From: Lysobacterales bacterium
GTDB lineage: Bacteria > Pseudomonadota > Gammaproteobacteria > Xanthomonadales > UBA2363
Direction of reading: 5' to 3'
NCBI GenBank assembly: GCA_019634735.1
Contig: JAHCAT010000001.1
Location: 593,227 to 633,226 of the forward strand
DNA length: 40,000 nt
This document shows, piece by piece, positions 1 through 40,000 of this stretch. The notes under the pieces are model-generated. The model was not told the origin of the DNA. It saw only the letters and a program-made list of their open reading frames with translations, and did not search any database. The number at the start of each line of letters is the position of its first letter. Within the stretch, counting starts at the first letter, position 1. The translations under genes and the position numbers were made by a program.

Positions 1-208
1 GCAGGAAGCCGAACGGCACACCGTCCAGCTCGGCGATCCACTGCTCGCGCCAGTCCGGAGAGCGCGCCAGTTCCTGTGCCCAGCCCCAGTCGTCGTTGGG
101 GTCGGATTCGACCACATGCGGCGCCTCGTCCCAGCGCTCGAGCAGGGCGCGGTCGGCCGGCGCAGCCGCGCGGAAGGTCAGCCCAGGCGTTGCCGCGACC
201 TTCGCCAT
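1..208 (-). CDS. GNAT-family N-acetyltransferase, N-terminal part (truncated by window edge)
   Basis: My translation from the ATG at 206-208 is MAKVAATPGLTFRAAAPADRALLERWDEAPHVVESDPNDDWGWAQELARSPDWREQWIAELDGVPFGFL. It has no stop down to position 2. The pattern resembles Acetyltransf_8-type GNAT N-termini. The start overlaps the upstream stop (TGATG). Confidence 0.5.
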   Translation of the reverse strand, partial: MAKVAATPGLTFRAAAPADRALLERWDEAPHVVESDPNDDWGWAQELARSPDWREQWIAELDGVPFGFL

Positions 209-600
209 CAGTCCGCCAGCGGGGTGCACAGTTCGACCAGGGTGCCGTCCGGCGCGCGCAACCACGACACCACCTGCCCCCAGGGCTGCGCCGCGGGCGC
301 TGCCAGCTCGCCGGCACCCGCCGCCAGCGCCCGCGCGTGGGCTGCATCGACGTCGTCGGTGACCAGGGCGATCTCCATGCCAAGGGGCCGGGCGGAGGTG
401 TCGGCCCGGACATGGCCACCCGGCAGGTTGCGTTCCGCCAGCGCGTGGCTGGCGAACGCCAGCACCGTGCTGCCCGTATCCAGCTCGCCGTAGTCCCCGG
501 ACGCATGCAGGAACCGTCGTGGCAGCCCGAACGCATGCTCGAAGAAGGCCAGCGAGGCAGCCACGTCGGCCACATGGACGATCACGTAGCCAAGCTTCAC
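208..600 (-). CDS. VOC (glyoxalase/bleomycin-resistance/dioxygenase) family protein
   Basis: ORF 208..660. The core VKLGYVIVHVADVAASLAFFEHAFGL ... PWGQVVSWLRAPDGTLVEL is typical of the VOC fold. A GTG at 598-600 overlaps the upstream stop by 4 nt, so it is the preferred start. Confidence 0.7.
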   Translation of the reverse strand: MKLGYVIVHVADVAASLAFFEHAFGLPRRFLHASGDYGELDTGSTVLAFASHALAERNLPGGHVRADTSARPLGMEIALVTDDVDAAHARALAAGAGELAAPAAQPWGQVVSWLRAPDGTLVELCTPLAD

Positions 601-938
601 GGCCCATCTCCCGGCCCGGCGGCGAAGGCGCGGACCAGCGCCTCCAGCAGCGGCCGGCACGACTCGTCGACATCTTCCCAGGCGAGCAGTCCGTCGCCGA
701 GCGCGCAGGCGACCGCCAGCCTGGGGTCGCTCCCGGTGTACCGGAGATAGATCTCCCGTGCGGCGCCCTGGTGATGACGGTGCACCTCGTCATTGAGCTC
801 GAACGCATCCAGCGCGCCCTGGCGCCAGCGCAGGAAGTGGCCTTGCAGCGCCCCCAGCGCGGCGGACAGCGCGCGTTCGTGCGCCAGTGCGGCGAGCCGG
901 CGCAGTTCCTTTTTCTGCTTCTTGTCAAGCGGCTGCAT
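597..938 (-). CDS. hypothetical protein (113 aa)
   Basis: ORF 597..1109 trimmed to the internal ATG (MQPLDKKQKKELRRLAAL...). The 4-nt overlap with the downstream gene suggests an operon. I recognise no family. Confidence 0.45.
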   Translation of the reverse strand: MQPLDKKQKKELRRLAALAHERALSAALGALQGHFLRWRQGALDAFELNDEVHRHHQGAAREIYLRYTGSDPRLAVACALGDGLLAWEDVDESCRPLLEALVRAFAAGPGDGP

Positions 939-1105
939 GGCGCGTGCACTCCGGACGACAGGACCGACTATGCCTGCACGCCCGGCGCGAACCAAGGGGC
1001 GGGCGGGCCCGTACCGGGCATCCCTCGACAGGCAGGGAAGCATCGGCTTCGCCATCACATGCAACTGCGTCGTCCATGCGATTGCGGCGCGCCGACACCC
1101 GGTCA

Positions 1106-1507
1106 TCATTCCGGCAGGCGGGCGAAACGCGGCACGTCGACCCGGTCGCCATCCCAGTCCGCGCGGCTGGCCATGAACAGATGGCCATCAGGAACCGCCG
1201 CCAGTGCGCTGTCCAGACTGCCGGCCGGCACCACCGCCGTGCTCCCCAACAGATACGGCAGGGCCGATCCGCAGGTCGCGCAGAAGCTGCGCGCATGGCG
1301 GGTGCCCGGCAACGCGAAATGCCGGACCTGGCCAGCACCCGACAACCAGTCCAGACGGGCGTCCGCCAGGAACAGGTTGGCGGCATGGGCCGAGCCGGTG
1401 TCCTTCCGGCAGTGCCGGCAGTGGCACAGATAGAAGCGCCCCACGATGCCCTCGACCCGGTAGCACGCCGCACCGCACAGGCAGGCGCCATGGTGATGCG
1501 TGGTCAC
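1106..1507 (-). CDS. GFA (CENP-V/glutathione-dependent formaldehyde-activating) family zinc-binding protein
   Basis: The Cys pattern CLCGAACY ... CHCRHCRK ... FCATCGS is typical of GFA domains. The GTG start at 1505-1507 is preceded by GGGGAGGA (complement of 1512-1519). Confidence 0.7.
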   Translation of the reverse strand: MTTHHHGACLCGAACYRVEGIVGRFYLCHCRHCRKDTGSAHAANLFLADARLDWLSGAGQVRHFALPGTRHARSFCATCGSALPYLLGSTAVVPAGSLDSALAAVPDGHLFMASRADWDGDRVDVPRFARLPE

Positions 1508-1557
1508 GGTGTCCTCCCCAGCGCAAGAATCTGTCCGAAGCGCATGCGTGGCGAGGC

Positions 1558-2151
1558 TCAGCCCGCGGCCCCGCCCTGCACGCACAGCGCACGCATGTTG
1601 AAGCGGGCATGGCCCGGGAATCCACCCAGCGACCCGTCCCACAGGTTCACGGCAAGGCGATCCTCGCCGCTGCGGGCCCCGGTCCAGTACCAGCGCGCCT
1701 GCGGACTCAGGCGCACCAGCACCGGTTCCGATTCCCCGGTGCCGTGGACCTTGGTGCCGCCCGGCACCTGGGCCTCATGCAGGGCCTTGAGCTGGGCCGG
1801 GGTCGGCAGCACCCAGCCCCTACCCAGCGCCGCGCAGTGCGCCTGCGCCTCGTCCAGGTCGGCATCGCCGGCGATCGGTTCGCGCCCGACGCCGCTGTCG
1901 CAGGCGGTCCAGGTAAGGCCGGTGCCGGTGTCGAGCACGCCCTCGGGCGTGGCCAGGAAGCGGCCATCGGCACTGGCCTGGCCGGAGGCGATGCTGCGGC
2001 AGGACCGGGCATCGGTGACATCCGACCGCTGCCAGAGGGCGAAACCGGCGCCCAGGACCACCAGCGCGCCGACCGCCACCAGGAACAGCGCACGCCCGCG
2101 AGGCCCGGCGCGCCCGCTGCCGCGGCGGGGGCCGTCAGGCCAGGCGGTCAC
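1558..2151 (-). CDS. membrane-anchored DUF1566 (Lcl C-terminal-like) domain protein
   Basis: There is an N-terminal TM helix (ALFLVAVGALVVLGAGFALW). The motifs TGLTWTACDSG ... GWVLPTPAQLKAL are characteristic of DUF1566. The start codon is uncertain (GTG). Confidence 0.55.
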   Translation of the reverse strand: MTAWPDGPRRGSGRAGPRGRALFLVAVGALVVLGAGFALWQRSDVTDARSCRSIASGQASADGRFLATPEGVLDTGTGLTWTACDSGVGREPIAGDADLDEAQAHCAALGRGWVLPTPAQLKALHEAQVPGGTKVHGTGESEPVLVRLSPQARWYWTGARSGEDRLAVNLWDGSLGGFPGHARFNMRALCVQGGAAG

Positions 2152-2467
2152 GGATACGACCGGAAAACACGTAGACGCCGATCAGGATCGGCAGGGCAAC
2201 CCGCGGCAGCAGTTCCGGCAGGTCCGCGCCGACCTCGGCGAGCGACCAGACCACCACCAGCGCCAGTGTCGCCCCGTACGCCCAGGCGCCCAGCAGCCGG
2301 CCCTGCGCGATCAGCACGCCGGCGGCGAGCGCGCCAAGGCCGACCGCCAGAAAGTAGGCGCTGTCGCCGGCCCTCAGCAGGCCGATGCCGCCCACCGCCA
2401 GGGCGGCACCCAGCAGGGCCAGCAGCAGGCCGAGCAGGCGCGGCGGGTTGTTTGCTTCCATGAACAT
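2135..2467 (-). CDS. small integral membrane protein
   Basis: The 110-aa ORF has 3-4 hydrophobic helices (LLGLLLALLGAALAVGGIGLL, YFLAVGLGALAAGVLIA, ATLALVVVWSLAEV, ALPILIGVYVF). Confidence 0.5.
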   Translation of the reverse strand: MFMEANNPPRLLGLLLALLGAALAVGGIGLLRAGDSAYFLAVGLGALAAGVLIAQGRLLGAWAYGATLALVVVWSLAEVGADLPELLPRVALPILIGVYVFSGRIRDRLA

Positions 2468-2513
2468 CCTCCAGGTTGGGTTGGGTTGGGTCGGGTCGCG
2501 CGGCGGGCCCTGC

Positions 2514-2999
2514 TCAGTCGGAGGCGGGCGGCGCAGCTGCCAGTGACCGCGTCATGAAGACGTTGAAGCCACTGGCCGTGTATGCCCCGAACGGACCGCA
2601 CCACTGGAAACCGTTGCGCAGGTAGAGCCGATGCGCGGCCGCGAACGGCTCGCCGGTACCGGTTTCCAGGTACAGGCGTTGCCAGCCACGGGCAACGGCT
2701 GCCTCGACGATCCCGTCCAGCAGGCGCTGGCCGACGCCGCGGCGAACGAACCCCTCGGCCGTGCGCATCGACTTGATCTCGCCGCTGTCCGCGTCCAGGC
2801 GCTTGAGCGCCCCGCAGCCGCATAGCACGCCCTGCGACCAGGCGGTCCAGACGGTGATATCGGGGTGGCGCAGGTCCTCGACCGCCAGCGCATGCGCACG
2901 GCCGGGGGGTGAGTGGCCGCGCATCGCCGCAAGGTGTCCGGAGATCAGCGCCTGGACTTCCGGCGAGGTCAGGTCGTCGACACGCACCTCGATGTTCAT
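2514..2999 (-). CDS. GNAT-family N-acetyltransferase
   Basis: ORF 2514..3149 trimmed to the ATG at 2997-2999 (MNIEVRVDDL...). The acetyl-CoA motif RRGVGQRLLDGIVEAAVARG and the ending YLRNGFQ are typical of GNAT. Confidence 0.8.
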   Translation of the reverse strand: MNIEVRVDDLTSPEVQALISGHLAAMRGHSPPGRAHALAVEDLRHPDITVWTAWSQGVLCGCGALKRLDADSGEIKSMRTAEGFVRRGVGQRLLDGIVEAAVARGWQRLYLETGTGEPFAAAHRLYLRNGFQWCGPFGAYTASGFNVFMTRSLAAAPPASD

Positions 3000-3075
3000 G
3001 GGCCCGTGTCCCCCGCCTGCAGCCAGCGGCCCCCCGCAGCCTCGCCAGGTGCCGAAACCCGTCGCTGGCTCCGCT

Positions 3076-3453
3076 TCACGGGCGACCTGCGCAAAGCAGT
3101 GCGATGCCCCCGATGGTCGCCAGCGGCAGCCAGGCCAGATGCCGCCCACGCGTCCACCCCAGCGGCAGGAGGGCCGACACCAGGAAGGTCACCCCGAGCG
3201 TGACCAGGACGCTGCGCCTGTCGAGACCGTCCAGTGCCGCAAGCACCAGCAGCACGGCCAGGCCGAGCCAGGCCACCGAGGTCAGGTGCCAGGCGAAGCG
3301 CAGGGTACCGACCGTGAACGCCTGGCCACCGAACAGTCGGGGCAGGTCGTCGCGGCGGAACAGACGAACAAGCAGATAGCGTTCGCCGAGCACGGAGTGC
3401 GCGATCGCCAGCCCGGTCGCCAGGGCGGCGGACAGAAGCAGCAGGCCGTTCAT
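3076..3453 (-). CDS. integral membrane protein
   Basis: ORF trimmed to MNGLLLLSAALATGLAIAH.... It contains four hydrophobic segments. Confidence 0.5.
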   Translation of the reverse strand: MNGLLLLSAALATGLAIAHSVLGERYLLVRLFRRDDLPRLFGGQAFTVGTLRFAWHLTSVAWLGLAVLLVLAALDGLDRRSVLVTLGVTFLVSALLPLGWTRGRHLAWLPLATIGGIALLCAGRP

Positions 3454-3493
3454 GACAGCCCGCCACGGACATCGCAATGCTGCGGATGCCGCA

Positions 3494-3796
3494 TCAGCCC
3501 GCCATCCGGCTGAACACGCCCACCGCAAGCTCCGCCCAGATCGCCAGGAAGGCGACCAGCAGGCCCGTTGTCAGCCAGCGCCTCGCGGGACCTCGCAAGC
3601 GTCCGGACACGGTCACCAGGGTGGTGCCGGTGACGAGCAGCAGCCCGGCCATGACCACGAAATCCCGGACATCCCAGGCCACTTCGTCGGTGAACTGCAT
3701 TGCCAGCCACACGGCCAGCAGCACGAGCAAAGTCCCGGCCGCGACGACGGCAAGGGCCCGGCACGGCCGAAACGTGGAGGAAGATGCGCGCATCAT
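3494..3796 (-). CDS. integral membrane protein
   Basis: ORF trimmed to MMRASSSTFRP.... It contains three hydrophobic helices. Confidence 0.45.
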   Translation of the reverse strand: MMRASSSTFRPCRALAVVAAGTLLVLLAVWLAMQFTDEVAWDVRDFVVMAGLLLVTGTTLVTVSGRLRGPARRWLTTGLLVAFLAIWAELAVGVFSRMAG

Positions 3797-3892
3797 CGGT
3801 CTCTCTCCCTGGCCAGTGCCATGCTGTGCGCACCCACGCGCACAATTGCCCACGCTGGCAGAGCGGCAGCCTGACGCTGCCGGATCCGGGAA

Positions 3893-4486
3893 TCAAGAGG
3901 GTGTTTCCCATCCGTCCGCCTCCGCGACGCCCCCCACCGGTGTACAGATCCGCGCCTTCCGATACACGCAGGTGTGCGCATGACGAGCAGCCCGGACGAC
4001 CGGACCCACGAAGCCACGCCGCCGAAGTGCGGTAGCCAGGCAGGCGATCATCCCGGCGTGAGACACAACCAGCACGTCCCGGTCCATCGCCACCAGGCGG
4101 TCGGCCACCGTACCGACGCGGTGCCGGAAGTCGTCGCGACAGTGCCGCTGCGATGCGTGGCCGCTCATCCAGGACAGCCGCAGCCGCCACTTCCAGGCGC
4201 CGAACGGCAGGCGCAGGCCGCCGGTCCGGAAGCGCTCGAAACGGGCCTCCCTGAGCAGGGGCGTGTGCTCGACGCCCTCGCCATGGATCCTCACGGCGGT
4301 GGCGATGGCGCGTGGCTGGTCGCTGCACAGGCAGGCCTGCCAGCGGACGCCACCCAGGTCGAACTCACCGACCACCGGCTCGGCGGCGTCGTAGCGAAAT
4401 GGCCAGTGGTGCAGATCGTCCGAGCTCAGCCACCCCCGCGGCATGGCCTCGGTGACCGGAAAGTGGCGAACAAGCCCGATGTGCAT
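3893..4486 (-). CDS. histidine phosphatase (phosphoglycerate-mutase-like) family protein
   Basis: It has the N-terminal RH motif (GLVRHFPV) and a distal SH motif (VLVVSHAGMI). Confidence 0.65.
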   Translation of the reverse strand: MHIGLVRHFPVTEAMPRGWLSSDDLHHWPFRYDAAEPVVGEFDLGGVRWQACLCSDQPRAIATAVRIHGEGVEHTPLLREARFERFRTGGLRLPFGAWKWRLRLSWMSGHASQRHCRDDFRHRVGTVADRLVAMDRDVLVVSHAGMIACLATALRRRGFVGPVVRAARHAHTCVYRKARICTPVGGVAEADGWETPS

Positions 4487-4641
4487 TGGCCTGTCGTCGA
4501 CGTACGGGCTTTTATCGCGGATTGTCCTGATCCACTGGGACGGGCAGTCCGCGGCCCAATCCGCCGCGAACAGGTCGGCGGTCGCAAGCGGCGGATCGCG
4601 CGGCGGAATACCCGCATGCGCCAGGCAGGCGGCATGACGCG

Positions 4642-5361
4642 TCAGGGCAGCTTCCGCGAGCTAGCCACCTGGCCGTTGAGGGGCACGTAAACCTGCCCGG
4701 TGACCTTGCCGGTCTCGTCCCTCAGGAACACCAGCACGCCGCCCGCACCGTCCACCCTGAAGGTGTCCGGCGCCACCGCGACCAGGCGCGCCGGCGGTCC
4801 GCCATCGCTGACCCGGAGCACGTCGCCGTCCAGGCTCACCGTATCGACCAGGCCGTCGCCGTAGTCGTAGCGGCCGGCGTACCCGGCCAGCACGGCCGCA
4901 TCGACGGCGATCGCCCGGGCCGGCTCGACGACCGGCGTCTCCTGGTGATGCACCAGCAGCCAGCGCCCGTCCTGGACACGGAACAGGTTGCTCTCCACCC
5001 AGCGCGCGGTGGCCGCCGGGGCCTGCTCGACCATCACGCTGTCGACCAGCACGTGGCCGCCCAACGGTCGCCAGTCCAGCGCCTCGACCCGGTACCGGAC
5101 CGCCCCGCCGTGGCCGCCGTGGCTGCGCACATAGGCCGGCATGTCGGCCCGCGACCGGCGCACGCCAATGTCTGAAACGTGCACGAACCCGTCGGCCAGC
5201 AGGGCGCCATAGCGTTCGGCATCGCCGTCCGCGAACGCCGAGATCCGCGCCAGGATCAGCGCCTCGAAGACCTCGGCCGAGGGCGTCGGTGCAGACGTCC
5301 GAGCGGGCGTCGAGAGCAGGACCGCTGCCGTGGCCAGCACGGCGATGAGGAACCGGATCAT
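4642..5361 (-). CDS. secreted protein with a SnoaL/DUF4440-like (NTF2 fold) domain and a beta-rich C-terminal domain
   Basis: The signal peptide is MIRFLIAVLATAAVLLSTPARTSA. The NTF2-like segment is ISAFADGDAERYGALLADGFVHV. The C-terminal segment YAGRYDYGDGLVDTVSLDGDVLRV...FRVDGAGGVLVFLRDETGKVTG resembles the C-terminal extension of S12 peptidases. Confidence 0.55.
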   Translation of the reverse strand: MIRFLIAVLATAAVLLSTPARTSAPTPSAEVFEALILARISAFADGDAERYGALLADGFVHVSDIGVRRSRADMPAYVRSHGGHGGAVRYRVEALDWRPLGGHVLVDSVMVEQAPAATARWVESNLFRVQDGRWLLVHHQETPVVEPARAIAVDAAVLAGYAGRYDYGDGLVDTVSLDGDVLRVSDGGPPARLVAVAPDTFRVDGAGGVLVFLRDETGKVTGQVYVPLNGQVASSRKLP

Positions 5362-5852
5362 GGGCTTTGCCCCTCAAGTCCTGGCGCGACCCCGAACGCC
5401 AGCCGCATCGGCAGGAAGCGTATCCCATCGCTCTCCACGAGGTCGCCGTCCGGCCGGAAGCCGAACGCGCGGTAGACGGCCACGGCGTTCGCACTGGCGT
5501 TGACCGTGAAGATCACCTCGGCACCGACGTGCTTTTCCATTGCGCGCGCACGGGCCGCGTGCCAGAGCGCCCGCGCCAAACCGGAGCGCTGATGGGGCCG
5601 GGCGACGAACAGGTGGAACAGGTGGGTACGGTCGCGCAGGGCGATGAAGCCTGCCAGATCGGCGTTGCGCTCGGCGACGAGGAAGAGATAGCGGGGCGAG
5701 GACAGGTAGTCCCGTTCCGCCGATTCGGAAACCGACGCCAGGAAAGCTTCGGCCCCTGCGCCGGAGGGATCGACGGTGAGCATGGGCTGGAAGCTGGCGA
5801 TCAGCGCGGCGATGGGACCCGCATCGGCCGGCGTGGCGGTGCGGATGATCAC
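5358..5852 (-). CDS. GNAT-family N-acetyltransferase
   Basis: ORF 5358..6059. The GNAT core starts at VIIRTATPADAGPIAALI, and RPHQRSGLARALWHAARARA is the CoA-binding motif. The start is uncertain (GTG at 5850-5852 or upstream). The 4-nt overlap with 4642..5361 suggests an operon. Confidence 0.65.
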   Translation of the reverse strand: MIIRTATPADAGPIAALIASFQPMLTVDPSGAGAEAFLASVSESAERDYLSSPRYLFLVAERNADLAGFIALRDRTHLFHLFVARPHQRSGLARALWHAARARAMEKHVGAEVIFTVNASANAVAVYRAFGFRPDGDLVESDGIRFLPMRLAFGVAPGLEGQSP

Positions 5853-6059
5853 GGCGCTGGCTGTTCCATGGCCCGGGCCGGTGGACTTCCTGCGCGACGC
5901 AGCGCCTGCGGGACGGGACCGGACACTGACCCGCCATGTGCCGGGCTGGGTCGAGATCCGCGGCATCGCGCTGAGGCGGCCAACCGGGCAATCAACGCGG
6001 CGTACGCAGGCGTTCGCGCGCGTTCCGTACGGCAAACCACGGCCGGCGCCAGCATGCAA

Positions 6060-6353
6060 TCAGCGGATCAGCGACGCCAGACACTGCTGGAAGGCTGCGG
6101 TTTCTTCGGCGCGATCCACTTCGCTGCCGTCGCTGACCGACATCTGGCCGGCCAGGACCGGCGCGTCACCGGTGGCGTCGATGCTCCCGGTGATCTCGAA
6201 GGAATAGATCTGGCCGGGCGGCAGCAGCGCGGCGCACTGCTCCAGCGTGCGTGGAGCATCCAGTGCCGACTGTGCAATCGCCGCCTGCGCCAGGGTCAGC
6301 ACGGCTGCGGCAAGGATGGCGAAGAACGCTGACCGAGGGATACGCATGATCAC
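6060..6353 (-). CDS. small secreted protein, unknown function
   Basis: The 97-aa ORF has the signal peptide MRIPRSAFFAILAAAVLTLAQAAIA and two Cys residues. Confidence 0.45.
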   Translation of the reverse strand: MIMRIPRSAFFAILAAAVLTLAQAAIAQSALDAPRTLEQCAALLPPGQIYSFEITGSIDATGDAPVLAGQMSVSDGSEVDRAEETAAFQQCLASLIR

Positions 6354-6596
6354 TCCTCATACTGTTTGTAGGATCTTTCGCGGCCCCCAGGCCCGGCCGC
6401 CGAGGCGGGCCGAACCCACAGCGTCCGCCCGCGGCGCAGTGTCGCCGGCAACCCACCTGACGGCAACAGGCCAACCTGGGCGCACTCTGTCCCGCCCCCT
6501 CCACCACCCCGTTCGCCCCCGATCCCGCTTTCCAGCTCTGGTCCGTCAGCTCCCGCCCACCTGTTCCAGATTCCAGCTCCAGGCCCCGATTCAAAT

Positions 6597-6645
6597 CCCG
6601 AGTCCCGATCCCCGATCCCCGATCCCCGAGTTCCGAGTTCCGACC
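6597..6645. repeat. heptamer tandem repeat (CCCGAKY) x7
   Basis: The units read directly as cccgagt cccgatc cccgatc cccgatc cccgagt tccgagt tccgacc. The tract is intergenic and adjacent to a REP hairpin. Confidence 0.8.
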
Positions 6646-6663
6646 GAGCCGCGCCTCCCCACG

Positions 6664-6705
6664 TCTCCCCTCCCCCGCCTGCGGGGGAGGGGCCGGGGGA
6701 GAGGG
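6664..6705. repeat. GC-rich palindromic REP element (copy A)
   Basis: The sequence is tctCCCCTCCCCCGcctgCGGGGGAGGGGccgggggagaggg, an 11-bp stem with a 4-nt loop. The same element occurs at 27241, 31200 and 31746. Confidence 0.85.
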
Positions 6706-6899
6706 CCGCCACAGCCAGCGCCTGACCGCCAGGATCGCCAGCCTCGACCTTCCCACCAACGACCCGTCCGCCGCCCCGCCTGCACCGCCCTCCCCCCGCG
6801 GACCAGGACCAGCCCACCGCACGCTGCATCGGCCAGCCCCTGTCCGGCGCCGCTCGCCCATTGCGTACACATAGGCAAGTGCCGTTACTGGAGACTGCC

Positions 6900-7751
6900 A
6901 TGGGAACCGTTTCGTATCCGTGTCCACTGCTGCGCATCATCGCGCTGGCCCTGCTCGCCCTGCTGCTGCCGGCGCAACCCGCGCACGCCCAGCAGCAGGC
7001 CCGCTCGTTCGCCATCACCCACTGGAACGGCAACTGCTCGGGCAGCACCCGGGTCTGGTGGGACGACATGTGCATGGCCTGGCGCAAGGAGATGGGCGCG
7101 CGCGGCTGGGACCAGTGGTGGGCGAACTTCCAGCACGTCCGCGCCTGGCGCTTCGGCGACCCCTCGCGAGTCCCCTGGGGCCTGGACAACGGCGGTGGCG
7201 GCGCCGACCGCGGTCATGCCGCGCTGATCTGCACGCACGGCGGCCACAACAACACCGACGGCTGGGTCGGCAGCATGCACACGCGGGAGAACAACACCTG
7301 CGAGATTCGCGCCACCCAGATGAACCTGGGCACGGCCTCCGGTGGACGCCTGAGGTTCTGGCACATGTCCTCCTGCAACAGCGTGCGCTGGAACCAGCGC
7401 GACCGCTGGTGGAACGCCGCCGCCGGCCGCGTCCACGTGATCACCGGCTTCCACGGCCTGATGTACATCGGCTCGAAGTACGTCGAGGAATACCGACAGG
7501 TCGCCCGCCGCGGCCACCTCAACACCGGCGTCGGCCGCGCCTGGGTCGACCAGATGCACCACGTCGACCATTGGTACAACGCCTGGAAGACGGTGTGCCC
7601 GATCGCCCTGGGCTACGGCAACACCCAGTCCGCCTCCTCGAACGCCCTCAACGAGCGCTACGGCAGCCAGTGGCAGGACCGCGCACCGAACTGGCGGACC
7701 ACCCGCTACGTGAGCAAGTGCGATCCGGACGACGGCCCGAAGCTGCCCTGA
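6900..7751 (+). CDS. secreted Trp-rich protein with a caspase-fold-like His/Cys dyad (putative clan-CD-like peptidase)
   Basis: ORF 6861..7751 trimmed to the ATG at 6900. The signal peptide is MGTVSYPCPLLRIIALALLALLLPAQPAHA. Hydrophobic strands end in AALICTHGGH and LRFWHMSSCNS, with the His and Cys 46 residues apart. Confidence 0.6.
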   Translation: MGTVSYPCPLLRIIALALLALLLPAQPAHAQQQARSFAITHWNGNCSGSTRVWWDDMCMAWRKEMGARGWDQWWANFQHVRAWRFGDPSRVPWGLDNGGGGADRGHAALICTHGGHNNTDGWVGSMHTRENNTCEIRATQMNLGTASGGRLRFWHMSSCNSVRWNQRDRWWNAAAGRVHVITGFHGLMYIGSKYVEEYRQVARRGHLNTGVGRAWVDQMHHVDHWYNAWKTVCPIALGYGNTQSASSNALNERYGSQWQDRAPNWRTTRYVSKCDPDDGPKLP

Positions 7752-7769
7752 CCTTCCCAGGAGACGACC

Positions 7770-8807
7770 ATGAACCGACGCAACCTGCTCCGCACCCTGG
7801 TGCCCCTGCTGTTCGTGCTGGCGGCGCTGGATGTCAATGCCCAGCAGCCGGCGCGCGACGCCGACCTGGGCACCCCTGCCGAAGCCTTCGAACGCTTCGA
7901 CGCCGACTACCGGCGAGCCGTCGAGGCGGCCGTGCCGCGCTTCGACGGCGAACGCCTGGCCGAACGCCTGCGCACCCTGCATGCGCGCCATCCGCGCGGC
8001 GTTCCCGGCATCACCGCGACCGATGCCCTCACCCTGGCCAGGCAGCTCGACGAACGGGTCCCCGACCTGCGTCCGCGCCAGGCCGGGTTCGACGACGAGA
8101 CGCTGTCCCTGGGTGTCGACGCCCGCGCCGGCCAGGCCTGGTTCCACCGCGACCTGGACGCCGAGCCCCTGCTCCCGCCGCGCAATGCCGAACGCATGGC
8201 GCCGAGTGTCGCGCGCCAGCACGCCGCCCTGCTGACCCGGCTGGGCGTGGCCGCGGACCAGCGCTTCTTCGTCCACCAGGCATTCACCGTGCGCAGCAGC
8301 GCCGAGGCGCCCGGCGAGGGCGCCGCCAGCCGCGAAGGGCGCCCGCAGGTCGACGGCATCGCCACCCTGGTGTTGCGCAGCGTCGATGGCATCCAGGTCG
8401 AGGGGGGCATCGCCCGGCTGTCTTCCCGGCAGGCGGGCCGCCTGCAGGACCTGGAACTGCGCTGGCCGCAGGTCCGCATGCACCCCATGCTGCGCAGCTT
8501 CGACATCAAGCAGCGCGAGGTCGTCCTGCGCGACGTGCTGGCGGGCGTCGAGCGCACCGCCAGCGGCGCCGTCAACGTGCGCACCGCCGTGGTGCTGCGC
8601 CCGGTGCTGGTCGGCAACGACACCGTCCACGTTCCGGCCCTGCGGGTCGGCGTGCTGCCGGACAACGGCGAGGCCGGCGACCTGTTCTATGTCGACCTGG
8701 CCCGCGAGTCGGCCCCCTACCGCGACAGCGATGGCGCCGACGAGGATCAGGCCGGCCGCGACCAGGAAAGCTCGATCGGGCTGCGCGGCGGACCGCGCGC
8801 TGGGTAG
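7770..8807 (+). CDS. secreted protein of unknown function (operon partner of 6900..7751)
   Basis: The signal peptide is MNRRNLLRTLVPLLFVLAALDVNA. The gene starts 19 nt after the upstream stop. I recognise no family. Confidence 0.6.
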   Translation: MNRRNLLRTLVPLLFVLAALDVNAQQPARDADLGTPAEAFERFDADYRRAVEAAVPRFDGERLAERLRTLHARHPRGVPGITATDALTLARQLDERVPDLRPRQAGFDDETLSLGVDARAGQAWFHRDLDAEPLLPPRNAERMAPSVARQHAALLTRLGVAADQRFFVHQAFTVRSSAEAPGEGAASREGRPQVDGIATLVLRSVDGIQVEGGIARLSSRQAGRLQDLELRWPQVRMHPMLRSFDIKQREVVLRDVLAGVERTASGAVNVRTAVVLRPVLVGNDTVHVPALRVGVLPDNGEAGDLFYVDLARESAPYRDSDGADEDQAGRDQESSIGLRGGPRAG

Positions 8808-8921
8808 GACGGTTGGTACAGGCCAGGGCCGGGCAGGCGCGTCGCCCGGACCTGGCCCGCCCGCCGGCACGTAGTGCGTACTCGCCGGCGATCGCGTCGC
8901 GGACTGACGCCGGCAGCGCGC

Positions 8922-9263
8922 TCAGGCCATCGGGTCGTAGAAGAAGACGCGCAGCTCCTGGTCGCAGCGGCAGGCCCGTGCGATGCGGGCCGCCCACCCG
9001 ATCGCCGCCTCGCGCGAAGGCAGTTCCAGCACCGCGAAGCCCCCGTCCAGGTGCGGACCGGTCGGGTAGCCACCATCGATCACCGCACCGTCGGCCGCCA
9101 CCCGCACCGGGGGCACCGAAGCGTCGATACCGCCGCCGAACACGTACACGCCAGCCGCCTTGGCCGCCTCGATCACGGCGTGCGAGTCGCGGTCGGCGGC
9201 GGCCAGTTCAGCCCCGGTCGCCACCATGGCGGCTGCGGGAAACGAGATCAGGTACTTGGCCAA
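8922..9263 (-). CDS. YciI-family protein
   Basis: The 113-aa ORF begins MAKYLISFPAAAM and continues ...GVYVFGGGI...GGFAVLELPSREAAIGWAARIA, typical of YCII/DGPF-type proteins. Confidence 0.7.
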   Translation of the reverse strand: MAKYLISFPAAAMVATGAELAAADRDSHAVIEAAKAAGVYVFGGGIDASVPPVRVAADGAVIDGGYPTGPHLDGGFAVLELPSREAAIGWAARIARACRCDQELRVFFYDPMA

Positions 9264-9326
9264 GGCAATCTCCCGGTGGACCGGGGTCGAGGGTAGCGCC
9301 CCGAGACCCCGGCAGGCAGGGCCCGC

Positions 9327-9638
9327 TCAGACACTTCCCTCCCGCTCGACGACCAGAATCCGGGCCTCGCCGATCGGGTGGGCGACATGTTCGGTGCCGA
9401 CCGTGGCGTGGAACACGTCGCCCGCCGCCAGCACCACGCGCTGCTCGATGCCCGCCTCGCGGTAGCGCATCTCGACCCGGCCGGTCAGCACCGCGAACAC
9501 CTCCTCGCCGTCGTTGACATGCCAGCGGTAGGGCTGATCGGTCCAGTGCAGGCGCGTGGTGATGCCGTCCATATTGGCGATGTCGATGGCACCCCAGGGT
9601 CGCTCCGCCCGCCAGGTGCTGCCGCGGATCACTTTCAT
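9327..9638 (-). CDS. cupin domain protein (copy 1)
   Basis: The 103-aa ORF has the motifs HWTDQPYRWHVNDGEEVFAVLTGRVEM and GDVFHATVGTEHVAHP, which fit the cupin two-motif pattern. Confidence 0.8.
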   Translation of the reverse strand: MKVIRGSTWRAERPWGAIDIANMDGITTRLHWTDQPYRWHVNDGEEVFAVLTGRVEMRYREAGIEQRVVLAAGDVFHATVGTEHVAHPIGEARILVVEREGSV

Positions 9639-9883
9639 GGTTCATTCCTTTTGGCAGCCGAGGGCCGGGGCGCGAACGGCCCGAAACCGCCCCGCGGCGG
9701 AGGCAAGACTACCTGAGCGCGCGCGCCTGCCGCAGCCGCTCCACACGCCGGAACCCGCATCCCGGGCGGGCCAGACGGCGGCCTCGAGCACCTCGTTCCC
9801 GTGCACCGGCGGGCGGCATCCCGCTCCCGCGAAACGACACCGCGTGAAGGGCTGCCCGACAGCGAGACATGCGGCCGGATCCC

Positions 9884-10459
9884 CTACCCGGCATCGTCGC
9901 CAGGCGCAGGATCGACCGCCCCGCCCGCGGCGATCAGCTGCCTGAATAGTTCAAGGGGCAGATCCGCAAGGCCGGCCAGTCGACCTTGATGGTGCGTCAC
10001 CGACAGGCGCAAGCGCGCGGGCGATCCGGTGAAGAAGACCACCCTGCCGTCGCCGTAGGACGTGTTCGGCCGCGCTGTCTCCTCGAAATGCCCGAAGCGG
10101 TCGCCCACCCGGTAGTGCAGCACCGTTCCCGGCCGGAGCAGCATGACCTCCGCCACGGTGTCCACCACCGTGCCCTCGACGACGCGGGTACTGGTCATCA
10201 CGATTGCCGATGCAGCCGCGATCTGCCGCTCGACCGGCCATTCGTGGAAGCGGACGTACTCGTCGTCCGTGAGGCCCGGCGCGCCCGTGCCGCCCGATCC
10301 CGCGTTCCCGACGGAAGCCCTCTCCGGGATGTCGTGGCGGGACAGCACGAAGTGCGTCCACAGGATGGGCACCAGTGCGCTGGCGAGCAGCGCCGCCGCC
10401 AACGCCCAGACCGCCAGGGTCAGTCCCTTGATCGCCCTGGCAGTGGCATTTTCGGTCAT
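9884..10459 (-). CDS. membrane-anchored protein, unknown function
   Basis: The 191-aa ORF has a single N-terminal TM helix (LTLAVWALAAALLASALVPILW). Confidence 0.5.
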   Translation of the reverse strand: MTENATARAIKGLTLAVWALAAALLASALVPILWTHFVLSRHDIPERASVGNAGSGGTGAPGLTDDEYVRFHEWPVERQIAAASAIVMTSTRVVEGTVVDTVAEVMLLRPGTVLHYRVGDRFGHFEETARPNTSYGDGRVVFFTGSPARLRLSVTHHQGRLAGLADLPLELFRQLIAAGGAVDPAPGDDAG

Positions 10460-10629
10460 GGGTCCTCCCCGGGGGTTCCGTCAGATGCCAGTGAGCCGCA
10501 GGGCCTGACATCCCGGCCTGCAAGCGGGCAGCCTGCCGGACTTGGTCGAGTCACGAGTCGCAGCAGGTCTGCGCTCACCATGGCCGCGACGCCGAGCAGT
10601 CCCGGCACCGCGGCGCGCCGCCGGCCGGC

Positions 10630-10995
10630 CTAGCCATGGACCTCGGCGACCTGGTCCAGGTAGAACTGGTTGCCGTCCGGATCGGCGAGCATCGCCATGT
10701 AGCCACCCCAGGGCTGCCGGGCGGGCGGCATCGTGAACTGCACACCCAGCGCCGACAGGCGTGCGTGCTCGGCCTCTAGGTCGGCGACCTCCAGGCCGAT
10801 CCCGGTCGGGCGCCCGACCAGGTCGGCGTGGGCGGTCCCCGGCAGGGAGACGCCCAACCGGACCGGGCCTGCCGAGAACGAGGCATAGCCGTGTTCCGGC
10901 GAGGCGAACTCCAGGGCCAGCCCCAGCGTGTCGCCATAGAAGGCCACGGCCCTGTCGAGATCGCTGACGAAGACGTTGACGTAGGCGAGCTTCAT
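10630..10995 (-). CDS. VOC (glyoxalase) family protein
   Basis: ORF 10630..11436 trimmed to the ATG at 10993-10995 (MKLAYVNVFVSDLDRAVAFYGDTLGL ... PWGGYMAMLADPDGNQFYL). Confidence 0.8.
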   Translation of the reverse strand: MKLAYVNVFVSDLDRAVAFYGDTLGLALEFASPEHGYASFSAGPVRLGVSLPGTAHADLVGRPTGIGLEVADLEAEHARLSALGVQFTMPPARQPWGGYMAMLADPDGNQFYLDQVAEVHG

Positions 10996-11108
10996 GGCCG
11001 CTCCTTCTGTGGTCGGTCCCGGCAGCCGGCCCGGGACGATCCTGCACTGGGGAAGTCTAGTCCCGACTGGCCAGTCCCGCGACGCTCGGCCCGGGCCGCC
11101 AGCGCCCT

Positions 11109-11624
11109 TCAGGCCTCGGCCAGCGCCTGCCCGAGGCGAGTCAGGTTGGCGATGAAGGCATCGCCATGCGCCCAGTCCGGCTGCAGCCTGGCCCAGACGG
11201 CGAGGCGCTTGAGCGCGCGCCCGACATAGGCCTTGGCGGCGGGATCGATCCTCCCCTCGTCGGCGAGCTGGCCGAAGCCGGTCGCCACCACCGAGATGTC
11301 GGTGGTGTAGATGAACTGCTGGTCGTCGAAGTCCGGGTCCTCGATCTGCGCCGCGACCACGGATTCCTCGAAGATCGCGTCCGAGTAATCGGCCACGTCG
11401 ATCTCGCCGACCGCCTCGATGGTCCAGACCAGGCACTCGGTCAGCGGCCGGTCCGGATTCTGCTTGCGCCAGTTGCGGTACTCAAACAGCACGGTGTCGC
11501 CCTCGTCCGAACCGAATGGGCCCAGCTCGTCGGTGCAGTCCCAGAAGAATTCGTCGGGGATGATCTGCAGCGCGCGGGGGTGGCCACGCTCCTTGTCGAT
11601 GGCATCGGCGCTCGGGGCGTCCAC
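11109..11624 (-). CDS. acidic cytoplasmic protein, unknown function
   Basis: The 171-aa ORF has coherent, non-GC-shadow composition (IIPDEFFWDCTDELGPFGSDEGDTVLFEYRNWRKQNP). I cannot name a family with confidence. Confidence 0.55.
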   Translation of the reverse strand: MDAPSADAIDKERGHPRALQIIPDEFFWDCTDELGPFGSDEGDTVLFEYRNWRKQNPDRPLTECLVWTIEAVGEIDVADYSDAIFEESVVAAQIEDPDFDDQQFIYTTDISVVATGFGQLADEGRIDPAAKAYVGRALKRLAVWARLQPDWAHGDAFIANLTRLGQALAEA

Positions 11625-11810
11625 GGATCCTCCTCAAGTCGATGGGGCAGTCGAGCGGGGCATAGCCCAGGCCGGCCATGGCGGTTGGCCGGCGGCATTG
11701 TCGGGCGGTACGGCAGCAGGGTCCAGACATCCGCCGCCAGCGGCAGGTTGCGAACGGATGCCTGCTCGGGCCGGTGAAGGTCGCCACGACGCGCGTCGGA
11801 TGCGGCAGCG

Positions 11811-12155
11811 TCAGACGCTTCCCTCGCGCGCGACGACCAGGATCCTGGTCTCGCCGACCGGATGGGCGACATGCTCGGTGCCGACGGTGGCGTGGAAGAC
11901 GTCGCCCGGCGCCAGCAGCATGCGCTGCCCGACGCCCGCCTCGCGGTAGCAAATCTCGACCCGGCAGGTCGGCACCGCGAACACCTCCTCGCCGTCGTCG
12001 ACGTGCCAGCGACAGGGCTGGTCGGTCCAGTGCAGGCGCGTGCTGATGCCGTCCATGTTGGCGATGTCGATCGCGCCCCAGGGGCGCTCCGCCCGCCAGG
12101 TGCCGCCGCGGATCACTTTCTCGCGTGCTTCCCTCGCGAACTGGGGCGCGGCCAA
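11811..12155 (-). CDS. cupin domain protein (copy 2, diverged paralog of 9327..9638)
   Basis: The protein aligns end to end with copy 1. The ATG of copy 1 is replaced here (ttcat becomes ttctc), so the start must lie upstream (12155) or at an internal GTG. Confidence 0.6.
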   Translation of the reverse strand: MAAPQFAREAREKVIRGGTWRAERPWGAIDIANMDGISTRLHWTDQPCRWHVDDGEEVFAVPTCRVEICYREAGVGQRMLLAPGDVFHATVGTEHVAHPVGETRILVVAREGSV

Positions 12156-12192
12156 CGCACAGGACTGCCGGCGGAATGCGCTGTCCGGTCCT

Positions 12193-12873
12193 CTAGGTGA
12201 GCGCGCTGATCAGCCAGATCAGCGCGAACCACGCGAACCCGGCCACCGTGACGGGATGGACGCGGCGCAGCGTGGTCCAGTCATGGCGTGCCAGCGACAG
12301 GAAGAAGCCGATCCAGACGCCGTAGAAGAAGCCCAGGAACCCGATTTCGTCCACGCGTGCGGTGAACGCCGGGAACAGCGGCTCCATCCAGGAGACGATC
12401 AGCGGGTCGTAGCAGCGCGCCAGCACCGGCCCCAGCATGAAGAAGGTGGCGGTGAGCACCAGCCGCTTGTGCCAGTCCGGCTGCCGCCGCCGCAGCCAGG
12501 CCAGCAGCAGGAAGGCCGCGAAACCCGGGAGGAACAGGCGGTTGGCGCGAACCTCCACCGCCATGTTGCTCCAGCCGCTCCACAGCACGACGAAGATGTA
12601 GAGCGTGCTCAGGACGACGCCGATCGCCACCACGAAGGTGGCCACACCGAGCCGTCTGTGCAGCCGCAGGTTGCGGACCCGGACCAGGTTCGCCTGCGTG
12701 GCCAGCAGTACGTACCAGGCGAGCCCGAACAGGCCGTGGATGACGAACTTCGGATCGCTGTTGCTGGGCTGGCCGATGTCGGTGATGAGGTTGTCGGAGA
12801 ACGCGACAACGCTAAGGACCAGCAGCAGCACGCTGACGATGGAGAAGTAGCGGTTCCCGGCCGTGGTTGCCAT
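12193..12873 (-). CDS. polytopic integral membrane protein
   Basis: ORF 12193..13005 trimmed to the ATG at 12871-12873 (MATTAGNRYFSIVSVLLLVLSVVAF...). It has about six hydrophobic helices. Confidence 0.6.
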   Translation of the reverse strand: MATTAGNRYFSIVSVLLLVLSVVAFSDNLITDIGQPSNSDPKFVIHGLFGLAWYVLLATQANLVRVRNLRLHRRLGVATFVVAIGVVLSTLYIFVVLWSGWSNMAVEVRANRLFLPGFAAFLLLAWLRRRQPDWHKRLVLTATFFMLGPVLARCYDPLIVSWMEPLFPAFTARVDEIGFLGFFYGVWIGFFLSLARHDWTTLRRVHPVTVAGFAWFALIWLISALT

Positions 12874-13031
12874 GGCGTGCTCCCCGGAATGAGTGGCGGT
12901 GCGGAGGATCAGGGGACCGGAGGCAATGCGCAAGCGCCTCCAGGCGGCGCCGGGGATCGGGTCAGGCGGCTGGCATGGGACGGCCCAGGCCTTGCCAGGG
13001 GCCACTTCGATGGCTGTCGTGCGCGCCTGGC

Positions 13032-13349
13032 TCAGGGCCCCGGCTCAAGGAAGCCACCGATGAATCTCTCCTCCAACGCCAGCCCCTCGCACTGCCGGTC
13101 CAGTTCCGCATAGGCCTCGGCACAGGTGCTCCGAAAAGCATCATAGGCGGCCTCGCTCATCCATCGATCCACGGTCAGGTAGCGCCCGGGCGAGCGCCGG
13201 TCGCGCAGGAGCTGCATGCCGATGAAGCCGGCCTGCTGCCGGAACAGCGAACCCCACGCGCCGTCGGGCGCGTAGCACGCTTCGAAGGCGCTGCGGTTCT
13301 CCTCGCTCACCTGGAACGCCCAGATGCAGGTGTACCGCGCGCTCATCAC
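13032..13349 (-). CDS. antibiotic-biosynthesis-monooxygenase (ABM)-like ferredoxin-fold protein
   Basis: The 105-aa ORF contains YTCIWAFQVSEENRSAFEACYAPDGAWGSLFRQQAGFIGMQLLRD...GRYLTVDRWMSEAAYDAF, typical of the ABM/DUF fold. Confidence 0.6.
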   Translation of the reverse strand: MMSARYTCIWAFQVSEENRSAFEACYAPDGAWGSLFRQQAGFIGMQLLRDRRSPGRYLTVDRWMSEAAYDAFRSTCAEAYAELDRQCEGLALEERFIGGFLEPGP

Positions 13350-13431
13350 GAACCGCCCCGAGCGCCGTGGCGCGGCAGCTGTCGGCGGCGGCGGCCGGCG
13401 CCACCTGCACCGCAGCCGGTGGGGGGCGACA

Positions 13432-13944
13432 TCAGATGAGGCTCCTGCGAATCAGGTCCGCCGTCTCCGCCATCTGCGCGGCGGAGGCCTGCACCCTTTC
13501 CCGACGCCGGGCATCGCCGGCGGGATCGTGCGCGGTGCCGGGGACGCGCCCTGCCCCCTCGAAGGTCGCGAGCTGCGGCGGGCCGATGCCCCAGTCGCTG
13601 TCCGGCTGCCTCGGCACGACATGGAAGTGGAAGTGGGGGGTCTCCTGGCCGCTGTAGACGCCGTTGTTCTGGAAGGTCAACAGGCCCAGCGGCTGGAAGG
13701 CCCGCACCAGCGCCTGCCCGACGCGCTGGGCCGCAAGCATCACCGCCATGCATTCCTCCTGGCGCAGCTCGAGCAGGGTCGCGACATGCCGGCGGGTGAT
13801 CACGCAGCACTGGCCGCGCTCGAACTGCCAGGGGTTGAGCACCGTTAGCGTGTACTTGCCCTGGTCGACCACCGCCCAGCGCGTCTCGCGCCCGGCCATG
13901 CCTTCGCACAGGTCGCAGGGGTCGCGTACGGGAAGCTCGAACAT
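13432..13944 (-). CDS. HIT (histidine triad) family protein
   Basis: The histidine triad HFHFHVVP is present within a 170-aa ORF. Confidence 0.8.
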   Translation of the reverse strand: MFELPVRDPCDLCEGMAGRETRWAVVDQGKYTLTVLNPWQFERGQCCVITRRHVATLLELRQEECMAVMLAAQRVGQALVRAFQPLGLLTFQNNGVYSGQETPHFHFHVVPRQPDSDWGIGPPQLATFEGAGRVPGTAHDPAGDARRRERVQASAAQMAETADLIRRSLI

Positions 13945-13967
13945 GGGGCGGCGTCCTCGATGAATGC

Positions 13968-14330
13968 CTAGACCACCAGGCGTGAAACCATGTAGCTCTC
14001 CCCGTCCCTGGCGACCACCCGGATCGGGTGGGTGCTGGCCATGGACAGGAGTTCCGAAGCGGACAGCGGCTCGTCGGCCAGTTCGATGGTCTGCTGCGCA
14101 AGGCCGTCTGTCGCGATCGCGCCCCGCTTGTGCGGCTCCTCGATGATCTGCTTGTTGGCGATCTCCACGCGGCCGGCCATCAGCAGGCGCATGTCCTGGA
14201 TCAGGTAGGCGGCGAGTTCATGGTCGGAGATTTCGCTGCCGGGGATGTCCAGGCGGAAGTCCTGGGCGGACAGGCTGCCGCCATTGGTGAAGTGGACGAC
14301 GAAATCGAACCTGACGCGGTATGTGGTCAT
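13968..14330 (-). CDS. hypothetical protein (120 aa)
   Basis: This is a clean ORF with balanced composition. I recognise no family. Confidence 0.45.
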   Translation of the reverse strand: MTTYRVRFDFVVHFTNGGSLSAQDFRLDIPGSEISDHELAAYLIQDMRLLMAGRVEIANKQIIEEPHKRGAIATDGLAQQTIELADEPLSASELLSMASTHPIRVVARDGESYMVSRLVV

Positions 14331-14412
14331 GACTTTCCTGGTGGCCTGACGCTCGCATCAGGCCGCCCGGCGACACCGCAGCATGAACGCAGGCTTGGAC
14401 GTTGACGAAGGA

Positions 14413-14763
14413 TCAGCCCCAGAAGCAGGCCCATGGGTCCTCATTCACGAGATCGACGAACTCTTCCACCGTGACTACGGCTGGAACCGGCGCATAGCCG
14501 TGCCATTTCAGATCGCTTCGCATCCAGAAAACCCGCCACTGGGCGTCGGTGCGGACCCAGGTGGCCTTCGCGACGGCCTTCTCGACCGTTTCCCCAGGCT
14601 TGCCTCGCCAGGCGGGGCGAGTCTCGAAGATCTCCACGCTCTGGCCGACGATTCGGTAGCCGATGTCGAGCTCTGGGCGGATGTGCACCGGCGGTCGCCT
14701 GGCTTCCACGAAGCCACCGACAATCTTCCGGACGCGGGCTGTCTCGAGTTCGCTGAACGCCAT
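14413..14763 (-). CDS. DUF3024 domain protein
   Basis: ORF trimmed to MAFSELETARV.... The segment ELDIGYRIVGQSVEIFETRPAWRGKPGE...KATWVRTDAQWRVFWMRSDLKWHGY...EEFVDLVNEDPWACFWG matches my memory of DUF3024. Confidence 0.55.
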   Translation of the reverse strand: MAFSELETARVRKIVGGFVEARRPPVHIRPELDIGYRIVGQSVEIFETRPAWRGKPGETVEKAVAKATWVRTDAQWRVFWMRSDLKWHGYAPVPAVVTVEEFVDLVNEDPWACFWG

Positions 14764-14968
14764 GGATTCGATGCCTATTCCCGGGATGTGCCGCCGAGGG
14801 GCGACCACTCATCAGGTAACAGCATGGCGTCTCTCCGCGGTCCCCTCAAGCGCATGATCGGGCGGCTGCACCTGTCATGGCCCGGGCGCTCAACGCCTGG
14901 CGACATCGAGTGCAACTTGGTGAAGCCGCGGTCAGCGCGCTCGTGATGCACCTGACAATTCGTCGCGT

Positions 14969-15003
14969 CGGAAGAAGTCGACTCTGACCCCGGTTCTCAG
15001 GAC
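14969..15003. repeat. REP-like repeat R1 (core TCGACTCTGACCCCGGTT)
   Basis: The sequence is cggaagaagTCGACTCTGACCCCGGTTctcaggac. The same 18-nt core recurs at 15902-15919. The antitoxin stop codon (14997-14999) lies inside it. Confidence 0.8.
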
Positions 15004-15293
15004 CTCGTTGCATCGGCGGGCGCGGCATGCAGTTCGACGCCCAGCGCCCTGACCAGCTTCAGCACCGTGTCGTAGCGTGGCTTTGCCCCTGGGGCGAGCG
15101 CCTTGTAAAGACTCTCCCGGCCCATGCCGGCGTCCTTGGCCAGCCTGGTCATGCCCCGTGCCCTGGCGACATCCGCGATCGCCTGCAGCAGGACGTGGGG
15201 ATTCTCGTCTTCCAGCGCGGCGTCGATGTATTCGGCGATCACCGTCTCGTCATCGAGGTAGTCGGCAGCGTCGAAGCGGGCAAGCGGTTTCAT
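14997..15293 (-). CDS. addiction-module antidote protein (HigA-type HTH antitoxin)
   Basis: ORF trimmed to MKPLARFDAADYLDDETVIAEYIDAALEDENPHVLLQAIADVARARGMTRLAKDAGMGRESLYKAL. This is the classic TIGR02684-type sequence. Its start overlaps the toxin stop by 4 nt. Confidence 0.8.
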   Translation of the reverse strand: MKPLARFDAADYLDDETVIAEYIDAALEDENPHVLLQAIADVARARGMTRLAKDAGMGRESLYKALAPGAKPRYDTVLKLVRALGVELHAAPADATRS

Positions 15294-15592
15294 GGTCGAT
15301 CCTCCAGCCGGTCGAAGAGAGCCTTGGCGCGCCTGATGTCCCTGGCCTGCGTGGACTTGTCGCCAGCGCAAAGCAGGATGTAGACGATCTCGCCCCGCCG
15401 GGCGAAGTACACGCGATAGCCGGGGCCCGTGTGGATCCGCATTTCCCAAATGCCTTGGCCGACAGGCTCGCAGTCGCCCAGGTTTCCGGCCTCGGCCGAG
15501 CGGATGCGCGCCGCGATGCGCGCCTTGCCCCGGGGGTCCTTAAGCGCCTTCAGCCATGCGTCGAATTCGACGGTCCGAAGGAAGGCGTTCAT
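15290..15592 (-). CDS. addiction-module killer protein (RelE/HigB-superfamily toxin)
   Basis: ORF trimmed to MNAFLRTVEFDAWLKALKDPRGKARIAARIRSAEAGNLGDCEPVGQGIWEMRIHTGPGYRVYFARRGEIVYILLCAGDKSTQ. The toxin lies upstream of the antitoxin, which is the HigBA order. Confidence 0.8.
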   Translation of the reverse strand: MNAFLRTVEFDAWLKALKDPRGKARIAARIRSAEAGNLGDCEPVGQGIWEMRIHTGPGYRVYFARRGEIVYILLCAGDKSTQARDIRRAKALFDRLEDRP

Positions 15593-15841
15593 GGCCGAAC
15601 CGTATCCGAACGGATACAGTCGCGTCAATCAGTTCGTTACACCGCCCTTCACTGCCAAACCTGGCCTCCCTCCCGTTCTTCGCCGGAAGCAGGCGCCGTT
15701 GATCCGATGCGGAACGCGGGTCGCGGCCCGAAACAACCAACCCGTGCCAGCTCGTGCCGCCGGCGCGAAGGCACCCACCTCCGGCAACCGCATCCACGCG
15801 AAGCACCAGCCGGTAGATGCAGCGCCCCTGAGCAGGCTCGC

Positions 15842-15927
15842 GAAACCGGGGTCCGAAACCGGGGTCAGGGTGCACTTTTCGAGCGCCGCTGCTTCGGAAA
15901 CTCGACTCTGACCCCGGTTTTCAGAAC
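15842..15927. repeat. REP-like repeat R2 with inverted partial copies (potential stem-loop)
   Basis: GAAACCGGGGTC occurs twice (15842-15853 and 15855-15866), inverted relative to CTGACCCCGGTTTT (15908-15921). The core TCGACTCTGACCCCGGTT is at 15902-15919. The OMP stop codon (15921-15923) lies inside it. Confidence 0.75.
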
Positions 15928-16619
15928 GCCAGGCGCACGCCCGCGTTCAAGGTGGTGATCTTGCCCAGCTCGTAGCCGGCGACCAGGGCGATGTTGGGCC
16001 GGAAGTACCAGCGGCCGTTCACGCCGACCAGGACGTCGGAATCGAAGGCATCGGCGCCGCGCTCGGCGACCTTGCCGACCGGGGTATAGCGCACGTGGCC
16101 CTGCAGGTGCAGCGACTGCGTCGCCGCCCAGACCAGGCCGACCTCGCCGCCGACACCGTCCTCGTCGGCGCTGATGTCGACATCGAAGCCGGCCACCCGC
16201 GCGTCCTTGAACTCCAGCGTGTCGAAGCTGACCCGGCCATACAGCGCCAGCGTGTCCGAAAACGGATAGGCATAGCCGACGCCGATGCGCCAGCGCACCA
16301 GGTCGAAGTCGCCGGTGACGGTGGTGGTCGCGTCGCTGACCTCCAGCTCCTGGCCGCCCGACCAGTAGTCGCCGAACAGGTGGAAGTTCCCCGCGAACTG
16401 CCAGGCGCCGCCCACGAAAACGCCGGCGTCGGCATCGGTCTCGACCTCGAGCGGGCCAAGGCTGCCCCCGAACCGGTCCGACCGCTCGACGTCGTTGACG
16501 AAGCCGCCGGCGATGCCGGCCTCGAGGTAGGTGAAGCCGACCGCCTGGGCGCTGGCCGCCGCCGGCGCGCCCAGGGCAGCCGCCGCGGCGATTGCGATGA
16601 TTTTGTGATGGATGGACAT
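15921..16619 (-). CDS. outer-membrane beta-barrel protein (OmpW/OmpA-barrel-like)
   Basis: ORF 15921..16709 trimmed to the ATG at 16617-16619. The signal peptide is MSIHHKIIAIAAAAALGAPAAASA. The sequence has alternating amphipathic strands and a C-terminal aromatic residue (GVRLAF). Confidence 0.75.
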   Translation of the reverse strand: MSIHHKIIAIAAAAALGAPAAASAQAVGFTYLEAGIAGGFVNDVERSDRFGGSLGPLEVETDADAGVFVGGAWQFAGNFHLFGDYWSGGQELEVSDATTTVTGDFDLVRWRIGVGYAYPFSDTLALYGRVSFDTLEFKDARVAGFDVDISADEDGVGGEVGLVWAATQSLHLQGHVRYTPVGKVAERGADAFDSDVLVGVNGRWYFRPNIALVAGYELGKITTLNAGVRLAF

Positions 16620-16850
16620 GCGGACACCCCTGCTGGGGAACGGGAGGACAGGGCCGGCGATTGCCGCCGGGGGTTGGAGAGACGACCTGGCGGTCGCTAC
16701 GGCGCGCATCTAACTCCCGGGCCGGTGCAGGGCGTGTGATGTCCGGCCGGCGGTCTCGGAGGGCGTCCGCGATGGGCCAGGGCGCTGGCCGGGGACTACG
16801 AAACACACACAAGCGGCGACGGTTCGGAGCGGCCTGGGCGCGGCCGCAAC

Positions 16851-17459
16851 TTGCCAGATGGAAAACAGGGCCACTACAGCACCCGGCTGTGGCGCAGCAC
16901 CCGCCGCTTCCTGTTCCGCGCCGGCAACCTGACCCGGGTGTTTCGCGCCAGGGTGCTGGCCGCCCTGCGGGCCCTGGGCCTGACCCTGCCCGACCCGCTG
17001 CCCGACACCTGGGTGGCCGACTGCACCCGGGTCGGCCGCGGCGAACAGGCCCTGGCCTACCTCGCCCGCTACCTCTACCGCGGCGTGCTCAGCGAACGCG
17101 ACCTGCTCGGCTGCGACGACCAGCGTGTCCGCTTCCGCTACCGCGACAGCACCGGCCAGACCCGCATCCGCTGCCTGCCCGGCGCCGGGTTCCTGGCCCT
17201 GCTGCTCCAGCATGTCCTGCCCAAGGGCTTCCGCCGCGTGCGCGACTTCGGCCTGCTGCACCCCAGGCGCAAGGCCCTGCTGGCACGCGTGCAACTGCTG
17301 CTGCAGGTCCACCTGCCCGACCTGCCCGCACCGGCCCGCTGCCGCCTCCTGTGCCCGCACTGCGGCGAACCCATGCGCATCGTCGCCACCCGCCTGACAC
17401 CGGCGCAGGCGCACCGACGACGAACCCCGCACCACGACCACCGGAGCCGTGCCATGTGA
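16851..17459 (+). pseudogene. IS91-family (Y2/rolling-circle) transposase, C-terminal fragment only
   Basis: The fragment contains FLFRAGNLTRVFRARVLAALRA, WVADCTRVGRGEQALAYLARYLYRG (the Y-x-x-x-Y motif), FLALLLQHVLPKGFRRVRDFGLL and a terminal CPHCG. The N-terminal zinc-finger and HUH part is absent, and the frame opens only with a TTG. Confidence 0.7.
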
Positions 17460-17689
17460 GCGCGAAAACACCGTGCCGCACCGAAACACGAGGCCGTGCG
17501 CCTCGACGGGCAGGCTGCGTCCGAAACAGCCCTTCGCGCCCATGCGCCGGCGAAAACCGGCCGGGCAACGTCGCCACGAACCGCTCCGCACCCCGCACCG
17601 CACGCGCACAGCGCCAACGCGACACTGCACCTCGGCGCCATCGCGAATGCTGTTTCCCTTAAGAACGTATCGGCAAGCCTGACCGGGCT

Positions 17690-17746
17690 TGTTCAACAAC
17701 CGGATCAGATCGCGGCTGCGCGCGATCTATCCTTTGCCGTTAGGTG
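17690..17746 (-). repeat. attC of cassette 10 (short class, last site of the array)
   Basis: Read on the minus strand it is ACCTAAC ... AGATCGCG/CGCGATCT hairpin ... GTTGAAC. The cassette-10 TAA stop lies in the inverse core. Confidence 0.6.
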
Positions 17747-18066
17747 CGTGCCGTACCGAAGCGGGCAGCAGCGAGTCCGAGCGAGCCGGCGCCCACCAGA
17801 AGCGCGATGTGGAGGATGGGGACAACATTCCCATGCACTACTTCGGGAAGCACGCCCGTGTAGGCGACTTCGCTAGAGCTCAAGGCATAAGTCATCGGAA
17901 AGGCGGACATGACACCCGAACCCACCGCGAAGACTGCGAATAGACCAAGAGCGACGAGCGCGCTGTGCCTACGCGAAACGCGCCAAAGCGAGTAGGCGGA
18001 CCACGCAAGGAGGGCGCCGGTCGCGACCGGAATCCACGGGAAGATGAGACTCGCGATTTCGTTCAT
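17740..18066 (-). CDS. cassette 10: small integral membrane protein
   Basis: The start is MNEIASLIFPWIPVATGALLAW... (ATG at 18064-18066; an alternative GTG at 18078 overlaps the attC core). It has 3-4 TM helices. Confidence 0.65.
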   Translation of the reverse strand: MNEIASLIFPWIPVATGALLAWSAYSLWRVSRRHSALVALGLFAVFAVGSGVMSAFPMTYALSSSEVAYTGVLPEVVHGNVVPILHIALLVGAGSLGLAAARFGTART

Positions 18067-18076
18067 GGCAGTCAGC

Positions 18077-18140
18077 ACCTAACGTTTGAGCTCAGGCCGC
18101 GGCCCGTCAGGGCCGTCGCGCCTGCAGCGAATGGTTATGT
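18077..18140 (-). repeat. attC of cassette 9 (short class)
   Basis: Read on the minus strand it is ACATAAC cattc GCTGCAGGCGCG ... GCGGCCTGAGCTC aaac GTTAGGT. Confidence 0.7.
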
Positions 18141-18301
18141 CCTTCCTCCTCGCATTCATTCCAATGGAAATATCCATCTGAAGTGACGGAAAAATTCTCA
18201 GAGGGCCTCTTCCTTAGCGGCACTTCTGGATCGAATCTCAGAAGCCCTGGCAATAGAGACGACCGCTCAAGGTACTTGGAGTTCTTTTTGTTCTTCTTCA
18301 T
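18107..18301 (-). CDS. cassette 9, possible third gene: 64-aa basic peptide
   Basis: The ATG lies 2 nt after the kinase stop (TAGAAATG). The N-terminus is MKKNKKNSKYLERSS, and the ORF runs into the attC. It would fill an otherwise unexplained 164-nt gap between the kinase stop and the attC. Support is weak. Confidence 0.3.
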   Translation of the reverse strand: MKKNKKNSKYLERSSLLPGLLRFDPEVPLRKRPSENFSVTSDGYFHWNECEEEGHNHSLQARRP

Positions 18302-18303
18302 TT

Positions 18304-19362
18304 CTAGTTTTCCCGGAGGAATTTCTTAATTTCGGCCCTACCTAGACTTGCGGTGCAGTACTCGGTGATTCTCCTCTTTGTGCCATCTTTTGAGAGAACA
18401 AATGCTTCCGATGATTGGTCGTCATTTAGTACGAGATTTACCTCTTTGCCGTTATCCAATTCTTTTACCCAGCGCCGGAACCCAGTGCCATACTCCATGC
18501 GCCAATCCAGCAAGGCCTCTTCAATATCCGAAACAGCATTAACAACTTCTATGGCTGATGTAAAGCGCTGAGCAAGATCAGTCTGCAAGCACTTGCGAAT
18601 TGCGTTCACAAATTTCTGAGGGATGTGCTCCGGATACTGATTTCGACTAGGAAATTGGCCGTTACGCACAGCGACCTTGAATGCATTCCTTTCTAGAGTT
18701 CCGTTCCTGACAAACCCGCTGTACTCGCCATAGAAGTGAGCATCGCCTACGCTCATTCGATGCATAGTCAGACCCATCTGATATATATCGAACTGCCGGG
18801 TAAAATCCTGATTTTGAAAAGCCTCAGGAGGAACCATTTTTCCGTAGATTCGGTCTTGCCCTGCAACACCAGAATAGGACGTTTGCTTTGCGAGCCCAAA
18901 ATCCGACAGCATCGCTTCCCCCCTCTCAGAAAGGAGAATGTTGTCTGGCTTTACGTCAAAGTGAATTAGCCCTTTTGAATGTATGTTGTGAATTCCACTC
19001 AACACTTGAGTGGACACCACTATCATTTCTCTGACGGTTAGGGGTCTGCTAGCCATTCGAGCCTTTAAGGAACCCTTGCCATACAGAGGCATTGCCAAAT
19101 AGACATGATCTACGTCATGGCAAGCGTAGTGAATTGGAACCACATTAGGATGCGCGCTCAGATATAAGAGGCTTGCCTCGACAAAGTACTCATCTATGTC
19201 AGTAAACGTAGTCTTTTTCACCTTCTTGACGACTATTTCCGCATTTAGCTGCAGATCCCTCGCCTTGAATACTTGCGAGTTCCTGCCTTCTGACCCGATC
19301 TCATCACCGAGTTGAAAACTTAATTCGGCGGTATTTGGAGGCTTAAGCATTGGTGGCTCCAA
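18304..19362 (-). CDS. cassette 9: Hanks-type (eukaryotic-like) Ser/Thr protein kinase with an uncharacterised C-terminal domain
   Basis: The motifs are the G-loop IGSEGRNSQVF, lysine IVVKKV, catalytic loop HFDVKPDNILL (non-RD), SDFGLAK, PPE, DIYQMGLT and late QRFTSA. About 65-85 C-terminal residues have no motif. The ORF overlaps the upstream gene by 20 nt. Confidence 0.85.
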   Translation of the reverse strand: MEPPMLKPPNTAELSFQLGDEIGSEGRNSQVFKARDLQLNAEIVVKKVKKTTFTDIDEYFVEASLLYLSAHPNVVPIHYACHDVDHVYLAMPLYGKGSLKARMASRPLTVREMIVVSTQVLSGIHNIHSKGLIHFDVKPDNILLSERGEAMLSDFGLAKQTSYSGVAGQDRIYGKMVPPEAFQNQDFTRQFDIYQMGLTMHRMSVGDAHFYGEYSGFVRNGTLERNAFKVAVRNGQFPSRNQYPEHIPQKFVNAIRKCLQTDLAQRFTSAIEVVNAVSDIEEALLDWRMEYGTGFRRWVKELDNGKEVNLVLNDDQSSEAFVLSKDGTKRRITEYCTASLGRAEIKKFLREN

Positions 19363-19801
19363 TTGCAGCCATTACTGCCTCTCGCTGCTCTTTAGTAAGG
19401 TCAGCCCAACTATCTACGCAATCCATTGATAGTTCGCCTTCCGCGTAGCGCTTGAAGTCTTTTCTGGCAATTCCCATCCTCGCAGACAAACTGGATATCT
19501 GCCCGCAAAGATACGAGCTCAATCCACTGCTGGCGAATGCCTCTTGCACTACACCTTCAATTTCAACTCTGCGGACTGGCACTGTTTGCGCGTTGCTTTC
19601 AATAATTCGTATTGCGGCCTTTTTTATCTCGTACTCCCTAAGCACATCGAGAACATTGTTCCTGACGTATTTCAGCGCCTCTGGAACAGACAGAGCGTTG
19701 GGAATGCGAATTTCCTCTACGTTGAGTATTTTTTCCACAGAGGCGTCATAAACTGCGATTGTTATCGCGTTCGGCCTCGCTCTTATGCCCATCGTGTTCA
19801 C
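19343..19801 (-). CDS. cassette 9: 152-aa protein, possible RNase-H-like fold (DUF3010-like), no intact acidic catalytic set
   Basis: The GTG start at 19801 is preceded by GGAGGA (complement of 19808-19813). The predicted beta-beta-beta-alpha-beta-alpha order (GIRARPNAITIAVYD..KILNVEEIRIP..ALKYVRNNVLDVL..AAIRIIES..) is my inference only. Confidence 0.7.
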   Translation of the reverse strand: MNTMGIRARPNAITIAVYDASVEKILNVEEIRIPNALSVPEALKYVRNNVLDVLREYEIKKAAIRIIESNAQTVPVRRVEIEGVVQEAFASSGLSSYLCGQISSLSARMGIARKDFKRYAEGELSMDCVDSWADLTKEQREAVMAAIGATNA

Positions 19802-19819
19802 TCTGTGTCCTCCAGAAGG

Positions 19820-19908
19820 ACATAACGATTGAGTTGAGCGGCGCGCACGCCGGTGTATGAGCTTGGCACTTTATCCCTCACGCGTCCGCTCGAACGAGTT
19901 GTTAGGCA
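19820..19908 (-). repeat. attC of cassette 8 (class A, about 88 bp)
   Basis: The plus strand reads cataacgattgagttgagcggcgcgc...cgcgtccgctcgaacgagttgttaggc. It is roughly 90% identical by eye to the site at 22189-22277. Confidence 0.8.
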
Positions 19909-20327
19909 TCACGCCACTCCACAACAAGCTGGCTGGCGGGCTCAGCAAGCCAGACCTTGATTCTCCGACCAAGCTCATTGATGTCCGCCGGATTGCAACG
20001 AAGAGAAAAGGCGCTGGTTGCGCGATTTGGTTCCGCGCCTCGAACTTCCATTAGAACCTCAAGCGCCGAATGACCGGTGCCGTTAAGGACGTGGGCGCGA
20101 AGCCGCATGTGTCCAAACCACTTCGGGTCGGGACCACCGGATTCCCATACCACCTCGTCCTTCGGGCTAGCCGGAAAGTTCTCAAGGCCTGAGGCAAACG
20201 TCAGGAGATCGGCCGGGTAAGCGTACAGCTCCATTCGGGCCGACGTGCGCTCGTTCGAGGCGCCGACATCTAGCTGCAGCATGCCGTCATCGTCTCTCCA
20301 AATGCCCTTGAGGTCCACGCGCGACAT
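19902..20327 (-). CDS. cassette 8: hypothetical protein (141 aa)
   Basis: The ORF fills the cassette. Its TAA stop lies in the attC inverse core. I recognise no family. Confidence 0.7.
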   Translation of the reverse strand: MSRVDLKGIWRDDDGMLQLDVGASNERTSARMELYAYPADLLTFASGLENFPASPKDEVVWESGGPDPKWFGHMRLRAHVLNGTGHSALEVLMEVRGAEPNRATSAFSLRCNPADINELGRRIKVWLAEPASQLVVEWRDA

Positions 20328-20336
20328 TGATCGTGA

Positions 20337-20427
20337 TGCCTAACGCCGTGCTAACCGGCCGCGGGCCGATAGTGGTTGGTTTGAACGTAACACATCCCCG
20401 CAGGTCCGGTTGAGCACATAGTTAGAT
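20337..20427 (-). repeat. attC of cassette 7 (class B, about 90 bp)
   Basis: The plus strand reads gcctaacgccgtgctaaccggccgcgggcc ... caggtccggttgagcacatagttaga. Confidence 0.8.
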
Positions 20428-20428
20428 T

Positions 20429-21148
20429 TCACCGCCGAGACGTGGCTGCGGCAATGTGGAGTACTGGCCCTTCTAGGGAGAACTCCTGGGCCACTGCCTC
20501 CGCATCGCCCCACATGGACATAGGTGTACCGTGGTCACACTGGCATATGGATGCGAGGACGTCGCCCACGCCAGTGTTCCTGATCTGAAGGAGGCTATCG
20601 AGCTCGCCTTGGGTCCAAGGAGAACGAGACGCGGACCTGCTACTGTCGAACTGAGCCGTTTCATCGTGCCAAGTACAGGATGATCCTTCGCTTTGGAGGT
20701 GGGCCGCCTGCTGACCGAAGGGCAACTCACAATAGAACATCTCAAAGATTGCGAAGCGAGGCCAGAACCGCGCTTGCCGAGTGAGCTGATCGGAGAAATG
20801 CGAAAGGCCCGAGGCTGTTTGCGCATAGTCCCACCGGTACATGCTGGTGCCAAAGCGGGGCAGCTTTGCCTCGAACATTGCGATCTTGATGTGGCCGTTG
20901 GAAGAAATGAGGATTGTTGCGTCACATCCAGTACGCTGTTCAATTCTCGGCTGCAGCACGAAGCTCGTCGCCGAGAGGCCCGTGGAGCTATTGCTGTTTA
21001 TGATTCTTCGGAGCGCGCCGGTGAAGTTTGAAGTGTAATCGTCCTCTCCGGAAATATAGCCAAGGGAAAGATCGCTGCGCGCTTCTTTGTCAGCAACGGA
21101 GGCGAAGTTGCAGAGCTCTGCTATCTGCTGAGGTGGCATGGACAACAC
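20429..21148 (-). CDS. cassette 7: putative PD-(D/E)xK nuclease-fold protein
   Basis: The motif context is TGCDATILISSNGHIKIAMFEAKLP, that is Asp on one strand and E-x-K on the next. The GTG start at 21148 follows GGAGG by 7 nt; an alternative ATG is at 21139. Confidence 0.7.
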   Translation of the reverse strand: MLSMPPQQIAELCNFASVADKEARSDLSLGYISGEDDYTSNFTGALRRIINSNSSTGLSATSFVLQPRIEQRTGCDATILISSNGHIKIAMFEAKLPRFGTSMYRWDYAQTASGLSHFSDQLTRQARFWPRFAIFEMFYCELPFGQQAAHLQSEGSSCTWHDETAQFDSSRSASRSPWTQGELDSLLQIRNTGVGDVLASICQCDHGTPMSMWGDAEAVAQEFSLEGPVLHIAAATSRR

Positions 21149-21166
21149 TAGGAAGCCTCCAGTGAG

Positions 21167-21256
21167 ATCTAACGCCGTGTTAACCGGCCTGCGGCCGACA
21201 GTGATCGGTTCATTCGAACTACCTCCCAGCAGGTCCGGTTGAACACATAGTTAGAC
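21167..21256 (-). repeat. attC of cassette 6 (class B)
   Basis: The plus strand reads tctaacgccgtgttaaccggcctgcggccga ... caggtccggttgaacacatagttaga. Confidence 0.8.
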
Positions 21257-21257
21257 C

Positions 21258-21629
21258 TCACCACCGCGCGCCAAGGTACTTCTTCAGGTGTTCTCGGACT
21301 GGCGTGGAAGCATGATCAAACCAGACTCCATTGAGCAGCAGTCGAAACTGCGGGCTTCTACGTGCGTGGGTTTCGATCTCGCTCAACAATTCGATGCCGT
21401 GAAATGCGATGAGATCCTCAAGCGGTCCCGCGGCTAGTACCTGAAAGTGCCGGCTTGTGGTGTCAGCCGGTATCCTGCCAAGAACTTCAACTATCGCCTC
21501 CAGCGCCAGACGCGGATCGATTCCAGGCAACGAGTCGTCCAAGTCATTCTCAGTCGGCTCGTGCGCCTCCGGAGGCTTACGCCACTTCTCAATCCACGCG
21601 ATGGCAATGGACTCCGCGGATGAGTTCAT
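21258..21629 (-). CDS. cassette 6: hypothetical protein (123 aa)
   Basis: The ORF fills the cassette and looks helical (LALEAIVEVLGRIP...AAGPLEDLIAFHGIELLSEIE). I cannot name a family with confidence. Confidence 0.7.
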   Translation of the reverse strand: MNSSAESIAIAWIEKWRKPPEAHEPTENDLDDSLPGIDPRLALEAIVEVLGRIPADTTSRHFQVLAAGPLEDLIAFHGIELLSEIETHARRSPQFRLLLNGVWFDHASTPVREHLKKYLGARW

Positions 21630-21634
21630 GTGAG

Positions 21635-21724
21635 GTCTAACGCCGGGCTAACCCGCCGCCGGCCGACAGCGGTCCGTTGACACGCAATGGCTCTCCGGCG
21701 GTCGGGTTGAGCACATAGTTATGC
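21635..21724 (-). repeat. attC of cassette 5 (class B)
   Basis: The plus strand reads tctaacgccgggctaacccgccgccggccga ... cggtcgggttgagcacatagttatg. Confidence 0.8.
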
Positions 21725-22192
21725 GTCGTCGCCTGGACGCTCATGGGGATACTCTCGAATCCGCTGGACTGCCTCCCGCTCACGGTCCTCATAGAACGGC
21801 CCTAGCGGGAACGACCCGTTGATGTGAGTGACCCAGTTGTGGTCCGAGTCAAGGTAGAACACGTAGTAGAAGCCGGCGAGCAATCCCAAACTGCAGTTGC
21901 CCGGACCGAAGACAAGATCACGAACCTTGCCACGACGCTCGGGGGAACCCTTCAGGCTTTCAGCAAGTTCGTATCTTGCCTCGACATACTCGCAGTCGTC
22001 GTCATCGAGATCTTCGACTTCGCACTCTCGACCCCGCAGTCGCTTAAGCTGGGTCGAGACGACCTTTGCAACAAAGACGTGTGATGCCTCGTCGAACAAC
22101 TGCGCATCAGTTGGACGATGGAGACGAGAGCAAGCATCCGCTGGTGGGGCCACGAGTGCTAGCACGATGCCGAATGCGAGACTAAGACGCAT
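21719..22192 (-). CDS. cassette 5: secreted protein with a TIMP/NTR-like N-terminus
   Basis: The signal peptide is MRLSLAFGIVLALVAPPADA. The mature N-terminus CSRLHRPTDAQLFDEASHVFVAKVVS resembles TIMP [25 protein letters not shown]. The ATG lies inside the preceding core site (GTTATG). Confidence 0.7.
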   Translation of the reverse strand: MRLSLAFGIVLALVAPPADACSRLHRPTDAQLFDEASHVFVAKVVSTQLKRLRGRECEVEDLDDDDCEYVEARYELAESLKGSPERRGKVRDLVFGPGNCSLGLLAGFYYVFYLDSDHNWVTHINGSFPLGPFYEDREREAVQRIREYPHERPGDDA

Positions 22193-22277
22193 AACGGTGG
22201 AGTTGAGCGGCGCGCGCGCCGATGTATGAGCTTGGCACTTTATTTCTCACGCGTCCGCTCGAACGATTTGTTAGGCC
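22189..22277 (-). repeat. attC of cassette 4 (class A)
   Basis: The plus strand reads cataacggtggagttgagcggcgcgcgcgcc...cgcgtccgctcgaacgatttgttaggc. Confidence 0.8.
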
Positions 22278-22912
22278 GCGACACGCTTTCGTAGCCATTG
22301 CACCATTTCCATGTGGCCGGGACCGACCAGGCCTAAAGCCCGGTGATGTTTAAGACCAGATTCCGTTTGCGATGCCGCCTCAAGAGCCGCATAGGCATTC
22401 CTCACCGCCTCGGGCGCTTGGCCACGCGCATCAGCGATAACGGCTCGCGCCGCCGAGGCTTTGAAACGCGAGACAGGAAACGGGCCGGTATCGTCAGGCA
22501 ACAACTCTATGGCTTCATCATAAAGGTCACTGCGGCGAAGGGATGCGATAAGCCACGGAAACTCCACGGCAACCCCACAATCAAGGTTCGGCGCCTGCCT
22601 GTTCGCTCTGAGTGATGCCCGGTAGTGCTCGAAGGCTTGCTCCGGCTGCTTCAGTAGCACGTGGCACTCGGCGGCTTGCGCATGCGCCTGCGTTTGCTCG
22701 TAGGGATCTGAGAACTCTTCTAGATGCTGCTCTAGCAGTTGCAGCGCGACGCGCACCAAACTCTCTTTTCCCGTCGATGCTAACTCAACCGCCTGGATCC
22801 TTAGATACTGGGCGCGATTGCCTGATCCTCTGGATTTTGCGAGGCGAGCGAAGAATGCCTCCGCGATCGCTGGAGACCACGTGTGGTTCCGAAACCAGTC
22901 GTCTCGCGCCAT
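22271..22912 (-). CDS. cassette 4: all-helical repeat (TPR-like) protein
   Basis: The 213-aa ORF has repeated helix pairs (AQYLRIQAVELASTGK, AHAQAAECHVLLKQPEQAFEHYRASL, ...). I verified the translation codon by codon against the sequence. Confidence 0.75.
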   Translation of the reverse strand: MARDDWFRNHTWSPAIAEAFFARLAKSRGSGNRAQYLRIQAVELASTGKESLVRVALQLLEQHLEEFSDPYEQTQAHAQAAECHVLLKQPEQAFEHYRASLRANRQAPNLDCGVAVEFPWLIASLRRSDLYDEAIELLPDDTGPFPVSRFKASAARAVIADARGQAPEAVRNAYAALEAASQTESGLKHHRALGLVGPGHMEMVQWLRKRVAA

Positions 22913-22923
22913 GGGTTCCGAGC

Positions 22924-23015
22924 GGCCTAACGCCGCGTTAAGCGGCCGCGGGCCAACGCAACATCAGAAAACACCATGGCCTGTCACCGCGGTCCGCTTG
23001 AACGCATAGTTAGAA
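22924..23015 (-). repeat. attC of cassette 3 (class B)
   Basis: The plus strand reads gcctaacgccgcgttaagcggccgcgggcc ... cgcggtccgcttgaacgcatagttaga. Confidence 0.8.
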
Positions 23016-23016
23016 C

Positions 23017-23943
23017 TCACGTCTCGCGACATTGCGCCGCTTCCTCCTCGGTGAACTCGACATCCTCAATTCTCAAAAGGCCGCTCGCAATCGCAGGCTC
23101 GAAATGCTGAAAGAAGCGATTTCGATCGAATGATCCCCACGTGCCGCGCCCCTCCTCACCAGGGATTTTAAGCATGACGAGATCGAGGTGAGCTTCGACG
23201 TTCTTAGCTACTCGGTAATGATGAATCTTCGAGAGCATCACATACAGACGGTCGCGATAGATTGGATTGACTAGGCGCTCAGGCCGAATGTCGATGAACG
23301 TCTCACGCTCTGAGCTCTTGATGTAGCCATCGAATATTGGCTGGATGTTGCTGACCGGATCAATTCCCTGAAACTGAAACGACAGCTTGGCATCGGTGAT
23401 AACGTTGGATGGGTTTATTTCCCGGCGCTTGAGAAGCTTAGTGAGCGCGATCTCCTCGGCTTTCTCCCAGTTCATGCGCGTGCGAGCCGGGGTATCTGCA
23501 GCGGTAGCCGAAAGTGCACGATTCTCGGTGCTGTTCTTCTCTTCAACCTCCGCTTCTGACGCCCTTTGGACCGTCGGTGACGAAGCATAGTAGTCACCCT
23601 GTACGGTAGTGCTGCTTTGGCGCTGAGCCTGAGAGTTGCTGACGGTGATGAGCTGCGAAAGCAGGTAGGAATTCTGCTTTTCAAGCCTCTCGACCTCGGC
23701 CTCCTTCTTTCGCACTTCACGACTGACAGACAGAAGCTTGCCGACGGAAAAATTGTCAAATGCCTCTGCAAGCACGAGTACAACCAGCAATCCAAGTAGG
23801 GACAGCAATCCCGGCGAAATCTCGCCGACAGGCTGCACTTGGAGAAATCGGAACAGAATCATGCCCGCAATGAGAAGACACAGTAGCGCGATTAGGATTC
23901 TGACGAAGAGATTGGCGCCAGCGTGTTGGCTACGTTCCGCCAT
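23017..23943 (-). CDS. cassette 3: membrane-anchored coiled-coil protein with an unknown C-terminal globular domain
   Basis: It has two N-terminal TM helices (LFVRILIALLCLLIAGMILF and LLSLLGLLVVLVLAEAF), a coiled-coil segment (REVRKKEAEVERLEKQNSYLLSQL), a low-complexity linker and a C-terminal domain of about 150 aa. Confidence 0.75.
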   Translation of the reverse strand: MAERSQHAGANLFVRILIALLCLLIAGMILFRFLQVQPVGEISPGLLSLLGLLVVLVLAEAFDNFSVGKLLSVSREVRKKEAEVERLEKQNSYLLSQLITVSNSQAQRQSSTTVQGDYYASSPTVQRASEAEVEEKNSTENRALSATAADTPARTRMNWEKAEEIALTKLLKRREINPSNVITDAKLSFQFQGIDPVSNIQPIFDGYIKSSERETFIDIRPERLVNPIYRDRLYVMLSKIHHYRVAKNVEAHLDLVMLKIPGEEGRGTWGSFDRNRFFQHFEPAIASGLLRIEDVEFTEEEAAQCRET

Positions 23944-23959
23944 GTGCTACCCCTGTGAG

Positions 23960-24052
23960 TGCTAACGCCGTGTTCAGCGGCCGCGCGGCCGCAGGGCAAT
24001 GGTAGATCGACACGGCCTAATCCGCGCGGTTCGCTGCAACACATAGTTAGCT
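23960..24052 (-). repeat. attC of cassette 2 (class B)
   Basis: The plus strand reads gctaacgccgtgttcagcggccgcgcggcc ... cgcgcggttcgctgcaacacatagttagc. Confidence 0.8.
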
Positions 24053-24655
24053 GTCTTTAACACCAGATGCGATTCCGTGACCTTGTGTTCGCGGGTCGCC
24101 CGCATGCATCGCCTCCCACCAACGGATGCCGCCAGCGACAAAATGGTCCGGGTCGATCGTGTTCCCTTGGGCATCACAAATCACCAGCTCCTCAAACCAG
24201 ACCCACAAATCGAGATGTCGATTTGCCGTGACCCCTTCCTGGAACAGCGCCAAGAGGTTAGTTCGCGCTCCCGCGTCCGACTGTATGTCGAGCGATAGGC
24301 GATGCTTCCACAGCTCCCACGCTTGATCTTCGTGGTTGATGAACTCCCAGCCGTAGATTGGCTGCCCACCAAAGGACTGCACAGTTGAGAGTAGATCGGA
24401 TGCTTCTAGCGGCAAAGGCTTCGCAGCGTAATCGTCCCACCTGCTATCTCGCAGCGCAGCAGCGACGCGGCCAACCTCTTTGAGAATGAGCTGGCGCCTC
24501 GGGTCAGCCGACTCTGGCGAGTGGTCGTCGGGCAGGGTTAGCACGGAAATTGTTACGCCAACCATCTGGCGGACGCGGTCATACTCGACACCCAGAAGCG
24601 AGGCTTCGTTGAGGGCTGTGCCGAGTTCCTTGGCTCGATGCTCGTCAATACGCAT
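24047..24655 (-). CDS. cassette 2: hypothetical protein (202 aa)
   Basis: The ORF fills the cassette. Its TAA stop lies in the attC inverse core. It is Trp-rich, and I recognise no family. Confidence 0.7.
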   Translation of the reverse strand: MRIDEHRAKELGTALNEASLLGVEYDRVRQMVGVTISVLTLPDDHSPESADPRRQLILKEVGRVAAALRDSRWDDYAAKPLPLEASDLLSTVQSFGGQPIYGWEFINHEDQAWELWKHRLSLDIQSDAGARTNLLALFQEGVTANRHLDLWVWFEELVICDAQGNTIDPDHFVAGGIRWWEAMHAGDPRTQGHGIASGVKDS

Positions 24656-24662
24656 TGAAGAC

Positions 24663-24722
24663 AGCTAACGCCTGAATTAAGCCGCGCCGCGAAGCGGCGT
24701 CGGCTTGAATGAATTGTTAGCG
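24663..24722 (-). repeat. attC of cassette 1 (short class, about 58 bp)
   Basis: The plus strand reads gctaacgcctgaattaagccgcgccgcgaagcggcgtcggcttgaatgaattgttagc, a GC-rich central hairpin between the cores. Confidence 0.75.
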
Positions 24723-25172
24723 CTCACTGGACAGCTCCACAAGCTGCTTACCGACGAGCCACTGGTCTATTGCTTCCGGCGCAGTGAGCACCTGAAGTCG
24801 ATAGAACGACTTAGAACAGCACAATAGAGTGCGATTGGCATTCGGGTGCGTGATTAGGACTCCCTCGGTGGATACGCAAGTTGCGGAATCTCCAAAGTGA
24901 TCCTCAAACTCAACCAGGTGAACTGCGTTTTCTTGCTCGGCTTGCAGAGCTTCGGGCGCAGCGGCGCCCAAGTTCAGCTCGGCCTCGATGCGCTCGCACT
25001 CAAACATTGGTTCTTTCTCGACAACGTATGTGCTCACAAGTACAGCTTGGCCAGACTCCAGCAGTACAACTGCACGGCCGGAGCCAAAGCCGACGCATGC
25101 TGCCCAAGGTCGTTCCAAATTTCGCAGGACGGCACGGGTTGACTTGGATGCTAGAAACCGATGGAGCTTCAT
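24717..25172 (-). CDS. cassette 1: hypothetical protein (151 aa)
   Basis: This is the first ORF after attI. Its ATG lies 7 nt from the GTTAGC junction. I recognise no family. Confidence 0.7.
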   Translation of the reverse strand: MKLHRFLASKSTRAVLRNLERPWAACVGFGSGRAVVLLESGQAVLVSTYVVEKEPMFECERIEAELNLGAAAPEALQAEQENAVHLVEFEDHFGDSATCVSTEGVLITHPNANRTLLCCSKSFYRLQVLTAPEAIDQWLVGKQLVELSSER

Positions 25173-25178
25173 GTGAGC

Positions 25179-25250
25179 GCTAACTTGATGTATGCGCCGG
25201 ATGCGGCGGATAAGGGGGAGTGTTCAGGGTTCGGGCGGGGCCGTCAATAG
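25179..25250 (-). other. attI region (recombination junction GTTAGC at 25179-25184), with a candidate Pc promoter
   Basis: The plus-strand gctaac at 25179-25184 is the attI/cassette-1 junction. On the minus strand, TTGACG (25242-25247), a 17-nt spacer and AACACT (25219-25224) form a weak sigma-70-like candidate. The extent of attI is not determinable by eye. Confidence 0.5.
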
Positions 25251-25344
25251 GAAATTTCCCACCTCGATACAGTGCTTTGGCTGACGACATGGGGGGTGCC
25301 AGTGGTCCAGGCTGCACCCGGATATCCATGCAAGGTGCTGGGGT

Positions 25345-26391
25345 ATGGCTTCTCGTGGCGGAACTGCCGGGGTATGCGGGCGCGGGCCGATGGCGCCGGA
25401 GGCGCGCAAACCCCGCCTGTTCGACGAAGTTCGCCGCTGCTTGCGGGTGCGGCACTACAGTCTGGCGACCGAGAAGTGCTACCTGCAATGGCTGCGCCGG
25501 TTCATCCTGGCCAACGGCAAGCGCCATCCCCGGGAGCTGGGCAAGGCCGAGGTCGAGGCCTTCCTGTCCGGCCTGGCGGTCGCGGGCAAGGTGGCGCCAA
25601 GCACCCAGAACCAGGCGCTGGCGGCGCTGCTGTTCGTTTACCGGCATGTGCTGGAACTGGATCTGCCCTGGCTGGACGGCGTGGTGCGGGCGCGCAGCCG
25701 GCAGCGGGTGCCGACGGTGCTGGCGCGCAGCGAGGTCGGGGCGCTGCTGCTGGCGATGGACGGCCGACCGTGGCTGCTGGCCAGCCTGCTCTACGGCACC
25801 GGCATGCGGCTGATGGAGTGCCTGCGCCTACGGATCAAGGACGTCGACTTTGCCCGCCACGAGATCACGGTGCGCCAGGGCAAGGGCGGCAAGGACCGGC
25901 ACACCGTGCTGCCGGCCACGCTGGTGCCGGCCCTGCACCTGGAAGTCCAGCGCGCGCTGCGCCTGCATGGCCACGACCTGGCGCGCGGGCTGGGCGAGGC
26001 AGCCCTGCCGCACGCGCTGGCGCGCAAATACCTTGGCGCCGCTCGCGAACCCGGTTGGCAGTTCGTGTTTCCCTCCGCCCGGCTGTCGCGCGATCCGCTC
26101 GACGGCACGCTGCGCCGCCACCATGTCGACGCCGCGGTTCTGGCGCGGGCCCTGCGCAAGGCCTGTCGCGCCGCCAACCTCGTCAAGCACGTCAGCGCGC
26201 ACACGCTTCGGCACAGCTTTGCCACCCACCTGCTCGAGGATGGCTACGACATCCGCACCGTGCAGGAGCTGCTTGGCCACAGCGATGTGGGCACCACCCA
26301 GATCTACACGCACGTGCTCAACCGGGGCGGGCGCGGGGTGGTGAGCCCACTGGATCGCACCAGCAGGCCTCTTTCACATTCGTCGGCTTGA
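25345..26391 (+). CDS. intI: integron integrase IntI (tyrosine recombinase)
   Basis: Conserved segments are KPRLFDEVRRCLRVRHYSLATEKCYLQWLRRFI, GTGMRLMECLRLRIKDVDF, the IntI-specific insert [52 protein letters not shown] and TQIYTHV. It is full length with no frameshift. An alternative start is at 25390 (MAPEARKPRL). Confidence 0.9.
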   Translation: MASRGGTAGVCGRGPMAPEARKPRLFDEVRRCLRVRHYSLATEKCYLQWLRRFILANGKRHPRELGKAEVEAFLSGLAVAGKVAPSTQNQALAALLFVYRHVLELDLPWLDGVVRARSRQRVPTVLARSEVGALLLAMDGRPWLLASLLYGTGMRLMECLRLRIKDVDFARHEITVRQGKGGKDRHTVLPATLVPALHLEVQRALRLHGHDLARGLGEAALPHALARKYLGAAREPGWQFVFPSARLSRDPLDGTLRRHHVDAAVLARALRKACRAANLVKHVSAHTLRHSFATHLLEDGYDIRTVQELLGHSDVGTTQIYTHVLNRGGRGVVSPLDRTSRPLSHSSA

Positions 26392-26422
26392 CAGACCTTT
26401 CGTGGCCTAGACACTATATGTC

Positions 26423-26710
26423 ATGTGGATCGTCATGGAGCGCCCTCAAGCCGACAAGGTCCTGTCATCCGGTCGCGTGCCGATCGACATTCTGAAGCGC
26501 TACGAAAAGTGGAAGGACATTGCGATGCTCTCGGGGCCGCAGGGGCTGCGAGCCATCAGGGGTTTCCGGGACGAAGCCCTGTTGGGCGAGTGGCGGGGCT
26601 TCCGCTCCTCCCGCCTCAACGAGAAGTGGCGGGTGATCTACGGCGTTCAGGCCGAAGTGCTTGTCGTCGAAGTGGTCAGGCTCGCCGCGCATGACTACCG
26701 GAGGAAGTGA
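26423..26710 (+). CDS. RelE/HigB-superfamily toxin
   Basis: The 95-aa ORF contains FRDEALLGEWRGFRSSRLNEKWRVIYGVQAEVLVVEVVRLAAHDY, typical of RelE/HigB-type mRNA interferases. A perfect TTGACA (26388-26393) overlaps the intI stop, and TATATG is at 26415-26420. An alternative start is at 26435. Confidence 0.75.
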   Translation: MWIVMERPQADKVLSSGRVPIDILKRYEKWKDIAMLSGPQGLRAIRGFRDEALLGEWRGFRSSRLNEKWRVIYGVQAEVLVVEVVRLAAHDYRRK

Positions 26711-26711
26711 T

Positions 26712-26966
26712 ATGGCCAGATTGATTCCTGCAAGACGCCGCGTCGAGGTCACACCAGGTGAGTCGCTGCGGATCATCCGGGAACTTCAGGAGCTCAGCCA
26801 GACACAACTGTCGGCGTTGTGCGGCATTCCACAAACCACGATCTCGAGCATCGAGAACGGCCGGGTGAACCTGGGGGTGGAACGCGCCAAGGTGCTGGCC
26901 AGGGCGTTGCGCTGCCATCCGGCGGTGCTGGTGTTCCCCGGGTGGCAGGTGGATTCTGCTGCTTGA
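26712..26966 (+). CDS. XRE-family HTH antitoxin (HigA-like)
   Basis: ORF 26661..26966 trimmed to the ATG at 26712, which is 1 nt after the toxin stop. The HTH is LSQTQLSALCGIPQTTISSIENGRVNLGVERAKVLARAL. Confidence 0.75.
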   Translation: MARLIPARRRVEVTPGESLRIIRELQELSQTQLSALCGIPQTTISSIENGRVNLGVERAKVLARALRCHPAVLVFPGWQVDSAA

Positions 26967-27067
26967 GGGTGCTTGCGCTATTGGCGTCAGAGCACGCTTT
27001 CCCCGTGGCAGCTCCGGCAAGCGCGGTGGACCACGGTGCAAAACGTGGTCTGACCCCTGGCGGCTAA

Positions 27068-27211
27068 GACATCCGCACGGTGCAGGAACTGCTCGGCCAC
27101 GCCGACGCGTCGCCCACGCAGATCTACACGCATGTGCTCGATCGCGGCGGGCGCGGGGTGCGCAGTCCGCTGGACGGGGTGTCCCCGATGCCCTCGGTCC
27201 CAGCCTGTTGA
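27068..27211 (+). pseudogene. relic 3-prime end of a second integron integrase gene
   Basis: It translates to [37 protein letters not shown]..., parallel to [37 protein letters not shown] at the end of the intact intI. It is preceded in frame by TAA, and no upstream integrase sequence is present. Confidence 0.8.
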
Positions 27212-27240
27212 GCGGGTGGAGGTCCGGCTTCGCTCGCTTG

Positions 27241-27284
27241 CCCTCTCCCCCGGCCCCTCCCCCGCAGGCGGGGGAGGGGAGAAG
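27241..27284. repeat. GC-rich palindromic REP element (copy B, inverted relative to copy A)
   Basis: The sequence is ccctctcccccggCCCCTCCCCCGcaggCGGGGGAGGGGagaag. Confidence 0.85.
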
Positions 27285-27399
27285 TGGGGTGCTCCGGCGG
27301 GTCGGGGCAGCGCCCGTCCCCGGTGGGCGGTGTGCAGCCGCTGAAGCCTGCGCGTGGTGGGATGCGGTGTCGGCCCTCGCAGCGCACGCCGTGGGCGGA

Positions 27400-27948
27400 T
27401 CAGCCGGGGCTGCCGAGCAGCCGGCTAGCCATCCGCCGCAGCGAGTCGTCGAAGCCGGCGTCGTCGGCGACCTGGCGCAGCGGCCACCAGGCCAGGTCGT
27501 TGGATTCCGGGCCGACCACGAAGTCCTCGCCGGCGGTGGCCTGGACCAGGAAGCGGACGTCGTAGTGCCAGTGGCCGGGTTCGCTGCCGCGTTCGGGGAT
27601 CCAGTGGCGGTCGAGGTCGAGCAGGCCGGGGTGCAGGTGCAGGCCGGCCAGGCCGGTTTCCTCCTCGGCCTCGCGCAGGGCGACGCGGGCCAGGTCGGCA
27701 TCGCCGTCGGCGTGGCCGCCGGGTTGCAGCCAGCGGCCCAGCTTGCGGTGGTGGGTGAGCAGGGTGCGCTGGCCGTCGGCGCTGACCACCAGGGCCGAGC
27801 CGGTGAAGTGGCCCTGGGCCGGGCAGCGCGCGAAGGCGCCAGCGTCGGCGGCTGCCAGGCGCGTACGAAACAGGGCGACGGTGTCGGCGGCCCCGGGGTG
27901 GCGGGCGGCGAAGGCGGCGAGCTCGCTGGCGAAATCGAAAGGAGGCAT
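27400..27948 (-). CDS. NUDIX hydrolase
   Basis: ORF trimmed to the ATG at 27946-27948 (MPPFDFASEL...). The Nudix box is GGHADGDADLARVALREAEEETGL. Confidence 0.8.
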   Translation of the reverse strand: MPPFDFASELAAFAARHPGAADTVALFRTRLAAADAGAFARCPAQGHFTGSALVVSADGQRTLLTHHRKLGRWLQPGGHADGDADLARVALREAEEETGLAGLHLHPGLLDLDRHWIPERGSEPGHWHYDVRFLVQATAGEDFVVGPESNDLAWWPLRQVADDAGFDDSLRRMASRLLGSPG

Positions 27949-27970
27949 GGGGTTGGGACGGGGCTTGATG

Positions 27971-27998
27971 GGGACCGGGGACCGGGGACCGGGGACCG
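27971..27998. repeat. heptamer tandem repeat (GGGACCG) x4
   Basis: Four exact units are read directly. They lie in the divergent NUDIX / nhaC intergenic region. The reverse complement, CCCGGTC-type, relates them to the CCCGATC repeats. Confidence 0.85.
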
Positions 27999-28174
27999 GG
28001 TGGAGCGTTGCGCATTCTGGCGTGGGGCGGTGGGTTGCGGGAAGGTCGGACAGGCCGCGGGTAGGGCGCGCGGCGGCGCTGGTGCGCGCCAGAATTCGTG
28101 CGGCGCAGCAGGGGTCGGGTTTGGCGGGTGGGGGCTGGCGGCCGTACACTCCGGCGACTTCTGGGGAGGACCGG

Positions 28175-29617
28175 ATGCGCAAGCCCACGCTGTTGCAGGC
28201 CCTGGTGCCGCTGTTCGTTCTTGTGGTTCTGCTGGTGCTGTCGGTGCGGCTGTTCGGCGACGGGTCTTCGGGCGGGCCGAACCAGATCGCCCTGCTGATG
28301 GCGGCCGGCGCGGCCATGCTGGTGGCCCTGCGCAACGGCCTGCGCTATGCCGACATGCAGCTTGCGGTGGTCAAGGGCGTGTCGCTGACGACCACGGCGA
28401 TCTTCATCCTGCTGGCGGTCGGCGCGCTGATCGGCGCCTGGATCCTCTCCGGCACGGTGCCGGCGCTGATCTACTACGGCATGAAGCTGCTGCACCCGAG
28501 CTGGTTCTACCCGGCGGTGTGCCTGATCTGCGCCCTGGTCGCGCTGTCGATCGGCAGTTCCTGGACGGTCGCCGGCACCATCGGCGTGGCCCTGATGGGC
28601 GTCGCCCTGGGCCTGGGCCTGGACCCGGCGATCGCCGCCGGCGCGGTGATCTCCGGCGCCTACTTCGGCGACAAGATGTCGCCGCTGTCGGACACCACCA
28701 ACCTGGCGCCGGCCTCGGCGGGCAGCGAGCTGTTCAGCCATATCCGGCACATGACCTGGACCACCCTGCCCGGCTTCGCGGCGGCCCTGCTGATCTTCAC
28801 CGGCATCGGCCTCAGCCAGGCCGGCCAGGGCGACACCGGCGCGCTGGAGCCGCTGCTGGCGGCGCTGGACGCGCGCTTCGACATCGGCGTGCACCTGCTG
28901 CTGCCGCTGCTGGTGCTGCTGGTGATGGCGGTGCGCAAGGTGCCGGCGTTCCCGACCATCGCCATCGGCGCCCTGCTCGGCGCGGTGTTCGCGGTGCTGT
29001 TCCAGCGCGAGGCGGTGCTGGCCCTGGCCGGCGTCAACAGCGACAACACCGCCCTGCAACTGGTCGGCGGCGCCTGGCGCTCGCTGTTCGACGGCTATTC
29101 GGCCGACTCCGGCGATTCGATGCTGGACAGCCTGCTCAACCGCGGCGGCATGGCCAGCATGCTGCCGACCATCTGGCTGATCGTCTGCGCGATGGCGTTC
29201 GGCGCCTGCATGGAGCGCGCCGGCCTGCTCGACCGCATCGTCGAGTCGATCCTGCGCGCGGTGCGCGGCCCGGGCTCGCTGGTGGTGGCCACCATCCTGA
29301 CCGCGATCGGCGTCAACGTGATCGCCTCCGACCAGTACATCGCCATCGTCCTGCCCGGCCGCCTGTACCGCCTGGAGTTCGACCGTCAGGGCCTGGAGCC
29401 GGTCAACCTGTCGCGCGCCATCGAGGACGGCGGCACCCTGACCTCGGCCCTGGTGCCCTGGAACACCTGCGGCGCCTACATGGCGGCGACCCTGGGCGTG
29501 GCGACGCTGGACTACCTGCCGTACGCCTTCTTCAACTGGATCACGCCGATCATCGCCATGGCCATGGCCGTGGTCGGCTACAAGCTGCTGCGCAAGCCGG
29601 TGGCGGTGCGGGCCTGA
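28175..29617 (+). CDS. nhaC: NhaC-family Na+/H+ antiporter
   Basis: ORF 27743..29617 trimmed to the ATG at 28175, after GGGGAGGA. The polytopic protein contains SIGSSWTVAGTIGVALMGVA, GAYFGDKMSPLSDTTNLA and ALVPWNTCGAYMAATLGV, typical of NhaC. Confidence 0.8.
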   Translation: MRKPTLLQALVPLFVLVVLLVLSVRLFGDGSSGGPNQIALLMAAGAAMLVALRNGLRYADMQLAVVKGVSLTTTAIFILLAVGALIGAWILSGTVPALIYYGMKLLHPSWFYPAVCLICALVALSIGSSWTVAGTIGVALMGVALGLGLDPAIAAGAVISGAYFGDKMSPLSDTTNLAPASAGSELFSHIRHMTWTTLPGFAAALLIFTGIGLSQAGQGDTGALEPLLAALDARFDIGVHLLLPLLVLLVMAVRKVPAFPTIAIGALLGAVFAVLFQREAVLALAGVNSDNTALQLVGGAWRSLFDGYSADSGDSMLDSLLNRGGMASMLPTIWLIVCAMAFGACMERAGLLDRIVESILRAVRGPGSLVVATILTAIGVNVIASDQYIAIVLPGRLYRLEFDRQGLEPVNLSRAIEDGGTLTSALVPWNTCGAYMAATLGVATLDYLPYAFFNWITPIIAMAMAVVGYKLLRKPVAVRA

Positions 29618-29681
29618 GCCCGCCCTGCCCCTTCCTGCGCATGCGTCGTCGTCCCCTCCTTTTTCGGCACACCTGACTGGC

Positions 29682-31034
29682 ATGGACAAGAACTCGATCC
29701 ACGGCATGTGGTCCTCGCGCATGGCCTTCGTGCTGGCCGCCACCGGCTCGGCGGTGGGCCTGGGCAACATCTGGCGCTTCCCCTACATGACCTCGGACAA
29801 CGGCGGCAGCGCCTTCGTCCTGGTCTACCTGGCCTGCATCGCCCTGGTCGGCCTGCCGATCCTGATGGCCGAGATCCTGATCGGCCGGCGCGGCCGGATG
29901 AGCCCGATCAACAGCCTGGCCAAGGTGACCGCGGATTCCGGCGCCCGCCGTGGCTGGGTGGGCCTGGGCTGGATCGGCATCATCGCCGGCATCCTGATCC
30001 TGAGCTTCTACAGCGTGGTCGCGGGCTGGACGCTGTCGTACACATGGTCGTACCTGGGGCAGCTGTTCGGCGGCGAACGGATCACCGACCCGGGCGCCAC
30101 CTTCGGCGGTCTGCTGGGCGATGCCTGGGCGCTGACCGGCTGGCACGGCCTGTTCATGGTGATGACCCTGGCGGTGGTCGCGCTCGGCGTCGAGAAGGGG
30201 CTGGAGCGCGCGGTCAAGGTGCTGATGCCGGCCCTGTTCGTGCTGCTGCTGGTGCTGGTCGGCTACGGTCTCACCACCGGCCACTTCGGCACCGCGCTGG
30301 GCTTTTTGTTCAAGCCGGACTTCTCGGAGATCGACGGCGGCGTGTTCCTGGCGGCGATGGGCCAGGCGTTCTTCAGCCTCAGCCTGGGCATGTGCACGAT
30401 GATGGCCTACGGCGCCTACCTGCCGCGCGGCATCTCGATCCCGCGCATCGGCGTCACCGTGGCGCTGGCCGACACCGGCGTCGCCCTGCTCGCCGGCATG
30501 GCGATCTTCCCGATCGTGATCGCCTTCGGCATCAATCCGGCCGGTGGCGGACCGGGCCTGATCTTCACCTCGCTGCCGCTGGCCTTCAACACCATGCCGC
30601 TGGGCCTGCTGTACGGCCTGCTGTTCTTCCTGCTGCTGTCGTTCGCTGCCTGGACCTCGTCGATCTCGCTGATGGAGCCGGCCACCGCCTTCCTGGTCGA
30701 GCGCACCCGGATGACCCGGCGCCAGGCGGCGCTCGGCATCGGCCTTTTGTGCTGGGTGCTGGGCCTGGCCTCGGTGCTGGGCTTCAACCACTGGTCGCAC
30801 GTGCGCCTGTGGGGTCTGGAGATCATGGACTTCGTGGCCAAGGTCGCCAACGACATCATGCTGCCGCTGGGCGGCCTGCTGATCGCGCTGTTTGCCGGCT
30901 GGGCGGTACGTACCAGCCTGCTGCGCGAGGAACTGCCGGAGCTGTCCGACGGCCTGTTCACCGCCTGGCGCTGGCTGCTGCGCGTGGTCTCGCCGGCCCT
31001 GGTGGTGATCGTCCTGGTGCGCGCCTTCCTGTAA
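29682..31034 (+). CDS. sodium-dependent transporter, SNF/NSS family
   Basis: The N-terminus WSSRMAFVLAATGSAVGLGNIWRFPYMTSDNGGSAFVLVYL is the NSS signature. The protein is 450 aa and polytopic. Confidence 0.85.
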   Translation: MDKNSIHGMWSSRMAFVLAATGSAVGLGNIWRFPYMTSDNGGSAFVLVYLACIALVGLPILMAEILIGRRGRMSPINSLAKVTADSGARRGWVGLGWIGIIAGILILSFYSVVAGWTLSYTWSYLGQLFGGERITDPGATFGGLLGDAWALTGWHGLFMVMTLAVVALGVEKGLERAVKVLMPALFVLLLVLVGYGLTTGHFGTALGFLFKPDFSEIDGGVFLAAMGQAFFSLSLGMCTMMAYGAYLPRGISIPRIGVTVALADTGVALLAGMAIFPIVIAFGINPAGGGPGLIFTSLPLAFNTMPLGLLYGLLFFLLLSFAAWTSSISLMEPATAFLVERTRMTRRQAALGIGLLCWVLGLASVLGFNHWSHVRLWGLEIMDFVAKVANDIMLPLGGLLIALFAGWAVRTSLLREELPELSDGLFTAWRWLLRVVSPALVVIVLVRAFL

Positions 31035-31103
31035 GCCGCACGGCCAGCAGCGGCGACTCGCGTCGCGCGCTCTGGCACCCGCGATCGCCGAAGCACAGCA
31101 CGT

Positions 31104-31130
31104 CTCCCCTCTCCTACCTGCTGGGAGGGG
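31104..31130. repeat. degenerate REP element copy
   Basis: The sequence is tctcccctctcctacctgctgggagggg. It shares the flank gcacagcacgtct with copies A and D. Confidence 0.5.
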
Positions 31131-31199
31131 CGACGGAAAGGAGCCCCCGGCCAGCGCGCAGCACTGGCCGTCGACGGTGCGGATCACGGCAAGCCCCGG

Positions 31200-31243
31200 C
31201 CCTCTCCCCCGGCCCCTCCCCCGCAGGCGGGGGAGGGGAGAAG
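31200..31243. repeat. GC-rich palindromic REP element (copy C)
   Basis: The sequence is ccctctcccccggCCCCTCCCCCGcaggCGGGGGAGGGGagaag, nearly identical to copy B. Confidence 0.85.
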
Positions 31244-31357
31244 TGCGGCGTCGTCGCACGGGCGGCACGCGCTTGGCAGAGGGCTGAGCGACGACGCTGA
31301 TCAGGCCTGCCTGAGCGAGAGCGGAGCAGGGCGCGCCTCACCCATCGATCCCGCTGT

Positions 31358-31682
31358 CCCGATCCGTCTTCCCGATCCGTCTTCCCGATCCGTCTTCCCG
31401 ATCCGTCTTCCCGATCCGTCTTCCCGATTCGTCTTCCCGATTCGTCTTCCCGATTCGTCTTCCCGATTCGTCTTCCCGATTCGTCTTCCCGATTCGTCTT
31501 CCCGATCCGTCTTCCCGATCCGTCTTTCCGATCCGTCTTCCCGATTCGTCTTCCCGATTCGTCTTCCCGATTCGTCTTCCCGATCCGTCTTCCCGATCCG
31601 TCTTCCCGATCCGTCTTCCCGATCCGTCTTCCCGATCCGTCTTCCCGATCCGTCTTCCCGATCCGTCGTACCGATCCGTCGT
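31358..31682. repeat. 13-bp tandem repeat, 25 units (CCCGATYCGTCTT)
   Basis: I counted the units individually. The order is 5 C-type, 6 T-type, 3 C-type (one starting with T), 3 T-type, 6 C-type, then 2 variant units ending in CGT. A degenerate unit follows. Confidence 0.9.
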
Positions 31683-31745
31683 ACCGATGCTAGGTCGCGA
31701 TCCGGGAACGCTGCACTTCGTCACCGGACTCGCCGCGGCACAGCA

Positions 31746-31788
31746 CTTCTCCCCTCCCCCGCCTGCGGGGGAGGGGCGGGGGAGAGGG
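31746..31788. repeat. GC-rich palindromic REP element (copy D, inverted relative to copy C)
   Basis: The sequence is cttctCCCCTCCCCCGcctgCGGGGGAGGGGcgggggagaggg. Confidence 0.85.
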
Positions 31789-31914
31789 CTGCCGCAGGCA
31801 GCGCGTGAGGTCGGGGCTTGCCGAGTTCCGCGGGGTTCGCAGCGACCAGGCCGTCGCCCGCCCTGAACACCCGCCTGGGGTTTCGCGTCGTGATGCCCGG
31901 CTGCCGCGACAGAC

Positions 31915-34304
<2,390 letters not shown>

Positions 34305-34308
<4 letters not shown>

Positions 34309-34946
34309 GGTGCCCCGGCGGGCGGAGCGCCTTCCAGCGCCCGGTACAGCCAGGCGCGCGCGGCGCGGAAGTCGCGGTCCAGGGTGGCACGCGAGGCGCC
34401 CAGCAACTCGCCGATGGCGGCGAATTCCAATCCCGCGAACACCCGCAGCTCGACCACCCGGGCCTTGCGCGGATCGATCGCCTCCAGTCCGGCCAGCGCC
34501 TGGTCGAGCGCCAGCAAGTCGATGTCCGGGCCCGGCGTCGCCAGGCCCAGGGCGCTGAGCGTCACCCGCTCGCCGCCATCGCGCTTCTCGGCCTTGCGCG
34601 CCCGCGCGTGGTCGACCAGCACCTGGCGCATCACCCGCCCGGCCAGGGCCAGCAGGTGGTCGCGGTCGCGCAGCGGCGTGGCGACGCCGCCGAGCAGGCG
34701 CAGCCAGGCCTCGTGCACCAGGGCGGTGGGCTGCCAGGTGGCGACGCCGTCGCGCTCGCGCCGCAATTGCCGCCCTGCCAGCGCCCGCAATTGCGCGTAG
34801 ACCTGCGGCCACAGCGCGTCCAGCGCCCCGGGCTCGCCGGCCTGCCAGCGCCGGACCAGCGCGGTGACGGATGACTCGGTGTCCAAGATCGTGCGCCCCC
34901 CTGCGCGCGGCCCGCAAATGATAGCCGCGCACCTGCGCTGAGACAT
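34305..34946 (-). CDS. ECF-type sigma-70 family factor (Sigma70_ECF / kinase-associated type)
   Basis: This is the C-terminal part of ORF 34305..35813. It contains VTALVRRWQAGEPGALDALWPQVYAQLRALA, ALVHEAWLRL and region 4 VVELRVFAGLEFAAIGELLGASRATLDRDFRAARAWL. Its stop overlaps the kinase ATG (ATGA). The start is the ATG at 34946 or the TTG at 34886. Confidence 0.75.
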
Positions 34947-35069
34947 TGACGGCCGTCTCTGCGCAGTACCCGGTGGACGGTCGCGGCTCCCTCCACGACC
35001 GCCCCGCCCGGCCGTCCCTCCAGGCGGCCGGGCACCTCCCTTCACTTCAGGCAGCTCGGAGCCTTCGCC

Positions 35070-35867
35070 ATGCAGCGCACCCGTATCCTTCCCCTGACCC
35101 TTGCCCTCGCCACCCTGCTCGGCGCCGGCGACCTGCTCGCCAGCGAGCGCGGCGGCGTCCTCGGTCGCCTCGGCGGCGGCGGCAACAGCGACCGCGGCCT
35201 GGCGGTCAGCGCCGGCGTCGATGCCGTGCGCGGCCTGACCCTCACCGATGCCCAGCTCGCCGAGCTCGGCGCACAGGCCGCCGAGGTCTTCGACCGTGAG
35301 AACCGCGTCGCCCCGGCCAACCACCCGCAGGCCCAGCGACTGGCCCGGCTGACCGCCGGCCACCTGGCCGAGCACGGCCTGGCGCTCAACTTCAAGGTCT
35401 ACCTGGACGACACCCTGAACGCCTTCGCCCTGCCGGACGGCTCGATCCGCTTCTACGCCGGCCTGATGACGCTGCTGAACGACGACGAGCTGCGCTTCGT
35501 GATCGGCCACGAGATCGCCCACGTCCAGCAGGGCCATGCCAAGGGCCGCTTCCGCACCGCCTACCTGGCGCAGGCCGCGCGCAAGGGCGTCGCCAGCCAG
35601 GGCAACACCGCCGGCGCACTGGCCGCGTCCGACCTGGGCGGCGTGCTCGAGGAGCTGTTCAAGGCCCAGTACTCGCAGCGCAACGAGCTGGCCGCCGATG
35701 CCGAGGGCCTGGCCTTCCTGCGCCGCCACGGCCACGCCGACGCCGCCGCGGTGAGCGCCCTGGAGAAGCTGGCCGGCCACGGTGGCCGCGGCACTGACGC
35801 CTTCTCCAGCCACCCCGACGCCGACCGCCGCGCCCAGCGCATGCAGCGCCAGGTGGCGCGGCGATGA
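35070..35867 (+). CDS. M48-family zinc metallopeptidase (secreted or periplasmic)
   Basis: It has a signal peptide (MQRTRILPLTLALATLLGAGDLLA), the HEIAH zinc motif and a downstream ELAADAEG. Confidence 0.8.
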   Translation: MQRTRILPLTLALATLLGAGDLLASERGGVLGRLGGGGNSDRGLAVSAGVDAVRGLTLTDAQLAELGAQAAEVFDRENRVAPANHPQAQRLARLTAGHLAEHGLALNFKVYLDDTLNAFALPDGSIRFYAGLMTLLNDDELRFVIGHEIAHVQQGHAKGRFRTAYLAQAARKGVASQGNTAGALAASDLGGVLEELFKAQYSQRNELAADAEGLAFLRRHGHADAAAVSALEKLAGHGGRGTDAFSSHPDADRRAQRMQRQVARR

Positions 35868-35919
35868 GTCACCGCTCTGTCCGCAGTAGCACTAAGACGA
35901 CCACCAAGGACCACACACG

Positions 35920-38193
35920 ATGAGCACCCGGACACTAAGCGCACCCTGGCACAGACTCCTCTGCGCTGGCTTCGCGACGCTCCTTGCCCTTCCCGGCGCA
36001 GTGCTGGCAACACCCTCCATCGAGCACGGCCGCCTGGACTTCTACACAAGAAACGGCGCCAGAGCCCAGGAAGACGGCACCATCATTGACCAAAATGGAC
36101 GACAGGTTTTCCTGCTTCCCCTCAAGGAAATGCTGTCAACCAGGAACGGGGAGCGCGAGCCCTACGATGCGTCGGGAGTCTCGACCAGCCACCTGGACGC
36201 ACTCGCTGAGGAGGCGGGGCTTGCAGCTGCCCAGGTTGCCCAGCTCTCGGATGAACTGGCTGCAGCATTCCTGGATGATCGTCAATTCGTGGCGCTTGCC
36301 AGCCGCACGAAGTCGGGCGATCTCATTCCCGATCGCCTGCTGGACTTCAGCGGCATCTGGGCAGACAGCACCTCCGGCTTCACCCTGCTGCCCTGGGGCG
36401 TACAGGCGGTGGCTGGCGGTCAGCCAAGCACGCGTACACACACCCTCTACGTCATCGATTCGGGCGTGCATAACCACGACTCTCTGCATCTGGAAAAGCA
36501 GGATCGACTCGCCGTCCTCGGACTTCCTGTCGTGACGGTCTGCAACGCCGCGCCCGAGTACGCACATGGCACTCACATCGCTGGGATCATTGCAGGTCTG
36601 GGATCACCGGGCGGAGTCACCGGAGTGCGCCCCAATGCTCGGATCGTCTCGATCAACGTCGCGTTGCCTGACATCTGCAAAGCCACCACCGCATCGGTCG
36701 TGGCTGGCCTGGAGATGGCGAGAAAACAAATACTGCTTAGTGCGGCTCAGCCAAGGACTGCTGTTGTGAACCTGTCGATCAATCCTGATCGGGAGCAGGA
36801 CCCAGCGGGTGCTGGCCTCATCGACAACGCAATGCGCAACGTTGCGTTCCCCGCTACAGCGTATCCAGGTGCATTCATTGCCCAATCTGCCGGAAATCAT
36901 GGCAATGACGCCTGCCAACACGCTTATCGTCCACCCAACACCAACTGGGCTCTGGACAACGACGGGATCATGGTCGTGGCAGCGATCGACCGGAATGGGC
37001 AGGCGGCACGACCGCTCTGGCACCAGAACCCTCCGCTGCAGGGCTTTCATATCCCACGCTTTGGTGGACAGGGCACAGAGAGCGAAACAGGCAACAACGG
37101 TGGTCTGTGTGTCGATACGATGGCACCGGGCGTGGACGTGGTGTCGACGTGGAGCGGGAACACACTGTCCAGGTCCTCGGGCACCTCTTTCGCCGCACCG
37201 CACGTTGCCGCACTTGCCCTGTATGCACTGGAGTCGGGCCTGGCGGCCACGCCAGCCGCCGTCGAGCAATGGCTGAGGGGCAACCACAGGTTCCTCTACG
37301 GCTCGAACCTCGTCATCCCCGCACTGCAGTGGGGCGTGTTCCTCACCAAGCCCAGCATCGTTTTCTATACGAAGCTGGAGGAGCGCAACGACGCCGGCGA
37401 TGTCGGCTACCTGTCGACGGCTGCTTGGCACAAGTCGGAAGAGGTACATGCCACTTCCCCCGCCAGTTTCCGGACGTTCTCCGACAGTTATCTGACGGTC
37501 GGTTTTGCGGTCGACGACGCTACCGGCCTCCTGCCCTGCACGGCTCGCGTGTTCAGAAACGGCGTGTTGGCCCAGCCGGGTGCTTTGCCGCCACCGACGG
37601 TGTACGCGAATGGCAGCACAGGTCGCTGGGACGTCGCAGCCAGCCATTGGCTGCAACTGGAAGGCAGCACCATCCGGCTTCAGGTCGACTGTCCATCTGG
37701 AACGGGAGGCTGGTGGCCTGATGGCCAGTCCAGCGTGACCGTCGAACTGCAGACCACGCCAAAACCCGTCTGGCATGCTGCGGCACCGAGCACCGGAGGA
37801 GGACAACTGCTCCTGTCGCGACGCGCTTCGCCCACTCATCCGGCCTTTTCGGGCACTCCGGACGTTCACTGGACCACCGCTTCGCCTTGGCTGGAACAAG
37901 GCTTCTCAGCCCCCGGCGCCCACTCCTGCCAGCGGAAAAGCTATCGCATTCCGTCCAATCCCGACTTCTATGGCGCTGCCGACCTGCTTTACCAGTATGC
38001 CGTCCAGGGCGCGTTCCAGCCGGTGGTCCGTTACGAGCCGATGCCCGACCAGGCAACAGGCCTGCCGGGACTGGGCGCGCCCTGGATCGGGAGAGGTTAC
38101 CGCTGGCTTGTGACCTGCTGGAACGACGTCACCGGCCACCACCCGCAGGCGACCAGCATCAGAAGCGTCGAGATGACCGGCAAGCGCAATTGA
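35920..38193 (+). CDS. secreted S8 (subtilisin-like) serine peptidase with a large unassigned C-terminal region
   Basis: It has a signal peptide. The triad contexts are LYVIDSGV (Asp), HGTHIAGII (His) and GTSFAAPHVAALAL (Ser), with the oxyanion residue in SAGNHG. About 330 C-terminal residues have no motif I recognise. GC is lower than in neighbouring genes (spot count 53%). Confidence 0.8.
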   Translation: MSTRTLSAPWHRLLCAGFATLLALPGAVLATPSIEHGRLDFYTRNGARAQEDGTIIDQNGRQVFLLPLKEMLSTRNGEREPYDASGVSTSHLDALAEEAGLAAAQVAQLSDELAAAFLDDRQFVALASRTKSGDLIPDRLLDFSGIWADSTSGFTLLPWGVQAVAGGQPSTRTHTLYVIDSGVHNHDSLHLEKQDRLAVLGLPVVTVCNAAPEYAHGTHIAGIIAGLGSPGGVTGVRPNARIVSINVALPDICKATTASVVAGLEMARKQILLSAAQPRTAVVNLSINPDREQDPAGAGLIDNAMRNVAFPATAYPGAFIAQSAGNHGNDACQHAYRPPNTNWALDNDGIMVVAAIDRNGQAARPLWHQNPPLQGFHIPRFGGQGTESETGNNGGLCVDTMAPGVDVVSTWSGNTLSRSSGTSFAAPHVAALALYALESGLAATPAAVEQWLRGNHRFLYGSNLVIPALQWGVFLTKPSIVFYTKLEERNDAGDVGYLSTAAWHKSEEVHATSPASFRTFSDSYLTVGFAVDDATGLLPCTARVFRNGVLAQPGALPPPTVYANGSTGRWDVAASHWLQLEGSTIRLQVDCPSGTGGWWPDGQSSVTVELQTTPKPVWHAAAPSTGGGQLLLSRRASPTHPAFSGTPDVHWTTASPWLEQGFSAPGAHSCQRKSYRIPSNPDFYGAADLLYQYAVQGAFQPVVRYEPMPDQATGLPGLGAPWIGRGYRWLVTCWNDVTGHHPQATSIRSVEMTGKRN

Positions 38194-38356
38194 CTTCTCG
38201 CGACCCGCACACGTGCCGTGCCCGACATCCGGGCCCGCCAAGCCGGTGCCCAACGAGGCACCGGCTCGCACTGAAGGTCTGCGCGAGCCACCGGCCCCGC
38301 CGGGGACGTTTCCCCGTCCTGCGATAGCAAGGGTGGGCCACCCCGGTCTGGACTCG

Positions 38357-38390
38357 CAACGGTCGCCGCAGAGCGGCGACCGTTGATTTT
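38357..38390 (+). terminator. rho-independent terminator-like hairpin
   Basis: CAACGGTCGCCG cagag CGGCGACCGTTG is followed by ATTTT. It lies between the convergent S8 and AGCS genes. Confidence 0.6.
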
Positions 38391-38398
38391 CCGTTCGA

Positions 38399-40000
38399 TC
38401 AGCCGCCCTGCTGCCTGTTGCTGGGGATCTGCCCCGCCGCCAGGCGCGCCCGGTAGCTGGCCAGCTCGCGCTTGACCACCGGCATCAGCAGGTAGACGCC
38501 GATCAGGTTGGGGATGGCCATGATGAACAGCAGGGCATCGGCGATGTCGACGATGCTGCCCAGCTGCATGGTGCAGCCGACAACGGCCATGGCCAGGTAG
38601 AAGAACTTGAAGCCGTACAGGGCGACCTTGGACTCGTTGGCCAGGAAGCTGCACGCCTTGGCGCCGTAGTAGGCCCAGGTGATCATCGTCGAGAACGCGA
38701 ACAGGAACACCGCCACGGTCAGCACGTAGGGGAACCAGCCGATCACCGAGGCGAAGGCGTTGCTGGTGAGCTGCACGCCGTCGGCGCCGCCGATCGTGTG
38801 CTGGTTGGTGATGATGATGACCAGGGCGGTCATCGTGCAGATCACCACGGTGTCGACGAACGGCTCCCACAGGGCGACGAAGCCCTCGGTCACCGGCTCG
38901 CGGGTCTTCACGGCGGAATGGGCGATCGGCGAGGAGCCCAGGCCCGCCTCGTTGGAGAAGGCGGCGCGCCGGAAGCCGACGATCAGGGCGCCGATCACGC
39001 CGCCCTGCACGCCCTCGGCGGTGAAGGCGCCGGCGAGGATGGCGCCGAACGCGCCCGGGATCTGGCCGGCGTTGGTGAACAGCACGAACAGCGCGGCGAG
39101 GATGTAGATCGCCGCCATGCCGGGCACGAGCTTCGCCGTCACCGCGCCGATCCGGCTGATGCCGCCGATCACGACGATGCCGGCCAGGGTGGCGATGACG
39201 ATGCCGAACAGCCAGCCGCGGCCGGCCAGCGGGCCCTCGGCGCCGCCGGTGACGTTGAGCAGCTGCGAGTAGGCCTGGTTGGCCTGGAACATCGAGCCGG
39301 CGCCGATCGCGCCGGCCATGGCGCAGAACGCGAAGATCACCGCCAGCACCAGGCCGAAGCGCTTGAGCGCGGGGTAGTTCCGGCCCAGGCCGCGGCTGAG
39401 GTAGTACATCGGGCCACCGGAAACGGTGCCGTCCGGCTTTTCCAGCCGGTACATGACGCCCAGCGTGCATTCCACGAACTTGGTCGACATGCCGAGCACG
39501 CCGGCCAGGATCATCCAGAAGGTCGCGCCCGGTCCGCCGATGGTGATCGCCACCGCGACACCGGCGATGTTGCCCAGGCCCACCGTGCCCGACACCGCCG
39601 AGGTCAGCGCCTGGAAATGGGTGACCTCGCCGGGCGCCTTCGGGTCGTTCCAGTCGCCGCGGATCAGCCGGAAGCCGTGCCCGAAGCCGCGGATATTGAT
39701 GAAGCCGAAGTAGAAGGTGAACACCAGCGCGCCCAGGATCAGCCAGCCGACGATCAGCGGGAACATCACCGGCTCGGCATCGGTGCCGCCGACCCGCACC
39801 GCGTAGAAGATCGCGCCGGAGATGGCGTCGGCCACCGGTCGTACCACGGCGTCGATGCGTTCGTCCAGGCTTCGCACGGCGGCCGACGTGGCGACCTCGG
39901 CGGGCTCGACGCCCTCGACGGGCACGCCGTCCTGGGCGAGGGCTGCGCCCGGCAGTACGAGCACGGACAGCAGCAGGGCGAACAGGCGGATCAGGGTCAT
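38399..40000 (-). CDS. alanine/glycine:cation symporter (AGCS) family transporter
   Basis: The 533-aa polytopic protein contains GEVTHFQALTSAVSGTVGLGNIAGVAVAITIGGPGATFWM and FSNEAGLGSSPIAHSA, which are AGCS signatures. The ATG sits exactly at the window end. Confidence 0.8.
   Translation of the reverse strand: MTLIRLFALLLSVLVLPGAALAQDGVPVEGVEPAEVATSAAVRSLDERIDAVVRPVADAISGAIFYAVRVGGTDAEPVMFPLIVGWLILGALVFTFYFGFINIRGFGHGFRLIRGDWNDPKAPGEVTHFQALTSAVSGTVGLGNIAGVAVAITIGGPGATFWMILAGVLGMSTKFVECTLGVMYRLEKPDGTVSGGPMYYLSRGLGRNYPALKRFGLVLAVIFAFCAMAGAIGAGSMFQANQAYSQLLNVTGGAEGPLAGRGWLFGIVIATLAGIVVIGGISRIGAVTAKLVPGMAAIYILAALFVLFTNAGQIPGAFGAILAGAFTAEGVQGGVIGALIVGFRRAAFSNEAGLGSSPIAHSAVKTREPVTEGFVALWEPFVDTVVICTMTALVIIITNQHTIGGADGVQLTSNAFASVIGWFPYVLTVAVFLFAFSTMITWAYYGAKACSFLANESKVALYGFKFFYLAMAVVGCTMQLGSIVDIADALLFIMAIPNLIGVYLLMPVVKRELASYRARLAAGQIPSNRQQGG

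What the first reader, a model, noticed from the sequence alone, without database searches (positions are those of the whole stretch)
17690..26391. Complete, apparently functional integron with ten cassettes of unknown function
- IntI (25345-26391) is full length. It has the tyrosine-recombinase boxes and the IntI-specific insertion (ALPHALARKYLGAAREPGWQFVFPS).
- The attI junction GTTAGC (complement of 25179-25184) lies upstream of intI on the opposite strand, as expected.
- Ten ORF units follow on the minus strand, each closed by an imperfect palindrome with RYYYAAC/GTTRRRY cores.
- The array is lower in GC than the flanks.
- I could not assign a named product to any cassette. None is a familiar antibiotic-resistance gene.

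Chromosomal integrons in Xanthomonas-like bacteria often have decayed intI genes (established knowledge, from memory). An intact one with a diverse array is a good place to look for new adaptive or defence functions.
Basis: partly seen in the sequence, partly recalled or inferred. Interest (0 to 1): 0.7.

Follow-up and report, generated by a model that had tools for sequence, protein, structure and literature searches.

The report
Intact chromosomal integron with defence-like cassettes
This is a genuine, sequence-intact chromosomal integron in an uncultured Xanthomonadales bacterium: an ordinary example of a well-known gene-capture system whose cassettes include a phage-derived kinase module that probably defends against phages.

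Summary
The intI gene (25345-26391, +) scores 453.6 bits on the integron-integrase model TIGR02249 (cutoff 265). It keeps every catalytic residue and the IntI-specific patch.

Nine of the ten proposed attC sites are canonical:
- A covariance model built only from attC sites of other genomes finds all nine, on the expected strand, with E from 5e-18 to 8e-9. It finds nothing else in the 40 kb.
- The tenth site, a terminal hairpin next to an IS91 transposase fragment, fails the model.

Two cassettes are shown to be discrete mobile units. Cassettes 1 and 9 recur in other metagenomic arrays, and the shared sequence ends at or within about 16 nt of the G|TT crossovers. In this window cassette 1 is joined directly to attI, which records a past attI x attC insertion.

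"Unknown function" needs correcting for some cassettes:
- Cassette 9 carries the RuvC-like plus Stk kinase pair of Stx phage 933W/24B, where Stk is a phage-exclusion kinase. It also matches PD-T4-6.
- Cassette 3 has a nuclease-like fold.
- Cassette 7 has a nuclease-like motif.
- Cassette 6 is DUF6869.

Also found: attC1 is the 60-nt type seen in clinical aadA and fosE cassettes. An orphan copy of the intI 3' end lies beyond a toxin-antitoxin pair downstream of intI.

Verdict: a new member of a known kind, of moderate to low interest.

The parts
25345..26391 (+). intI, an integron integrase of 348 aa. The ATG at 25345 is conserved in relatives. Catalytic residues are R155, K180, H286, R289, H312 and Y321. 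The IntI patch keeps W238, P251, H259 and H260.
   Evidence: TIGR02249 453.6 bits against a cutoff of 265. Pfam Phage_integrase plus Phage_int_SAM_4. Aligns over residues 28-338 to VchIntIA 2a3v, E 1.3e-85. Residues checked. ATG invariant in alignment A3. GC 0.706 and GC3 0.87, the same as the host.
25185..25344 (.). The intI-attI intergenic region. On the minus strand it holds a candidate Pc: TTGACG (25247-25242), 17 nt, AACACT (25224-25219). It also holds a conserved palindrome GGAAATTTCC and a small hairpin next to the crossover.
   Evidence: TTGAC is invariant in five related integrons. A relaxed promoter scan finds the candidate. The strict scan finds nothing, and no LexA box is present. 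Promoter function is inferred only.
25178..25184 (-). attI crossover core GTTAGCG, with recombination between G25184 and T25183.
   Evidence: Homology of cassette 1 to its copies in L082 and L084 begins exactly at this GTT. Upstream of it, the window carries attI sequence and the other loci carry a preceding attC. The CTAAC core is conserved in L001, L003 and L004.
24669..25183 (-). Cassette 1 (515 bp). ORF 24717-25172 (151 aa, a near-orphan). attC1 24663-24722 (60 nt, the aadA/fosE type).
   Evidence: attC1 scores 80.3 bits, E 5e-18 with R2. It was not in the training set of R1, which scores it 44.9 bits. More than 5000 plasmids match at 80-99%, including aadA6 and fosE cassettes. Only two relatives exist among 5.8 billion proteins. 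The same cassette sits in other arrays, with two compensatory changes in the attC stem.
23966..24668 (-). Cassette 2. ORF 24047-24655 (202 aa, a widespread uncharacterised family). attC2 23960-24052.
   Evidence: R2 46.1 bits, E 2e-9. 386 representative clusters at E <= 0.001. No Pfam, NCBIfam, PADLOC or PDB match.
22931..23965 (-). Cassette 3. ORF 23017-23943 (308 aa): two N-terminal hydrophobic helices (probably membrane-spanning), a long helix that may form a coiled coil, and a C-terminal PD-(D/E)xK-like domain. attC3 22925-23015.
   Evidence: R2 61.4 bits. 257 homologues, all unnamed. AF2 model with the C-terminal domain at pLDDT above 90. The top PDB fold hits are mostly nucleases of this fold: BstEII at 1.5e-3, then Card1, AF1548, cap-snatching endonucleases, XisH and XPF.
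22195..22930 (-). Cassette 4. ORF 22271-22912 (213 aa, weak TPR-like signal). attC4 22189-22276, which is closely similar to attC8.
   Evidence: R2 55.0 bits. TPR_12 E 0.004, below the Pfam cutoff. Members of the same 90% cluster occur on other metagenome contigs.
21641..22194 (-). Cassette 5. ORF 21719-22192 (157 aa, with a signal-peptide or lipoprotein-like N-terminus). attC5 21635-21724.
   Evidence: R2 50.7 bits. Sequence read. No family match.
21173..21640 (-). Cassette 6. ORF 21258-21629 (123 aa, DUF6869). attC6 21167-21256.
   Evidence: R2 56.3 bits. PF21746 DUF6869, E 1e-17, 64.3 bits against a cutoff of 30.
20344..21172 (-). Cassette 7. ORF 20429-21148 (239 aa, candidate PD-(D/E)xK nuclease of an undescribed family). 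attC7 20338-20427.
   Evidence: R2 47.7 bits. 142 homologues, all unnamed. D76, E93 and K95 are invariant. AF2 model pLDDT 92.4, with those residues on adjacent strands. No significant fold match.
19826..20343 (-). Cassette 8. ORF 19902-20327 (141 aa, unknown). attC8 19820-19907.
   Evidence: R2 54.2 bits. No family match.
18083..19825 (-). Cassette 9 (1743 bp, GC 0.48) with three genes. (a) RuvC-like protein 19343-19801 (152 aa). (b) Stk-type protein kinase 18304-19362, probably starting at the ATG at 19350; key residues are K46, D136, N141 and D154 of the DFG motif. (c) Small ORF 18107-18301 (64 aa). attC9 18077-18140.
   Evidence: phrog_3875 E 3e-35 and phrog_2361 E 2e-67. PADLOC mad6 2e-51 and PD-T4-6 2.5e-37. 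Identity to phage 24B res is 36% (E 9e-35) and to Stk 38% (E 3e-82) over full length, with the same gene order and overlap. attC9 scores 44.1 bits, E 8e-9. The same cassette is 94% identical in another array, L086.
17694..18082 (-). Terminal unit 10. ORF 17740-18078 (112 aa, a small hydrophobic, probably membrane, protein, GC 0.62), followed by hairpin 17694-17745. It is not a canonical attC and may be degenerate or truncated.
   Evidence: The ORF starts right after the R' core of attC9. The hairpin scores only 13.8 bits, E 0.36, on the wrong strand, and 9.5 bits with R1. Weak DUF998 hit, E 8e-5, below the Pfam cutoff.
16851..17459 (+). IS91-family (Y2_Tnp) transposase fragment lacking its N-terminus. 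It abuts the distal end of the array.
   Evidence: PF04986 E 1e-25, profile positions 34-178 of 183.
26423..26966 (+). Toxin-antitoxin-like pair directly downstream of intI: a RelE/HigB/YafQ-like gene 26423-26710 and an XRE-type HTH gene 26661-26966. GC 0.62.
   Evidence: HTH_3 E 1e-14. YafQ_toxin weak, E 1e-3. Homologous pairs (59-70% aa identity) form the first cassette of L073 and lie just 3' of intI in L059.
27062..27211 (+). Orphan copy of the last ~50 codons of an intI. It runs from the G300 codon, has TAA in place of the Y301 codon, and has its own C-terminal tail.
   Evidence: 113-nt direct repeat of 26242-26354, 81% identity, spacing 820 nt. Alignment. tblastn E 1e-13. Translation.

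Best explanation
The locus is a complete sedentary chromosomal integron in an uncultured Xanthomonadales bacterium (contig of 633 kb).

**Expected mechanism.** IntI is a tyrosine recombinase with the integron-specific extra domain. It recombines folded single-stranded attC sites. The folding (bottom) strand here is the window's + strand, which is also the intI coding strand.
- attI x attC recombination inserts cassettes at G25184|T25183.
- attC x attC recombination excises them.
- A promoter in the 160-bp intI-attI spacer reads into the array, so the cassettes nearest attI are best expressed.

**Array content.** The array holds nine canonical cassettes and one terminal unit with a degenerate end beside an IS91 remnant. 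All are compositionally foreign. At least one cassette, number 9, is a phage-derived module that most likely gives abortive-infection-type phage exclusion. Its Stk-type kinase would be activated on infection, as in phage 933W. Cassettes 3 and 7 are candidate nuclease effectors.

**Shown:**
- identity and intactness of IntI;
- the structure, strand and covariation of the attC sites;
- cassette boundaries and the mobility of cassettes 1 and 9;
- homology of cassette 9 to res-stk.

**Inferred:**
- present-day recombinase activity;
- the position of Pc;
- any defence phenotype.
For: **IntI**
- TIGR02249 453.6 bits against a cutoff of 265.
- Full-length alignment to VchIntIA, E 1e-85, with all catalytic residues and the residues that bind extrahelical bases conserved.

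**attC sites**
- Bottom-strand folds show R-box pairing, an unpaired spacer and a stem with T and G bulges in sites 1 and 3-8.
- Nine base pairs carry compensatory changes. No shuffle out of 500 reaches the observed covariation.
- Model R1, trained on sites 2-8, recovers the untrained sites 1 and 9.
- In 80 other intI loci R1 gives 220 hits. Of these, 206 are on the intI strand, and all 206 lie upstream of intI.
- Model R2 was built from 149 attCs of other genomes. It finds sites 1-9 at E 5e-18 to 8e-9 with a strong strand bias, and nothing else in the 40 kb.
- attC1 is 80-99% identical to attCs in more than 5000 plasmids, for example those of aadA6 and fosE cassettes.

**Cassette mobility**
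- Cassette 1 recurs in L082 and L084. Homology starts at G|TTAGC and ends at GTTAG|, and the attC stem carries two compensatory changes.
- Cassette 9 recurs in L086 at 94% identity, between different attCs.

**Composition**
- Cassettes 0.48-0.62 GC. intI and the flanks 0.70.

**Cassette 9**
-.
- 933W Stk is activated on HK97 infection and takes part in phage exclusion (PMC3681748).
- Integron cassettes are an established reservoir of defence systems (bioRxiv 10.1101/2024.07.02.601719, and the references listed in PMC12444791).
Against: - No experiment shows that IntI is expressed or active now.
- No strong sigma-70 promoter and no LexA box were found between intI and attI, so regulation is unknown.
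- The tenth attC fails the model.
- Model R2 is not fully independent. Its training sites were collected with R1, which was trained on this window.
- Cassette 9 lies ninth in the array, with only 24 nt between its 5' boundary and its first start codon. Its expression would depend on read-through.
- The RuvC-like partner lacks the first catalytic Asp of RuvC, as read by eye against the RuvC motif recalled from memory. Its role is therefore unclear.
- The fold evidence for cassette 3 is weak (best E 1.5e-3). For cassette 7 it is not significant.
Confidence: 0.92

Rival explanations
1. The platform is intact in sequence but is now a frozen, inactive integron. IntI would be unexpressed or too weak, and the array would be inherited vertically without turnover.
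For: - No consensus promoter or LexA box lies between intI and attI.
- None of the cassettes is shared with 80 related integron loci, so no recent exchange is visible.
- The intI 3' end has a history of rearrangement.
Against: - All catalytic and attC-binding residues are kept, and there is no frameshift.
- Cassette 1 is joined precisely to attI, and its relatives elsewhere are 87% identical in protein. This points to an insertion that is not ancient.
- Cassette 9 is 94% identical to a copy in another array.
- The attC sites keep their pairing through compensatory changes.
Confidence: 0.2
2. The array really ends at attC9. Unit 10 (17694-18082) would not be a cassette but flanking DNA, or a cassette whose attC was destroyed by the IS91-family insertion.
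For: - The hairpin at 17694-17745 scores 13.8 bits, E 0.36, on the wrong strand.
- Unit 10 has a higher GC (0.62) than the other cassettes.
- The IS91 Y2_Tnp fragment begins about 235 bp away.
Against: - The ORF starts immediately after the GTTAGGT core of attC9, as the other cassette ORFs do.
- The unit's GC is still well below the flank value of 0.70.
- The hairpin is flanked by TAAC and GTTG.
Confidence: 0.45
3. It is a mobile integron, carried on a transposon, plasmid or integrative element, rather than a sedentary chromosomal one.
For: - attC1 is the type common in clinical class 1 cassettes.
- An IS91-family fragment and toxin-antitoxin genes lie next to the integron.
Against: - The contig is 633,605 bp.
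- intI has the host's GC and GC3.
- IntI falls below the cutoff of the class 1 equivalog model, 325 bits against 435.
- The nearest IntI proteins are chromosomal ones from Lysobacterales at about 70% identity.
- The flanks carry ordinary genes for NhaC, SNF, NUDIX and an outer-membrane protein. No transposition (Tn402-type) genes were seen among the flanking ORFs scanned.
Confidence: 0.04
4. The repeats are REP-like or terminator palindromes next to an ordinary XerC/D-type recombinase, not an integron.
For: Xer models also match the protein, but far below their cutoffs.
Against: - TIGR02249 is well above its cutoff and the IntI-specific insertion is present.
- The repeats match attCs of other integrons, are strand-specific and sit one per gene.
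- One repeat is near-identical to validated clinical attCs.
Confidence: 0.01

Closest known systems
Sedentary chromosomal integrons of Xanthomonas and other Lysobacterales (PMC12444791)
   Same: - The same order of bacteria.
- intI divergent from a unidirectional cassette array.
- Mixed 60-nt and ~90-nt attC types.
- Most cassettes without a known function.
- IntI 63% identical to that of X. campestris pv. asclepiadis and about 70% to those of Luteimonas and Dokdonella.
   Different: - It is not next to ilvD, the conserved Xanthomonas position. The neighbours scanned are a TA pair, NUDIX and NhaC.
- intI is full length, whereas many Xanthomonas species carry truncated genes.
- An orphan intI 3' end lies downstream.
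Vibrio cholerae superintegron and VchIntIA (PDB 2a3v)
   Same: - IntI aligns over its whole length, E 1e-85.
- The catalytic R-K-H-R-H-Y set is conserved, as are W219, P232, H240 and H241, which hold the extrahelical bases.
- The attC sites fold with T and G bulges on the bottom strand.
   Different: - The array is small (10 units against about 180), and the attCs are heterogeneous rather than uniform VCRs.
- W157 of VchIntIA is Arg here, as I recall it is in IntI1 (recalled, not tested).
Class 1 mobile integron cassettes (aadA and fosE type attC)
   Same: attC1 is 92-98% identical to the 60-nt attC of the best-matching cassettes, such as aadA6 and fosE, and 80-99% identical across more than 5000 plasmids.
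   Different: - IntI is not IntI1. The NF011946 model gives 325 bits, below its 435 cutoff.
- No resistance gene is present.
- No Tn402 backbone or 3' conserved segment was seen.
res-stk module of Stx phages 933W/24B (Stk phage-exclusion kinase) and the PD-T4-6 defence kinases
   Same: - Full-length homology of both proteins (36% and 38% identity).
- The same gene order, with overlapping stop and start codons and a small ORF 3 nt after stk.
- The kinase catalytic motifs are intact.
- PADLOC PD-T4-6 models match at E 2.5e-37.
   Different: - The module is carried as an integron cassette bounded by attC sites, not in a prophage immunity operon under pRM.
- The small third ORFs are unrelated.
- The host is a Xanthomonadales bacterium, not E. 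coli.
- No phenotype has been tested.
Integron-borne anti-phage cassettes (BRiCs; Kieffer 2025, Darracq 2025, Getz 2025)
   Same: A compact defence-like module, with one to three genes, packaged as a cassette. The homologous module also exists outside integrons without attC sites, here in phages.
   Different: One full-text search for PD-T4-6 together with integron returned one unrelated paper, so no Stk-type cassette came to light. That is only a limited search. Function is predicted, not shown.

Membership tests
Integron (complete) | intI encodes a tyrosine recombinase of the IntI clade, with the integron-specific additional domain and the catalytic RKHRHY residues. | tested here: met
   TIGR02249 453.6 bits against 265. 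Alignment to 2a3v. R155, K180, H286, R289, H312, Y321, W238, P251, H259 and H260 all present.
Integron (complete) | Cluster of attC sites with the R''-L''/L'-R' imperfect palindrome and extrahelical bases, all in one orientation, one per cassette. | tested here: met
   Nine sites at E 5e-18 to 8e-9 with model R2, all on the + strand. Folds. Covariation. The tenth site is not met. IntegronFinder's own attC model was not available.
Integron (complete) | attI site next to intI, at which the first cassette is joined at G|TT. | tested here: met
   The boundary of cassette 1 was mapped to G25184|T25183 by comparison with L082 and L084. The core is conserved in relatives.
Integron (complete) | Pc promoter directing transcription of the cassettes. 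| tested here: inconclusive
   Only a weak candidate, TTGACG-17-AACACT, whose -35 box is invariant in five integrons. The strict scan is negative. This needs 5' RACE or RNA-seq.
Integron (complete) | IntI-catalysed cassette excision and insertion. | not testable with these tools
   The evidence is indirect only: precise cassette boundaries, and the same cassettes in different arrays.
Sedentary chromosomal integron (as opposed to mobile) | Chromosomal location, no linkage to transposition or conjugation functions, and intI adapted to the host's composition. | tested here: met
   633-kb contig. intI GC3 0.87, like host genes. Ordinary genes in the flanks. Only an IS91 fragment nearby.
Class 1 integron | IntI1 equivalog. 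| tested here: not met
   NF011946 gives 325.1 bits, below its 435 cutoff.
933W-type Stk phage-exclusion module / PD-T4-6 | Eukaryote-like protein kinase homologous over its full length, with an intact catalytic Lys, HxD...N loop and DFG motif. | tested here: met
   38% identity over 348 aa, E 3e-82. K46, D136, N141 and D154 present. PD-T4-6 models match at E 2.5e-37.
933W-type Stk phage-exclusion module / PD-T4-6 | Conserved upstream RuvC-like partner gene in the same operon. | tested here: met
   36% identity, E 9e-35, same order, overlapping genes.
933W-type Stk phage-exclusion module / PD-T4-6 | Kinase activation on infection, with abortive infection or exclusion of phage. | not testable with these tools
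   Known for 933W Stk (PMC3681748). No data exist for this cassette.
PD-(D/E)xK nuclease superfamily (cassettes 3 and 7) | An alpha-beta-beta-beta-alpha-beta core, with an acidic residue at the start of strand 2 and (D/E)xK on strand 3. | tested here: inconclusive
   Cassette 7 has invariant D76, E93 and K95 on adjacent strands of a model with pLDDT 92, but no significant fold match. Cassette 3 has fold hits mostly to nucleases of this superfamily, but with E of 1.5e-3 or worse, and Arg where the Lys is expected.

The most novel reading that the evidence does not exclude
The array may work as a small anti-phage defence library. Cassette 9 would be the first documented case of the 933W-type RuvC-like/Stk abortive-infection module turned into a mobile integron cassette. 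It already occurs in at least two arrays. Cassettes 3 and 7 would be effectors of two undescribed defence families: cassette 3 a probably membrane-anchored nuclease-fold protein with a long helix, and cassette 7 a compact protein with a D...ExK motif. Separately, the 820-bp segment (replacement intI 3' end plus toxin-antitoxin pair) inserted ahead of an orphan intI 3' end might mark an element that targets intI while repairing it.
Probability: 0.3. Interest if true: 0.55.

Novelty: new member of a known kind. Interest (0 to 1): 0.35.

Why it matters
- It adds a fully intact integron platform from an uncultured, high-GC Xanthomonadales lineage. intI is often decayed in this group.
- Its first attC is of the same type as those of clinical aadA and fosE cassettes. 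This fits the existing view, recalled from memory and not checked here, that Xanthomonadales integrons feed cassettes to mobile class 1 integrons.
- It gives concrete, clonable candidates for phage-defence screening: the Stk module and two nuclease-like families. Integron cassettes have recently been shown to be rich in defence systems.
- None of this changes how integrons are understood.

Tried and rejected
- **Rfam.** It holds no matching family, and there were no hits in the window. I therefore built attC models myself.
- **Promoters and operators.** Strict promoter and terminator scans of the attI region and of the whole array found nothing above shuffled expectation. No E. coli-type or Xanthomonas-type LexA box lies near intI.
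- **Family searches.** Pfam, NCBIfam, PADLOC and PHROGs gave nothing above family cutoffs for cassettes 1, 2, 3, 4, 5, 7 and 8.
- **Structure searches.**
  - Profile searches of PDB sequences for cassettes 2, 3 and 7 found nothing.
  - Fold searches for cassette 7 against PDB and viral models were not significant.
- **Shared cassettes.** No window cassette recurs in the 80 related intI loci.
- **Left flank.** I looked for a decayed continuation of the array at 13.0-15.7 kb, where small co-oriented genes sit at lower GC. No attC-like structure was found. The weak R1 hit at 14773-14863 is spurious.
- **Small third ORF of cassette 9.** It has no similarity to the small ORF after stk in phage 24B.
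- **Which intI 3' end is native.** Comparison with relatives did not decide it.
- **Inverted repeat around the TA pair.** The 13-nt repeat is at chance level by my estimate.

Full report
**What is there.** The window is about 70% GC. Between roughly 17.7 and 25.2 kb the GC drops to 0.48-0.62. At the right edge of this trough lies an uninterrupted 348-codon ORF, 25345-26391 on the + strand. Its own composition (GC 0.706, GC3 0.87) matches the host. On the minus strand, starting 160 bp from its ATG, run ten gene-bearing units, each followed by an imperfect palindrome. Exact protein look-ups place the sequence on a 633,605-bp contig of a metagenome-assembled 'Xanthomonadales bacterium' (locus tags KF823_0264x-02675). 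All the cassette genes found there are annotated as hypothetical.

**The integrase.**
- The protein scores 453.6 bits on NCBIfam TIGR02249 'integron integrase' (cutoff 265). It stays below the cutoffs of the IntI1 equivalog (325 against 435) and of every Xer model.
- It aligns over residues 28-338 to residues 8-319 of VchIntIA, the only solved integron integrase (2a3v), with E 1.3e-85.
- Reading that alignment against the published VchIntIA residues, which I recalled from memory and whose positions I checked in the alignment, the catalytic set is complete: R155, K180, H286, R289, H312 and Y321. The residues that hold the extrahelical attC bases are also present: W238, P251, H259 and H260.
- The ATG at 25345 is invariant in an alignment with the upstream regions of the four closest integrons. 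The long form of the ORF is therefore probably the real one.
- The closest IntI proteins in one-genome-per-species GTDB are only about 70% identical. They come from a Gammaproteobacteria MAG, Dokdonella, Luteimonas vadosa and a Rhodanobacteraceae MAG. X. campestris pv. asclepiadis is at 63%.

**The attC sites.** Rfam has no matching attC family, and IntegronFinder's model was not available. I tested the sites in four ways.
1. *Folding.* The bottom strands (the window's + strand) of sites 1-9 fold into the canonical shape. There is a paired R box (TAAC/GTTA), a short unpaired spacer, and a stem with two single-base bulges on the 3' arm. The bulges are T and G in sites 1 and 3-8.
2. *Covariation.* In an alignment of sites 2-8, 89.7% of cells pair. 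Nine pairs carry changes on both sides. No shuffle out of 500 reaches the observed covariation, and sliding the partner column collapses pairing to about 30-39%.
3. *A model trained on the window.* A covariance model of sites 2-8 (R1) recovers the two sites it was not trained on: site 1 at 44.9 bits, E 9e-11, and site 9 at 28 bits, E 8e-6. In 1 Mb around 80 other intI genes it gives 220 hits at E <= 0.01. Of these, 206 are on the intI strand, and by my reading of the table every one of them lies upstream of intI. The 14 opposite-strand hits fall in three loci: L020 has them upstream of intI in a block facing its intI-strand sites, and in L078 and L064 the array is on the other side of intI.
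4. *A model trained elsewhere.* A second model (R2), built only from 149 of those foreign sites, finds window sites 1-9 at 44-80 bits (E 5e-18 to 8e-9). The opposite strand scores 12-24 bits. Nothing else in the 40 kb has E below 0.3. R2 is not fully independent, because its members were collected with R1.

Site 1 also has wholly independent support. It is 80-99% identical to the 60-nt attC found in more than 5000 plasmids, for example at aadA6 and fosE cassettes.

The tenth palindrome (17694-17745) fails. It scores 13.8 bits, E 0.36, on the wrong strand.

**Cassette boundaries and past activity.**
- *Cassette 1.* Its protein has only two relatives among 5.8 billion sequences. The 87%-identical one lies on metagenome contigs that are themselves cassette arrays, with R2 hits of 55-78 bits. 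In the three-way DNA alignment, similarity starts exactly at G|TTAGCGCTCAC and stops at GGCGTTAG|. Upstream of that point the window has its attI sequence, while the other contigs have the end of a different attC. Within the attC, two stem positions differ by compensatory double changes. This is the footprint of an attI x attC insertion at G25184|T25183.
- *Cassette 9.* It recurs at 94% nucleotide identity over 1765 bp in a separate metagenome contig (L086). It is bounded there by other attC sites and followed by a different cassette.

These cassettes are therefore discrete mobile units. The integron has been active in the evolutionary past. Whether it is active today cannot be decided here.

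**Regulatory region.**
- A strict sigma-70 scan finds nothing between intI and attI. No LexA box of either the E. coli or the Xanthomonas type is present.
- A relaxed scan gives TTGACG-17-AACACT on the cassette strand, at 25247-25219. Its TTGAC is invariant in all five aligned integrons. I treat this as a candidate Pc only.

**Cassette contents.** No resistance gene or other NCBIfam family matches above its cutoff.
- *Cassette 9* (1743 bp, GC 0.48) is not of unknown function.
  - Its first gene matches phrog_3875 'RuvC-like' at E 3e-35. Its second matches phrog_2361 'serine-threonine kinase' at E 2e-67.
  - The kinase also matches PADLOC mad6 and many PD-T4-6 models, the best at E 2.5e-37.
  - Both proteins are homologous over their full length to the adjacent res and stk genes of Stx phages (933W/24B group): 36% identity at E 9e-35, and 38% at E 3e-82. 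The gene order is the same, the stop and start codons overlap, and a small ORF begins 3 nt after the kinase stop. The small ORFs themselves are unrelated.
  - In these phages the genes lie downstream of cI in the pRM transcript (PMC3430580). 933W Stk is a eukaryote-like kinase that is activated on HK97 infection and takes part in phage exclusion (PMC3681748; PMC6356687).
  - The cassette kinase keeps the catalytic Lys, the HxD...N loop and the DFG motif.
  - The RuvC-like partner has Arg where, as I recall the RuvC motif, RuvC has its first catalytic Asp. The phage protein does too. It is probably not a nuclease.
- *Cassette 3* encodes two N-terminal hydrophobic helices, a long helix and a confidently modelled C-terminal domain. 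The best PDB fold matches of that domain are mostly PD-(D/E)xK nucleases, but they are weak (best E 1.5e-3).
- *Cassette 7* gives a model at pLDDT 92 with invariant D76, E93 and K95 on neighbouring strands. It has no significant structural neighbour.
- *Cassette 6* is DUF6869, and *cassette 4* is weakly TPR-like.
- *Cassette 5* has a signal-peptide-like start, and *unit 10* is a small hydrophobic protein.
- *Cassette 2* belongs to a family with 386 representative clusters and no annotation.

**Edges.**
- *Distal edge.* Unit 10 ends about 235 bp from a fragment of an IS91-family transposase that lacks its N-terminus (16851-17459). That insertion may have destroyed or truncated the last attC.
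- *Proximal edge.* intI is followed after 31 nt by a RelE/HigB-like plus HTH pair (26423-26966, GC 0.62). About 95 nt further on comes an orphan copy of the last ~50 codons of an intI (27062-27211). It is 81% identical over 113 nt to 26242-26354, and its Y301 codon is TAA.
- *Simplest reading of the proximal edge.* An 820-bp segment carrying a replacement intI 3' end plus the TA pair entered an older intI. The alternative, a remnant of a second integrase gene, is not excluded.
- *The TA family elsewhere.* The same TA family is the first cassette of an integron in a Methylomirabilis MAG (L073). In a Sulfuriflexus MAG (L059) it sits just 3' of intI.
- *Genomic position.* The integron is not beside ilvD, the conserved position in Xanthomonas (PMC12444791). 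The neighbours scanned are NUDIX, NhaC and SNF transporter genes.

**Comparison and verdict.** All testable defining features of a complete integron are met except a demonstrated Pc. It is a sedentary chromosomal integron and not class 1. Such elements are common and are routinely found by IntegronFinder. Integron cassettes are already established as reservoirs of anti-phage systems (bioRxiv 10.1101/2024.07.02.601719, and the references listed in PMC12444791). The locus is therefore a new member of a known kind. Its added value is:
- an intact platform in a lineage where intI is often decayed;
- an Stk-type phage-exclusion module travelling as a cassette (one limited full-text search for PD-T4-6 with integron found no such report);
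- two candidate nuclease families;
- the odd duplicated intI 3' end.

Interest is 0.35.

Noticed in passing
window 27062-27211 (+), with 26242-26354: An orphan copy of the last ~50 codons of an intI gene. It is 81% identical over 113 nt to the intact gene's 3' end and has TAA at the Y301 codon. It lies 820 nt downstream of its counterpart, beyond a toxin-antitoxin pair. This suggests an insertion that brought a replacement intI 3' end, or else a remnant of a second integrase gene.
   Followed up: partly
window 26423-26966 (+); L073 1435-1969; L059 1231-1765: A RelE/HigB-like plus HTH pair sits directly 3' of intI, outside the array. Homologous pairs (59-70% aa identity) form the first cassette of a Methylomirabilis MAG integron. 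In a Sulfuriflexus MAG the pair lies just 3' of intI.
   Followed up: partly
window 24663-24722: attC1 is 80-99% identical to the 60-nt attC found in more than 5000 plasmids, for example at aadA6 and fosE cassettes. This links the environmental Xanthomonadales array to the cassette pool of clinical class 1 integrons.
   Followed up: partly
window 19343-19801 (-): The RuvC-like partner of the Stk kinase has Arg (GIRA) where, as I recall the motif, RuvC has its first catalytic Asp (GIDP). The phage 24B 'res' protein has the same change. It is probably a non-catalytic RNase H-fold protein, perhaps a sensor or regulator.
   Followed up: no
window 13032-15628 (-): A run of small co-oriented genes at GC 0.64-0.66 with no attC sites. 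It comprises a second TA pair (Gp49/HigB-like toxin and HI1420-type antidote), DUF3024, a HIT-family gene and an ABM-family gene. A DUF3024 gene also sits just upstream of res-stk in phage 24B.
   Followed up: partly
window ~15905-15925 and ~14978-14998 (-): The 21-nt motif GA(A/G)AACCGGGGTCAGAGTCGA occurs immediately after the stop codons of the outer-membrane protein gene and of the antidote gene. It may be a REP-like element.
   Followed up: no
window 25250-25275 (+); L001, L003: The palindrome GGAAATTTCC lies between the candidate Pc -35 box and the intI start and is conserved in related integrons. It may be a regulator binding site. A small hairpin next to the attI core keeps its pairing through different sequences in the relatives.
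   Followed up: no
L078 11646-13276; L064 16530-18426; L020 677-6904: In the Pyrinomonadaceae and Eisenbacteria MAG loci the attC hits lie downstream of intI on the other strand, which is the inverted-intI arrangement. L020 has two facing blocks of attC sites.
   Followed up: no
window 16851-17459 (+); L034 3-347: An IS91-family Y2 transposase fragment lies at the distal end of the array. A 47%-identical IS91-like ORF lies at the distal end of the array in a Methyloversatilis MAG.
   Followed up: no
window 31915-34932 (-): A large host protein kinase with TPR repeats (1005-aa ORF) lies about 5.5 kb from the integron. It is unrelated to the cassette kinase.
   Followed up: no

What the first reader, a model, noticed from the sequence alone, without database searches (positions are those of the whole stretch)
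18082..19824. Candidate novel system: an AT-rich multi-gene integron cassette with a small RNase-H-like protein, a Hanks-type Ser/Thr kinase and possibly a basic peptide
**What the sequence shows.** This is the largest cassette in the array (about 1.74 kb between the attC at 19820-19908 and the attC at 18077-18140) and the only one with more than one gene.
- The 152-aa ORF (19343-19801) has a GGAGGA-spaced GTG start and overlaps the 352-aa kinase ORF (18304-19362) by 20 nt.
- A 64-aa ORF starts 2 nt after the kinase stop and runs into the attC.
- The kinase keeps every catalytic element: G-loop GSEGRNSQV, VVKK lysine, HFDVKPDN, DFG, PPE and DIYQMG. It should therefore be active.
- The kinase is a non-RD type and carries a C-terminal domain of about 65-85 aa with no motif I know.
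- The partner protein has a strand/helix order that reminds me of RNase-H-like or DUF3010-type folds, but the first acidic residue is missing (GIRARP where a RuvC-like protein has GIDPG).
- Spot GC counts on two 60-nt lines are 38% and 45%, against about 70% in the flanks. This suggests foreign origin.

**Why it matters.** Established knowledge is that integron cassettes are known carriers of toxin-antitoxin modules and compact anti-phage systems, and that kinases act as effectors or sensors in several defence and TA systems (HipA, Stk2-type). I know of no described system pairing a Hanks kinase with this kind of small partner in a cassette. My inference is that this is either a kinase-based abortive-infection or defence module, or a new kinase-toxin/antitoxin pair.
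Basis: partly seen in the sequence, partly recalled or inferred. Interest (0 to 1): 0.85.

Follow-up and report, generated by a model that had tools for sequence, protein, structure and literature searches.

The report
Phage-933W-type Stk kinase module in integron
This integron cassette carries a three-gene set (a RuvC-shaped protein without nuclease residues, a protein kinase and a small basic peptide) that is a relative of the Stk locus of Shiga-toxin phage 933W, whose kinase is already known to abort infection by another phage, so the kind of system is known although the two partner genes appear unstudied.

Summary
A 1,743-bp, 47.8% GC cassette (18083-19825, minus strand) lies between two attC sites, ninth of ten cassettes behind an intact integron integrase. 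It carries three coupled genes: a 152-aa protein, a 348-aa Hanks-type kinase (true start is the ATG at 19350, not the TTG at 19362) and a 64-aa basic peptide.

The "novel system" reading is only partly right. The kinase is 38% identical over its full length to Stk of Stx phages (933W, phi24B), and the 152-aa protein is 36% identical to the gene just upstream of stk there. A small ORF also follows stk in the phages. Published work reports that 933W Stk aborts HK97 superinfection.

New here:
- The trio is a conserved, self-contained mobile module. Of 80 species genomes, 77 keep an intact kinase directly downstream, and 69 of 75 loci have the peptide. It also occurs in a Bacillus SPbeta-like phage and a Bacillus plasmid.
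- The partner has a RuvC fold, but the family carries invariant basic residues where RuvC has its first two catalytic carboxylates.

The most likely function is a phage-triggered abortive-infection kinase. The roles of the partners are inferred. Verdict: new member of a known kind, moderate interest.

The parts
19820..19908 (-). Upstream attC. The R'' core GCCTAAC is at 19908-19902 and the R' core GTTATGT at 19826-19820. The kinase cassette begins at T19825.
   Evidence: Repeat family D6, 92% identical to the attC at 22190-22276. Aligned with eight other attC sites. Sequence read.
18083..19825 (-). The integron cassette: 1,743 bp, 47.8% GC, three genes. It is ninth of ten cassettes counted from intI.
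   Evidence: attC cores; GC content.
19808..19813 (-). Shine-Dalgarno GGAGGA, 6 nt upstream of the GTG start of gene 1. Only about 24 nt separate the attC core from the start codon, which leaves no room for a promoter inside the cassette.
   Evidence: Sequence. No sigma-70-like site on the minus strand in 17600-20500.
19343..19801 (-). Gene 1: a 152-aa protein with a RuvC fold and no canonical nuclease site (a 'pseudo-RuvC'). It is homologous to the 'res' gene upstream of stk in Stx phages. Conserved residues: G5, R7, R47, R/K65, E68, R78, E82, E87, E141.
   Evidence: AF2 pLDDT 94.5. Foldseek matches RuvC at TM 0.67-0.73. 36% identity to the phage res protein, E = 9e-35. Residue conservation. 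Forced alignment to RuvC. No Pfam, NCBIfam or PADLOC family.
18304..19350 (-). Gene 2: a 348-aa Stk-like Hanks-type protein kinase of the non-RD type (HFD), with a C-terminal beta-sheet-plus-helix domain (residues about 283-347). The ATG at 19350 overlaps the stop of gene 1 by 8 nt.
   Evidence: Pfam Pkinase 1.2e-39. 38% identity over 348 aa to Stx-phage Stk, E = 2e-82. Homologues are 346-350 aa. Invariant catalytic residues. AF2 pLDDT 84.9 with a confident C-terminal domain. Foldseek matches eukaryotic-type kinases.
18107..18301 (-). Gene 3: a 64-aa basic peptide that starts 2 nt after the kinase stop. It has a conserved N-terminal motif (KN...Y..R) and a C-terminal motif (GY.xW). The variable tail and the stop codon lie inside the attC.
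   Evidence: An ORF in the same position with the same motifs in 69 of 75 loci. Called independently by other annotations.
18077..18146 (-). Downstream attC of the cassette, a short type of about 64-70 nt. R'' is ACATAAC and R' is GTTAGGT at 18083-18077.
   Evidence: Hairpin of -20 kcal/mol, z = -3.1. Aligned cores.
25345..26391 (+). Integron integrase gene intI, divergent from the cassette array. It is context and not part of the module.
   Evidence: TIGR02249 integron integrase, 453.6 bits against a cutoff of 265. Pfam Phage_integrase and SAM_4.

Best explanation
The cassette carries a three-gene relative of the res-stk-orf module from the immunity region of Stx phages such as 933W. The most likely function is phage exclusion by abortive infection.

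The three proteins are made from one transcript by coupled translation (8-nt and 2-nt junctions). The kinase is the effector. Its catalytic residues are intact and it is a non-RD kinase, so it probably does not depend on activation-loop phosphorylation. It is probably held inactive in uninfected cells. A component of an infecting phage would switch it on, and it would then phosphorylate host proteins, and possibly phage proteins, so that the infection yields no progeny.

The RuvC-fold protein is not a canonical nuclease. It most likely acts as the regulator or sensor subunit. It could do this by binding the kinase, or by binding branched DNA or a phage recombination protein. The small basic peptide has two conserved tyrosines and is a candidate pseudo-substrate, inhibitor or adaptor.

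Shown here: homology, gene architecture, conservation, the predicted folds and the mobility of the module. Taken from the literature on 933W: the abortive-infection phenotype of Stk. Inferred: that this copy behaves the same way, and every statement about how the two partner proteins work.
For: **Homology to the Stx-phage module**
- Both main proteins match their Stx-phage counterparts over the full length: kinase 38% identity (E = 2e-82), partner 36% (E = 9e-35).
- Gene order, sizes (153 / 348 / 54 aa) and overlaps are the same in the phages.
- 933W itself carries the module.

**Published function of the phage kinase**
- 933W Stk is co-transcribed with cI, shows little or no activity in uninfected cells, is activated on HK97 infection and aborts it (PMC3681748, PMC3564112, PMC8008677, PMC6356687).

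**Conservation of the module**
- A kinase sequence lies directly downstream of the partner gene in 78 of 80 species genomes, one of them (L079) only a truncated remnant.
- 59 of 60 fully aligned loci have the same 8-nt overlap.
- The peptide is present in 69 of 75 loci.
- No other neighbouring gene is conserved, the usual signature of a self-contained mobile module.

**Mobility**
- The module occurs in an integron cassette, in lambdoid and SPbeta-like phages, on plasmids and in chromosomal islands beside HigB/SymE toxin genes.

**State of the kinase**
- The catalytic residues are invariant.
- In L072 the kinase is absent, and in L079 it is truncated, while the partner gene stays intact. This fits a kinase that is the costly or toxic effector.
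Against: - There is no phenotype for this copy or for any non-phage copy.
- I could not read Friedman 2011 or Tyler and Friedman 2004. I therefore do not know whether res and the small ORF are needed for exclusion in 933W.
- The cassette has no visible promoter of its own and sits about 5.5 kb from the attI end of the array, so it may be poorly expressed here.
- The PADLOC matches (mad6 173.8 bits, PD-T4-6 127 bits) cover only the generic kinase domain. They are equally good for 933W Stk and add little. PD-T4-6 models also label housekeeping kinases (PMC11514479).
- At 38% identity the trigger and the targets may differ from those of 933W Stk.
Confidence: 0.6

Rival explanations
1. Toxin-antitoxin or addiction module. 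The kinase is a growth-arresting toxin, and the RuvC-fold protein and/or the small peptide neutralise it. The role in the array would be to stabilise the cassette array against deletion rather than, or in addition to, defence against phage.
For: - The operon is compact, with overlapping genes and a small upstream partner.
- Distribution is patchy and mobile.
- The partner gene is retained where the kinase is lost or truncated, as happens with antitoxins.
- TA genes lie next to the Xanthomonas sp. 3272 copy.
- It is established knowledge that chromosomal integrons often carry TA cassettes.
Against: - None of the three proteins has a DNA-binding autoregulator domain.
- No promoter is visible within the cassette, whereas TA cassettes usually carry their own.
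- 933W Stk is reported to have little or no activity in uninfected cells and needs a phage trigger (PMC3681748).
- The partner is as strongly conserved as an enzyme or sensor (nine near-invariant charged residues), unlike typical fast-evolving antitoxins.
- TA and abortive infection are not mutually exclusive.
Confidence: 0.2
2. Nuclease effector. The RuvC-fold protein is an active nuclease with a non-canonical site, and it degrades phage or host DNA. The kinase is its sensor or switch.
For: - The RuvC fold matches over the full length.
- Acidic residues E68, E82, E87 and E141 are strictly conserved and could form a new site.
- Phage annotators call the homologue a resolvase.
Against: - In a secondary-structure-consistent alignment, RuvC D7 and E66 correspond to R7 and R/K65. 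R7 is conserved in 127 of 129 sequences and R/K65 in 129 of 129.
- No known RNase-H-like nuclease works without the first carboxylate (established knowledge of the two-metal mechanism).
- The published 933W phenotype is attributed to the kinase.
Confidence: 0.08
3. An ordinary signalling kinase operon, or silent cargo: a housekeeping or niche-specific phosphorylation pathway with no role in conflict with phages or mobile elements.
For: Hanks kinases are common regulators. The cassette sits far from the array promoter and may not be expressed.
Against: - The family is rare: 486 clusters among 1.84 billion representatives, and 109 confirmed hits among 185,579 species genomes.
- It is scattered across Alpha-, Beta- and Gammaproteobacteria, Cyanobacteria and Bacillus, and is never in a conserved neighbourhood.
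- It is carried by phages, plasmids and an integron.
Confidence: 0.05

Closest known systems
The stk locus (cI - DUF3024 orf - res - stk - small orf) in the immunity region of Stx phages 933W, phi24B and AU6Stx1. Its kinase Stk mediates abortive infection of HK97.
   Same: - The same three genes are in the same order: a RuvC-like protein of 153 vs 152 aa, a kinase of 348 vs 348 aa, and a small basic ORF of 54 vs 64 aa starting 2-3 nt after the kinase stop.
- Genes 1 and 2 overlap in both.
- Identity is 36% and 38% over the full length, including the kinase C-terminal domain.
- Both have a non-RD HFD catalytic loop and an R7 / R65 / E68 / E141 pattern in the partner.
   Different: - Here the module sits in a promoter-less integron cassette in a 70% GC genome, not in a prophage operon driven by pRM.
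- There is no DUF3024 (PDC-S43) gene upstream.
- Sequence divergence is about 62-64%.
- The peptide shares only a basic N-terminus and a C-terminal aromatic motif with the phage ORF.
- Phenotype, trigger and substrates are untested.
PD-T4-6 (the single-gene Ser/Thr kinase defence system of Vassallo et al. 2022, as modelled in PADLOC) and the MAD6 kinase of MADS
   Same: Both have a Hanks-type kinase domain. Best PADLOC scores are 173.8 bits (mad6) and 127 bits (PD-T4-6).
   Different: - The matches cover only the kinase domain (residues about 14-283).
- The C-terminal domain and both partner proteins have no PADLOC model.
- MAD6 is a 659-position model that belongs to a multi-gene methylation system.
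- PD-T4-6 models also hit housekeeping PASTA kinases.
RuvC Holliday-junction resolvase, and the RuvC-like RNase H clade D that includes DUF3010 (Majorek et al. 2014, PMC3985635)
   Same: The fold and size are the same: beta-beta-beta-alpha-beta-alpha-beta-alpha, about 150 aa, TM 0.70-0.73 to Thermus, Deinococcus and E. coli RuvC. It is a single-domain protein like DUF3010.
   Different: - No sequence-level similarity is detectable (hhalign probability below 1%).
- No member hits Pfam DUF3010.
- The first two catalytic carboxylates are replaced by conserved Arg and Arg/Lys.
- The protein is always encoded next to a kinase.
Staphylococcal Stk2 and other kinase-based abortive-infection systems; HipA-type kinase toxins
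   Same: The logic is the same: a kinase that is activated, or toxic, and halts the cell during phage attack. This rests on established knowledge and on reviews cited.
   Different: Stk2 is a single-gene system with a different domain layout. HipA has a different kinase fold and a HipB DNA-binding antitoxin. Neither was tested here beyond the PADLOC and NCBIfam scans.

Membership tests
933W-type Stk module (res-stk-orf) | The kinase is homologous to 933W Stk over the full length, including the C-terminal non-kinase domain. | tested here: met
   38% identity, 348 vs 348 aa, E = 2e-82, aligned from residue 1 to residue 348.
933W-type Stk module (res-stk-orf) | A RuvC-like gene of about 150 aa lies immediately upstream and overlaps the kinase start. 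| tested here: met
   36% identity to the phage res protein, E = 9e-35. The overlap is 8 nt here. Phage res at 4001-4462 overlaps stk at 4456-5502.
933W-type Stk module (res-stk-orf) | A small basic ORF starts within a few nt of the kinase stop. | tested here: met
   64 aa with a 2-nt spacer here. 54 aa with a 2-nt spacer (start 3 nt after the stop) in the phages. The motif is shared with 69 of 75 loci but only weakly with the phage ORF.
933W-type Stk module (res-stk-orf) | Abortive infection or exclusion of a superinfecting phage, with phage-dependent activation of the kinase. | not testable with these tools
   Known only for 933W Stk from the literature.
Hanks-type (eukaryote-like) protein kinase, catalytically competent | G-loop, VAIK Lys, alphaC Glu, HxD...N catalytic loop, DFG, APE-like motif, subdomain IX Asp and subdomain XI Arg. 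| tested here: met
   G19/G22, K42, E58, H130-D132-K134-N137, D150-F-G, P174-P-E, D188 and R262 are all present and invariant in 40 homologues. Pfam Pkinase 136.8 bits. Eukaryotic-type kinase fold.
RuvC Holliday-junction resolvase | RNase-H-like RuvC fold. | tested here: met
   pLDDT 94.5. Foldseek TM 0.67-0.73, E down to 4.8e-8, against RuvC structures.
RuvC Holliday-junction resolvase | Catalytic carboxylate tetrad (E. coli D7, E66, D138, D141). | tested here: not met
   In a forced but secondary-structure-consistent alignment, D7 aligns with R7, E66 with R65, D138 with a variable position and D141 with E141. R7 is present in 127 of 129 sequences and R/K65 in 129 of 129. The alignment was not checked by 3D superposition.
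Pfam DUF3010 (PF11215) | A match to the family HMM. | tested here: not met
   None of 42 members hits PF11215, even at E <= 10. One homologue carries that name in UniRef.
PADLOC PD-T4-6 / MADS MAD6 | A full-length match to a system-specific model, plus the partner genes in the case of MADS. | tested here: not met
   Only the kinase domain matches (residues 14-283). The NCBIfam MAD6 score is 97 bits against a cutoff of 460. No MADS partner genes are present.
Integron gene cassette | Bounded by attC sites with R''/R' cores and a hairpin, in an array next to intI. | tested here: met
Type II toxin-antitoxin module | Toxicity of one product neutralised by the other, usually with an autoregulated promoter of its own. 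| not testable with these tools
   Indirect evidence only: no promoter-like site, no DNA-binding domain, and kinase loss with partner retention in two loci.

The most novel reading that the evidence does not exclude
The Stk-type defence may be an obligate three-protein machine that has been overlooked for about 20 years. In this reading the pseudo-RuvC, whose former metal site has been rebuilt into an invariant Arg/Glu cluster, senses phage recombination intermediates or phage recombination proteins. Alternatively it binds a phosphorylated ligand. The tyrosine-bearing mini-peptide would gate the kinase. This would be a new sensing principle, a nuclease fold reused as a kinase regulator, spread across Proteobacteria, Cyanobacteria and Bacillus and their phages, and now found as a ready-to-move integron cassette.
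Probability: 0.35. Interest if true: 0.65.

Novelty: new member of a known kind. Interest (0 to 1): 0.5.

Why it matters
- It ties an unannotated integron cassette to an experimentally known abortive-infection kinase. This adds a multi-gene, kinase-based candidate to the short list of defence systems carried by integrons.
- The 933W stk gene turns out to be part of a conserved trio whose two other members (a RuvC-fold protein lacking the nuclease residues, and a roughly 50-65-aa peptide) have, as far as I could find, never been studied. That gives a concrete and cheap hypothesis to test in an existing E. coli model.
- The family has no specific model in Pfam, NCBIfam or PADLOC, so current defence finders see only a generic kinase and miss the partners.

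Tried and rejected
**Family and sequence searches on the partner and peptide**
- Pfam, NCBIfam and PADLOC found nothing for the 152-aa and 64-aa proteins. The weak FAM104 and BpuJI_N hits are below cutoff and I treat them as chance.
- A scan of all 42 family members for DUF3010 found none.
- A profile search against PDB sequences gave only a chance hit to LytB.
- hhalign of the family against E. coli RuvC and against a four-RuvC profile was not significant. The link to RuvC rests on fold only.
- tblastn with the 64-aa peptide found nothing in the loci. This at first suggested a spurious ORF, but the positional ORF analysis overturned that.

**Structure**
- Foldseek on the whole kinase model returns only kinase domains.

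**Literature**
- Searches for the gene pair found no description beyond 933W Stk. The search terms were DUF3010, PD-T4-6, integron + kinase, Hanks + toxin-antitoxin, and kinase + RuvC + abortive infection.
- Friedman 2011, Tyler 2004 and Tyler & Friedman 2004 are not held in the library.

**Queries that failed or were abandoned**
- One contig look-up failed.
- The exact window kinase is not on record in the assembly index, so the host organism was not identified.
- I considered building an attC covariance model to ask how many other copies are cassette-borne, and dropped it as marginal.
Full report
**1. The observation**

The window has about 70% GC on both sides of a lower-GC stretch at roughly 17.7-25.4 kb. 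That stretch is an integron.
- The integrase gene at 25345-26391 (+) scores 453.6 bits on TIGR02249, against a cutoff of 265.
- Nine attC sites share invariant TAAC...GTTA cores.
- There are ten minus-strand cassettes.

The finding is the ninth cassette.
- The downstream attC folds into the expected hairpin: -20 kcal/mol, z = -3.1.
- The cassette is 47.8% GC. The rest of the array is 57.6% and the flanks are 70%.
- It is the largest cassette and the only one with several genes.

**2. The three genes**

- *Gene 1* (19343-19801) starts at GTG, 6 nt after a GGAGGA.
- *Gene 2* is a protein kinase. Pfam Pkinase scores 136.8 bits, E = 1.2e-39.
  - About 120 close homologues are 346-350 aa long. The real start is therefore the ATG at 19350 (348 aa), not the TTG at 19362.
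  - Genes 1 and 2 then overlap by 8 nt (ATGCTTAA).
  - All Hanks catalytic elements are present and invariant across 40 homologues. The HFD catalytic loop makes it a non-RD kinase.
- *Gene 3* (18107-18301, 64 aa) starts 2 nt after the kinase stop and ends inside the attC loop.

**3. A conserved, self-contained trio**

Gene 1 has 173 homologues in the first search, nearly all 150-152 aa.

A scan of one genome per species gave 109 confirmed loci, and 80 were kept.
- In 78 of the 80, a kinase sequence lies directly downstream. One of these, L079, is only a truncated remnant.
- The two loci without a kinase hit are L080, which ends at a contig edge, and L072, where the kinase is absent.
- In 59 of 60 fully aligned loci the overlap is the same 8 nt as in the window.
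- Clustering all neighbouring ORFs found no other gene shared by more than five loci, and those five were close relatives. The module therefore travels on its own.

A tblastn search with the 64-aa peptide found nothing. The positional analysis gave a different answer.
- Almost every locus has a 50-70-aa ORF starting within -3 to +3 nt of the kinase stop.
- 69 of 75 share an N-terminal [IV]KN....Y..R motif and a C-terminal D..[GFW]Y..[FW] motif.
- The window peptide (KKNSKYLER...SDGYFHW) fits both.
- Other gene callers annotate this ORF independently.

Searching from the kinase side shows the same layout in Xanthomonas sp. 3272 and Shewanella algae.

**4. The relative that was already known**

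A protein search of phage genomes found gene 1 homologues in 41 records. Thirty-nine are Stx-converting or related lambdoid E. coli phages, including 933W itself, and two are Bacillus phages.

In AU6Stx1 and phi24B the match lies in the immunity region. The order there is cI, a DUF3024 ORF, 'res / RuvC-like resolvase' (153 aa), stk (348 aa, overlapping res), a 54-aa ORF with a 2-nt spacer after the stk stop, and the pRM terminator.
- The window kinase is 38% identical to Stk from end to end, E = 2e-82.
- Gene 1 is 36% identical to res, E = 9e-35.

Papers I could read state three things about 933W Stk:
- It is a eukaryote-like tyrosine kinase co-transcribed with cI.
- It is activated by HK97 infection and causes abortive infection (PMC3681748, PMC3564112, PMC8008677, PMC6356687, all citing Friedman et al. 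2011).

The primary papers are not in the library. I cannot say whether res or the small ORF were examined. From memory only, an HK97 early gene product was reported as the activator.

The same three-gene layout also occurs in Bacillus phage SPbetaL6 (167 / 350 / 60 aa) and on a Bacillus plasmid (152 / 351 / 62 aa), and on Klebsiella, Providencia and Mesorhizobium plasmids.

**5. What the partner protein is**

With a 42-sequence alignment, AlphaFold2 gives a confident model (pLDDT 94.5) with the order beta-beta-beta-alpha-beta-alpha-beta-alpha.
- Foldseek places it on bacterial RuvC over the full length, TM 0.67-0.73, and on phage RuvC-like proteins.
- Sequence methods see no relation to RuvC.
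- No member hits Pfam DUF3010. DUF3010 is itself a RuvC-like RNase H family (PMC3985635), and one homologue bears that name in UniRef.

I made a forced global alignment with four RuvC sequences taken from PDB entries. It agrees with the predicted secondary structure, and it pairs the catalytic residues as follows:

| RuvC residue | Motif in RuvC | This family |
|---|---|---|
| D7 | GIDPG | R7 (GIRA) |
| E66 | AIE | R65 (AIR) |
| D138 | | variable position |
| D141 | | E141 |

An exhaustive profile search found 486 clusters at E <= 1e-3 among 1.84 billion representatives, almost all single-domain proteins of 150-165 aa. I aligned 129 sequences: 126 full-length representatives among the best 150, plus the three phage and plasmid proteins. 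Conservation is as follows:

| Position | Conserved in |
|---|---|
| R7 | 127 of 129 |
| R47 | 128 of 129 |
| R or K at 65 | 129 of 129 |
| E68 | 126 of 129 |
| R78, E82, E87 | 129 of 129 each |
| E141 | 124 of 129 |

The former two-metal site has therefore been replaced, family-wide and under strong constraint, by an Arg/Glu cluster. I read this as a non-nuclease role in regulation or ligand binding. This is an inference, and the alignment was not verified by superposition.

**6. The kinase model**

The kinase model (pLDDT 84.9) has a standard eukaryotic-type kinase core with a low-confidence activation loop (residues 155-168). It also has a confident C-terminal domain (283-347, pLDDT 93-96) of five strands and a helix. 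This domain is conserved in 933W Stk and matches no Pfam family. Foldseek returns only kinase cores.

**7. Defence databases**

PADLOC hits the kinase domain only (mad6 173.8 bits, PD-T4-6 127 bits). It scores 933W Stk in the same way. The partners have no model. PD-T4-6 models are generic enough to label housekeeping kinases (PMC11514479). These hits show only that the protein is a Hanks kinase of the sort seen in defence systems.

**8. Mechanism and rivals**

- *Best reading (about 0.6):* a phage-triggered abortive-infection kinase of the 933W Stk type, with the pseudo-RuvC and the peptide as regulator or sensor subunits.
- *Main rival (about 0.2):* a toxin-antitoxin or addiction role, which overlaps with the first. 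Two loci that lost the kinase but kept the partner fit a costly kinase under either reading.
- *Against a self-sufficient TA cassette:* there is no promoter-like site and no room for one, and no DNA-binding domain. The same point means this copy, about 5.5 kb from attI, may be weakly expressed until it is moved forward by the integrase.
- *Unlikely:* a true nuclease effector (about 0.08) and a housekeeping role (about 0.05).

**9. Novelty**

The kind of system is known, and the gene trio is visible in phage records as annotated genes. What appears to be new:
- The trio is a conserved unit across phyla and across types of mobile element.
- The 'resolvase' lacks the resolvase active site.
- The small peptide is a real family.
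- The module occurs as an integron cassette.

I found no paper that describes any of these.

My verdict is a new member of a known kind, with interest 0.5.

Noticed in passing
window 17700-26391: A complete chromosomal-type integron. It has an apparently intact intI (348 aa, TIGR02249 453.6 bits) and ten minus-strand cassettes. None of the other nine cassette proteins hits PADLOC. One is a DUF6869 protein (21258-21629), and one (17740-18078) is weakly DUF998-like.
   Followed up: partly
window 19821-19907 and 22190-22276: Two attC sites are 92% identical to each other and differ from the other attC type in the array. This suggests that the cassettes ending at these two sites (the cassettes upstream of each) came from the same source pool.
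   Followed up: no
window 16851-17459 (+): The C-terminal part only of an IS91-family transposase (profile positions 166-354 of 356, 119.6 bits, just under the 125 cutoff), directly beyond the last cassette. The end of the array may have been truncated or rearranged by an IS91/ISCR-type element.
   Followed up: partly
window 26242-26354 and 27062-27174: A 113-nt direct repeat, 81% identical, 820 nt apart, just beyond intI. It is unexplained.
   Followed up: no
L081 3592-3933 (Stx1 phage AU6Stx1), also L082: The DUF3024 gene between cI and res in Stx phages matches the PADLOC candidate family PDC-S43 over its full length (139.8 bits). The pRM operon of these phages may therefore carry a second defence candidate. 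This gene is absent from the integron cassette.
   Followed up: no
L072 9722-10177; L079 9944-10709: There are two natural decay states of the module. In L072 (Sphingomonas MAG) an intact partner gene has no kinase. In L079 (Bradyrhizobium valentinum) an intact partner gene is followed by a kinase truncated after about 60 matching residues.
   Followed up: partly
L089 3390-5148 (Bacillus phage SPbetaL6); L090 3501-5246 (Bacillus sp. JAS24-2 plasmid): The same three-gene module occurs in Firmicutes mobile elements (167 / 350 / 60 aa and 152 / 351 / 62 aa). R7, R/K65, E68 and E141 are kept. The third peptide ends in a GNG[YF]V motif.
   Followed up: partly
L091 2080-6710 (Xanthomonas sp. 3272): The module copy is flanked by a HigB-like toxin / HTH pair and a SymE-like toxin gene, so it sits in a TA/defence-island-like neighbourhood.
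   Followed up: no
L084 3610-8312: The closest long-contig relative (75% identity in gene 1) lies beside a MobI-like gene, a large UvrD/AAA_11/AAA_12 helicase with DUF559/MTES_1575 domains, and a DUF4160/DUF2442 pair. This is a mobile-element or defence-like context next to his genes. No attC was recognised there by eye.
   Followed up: no
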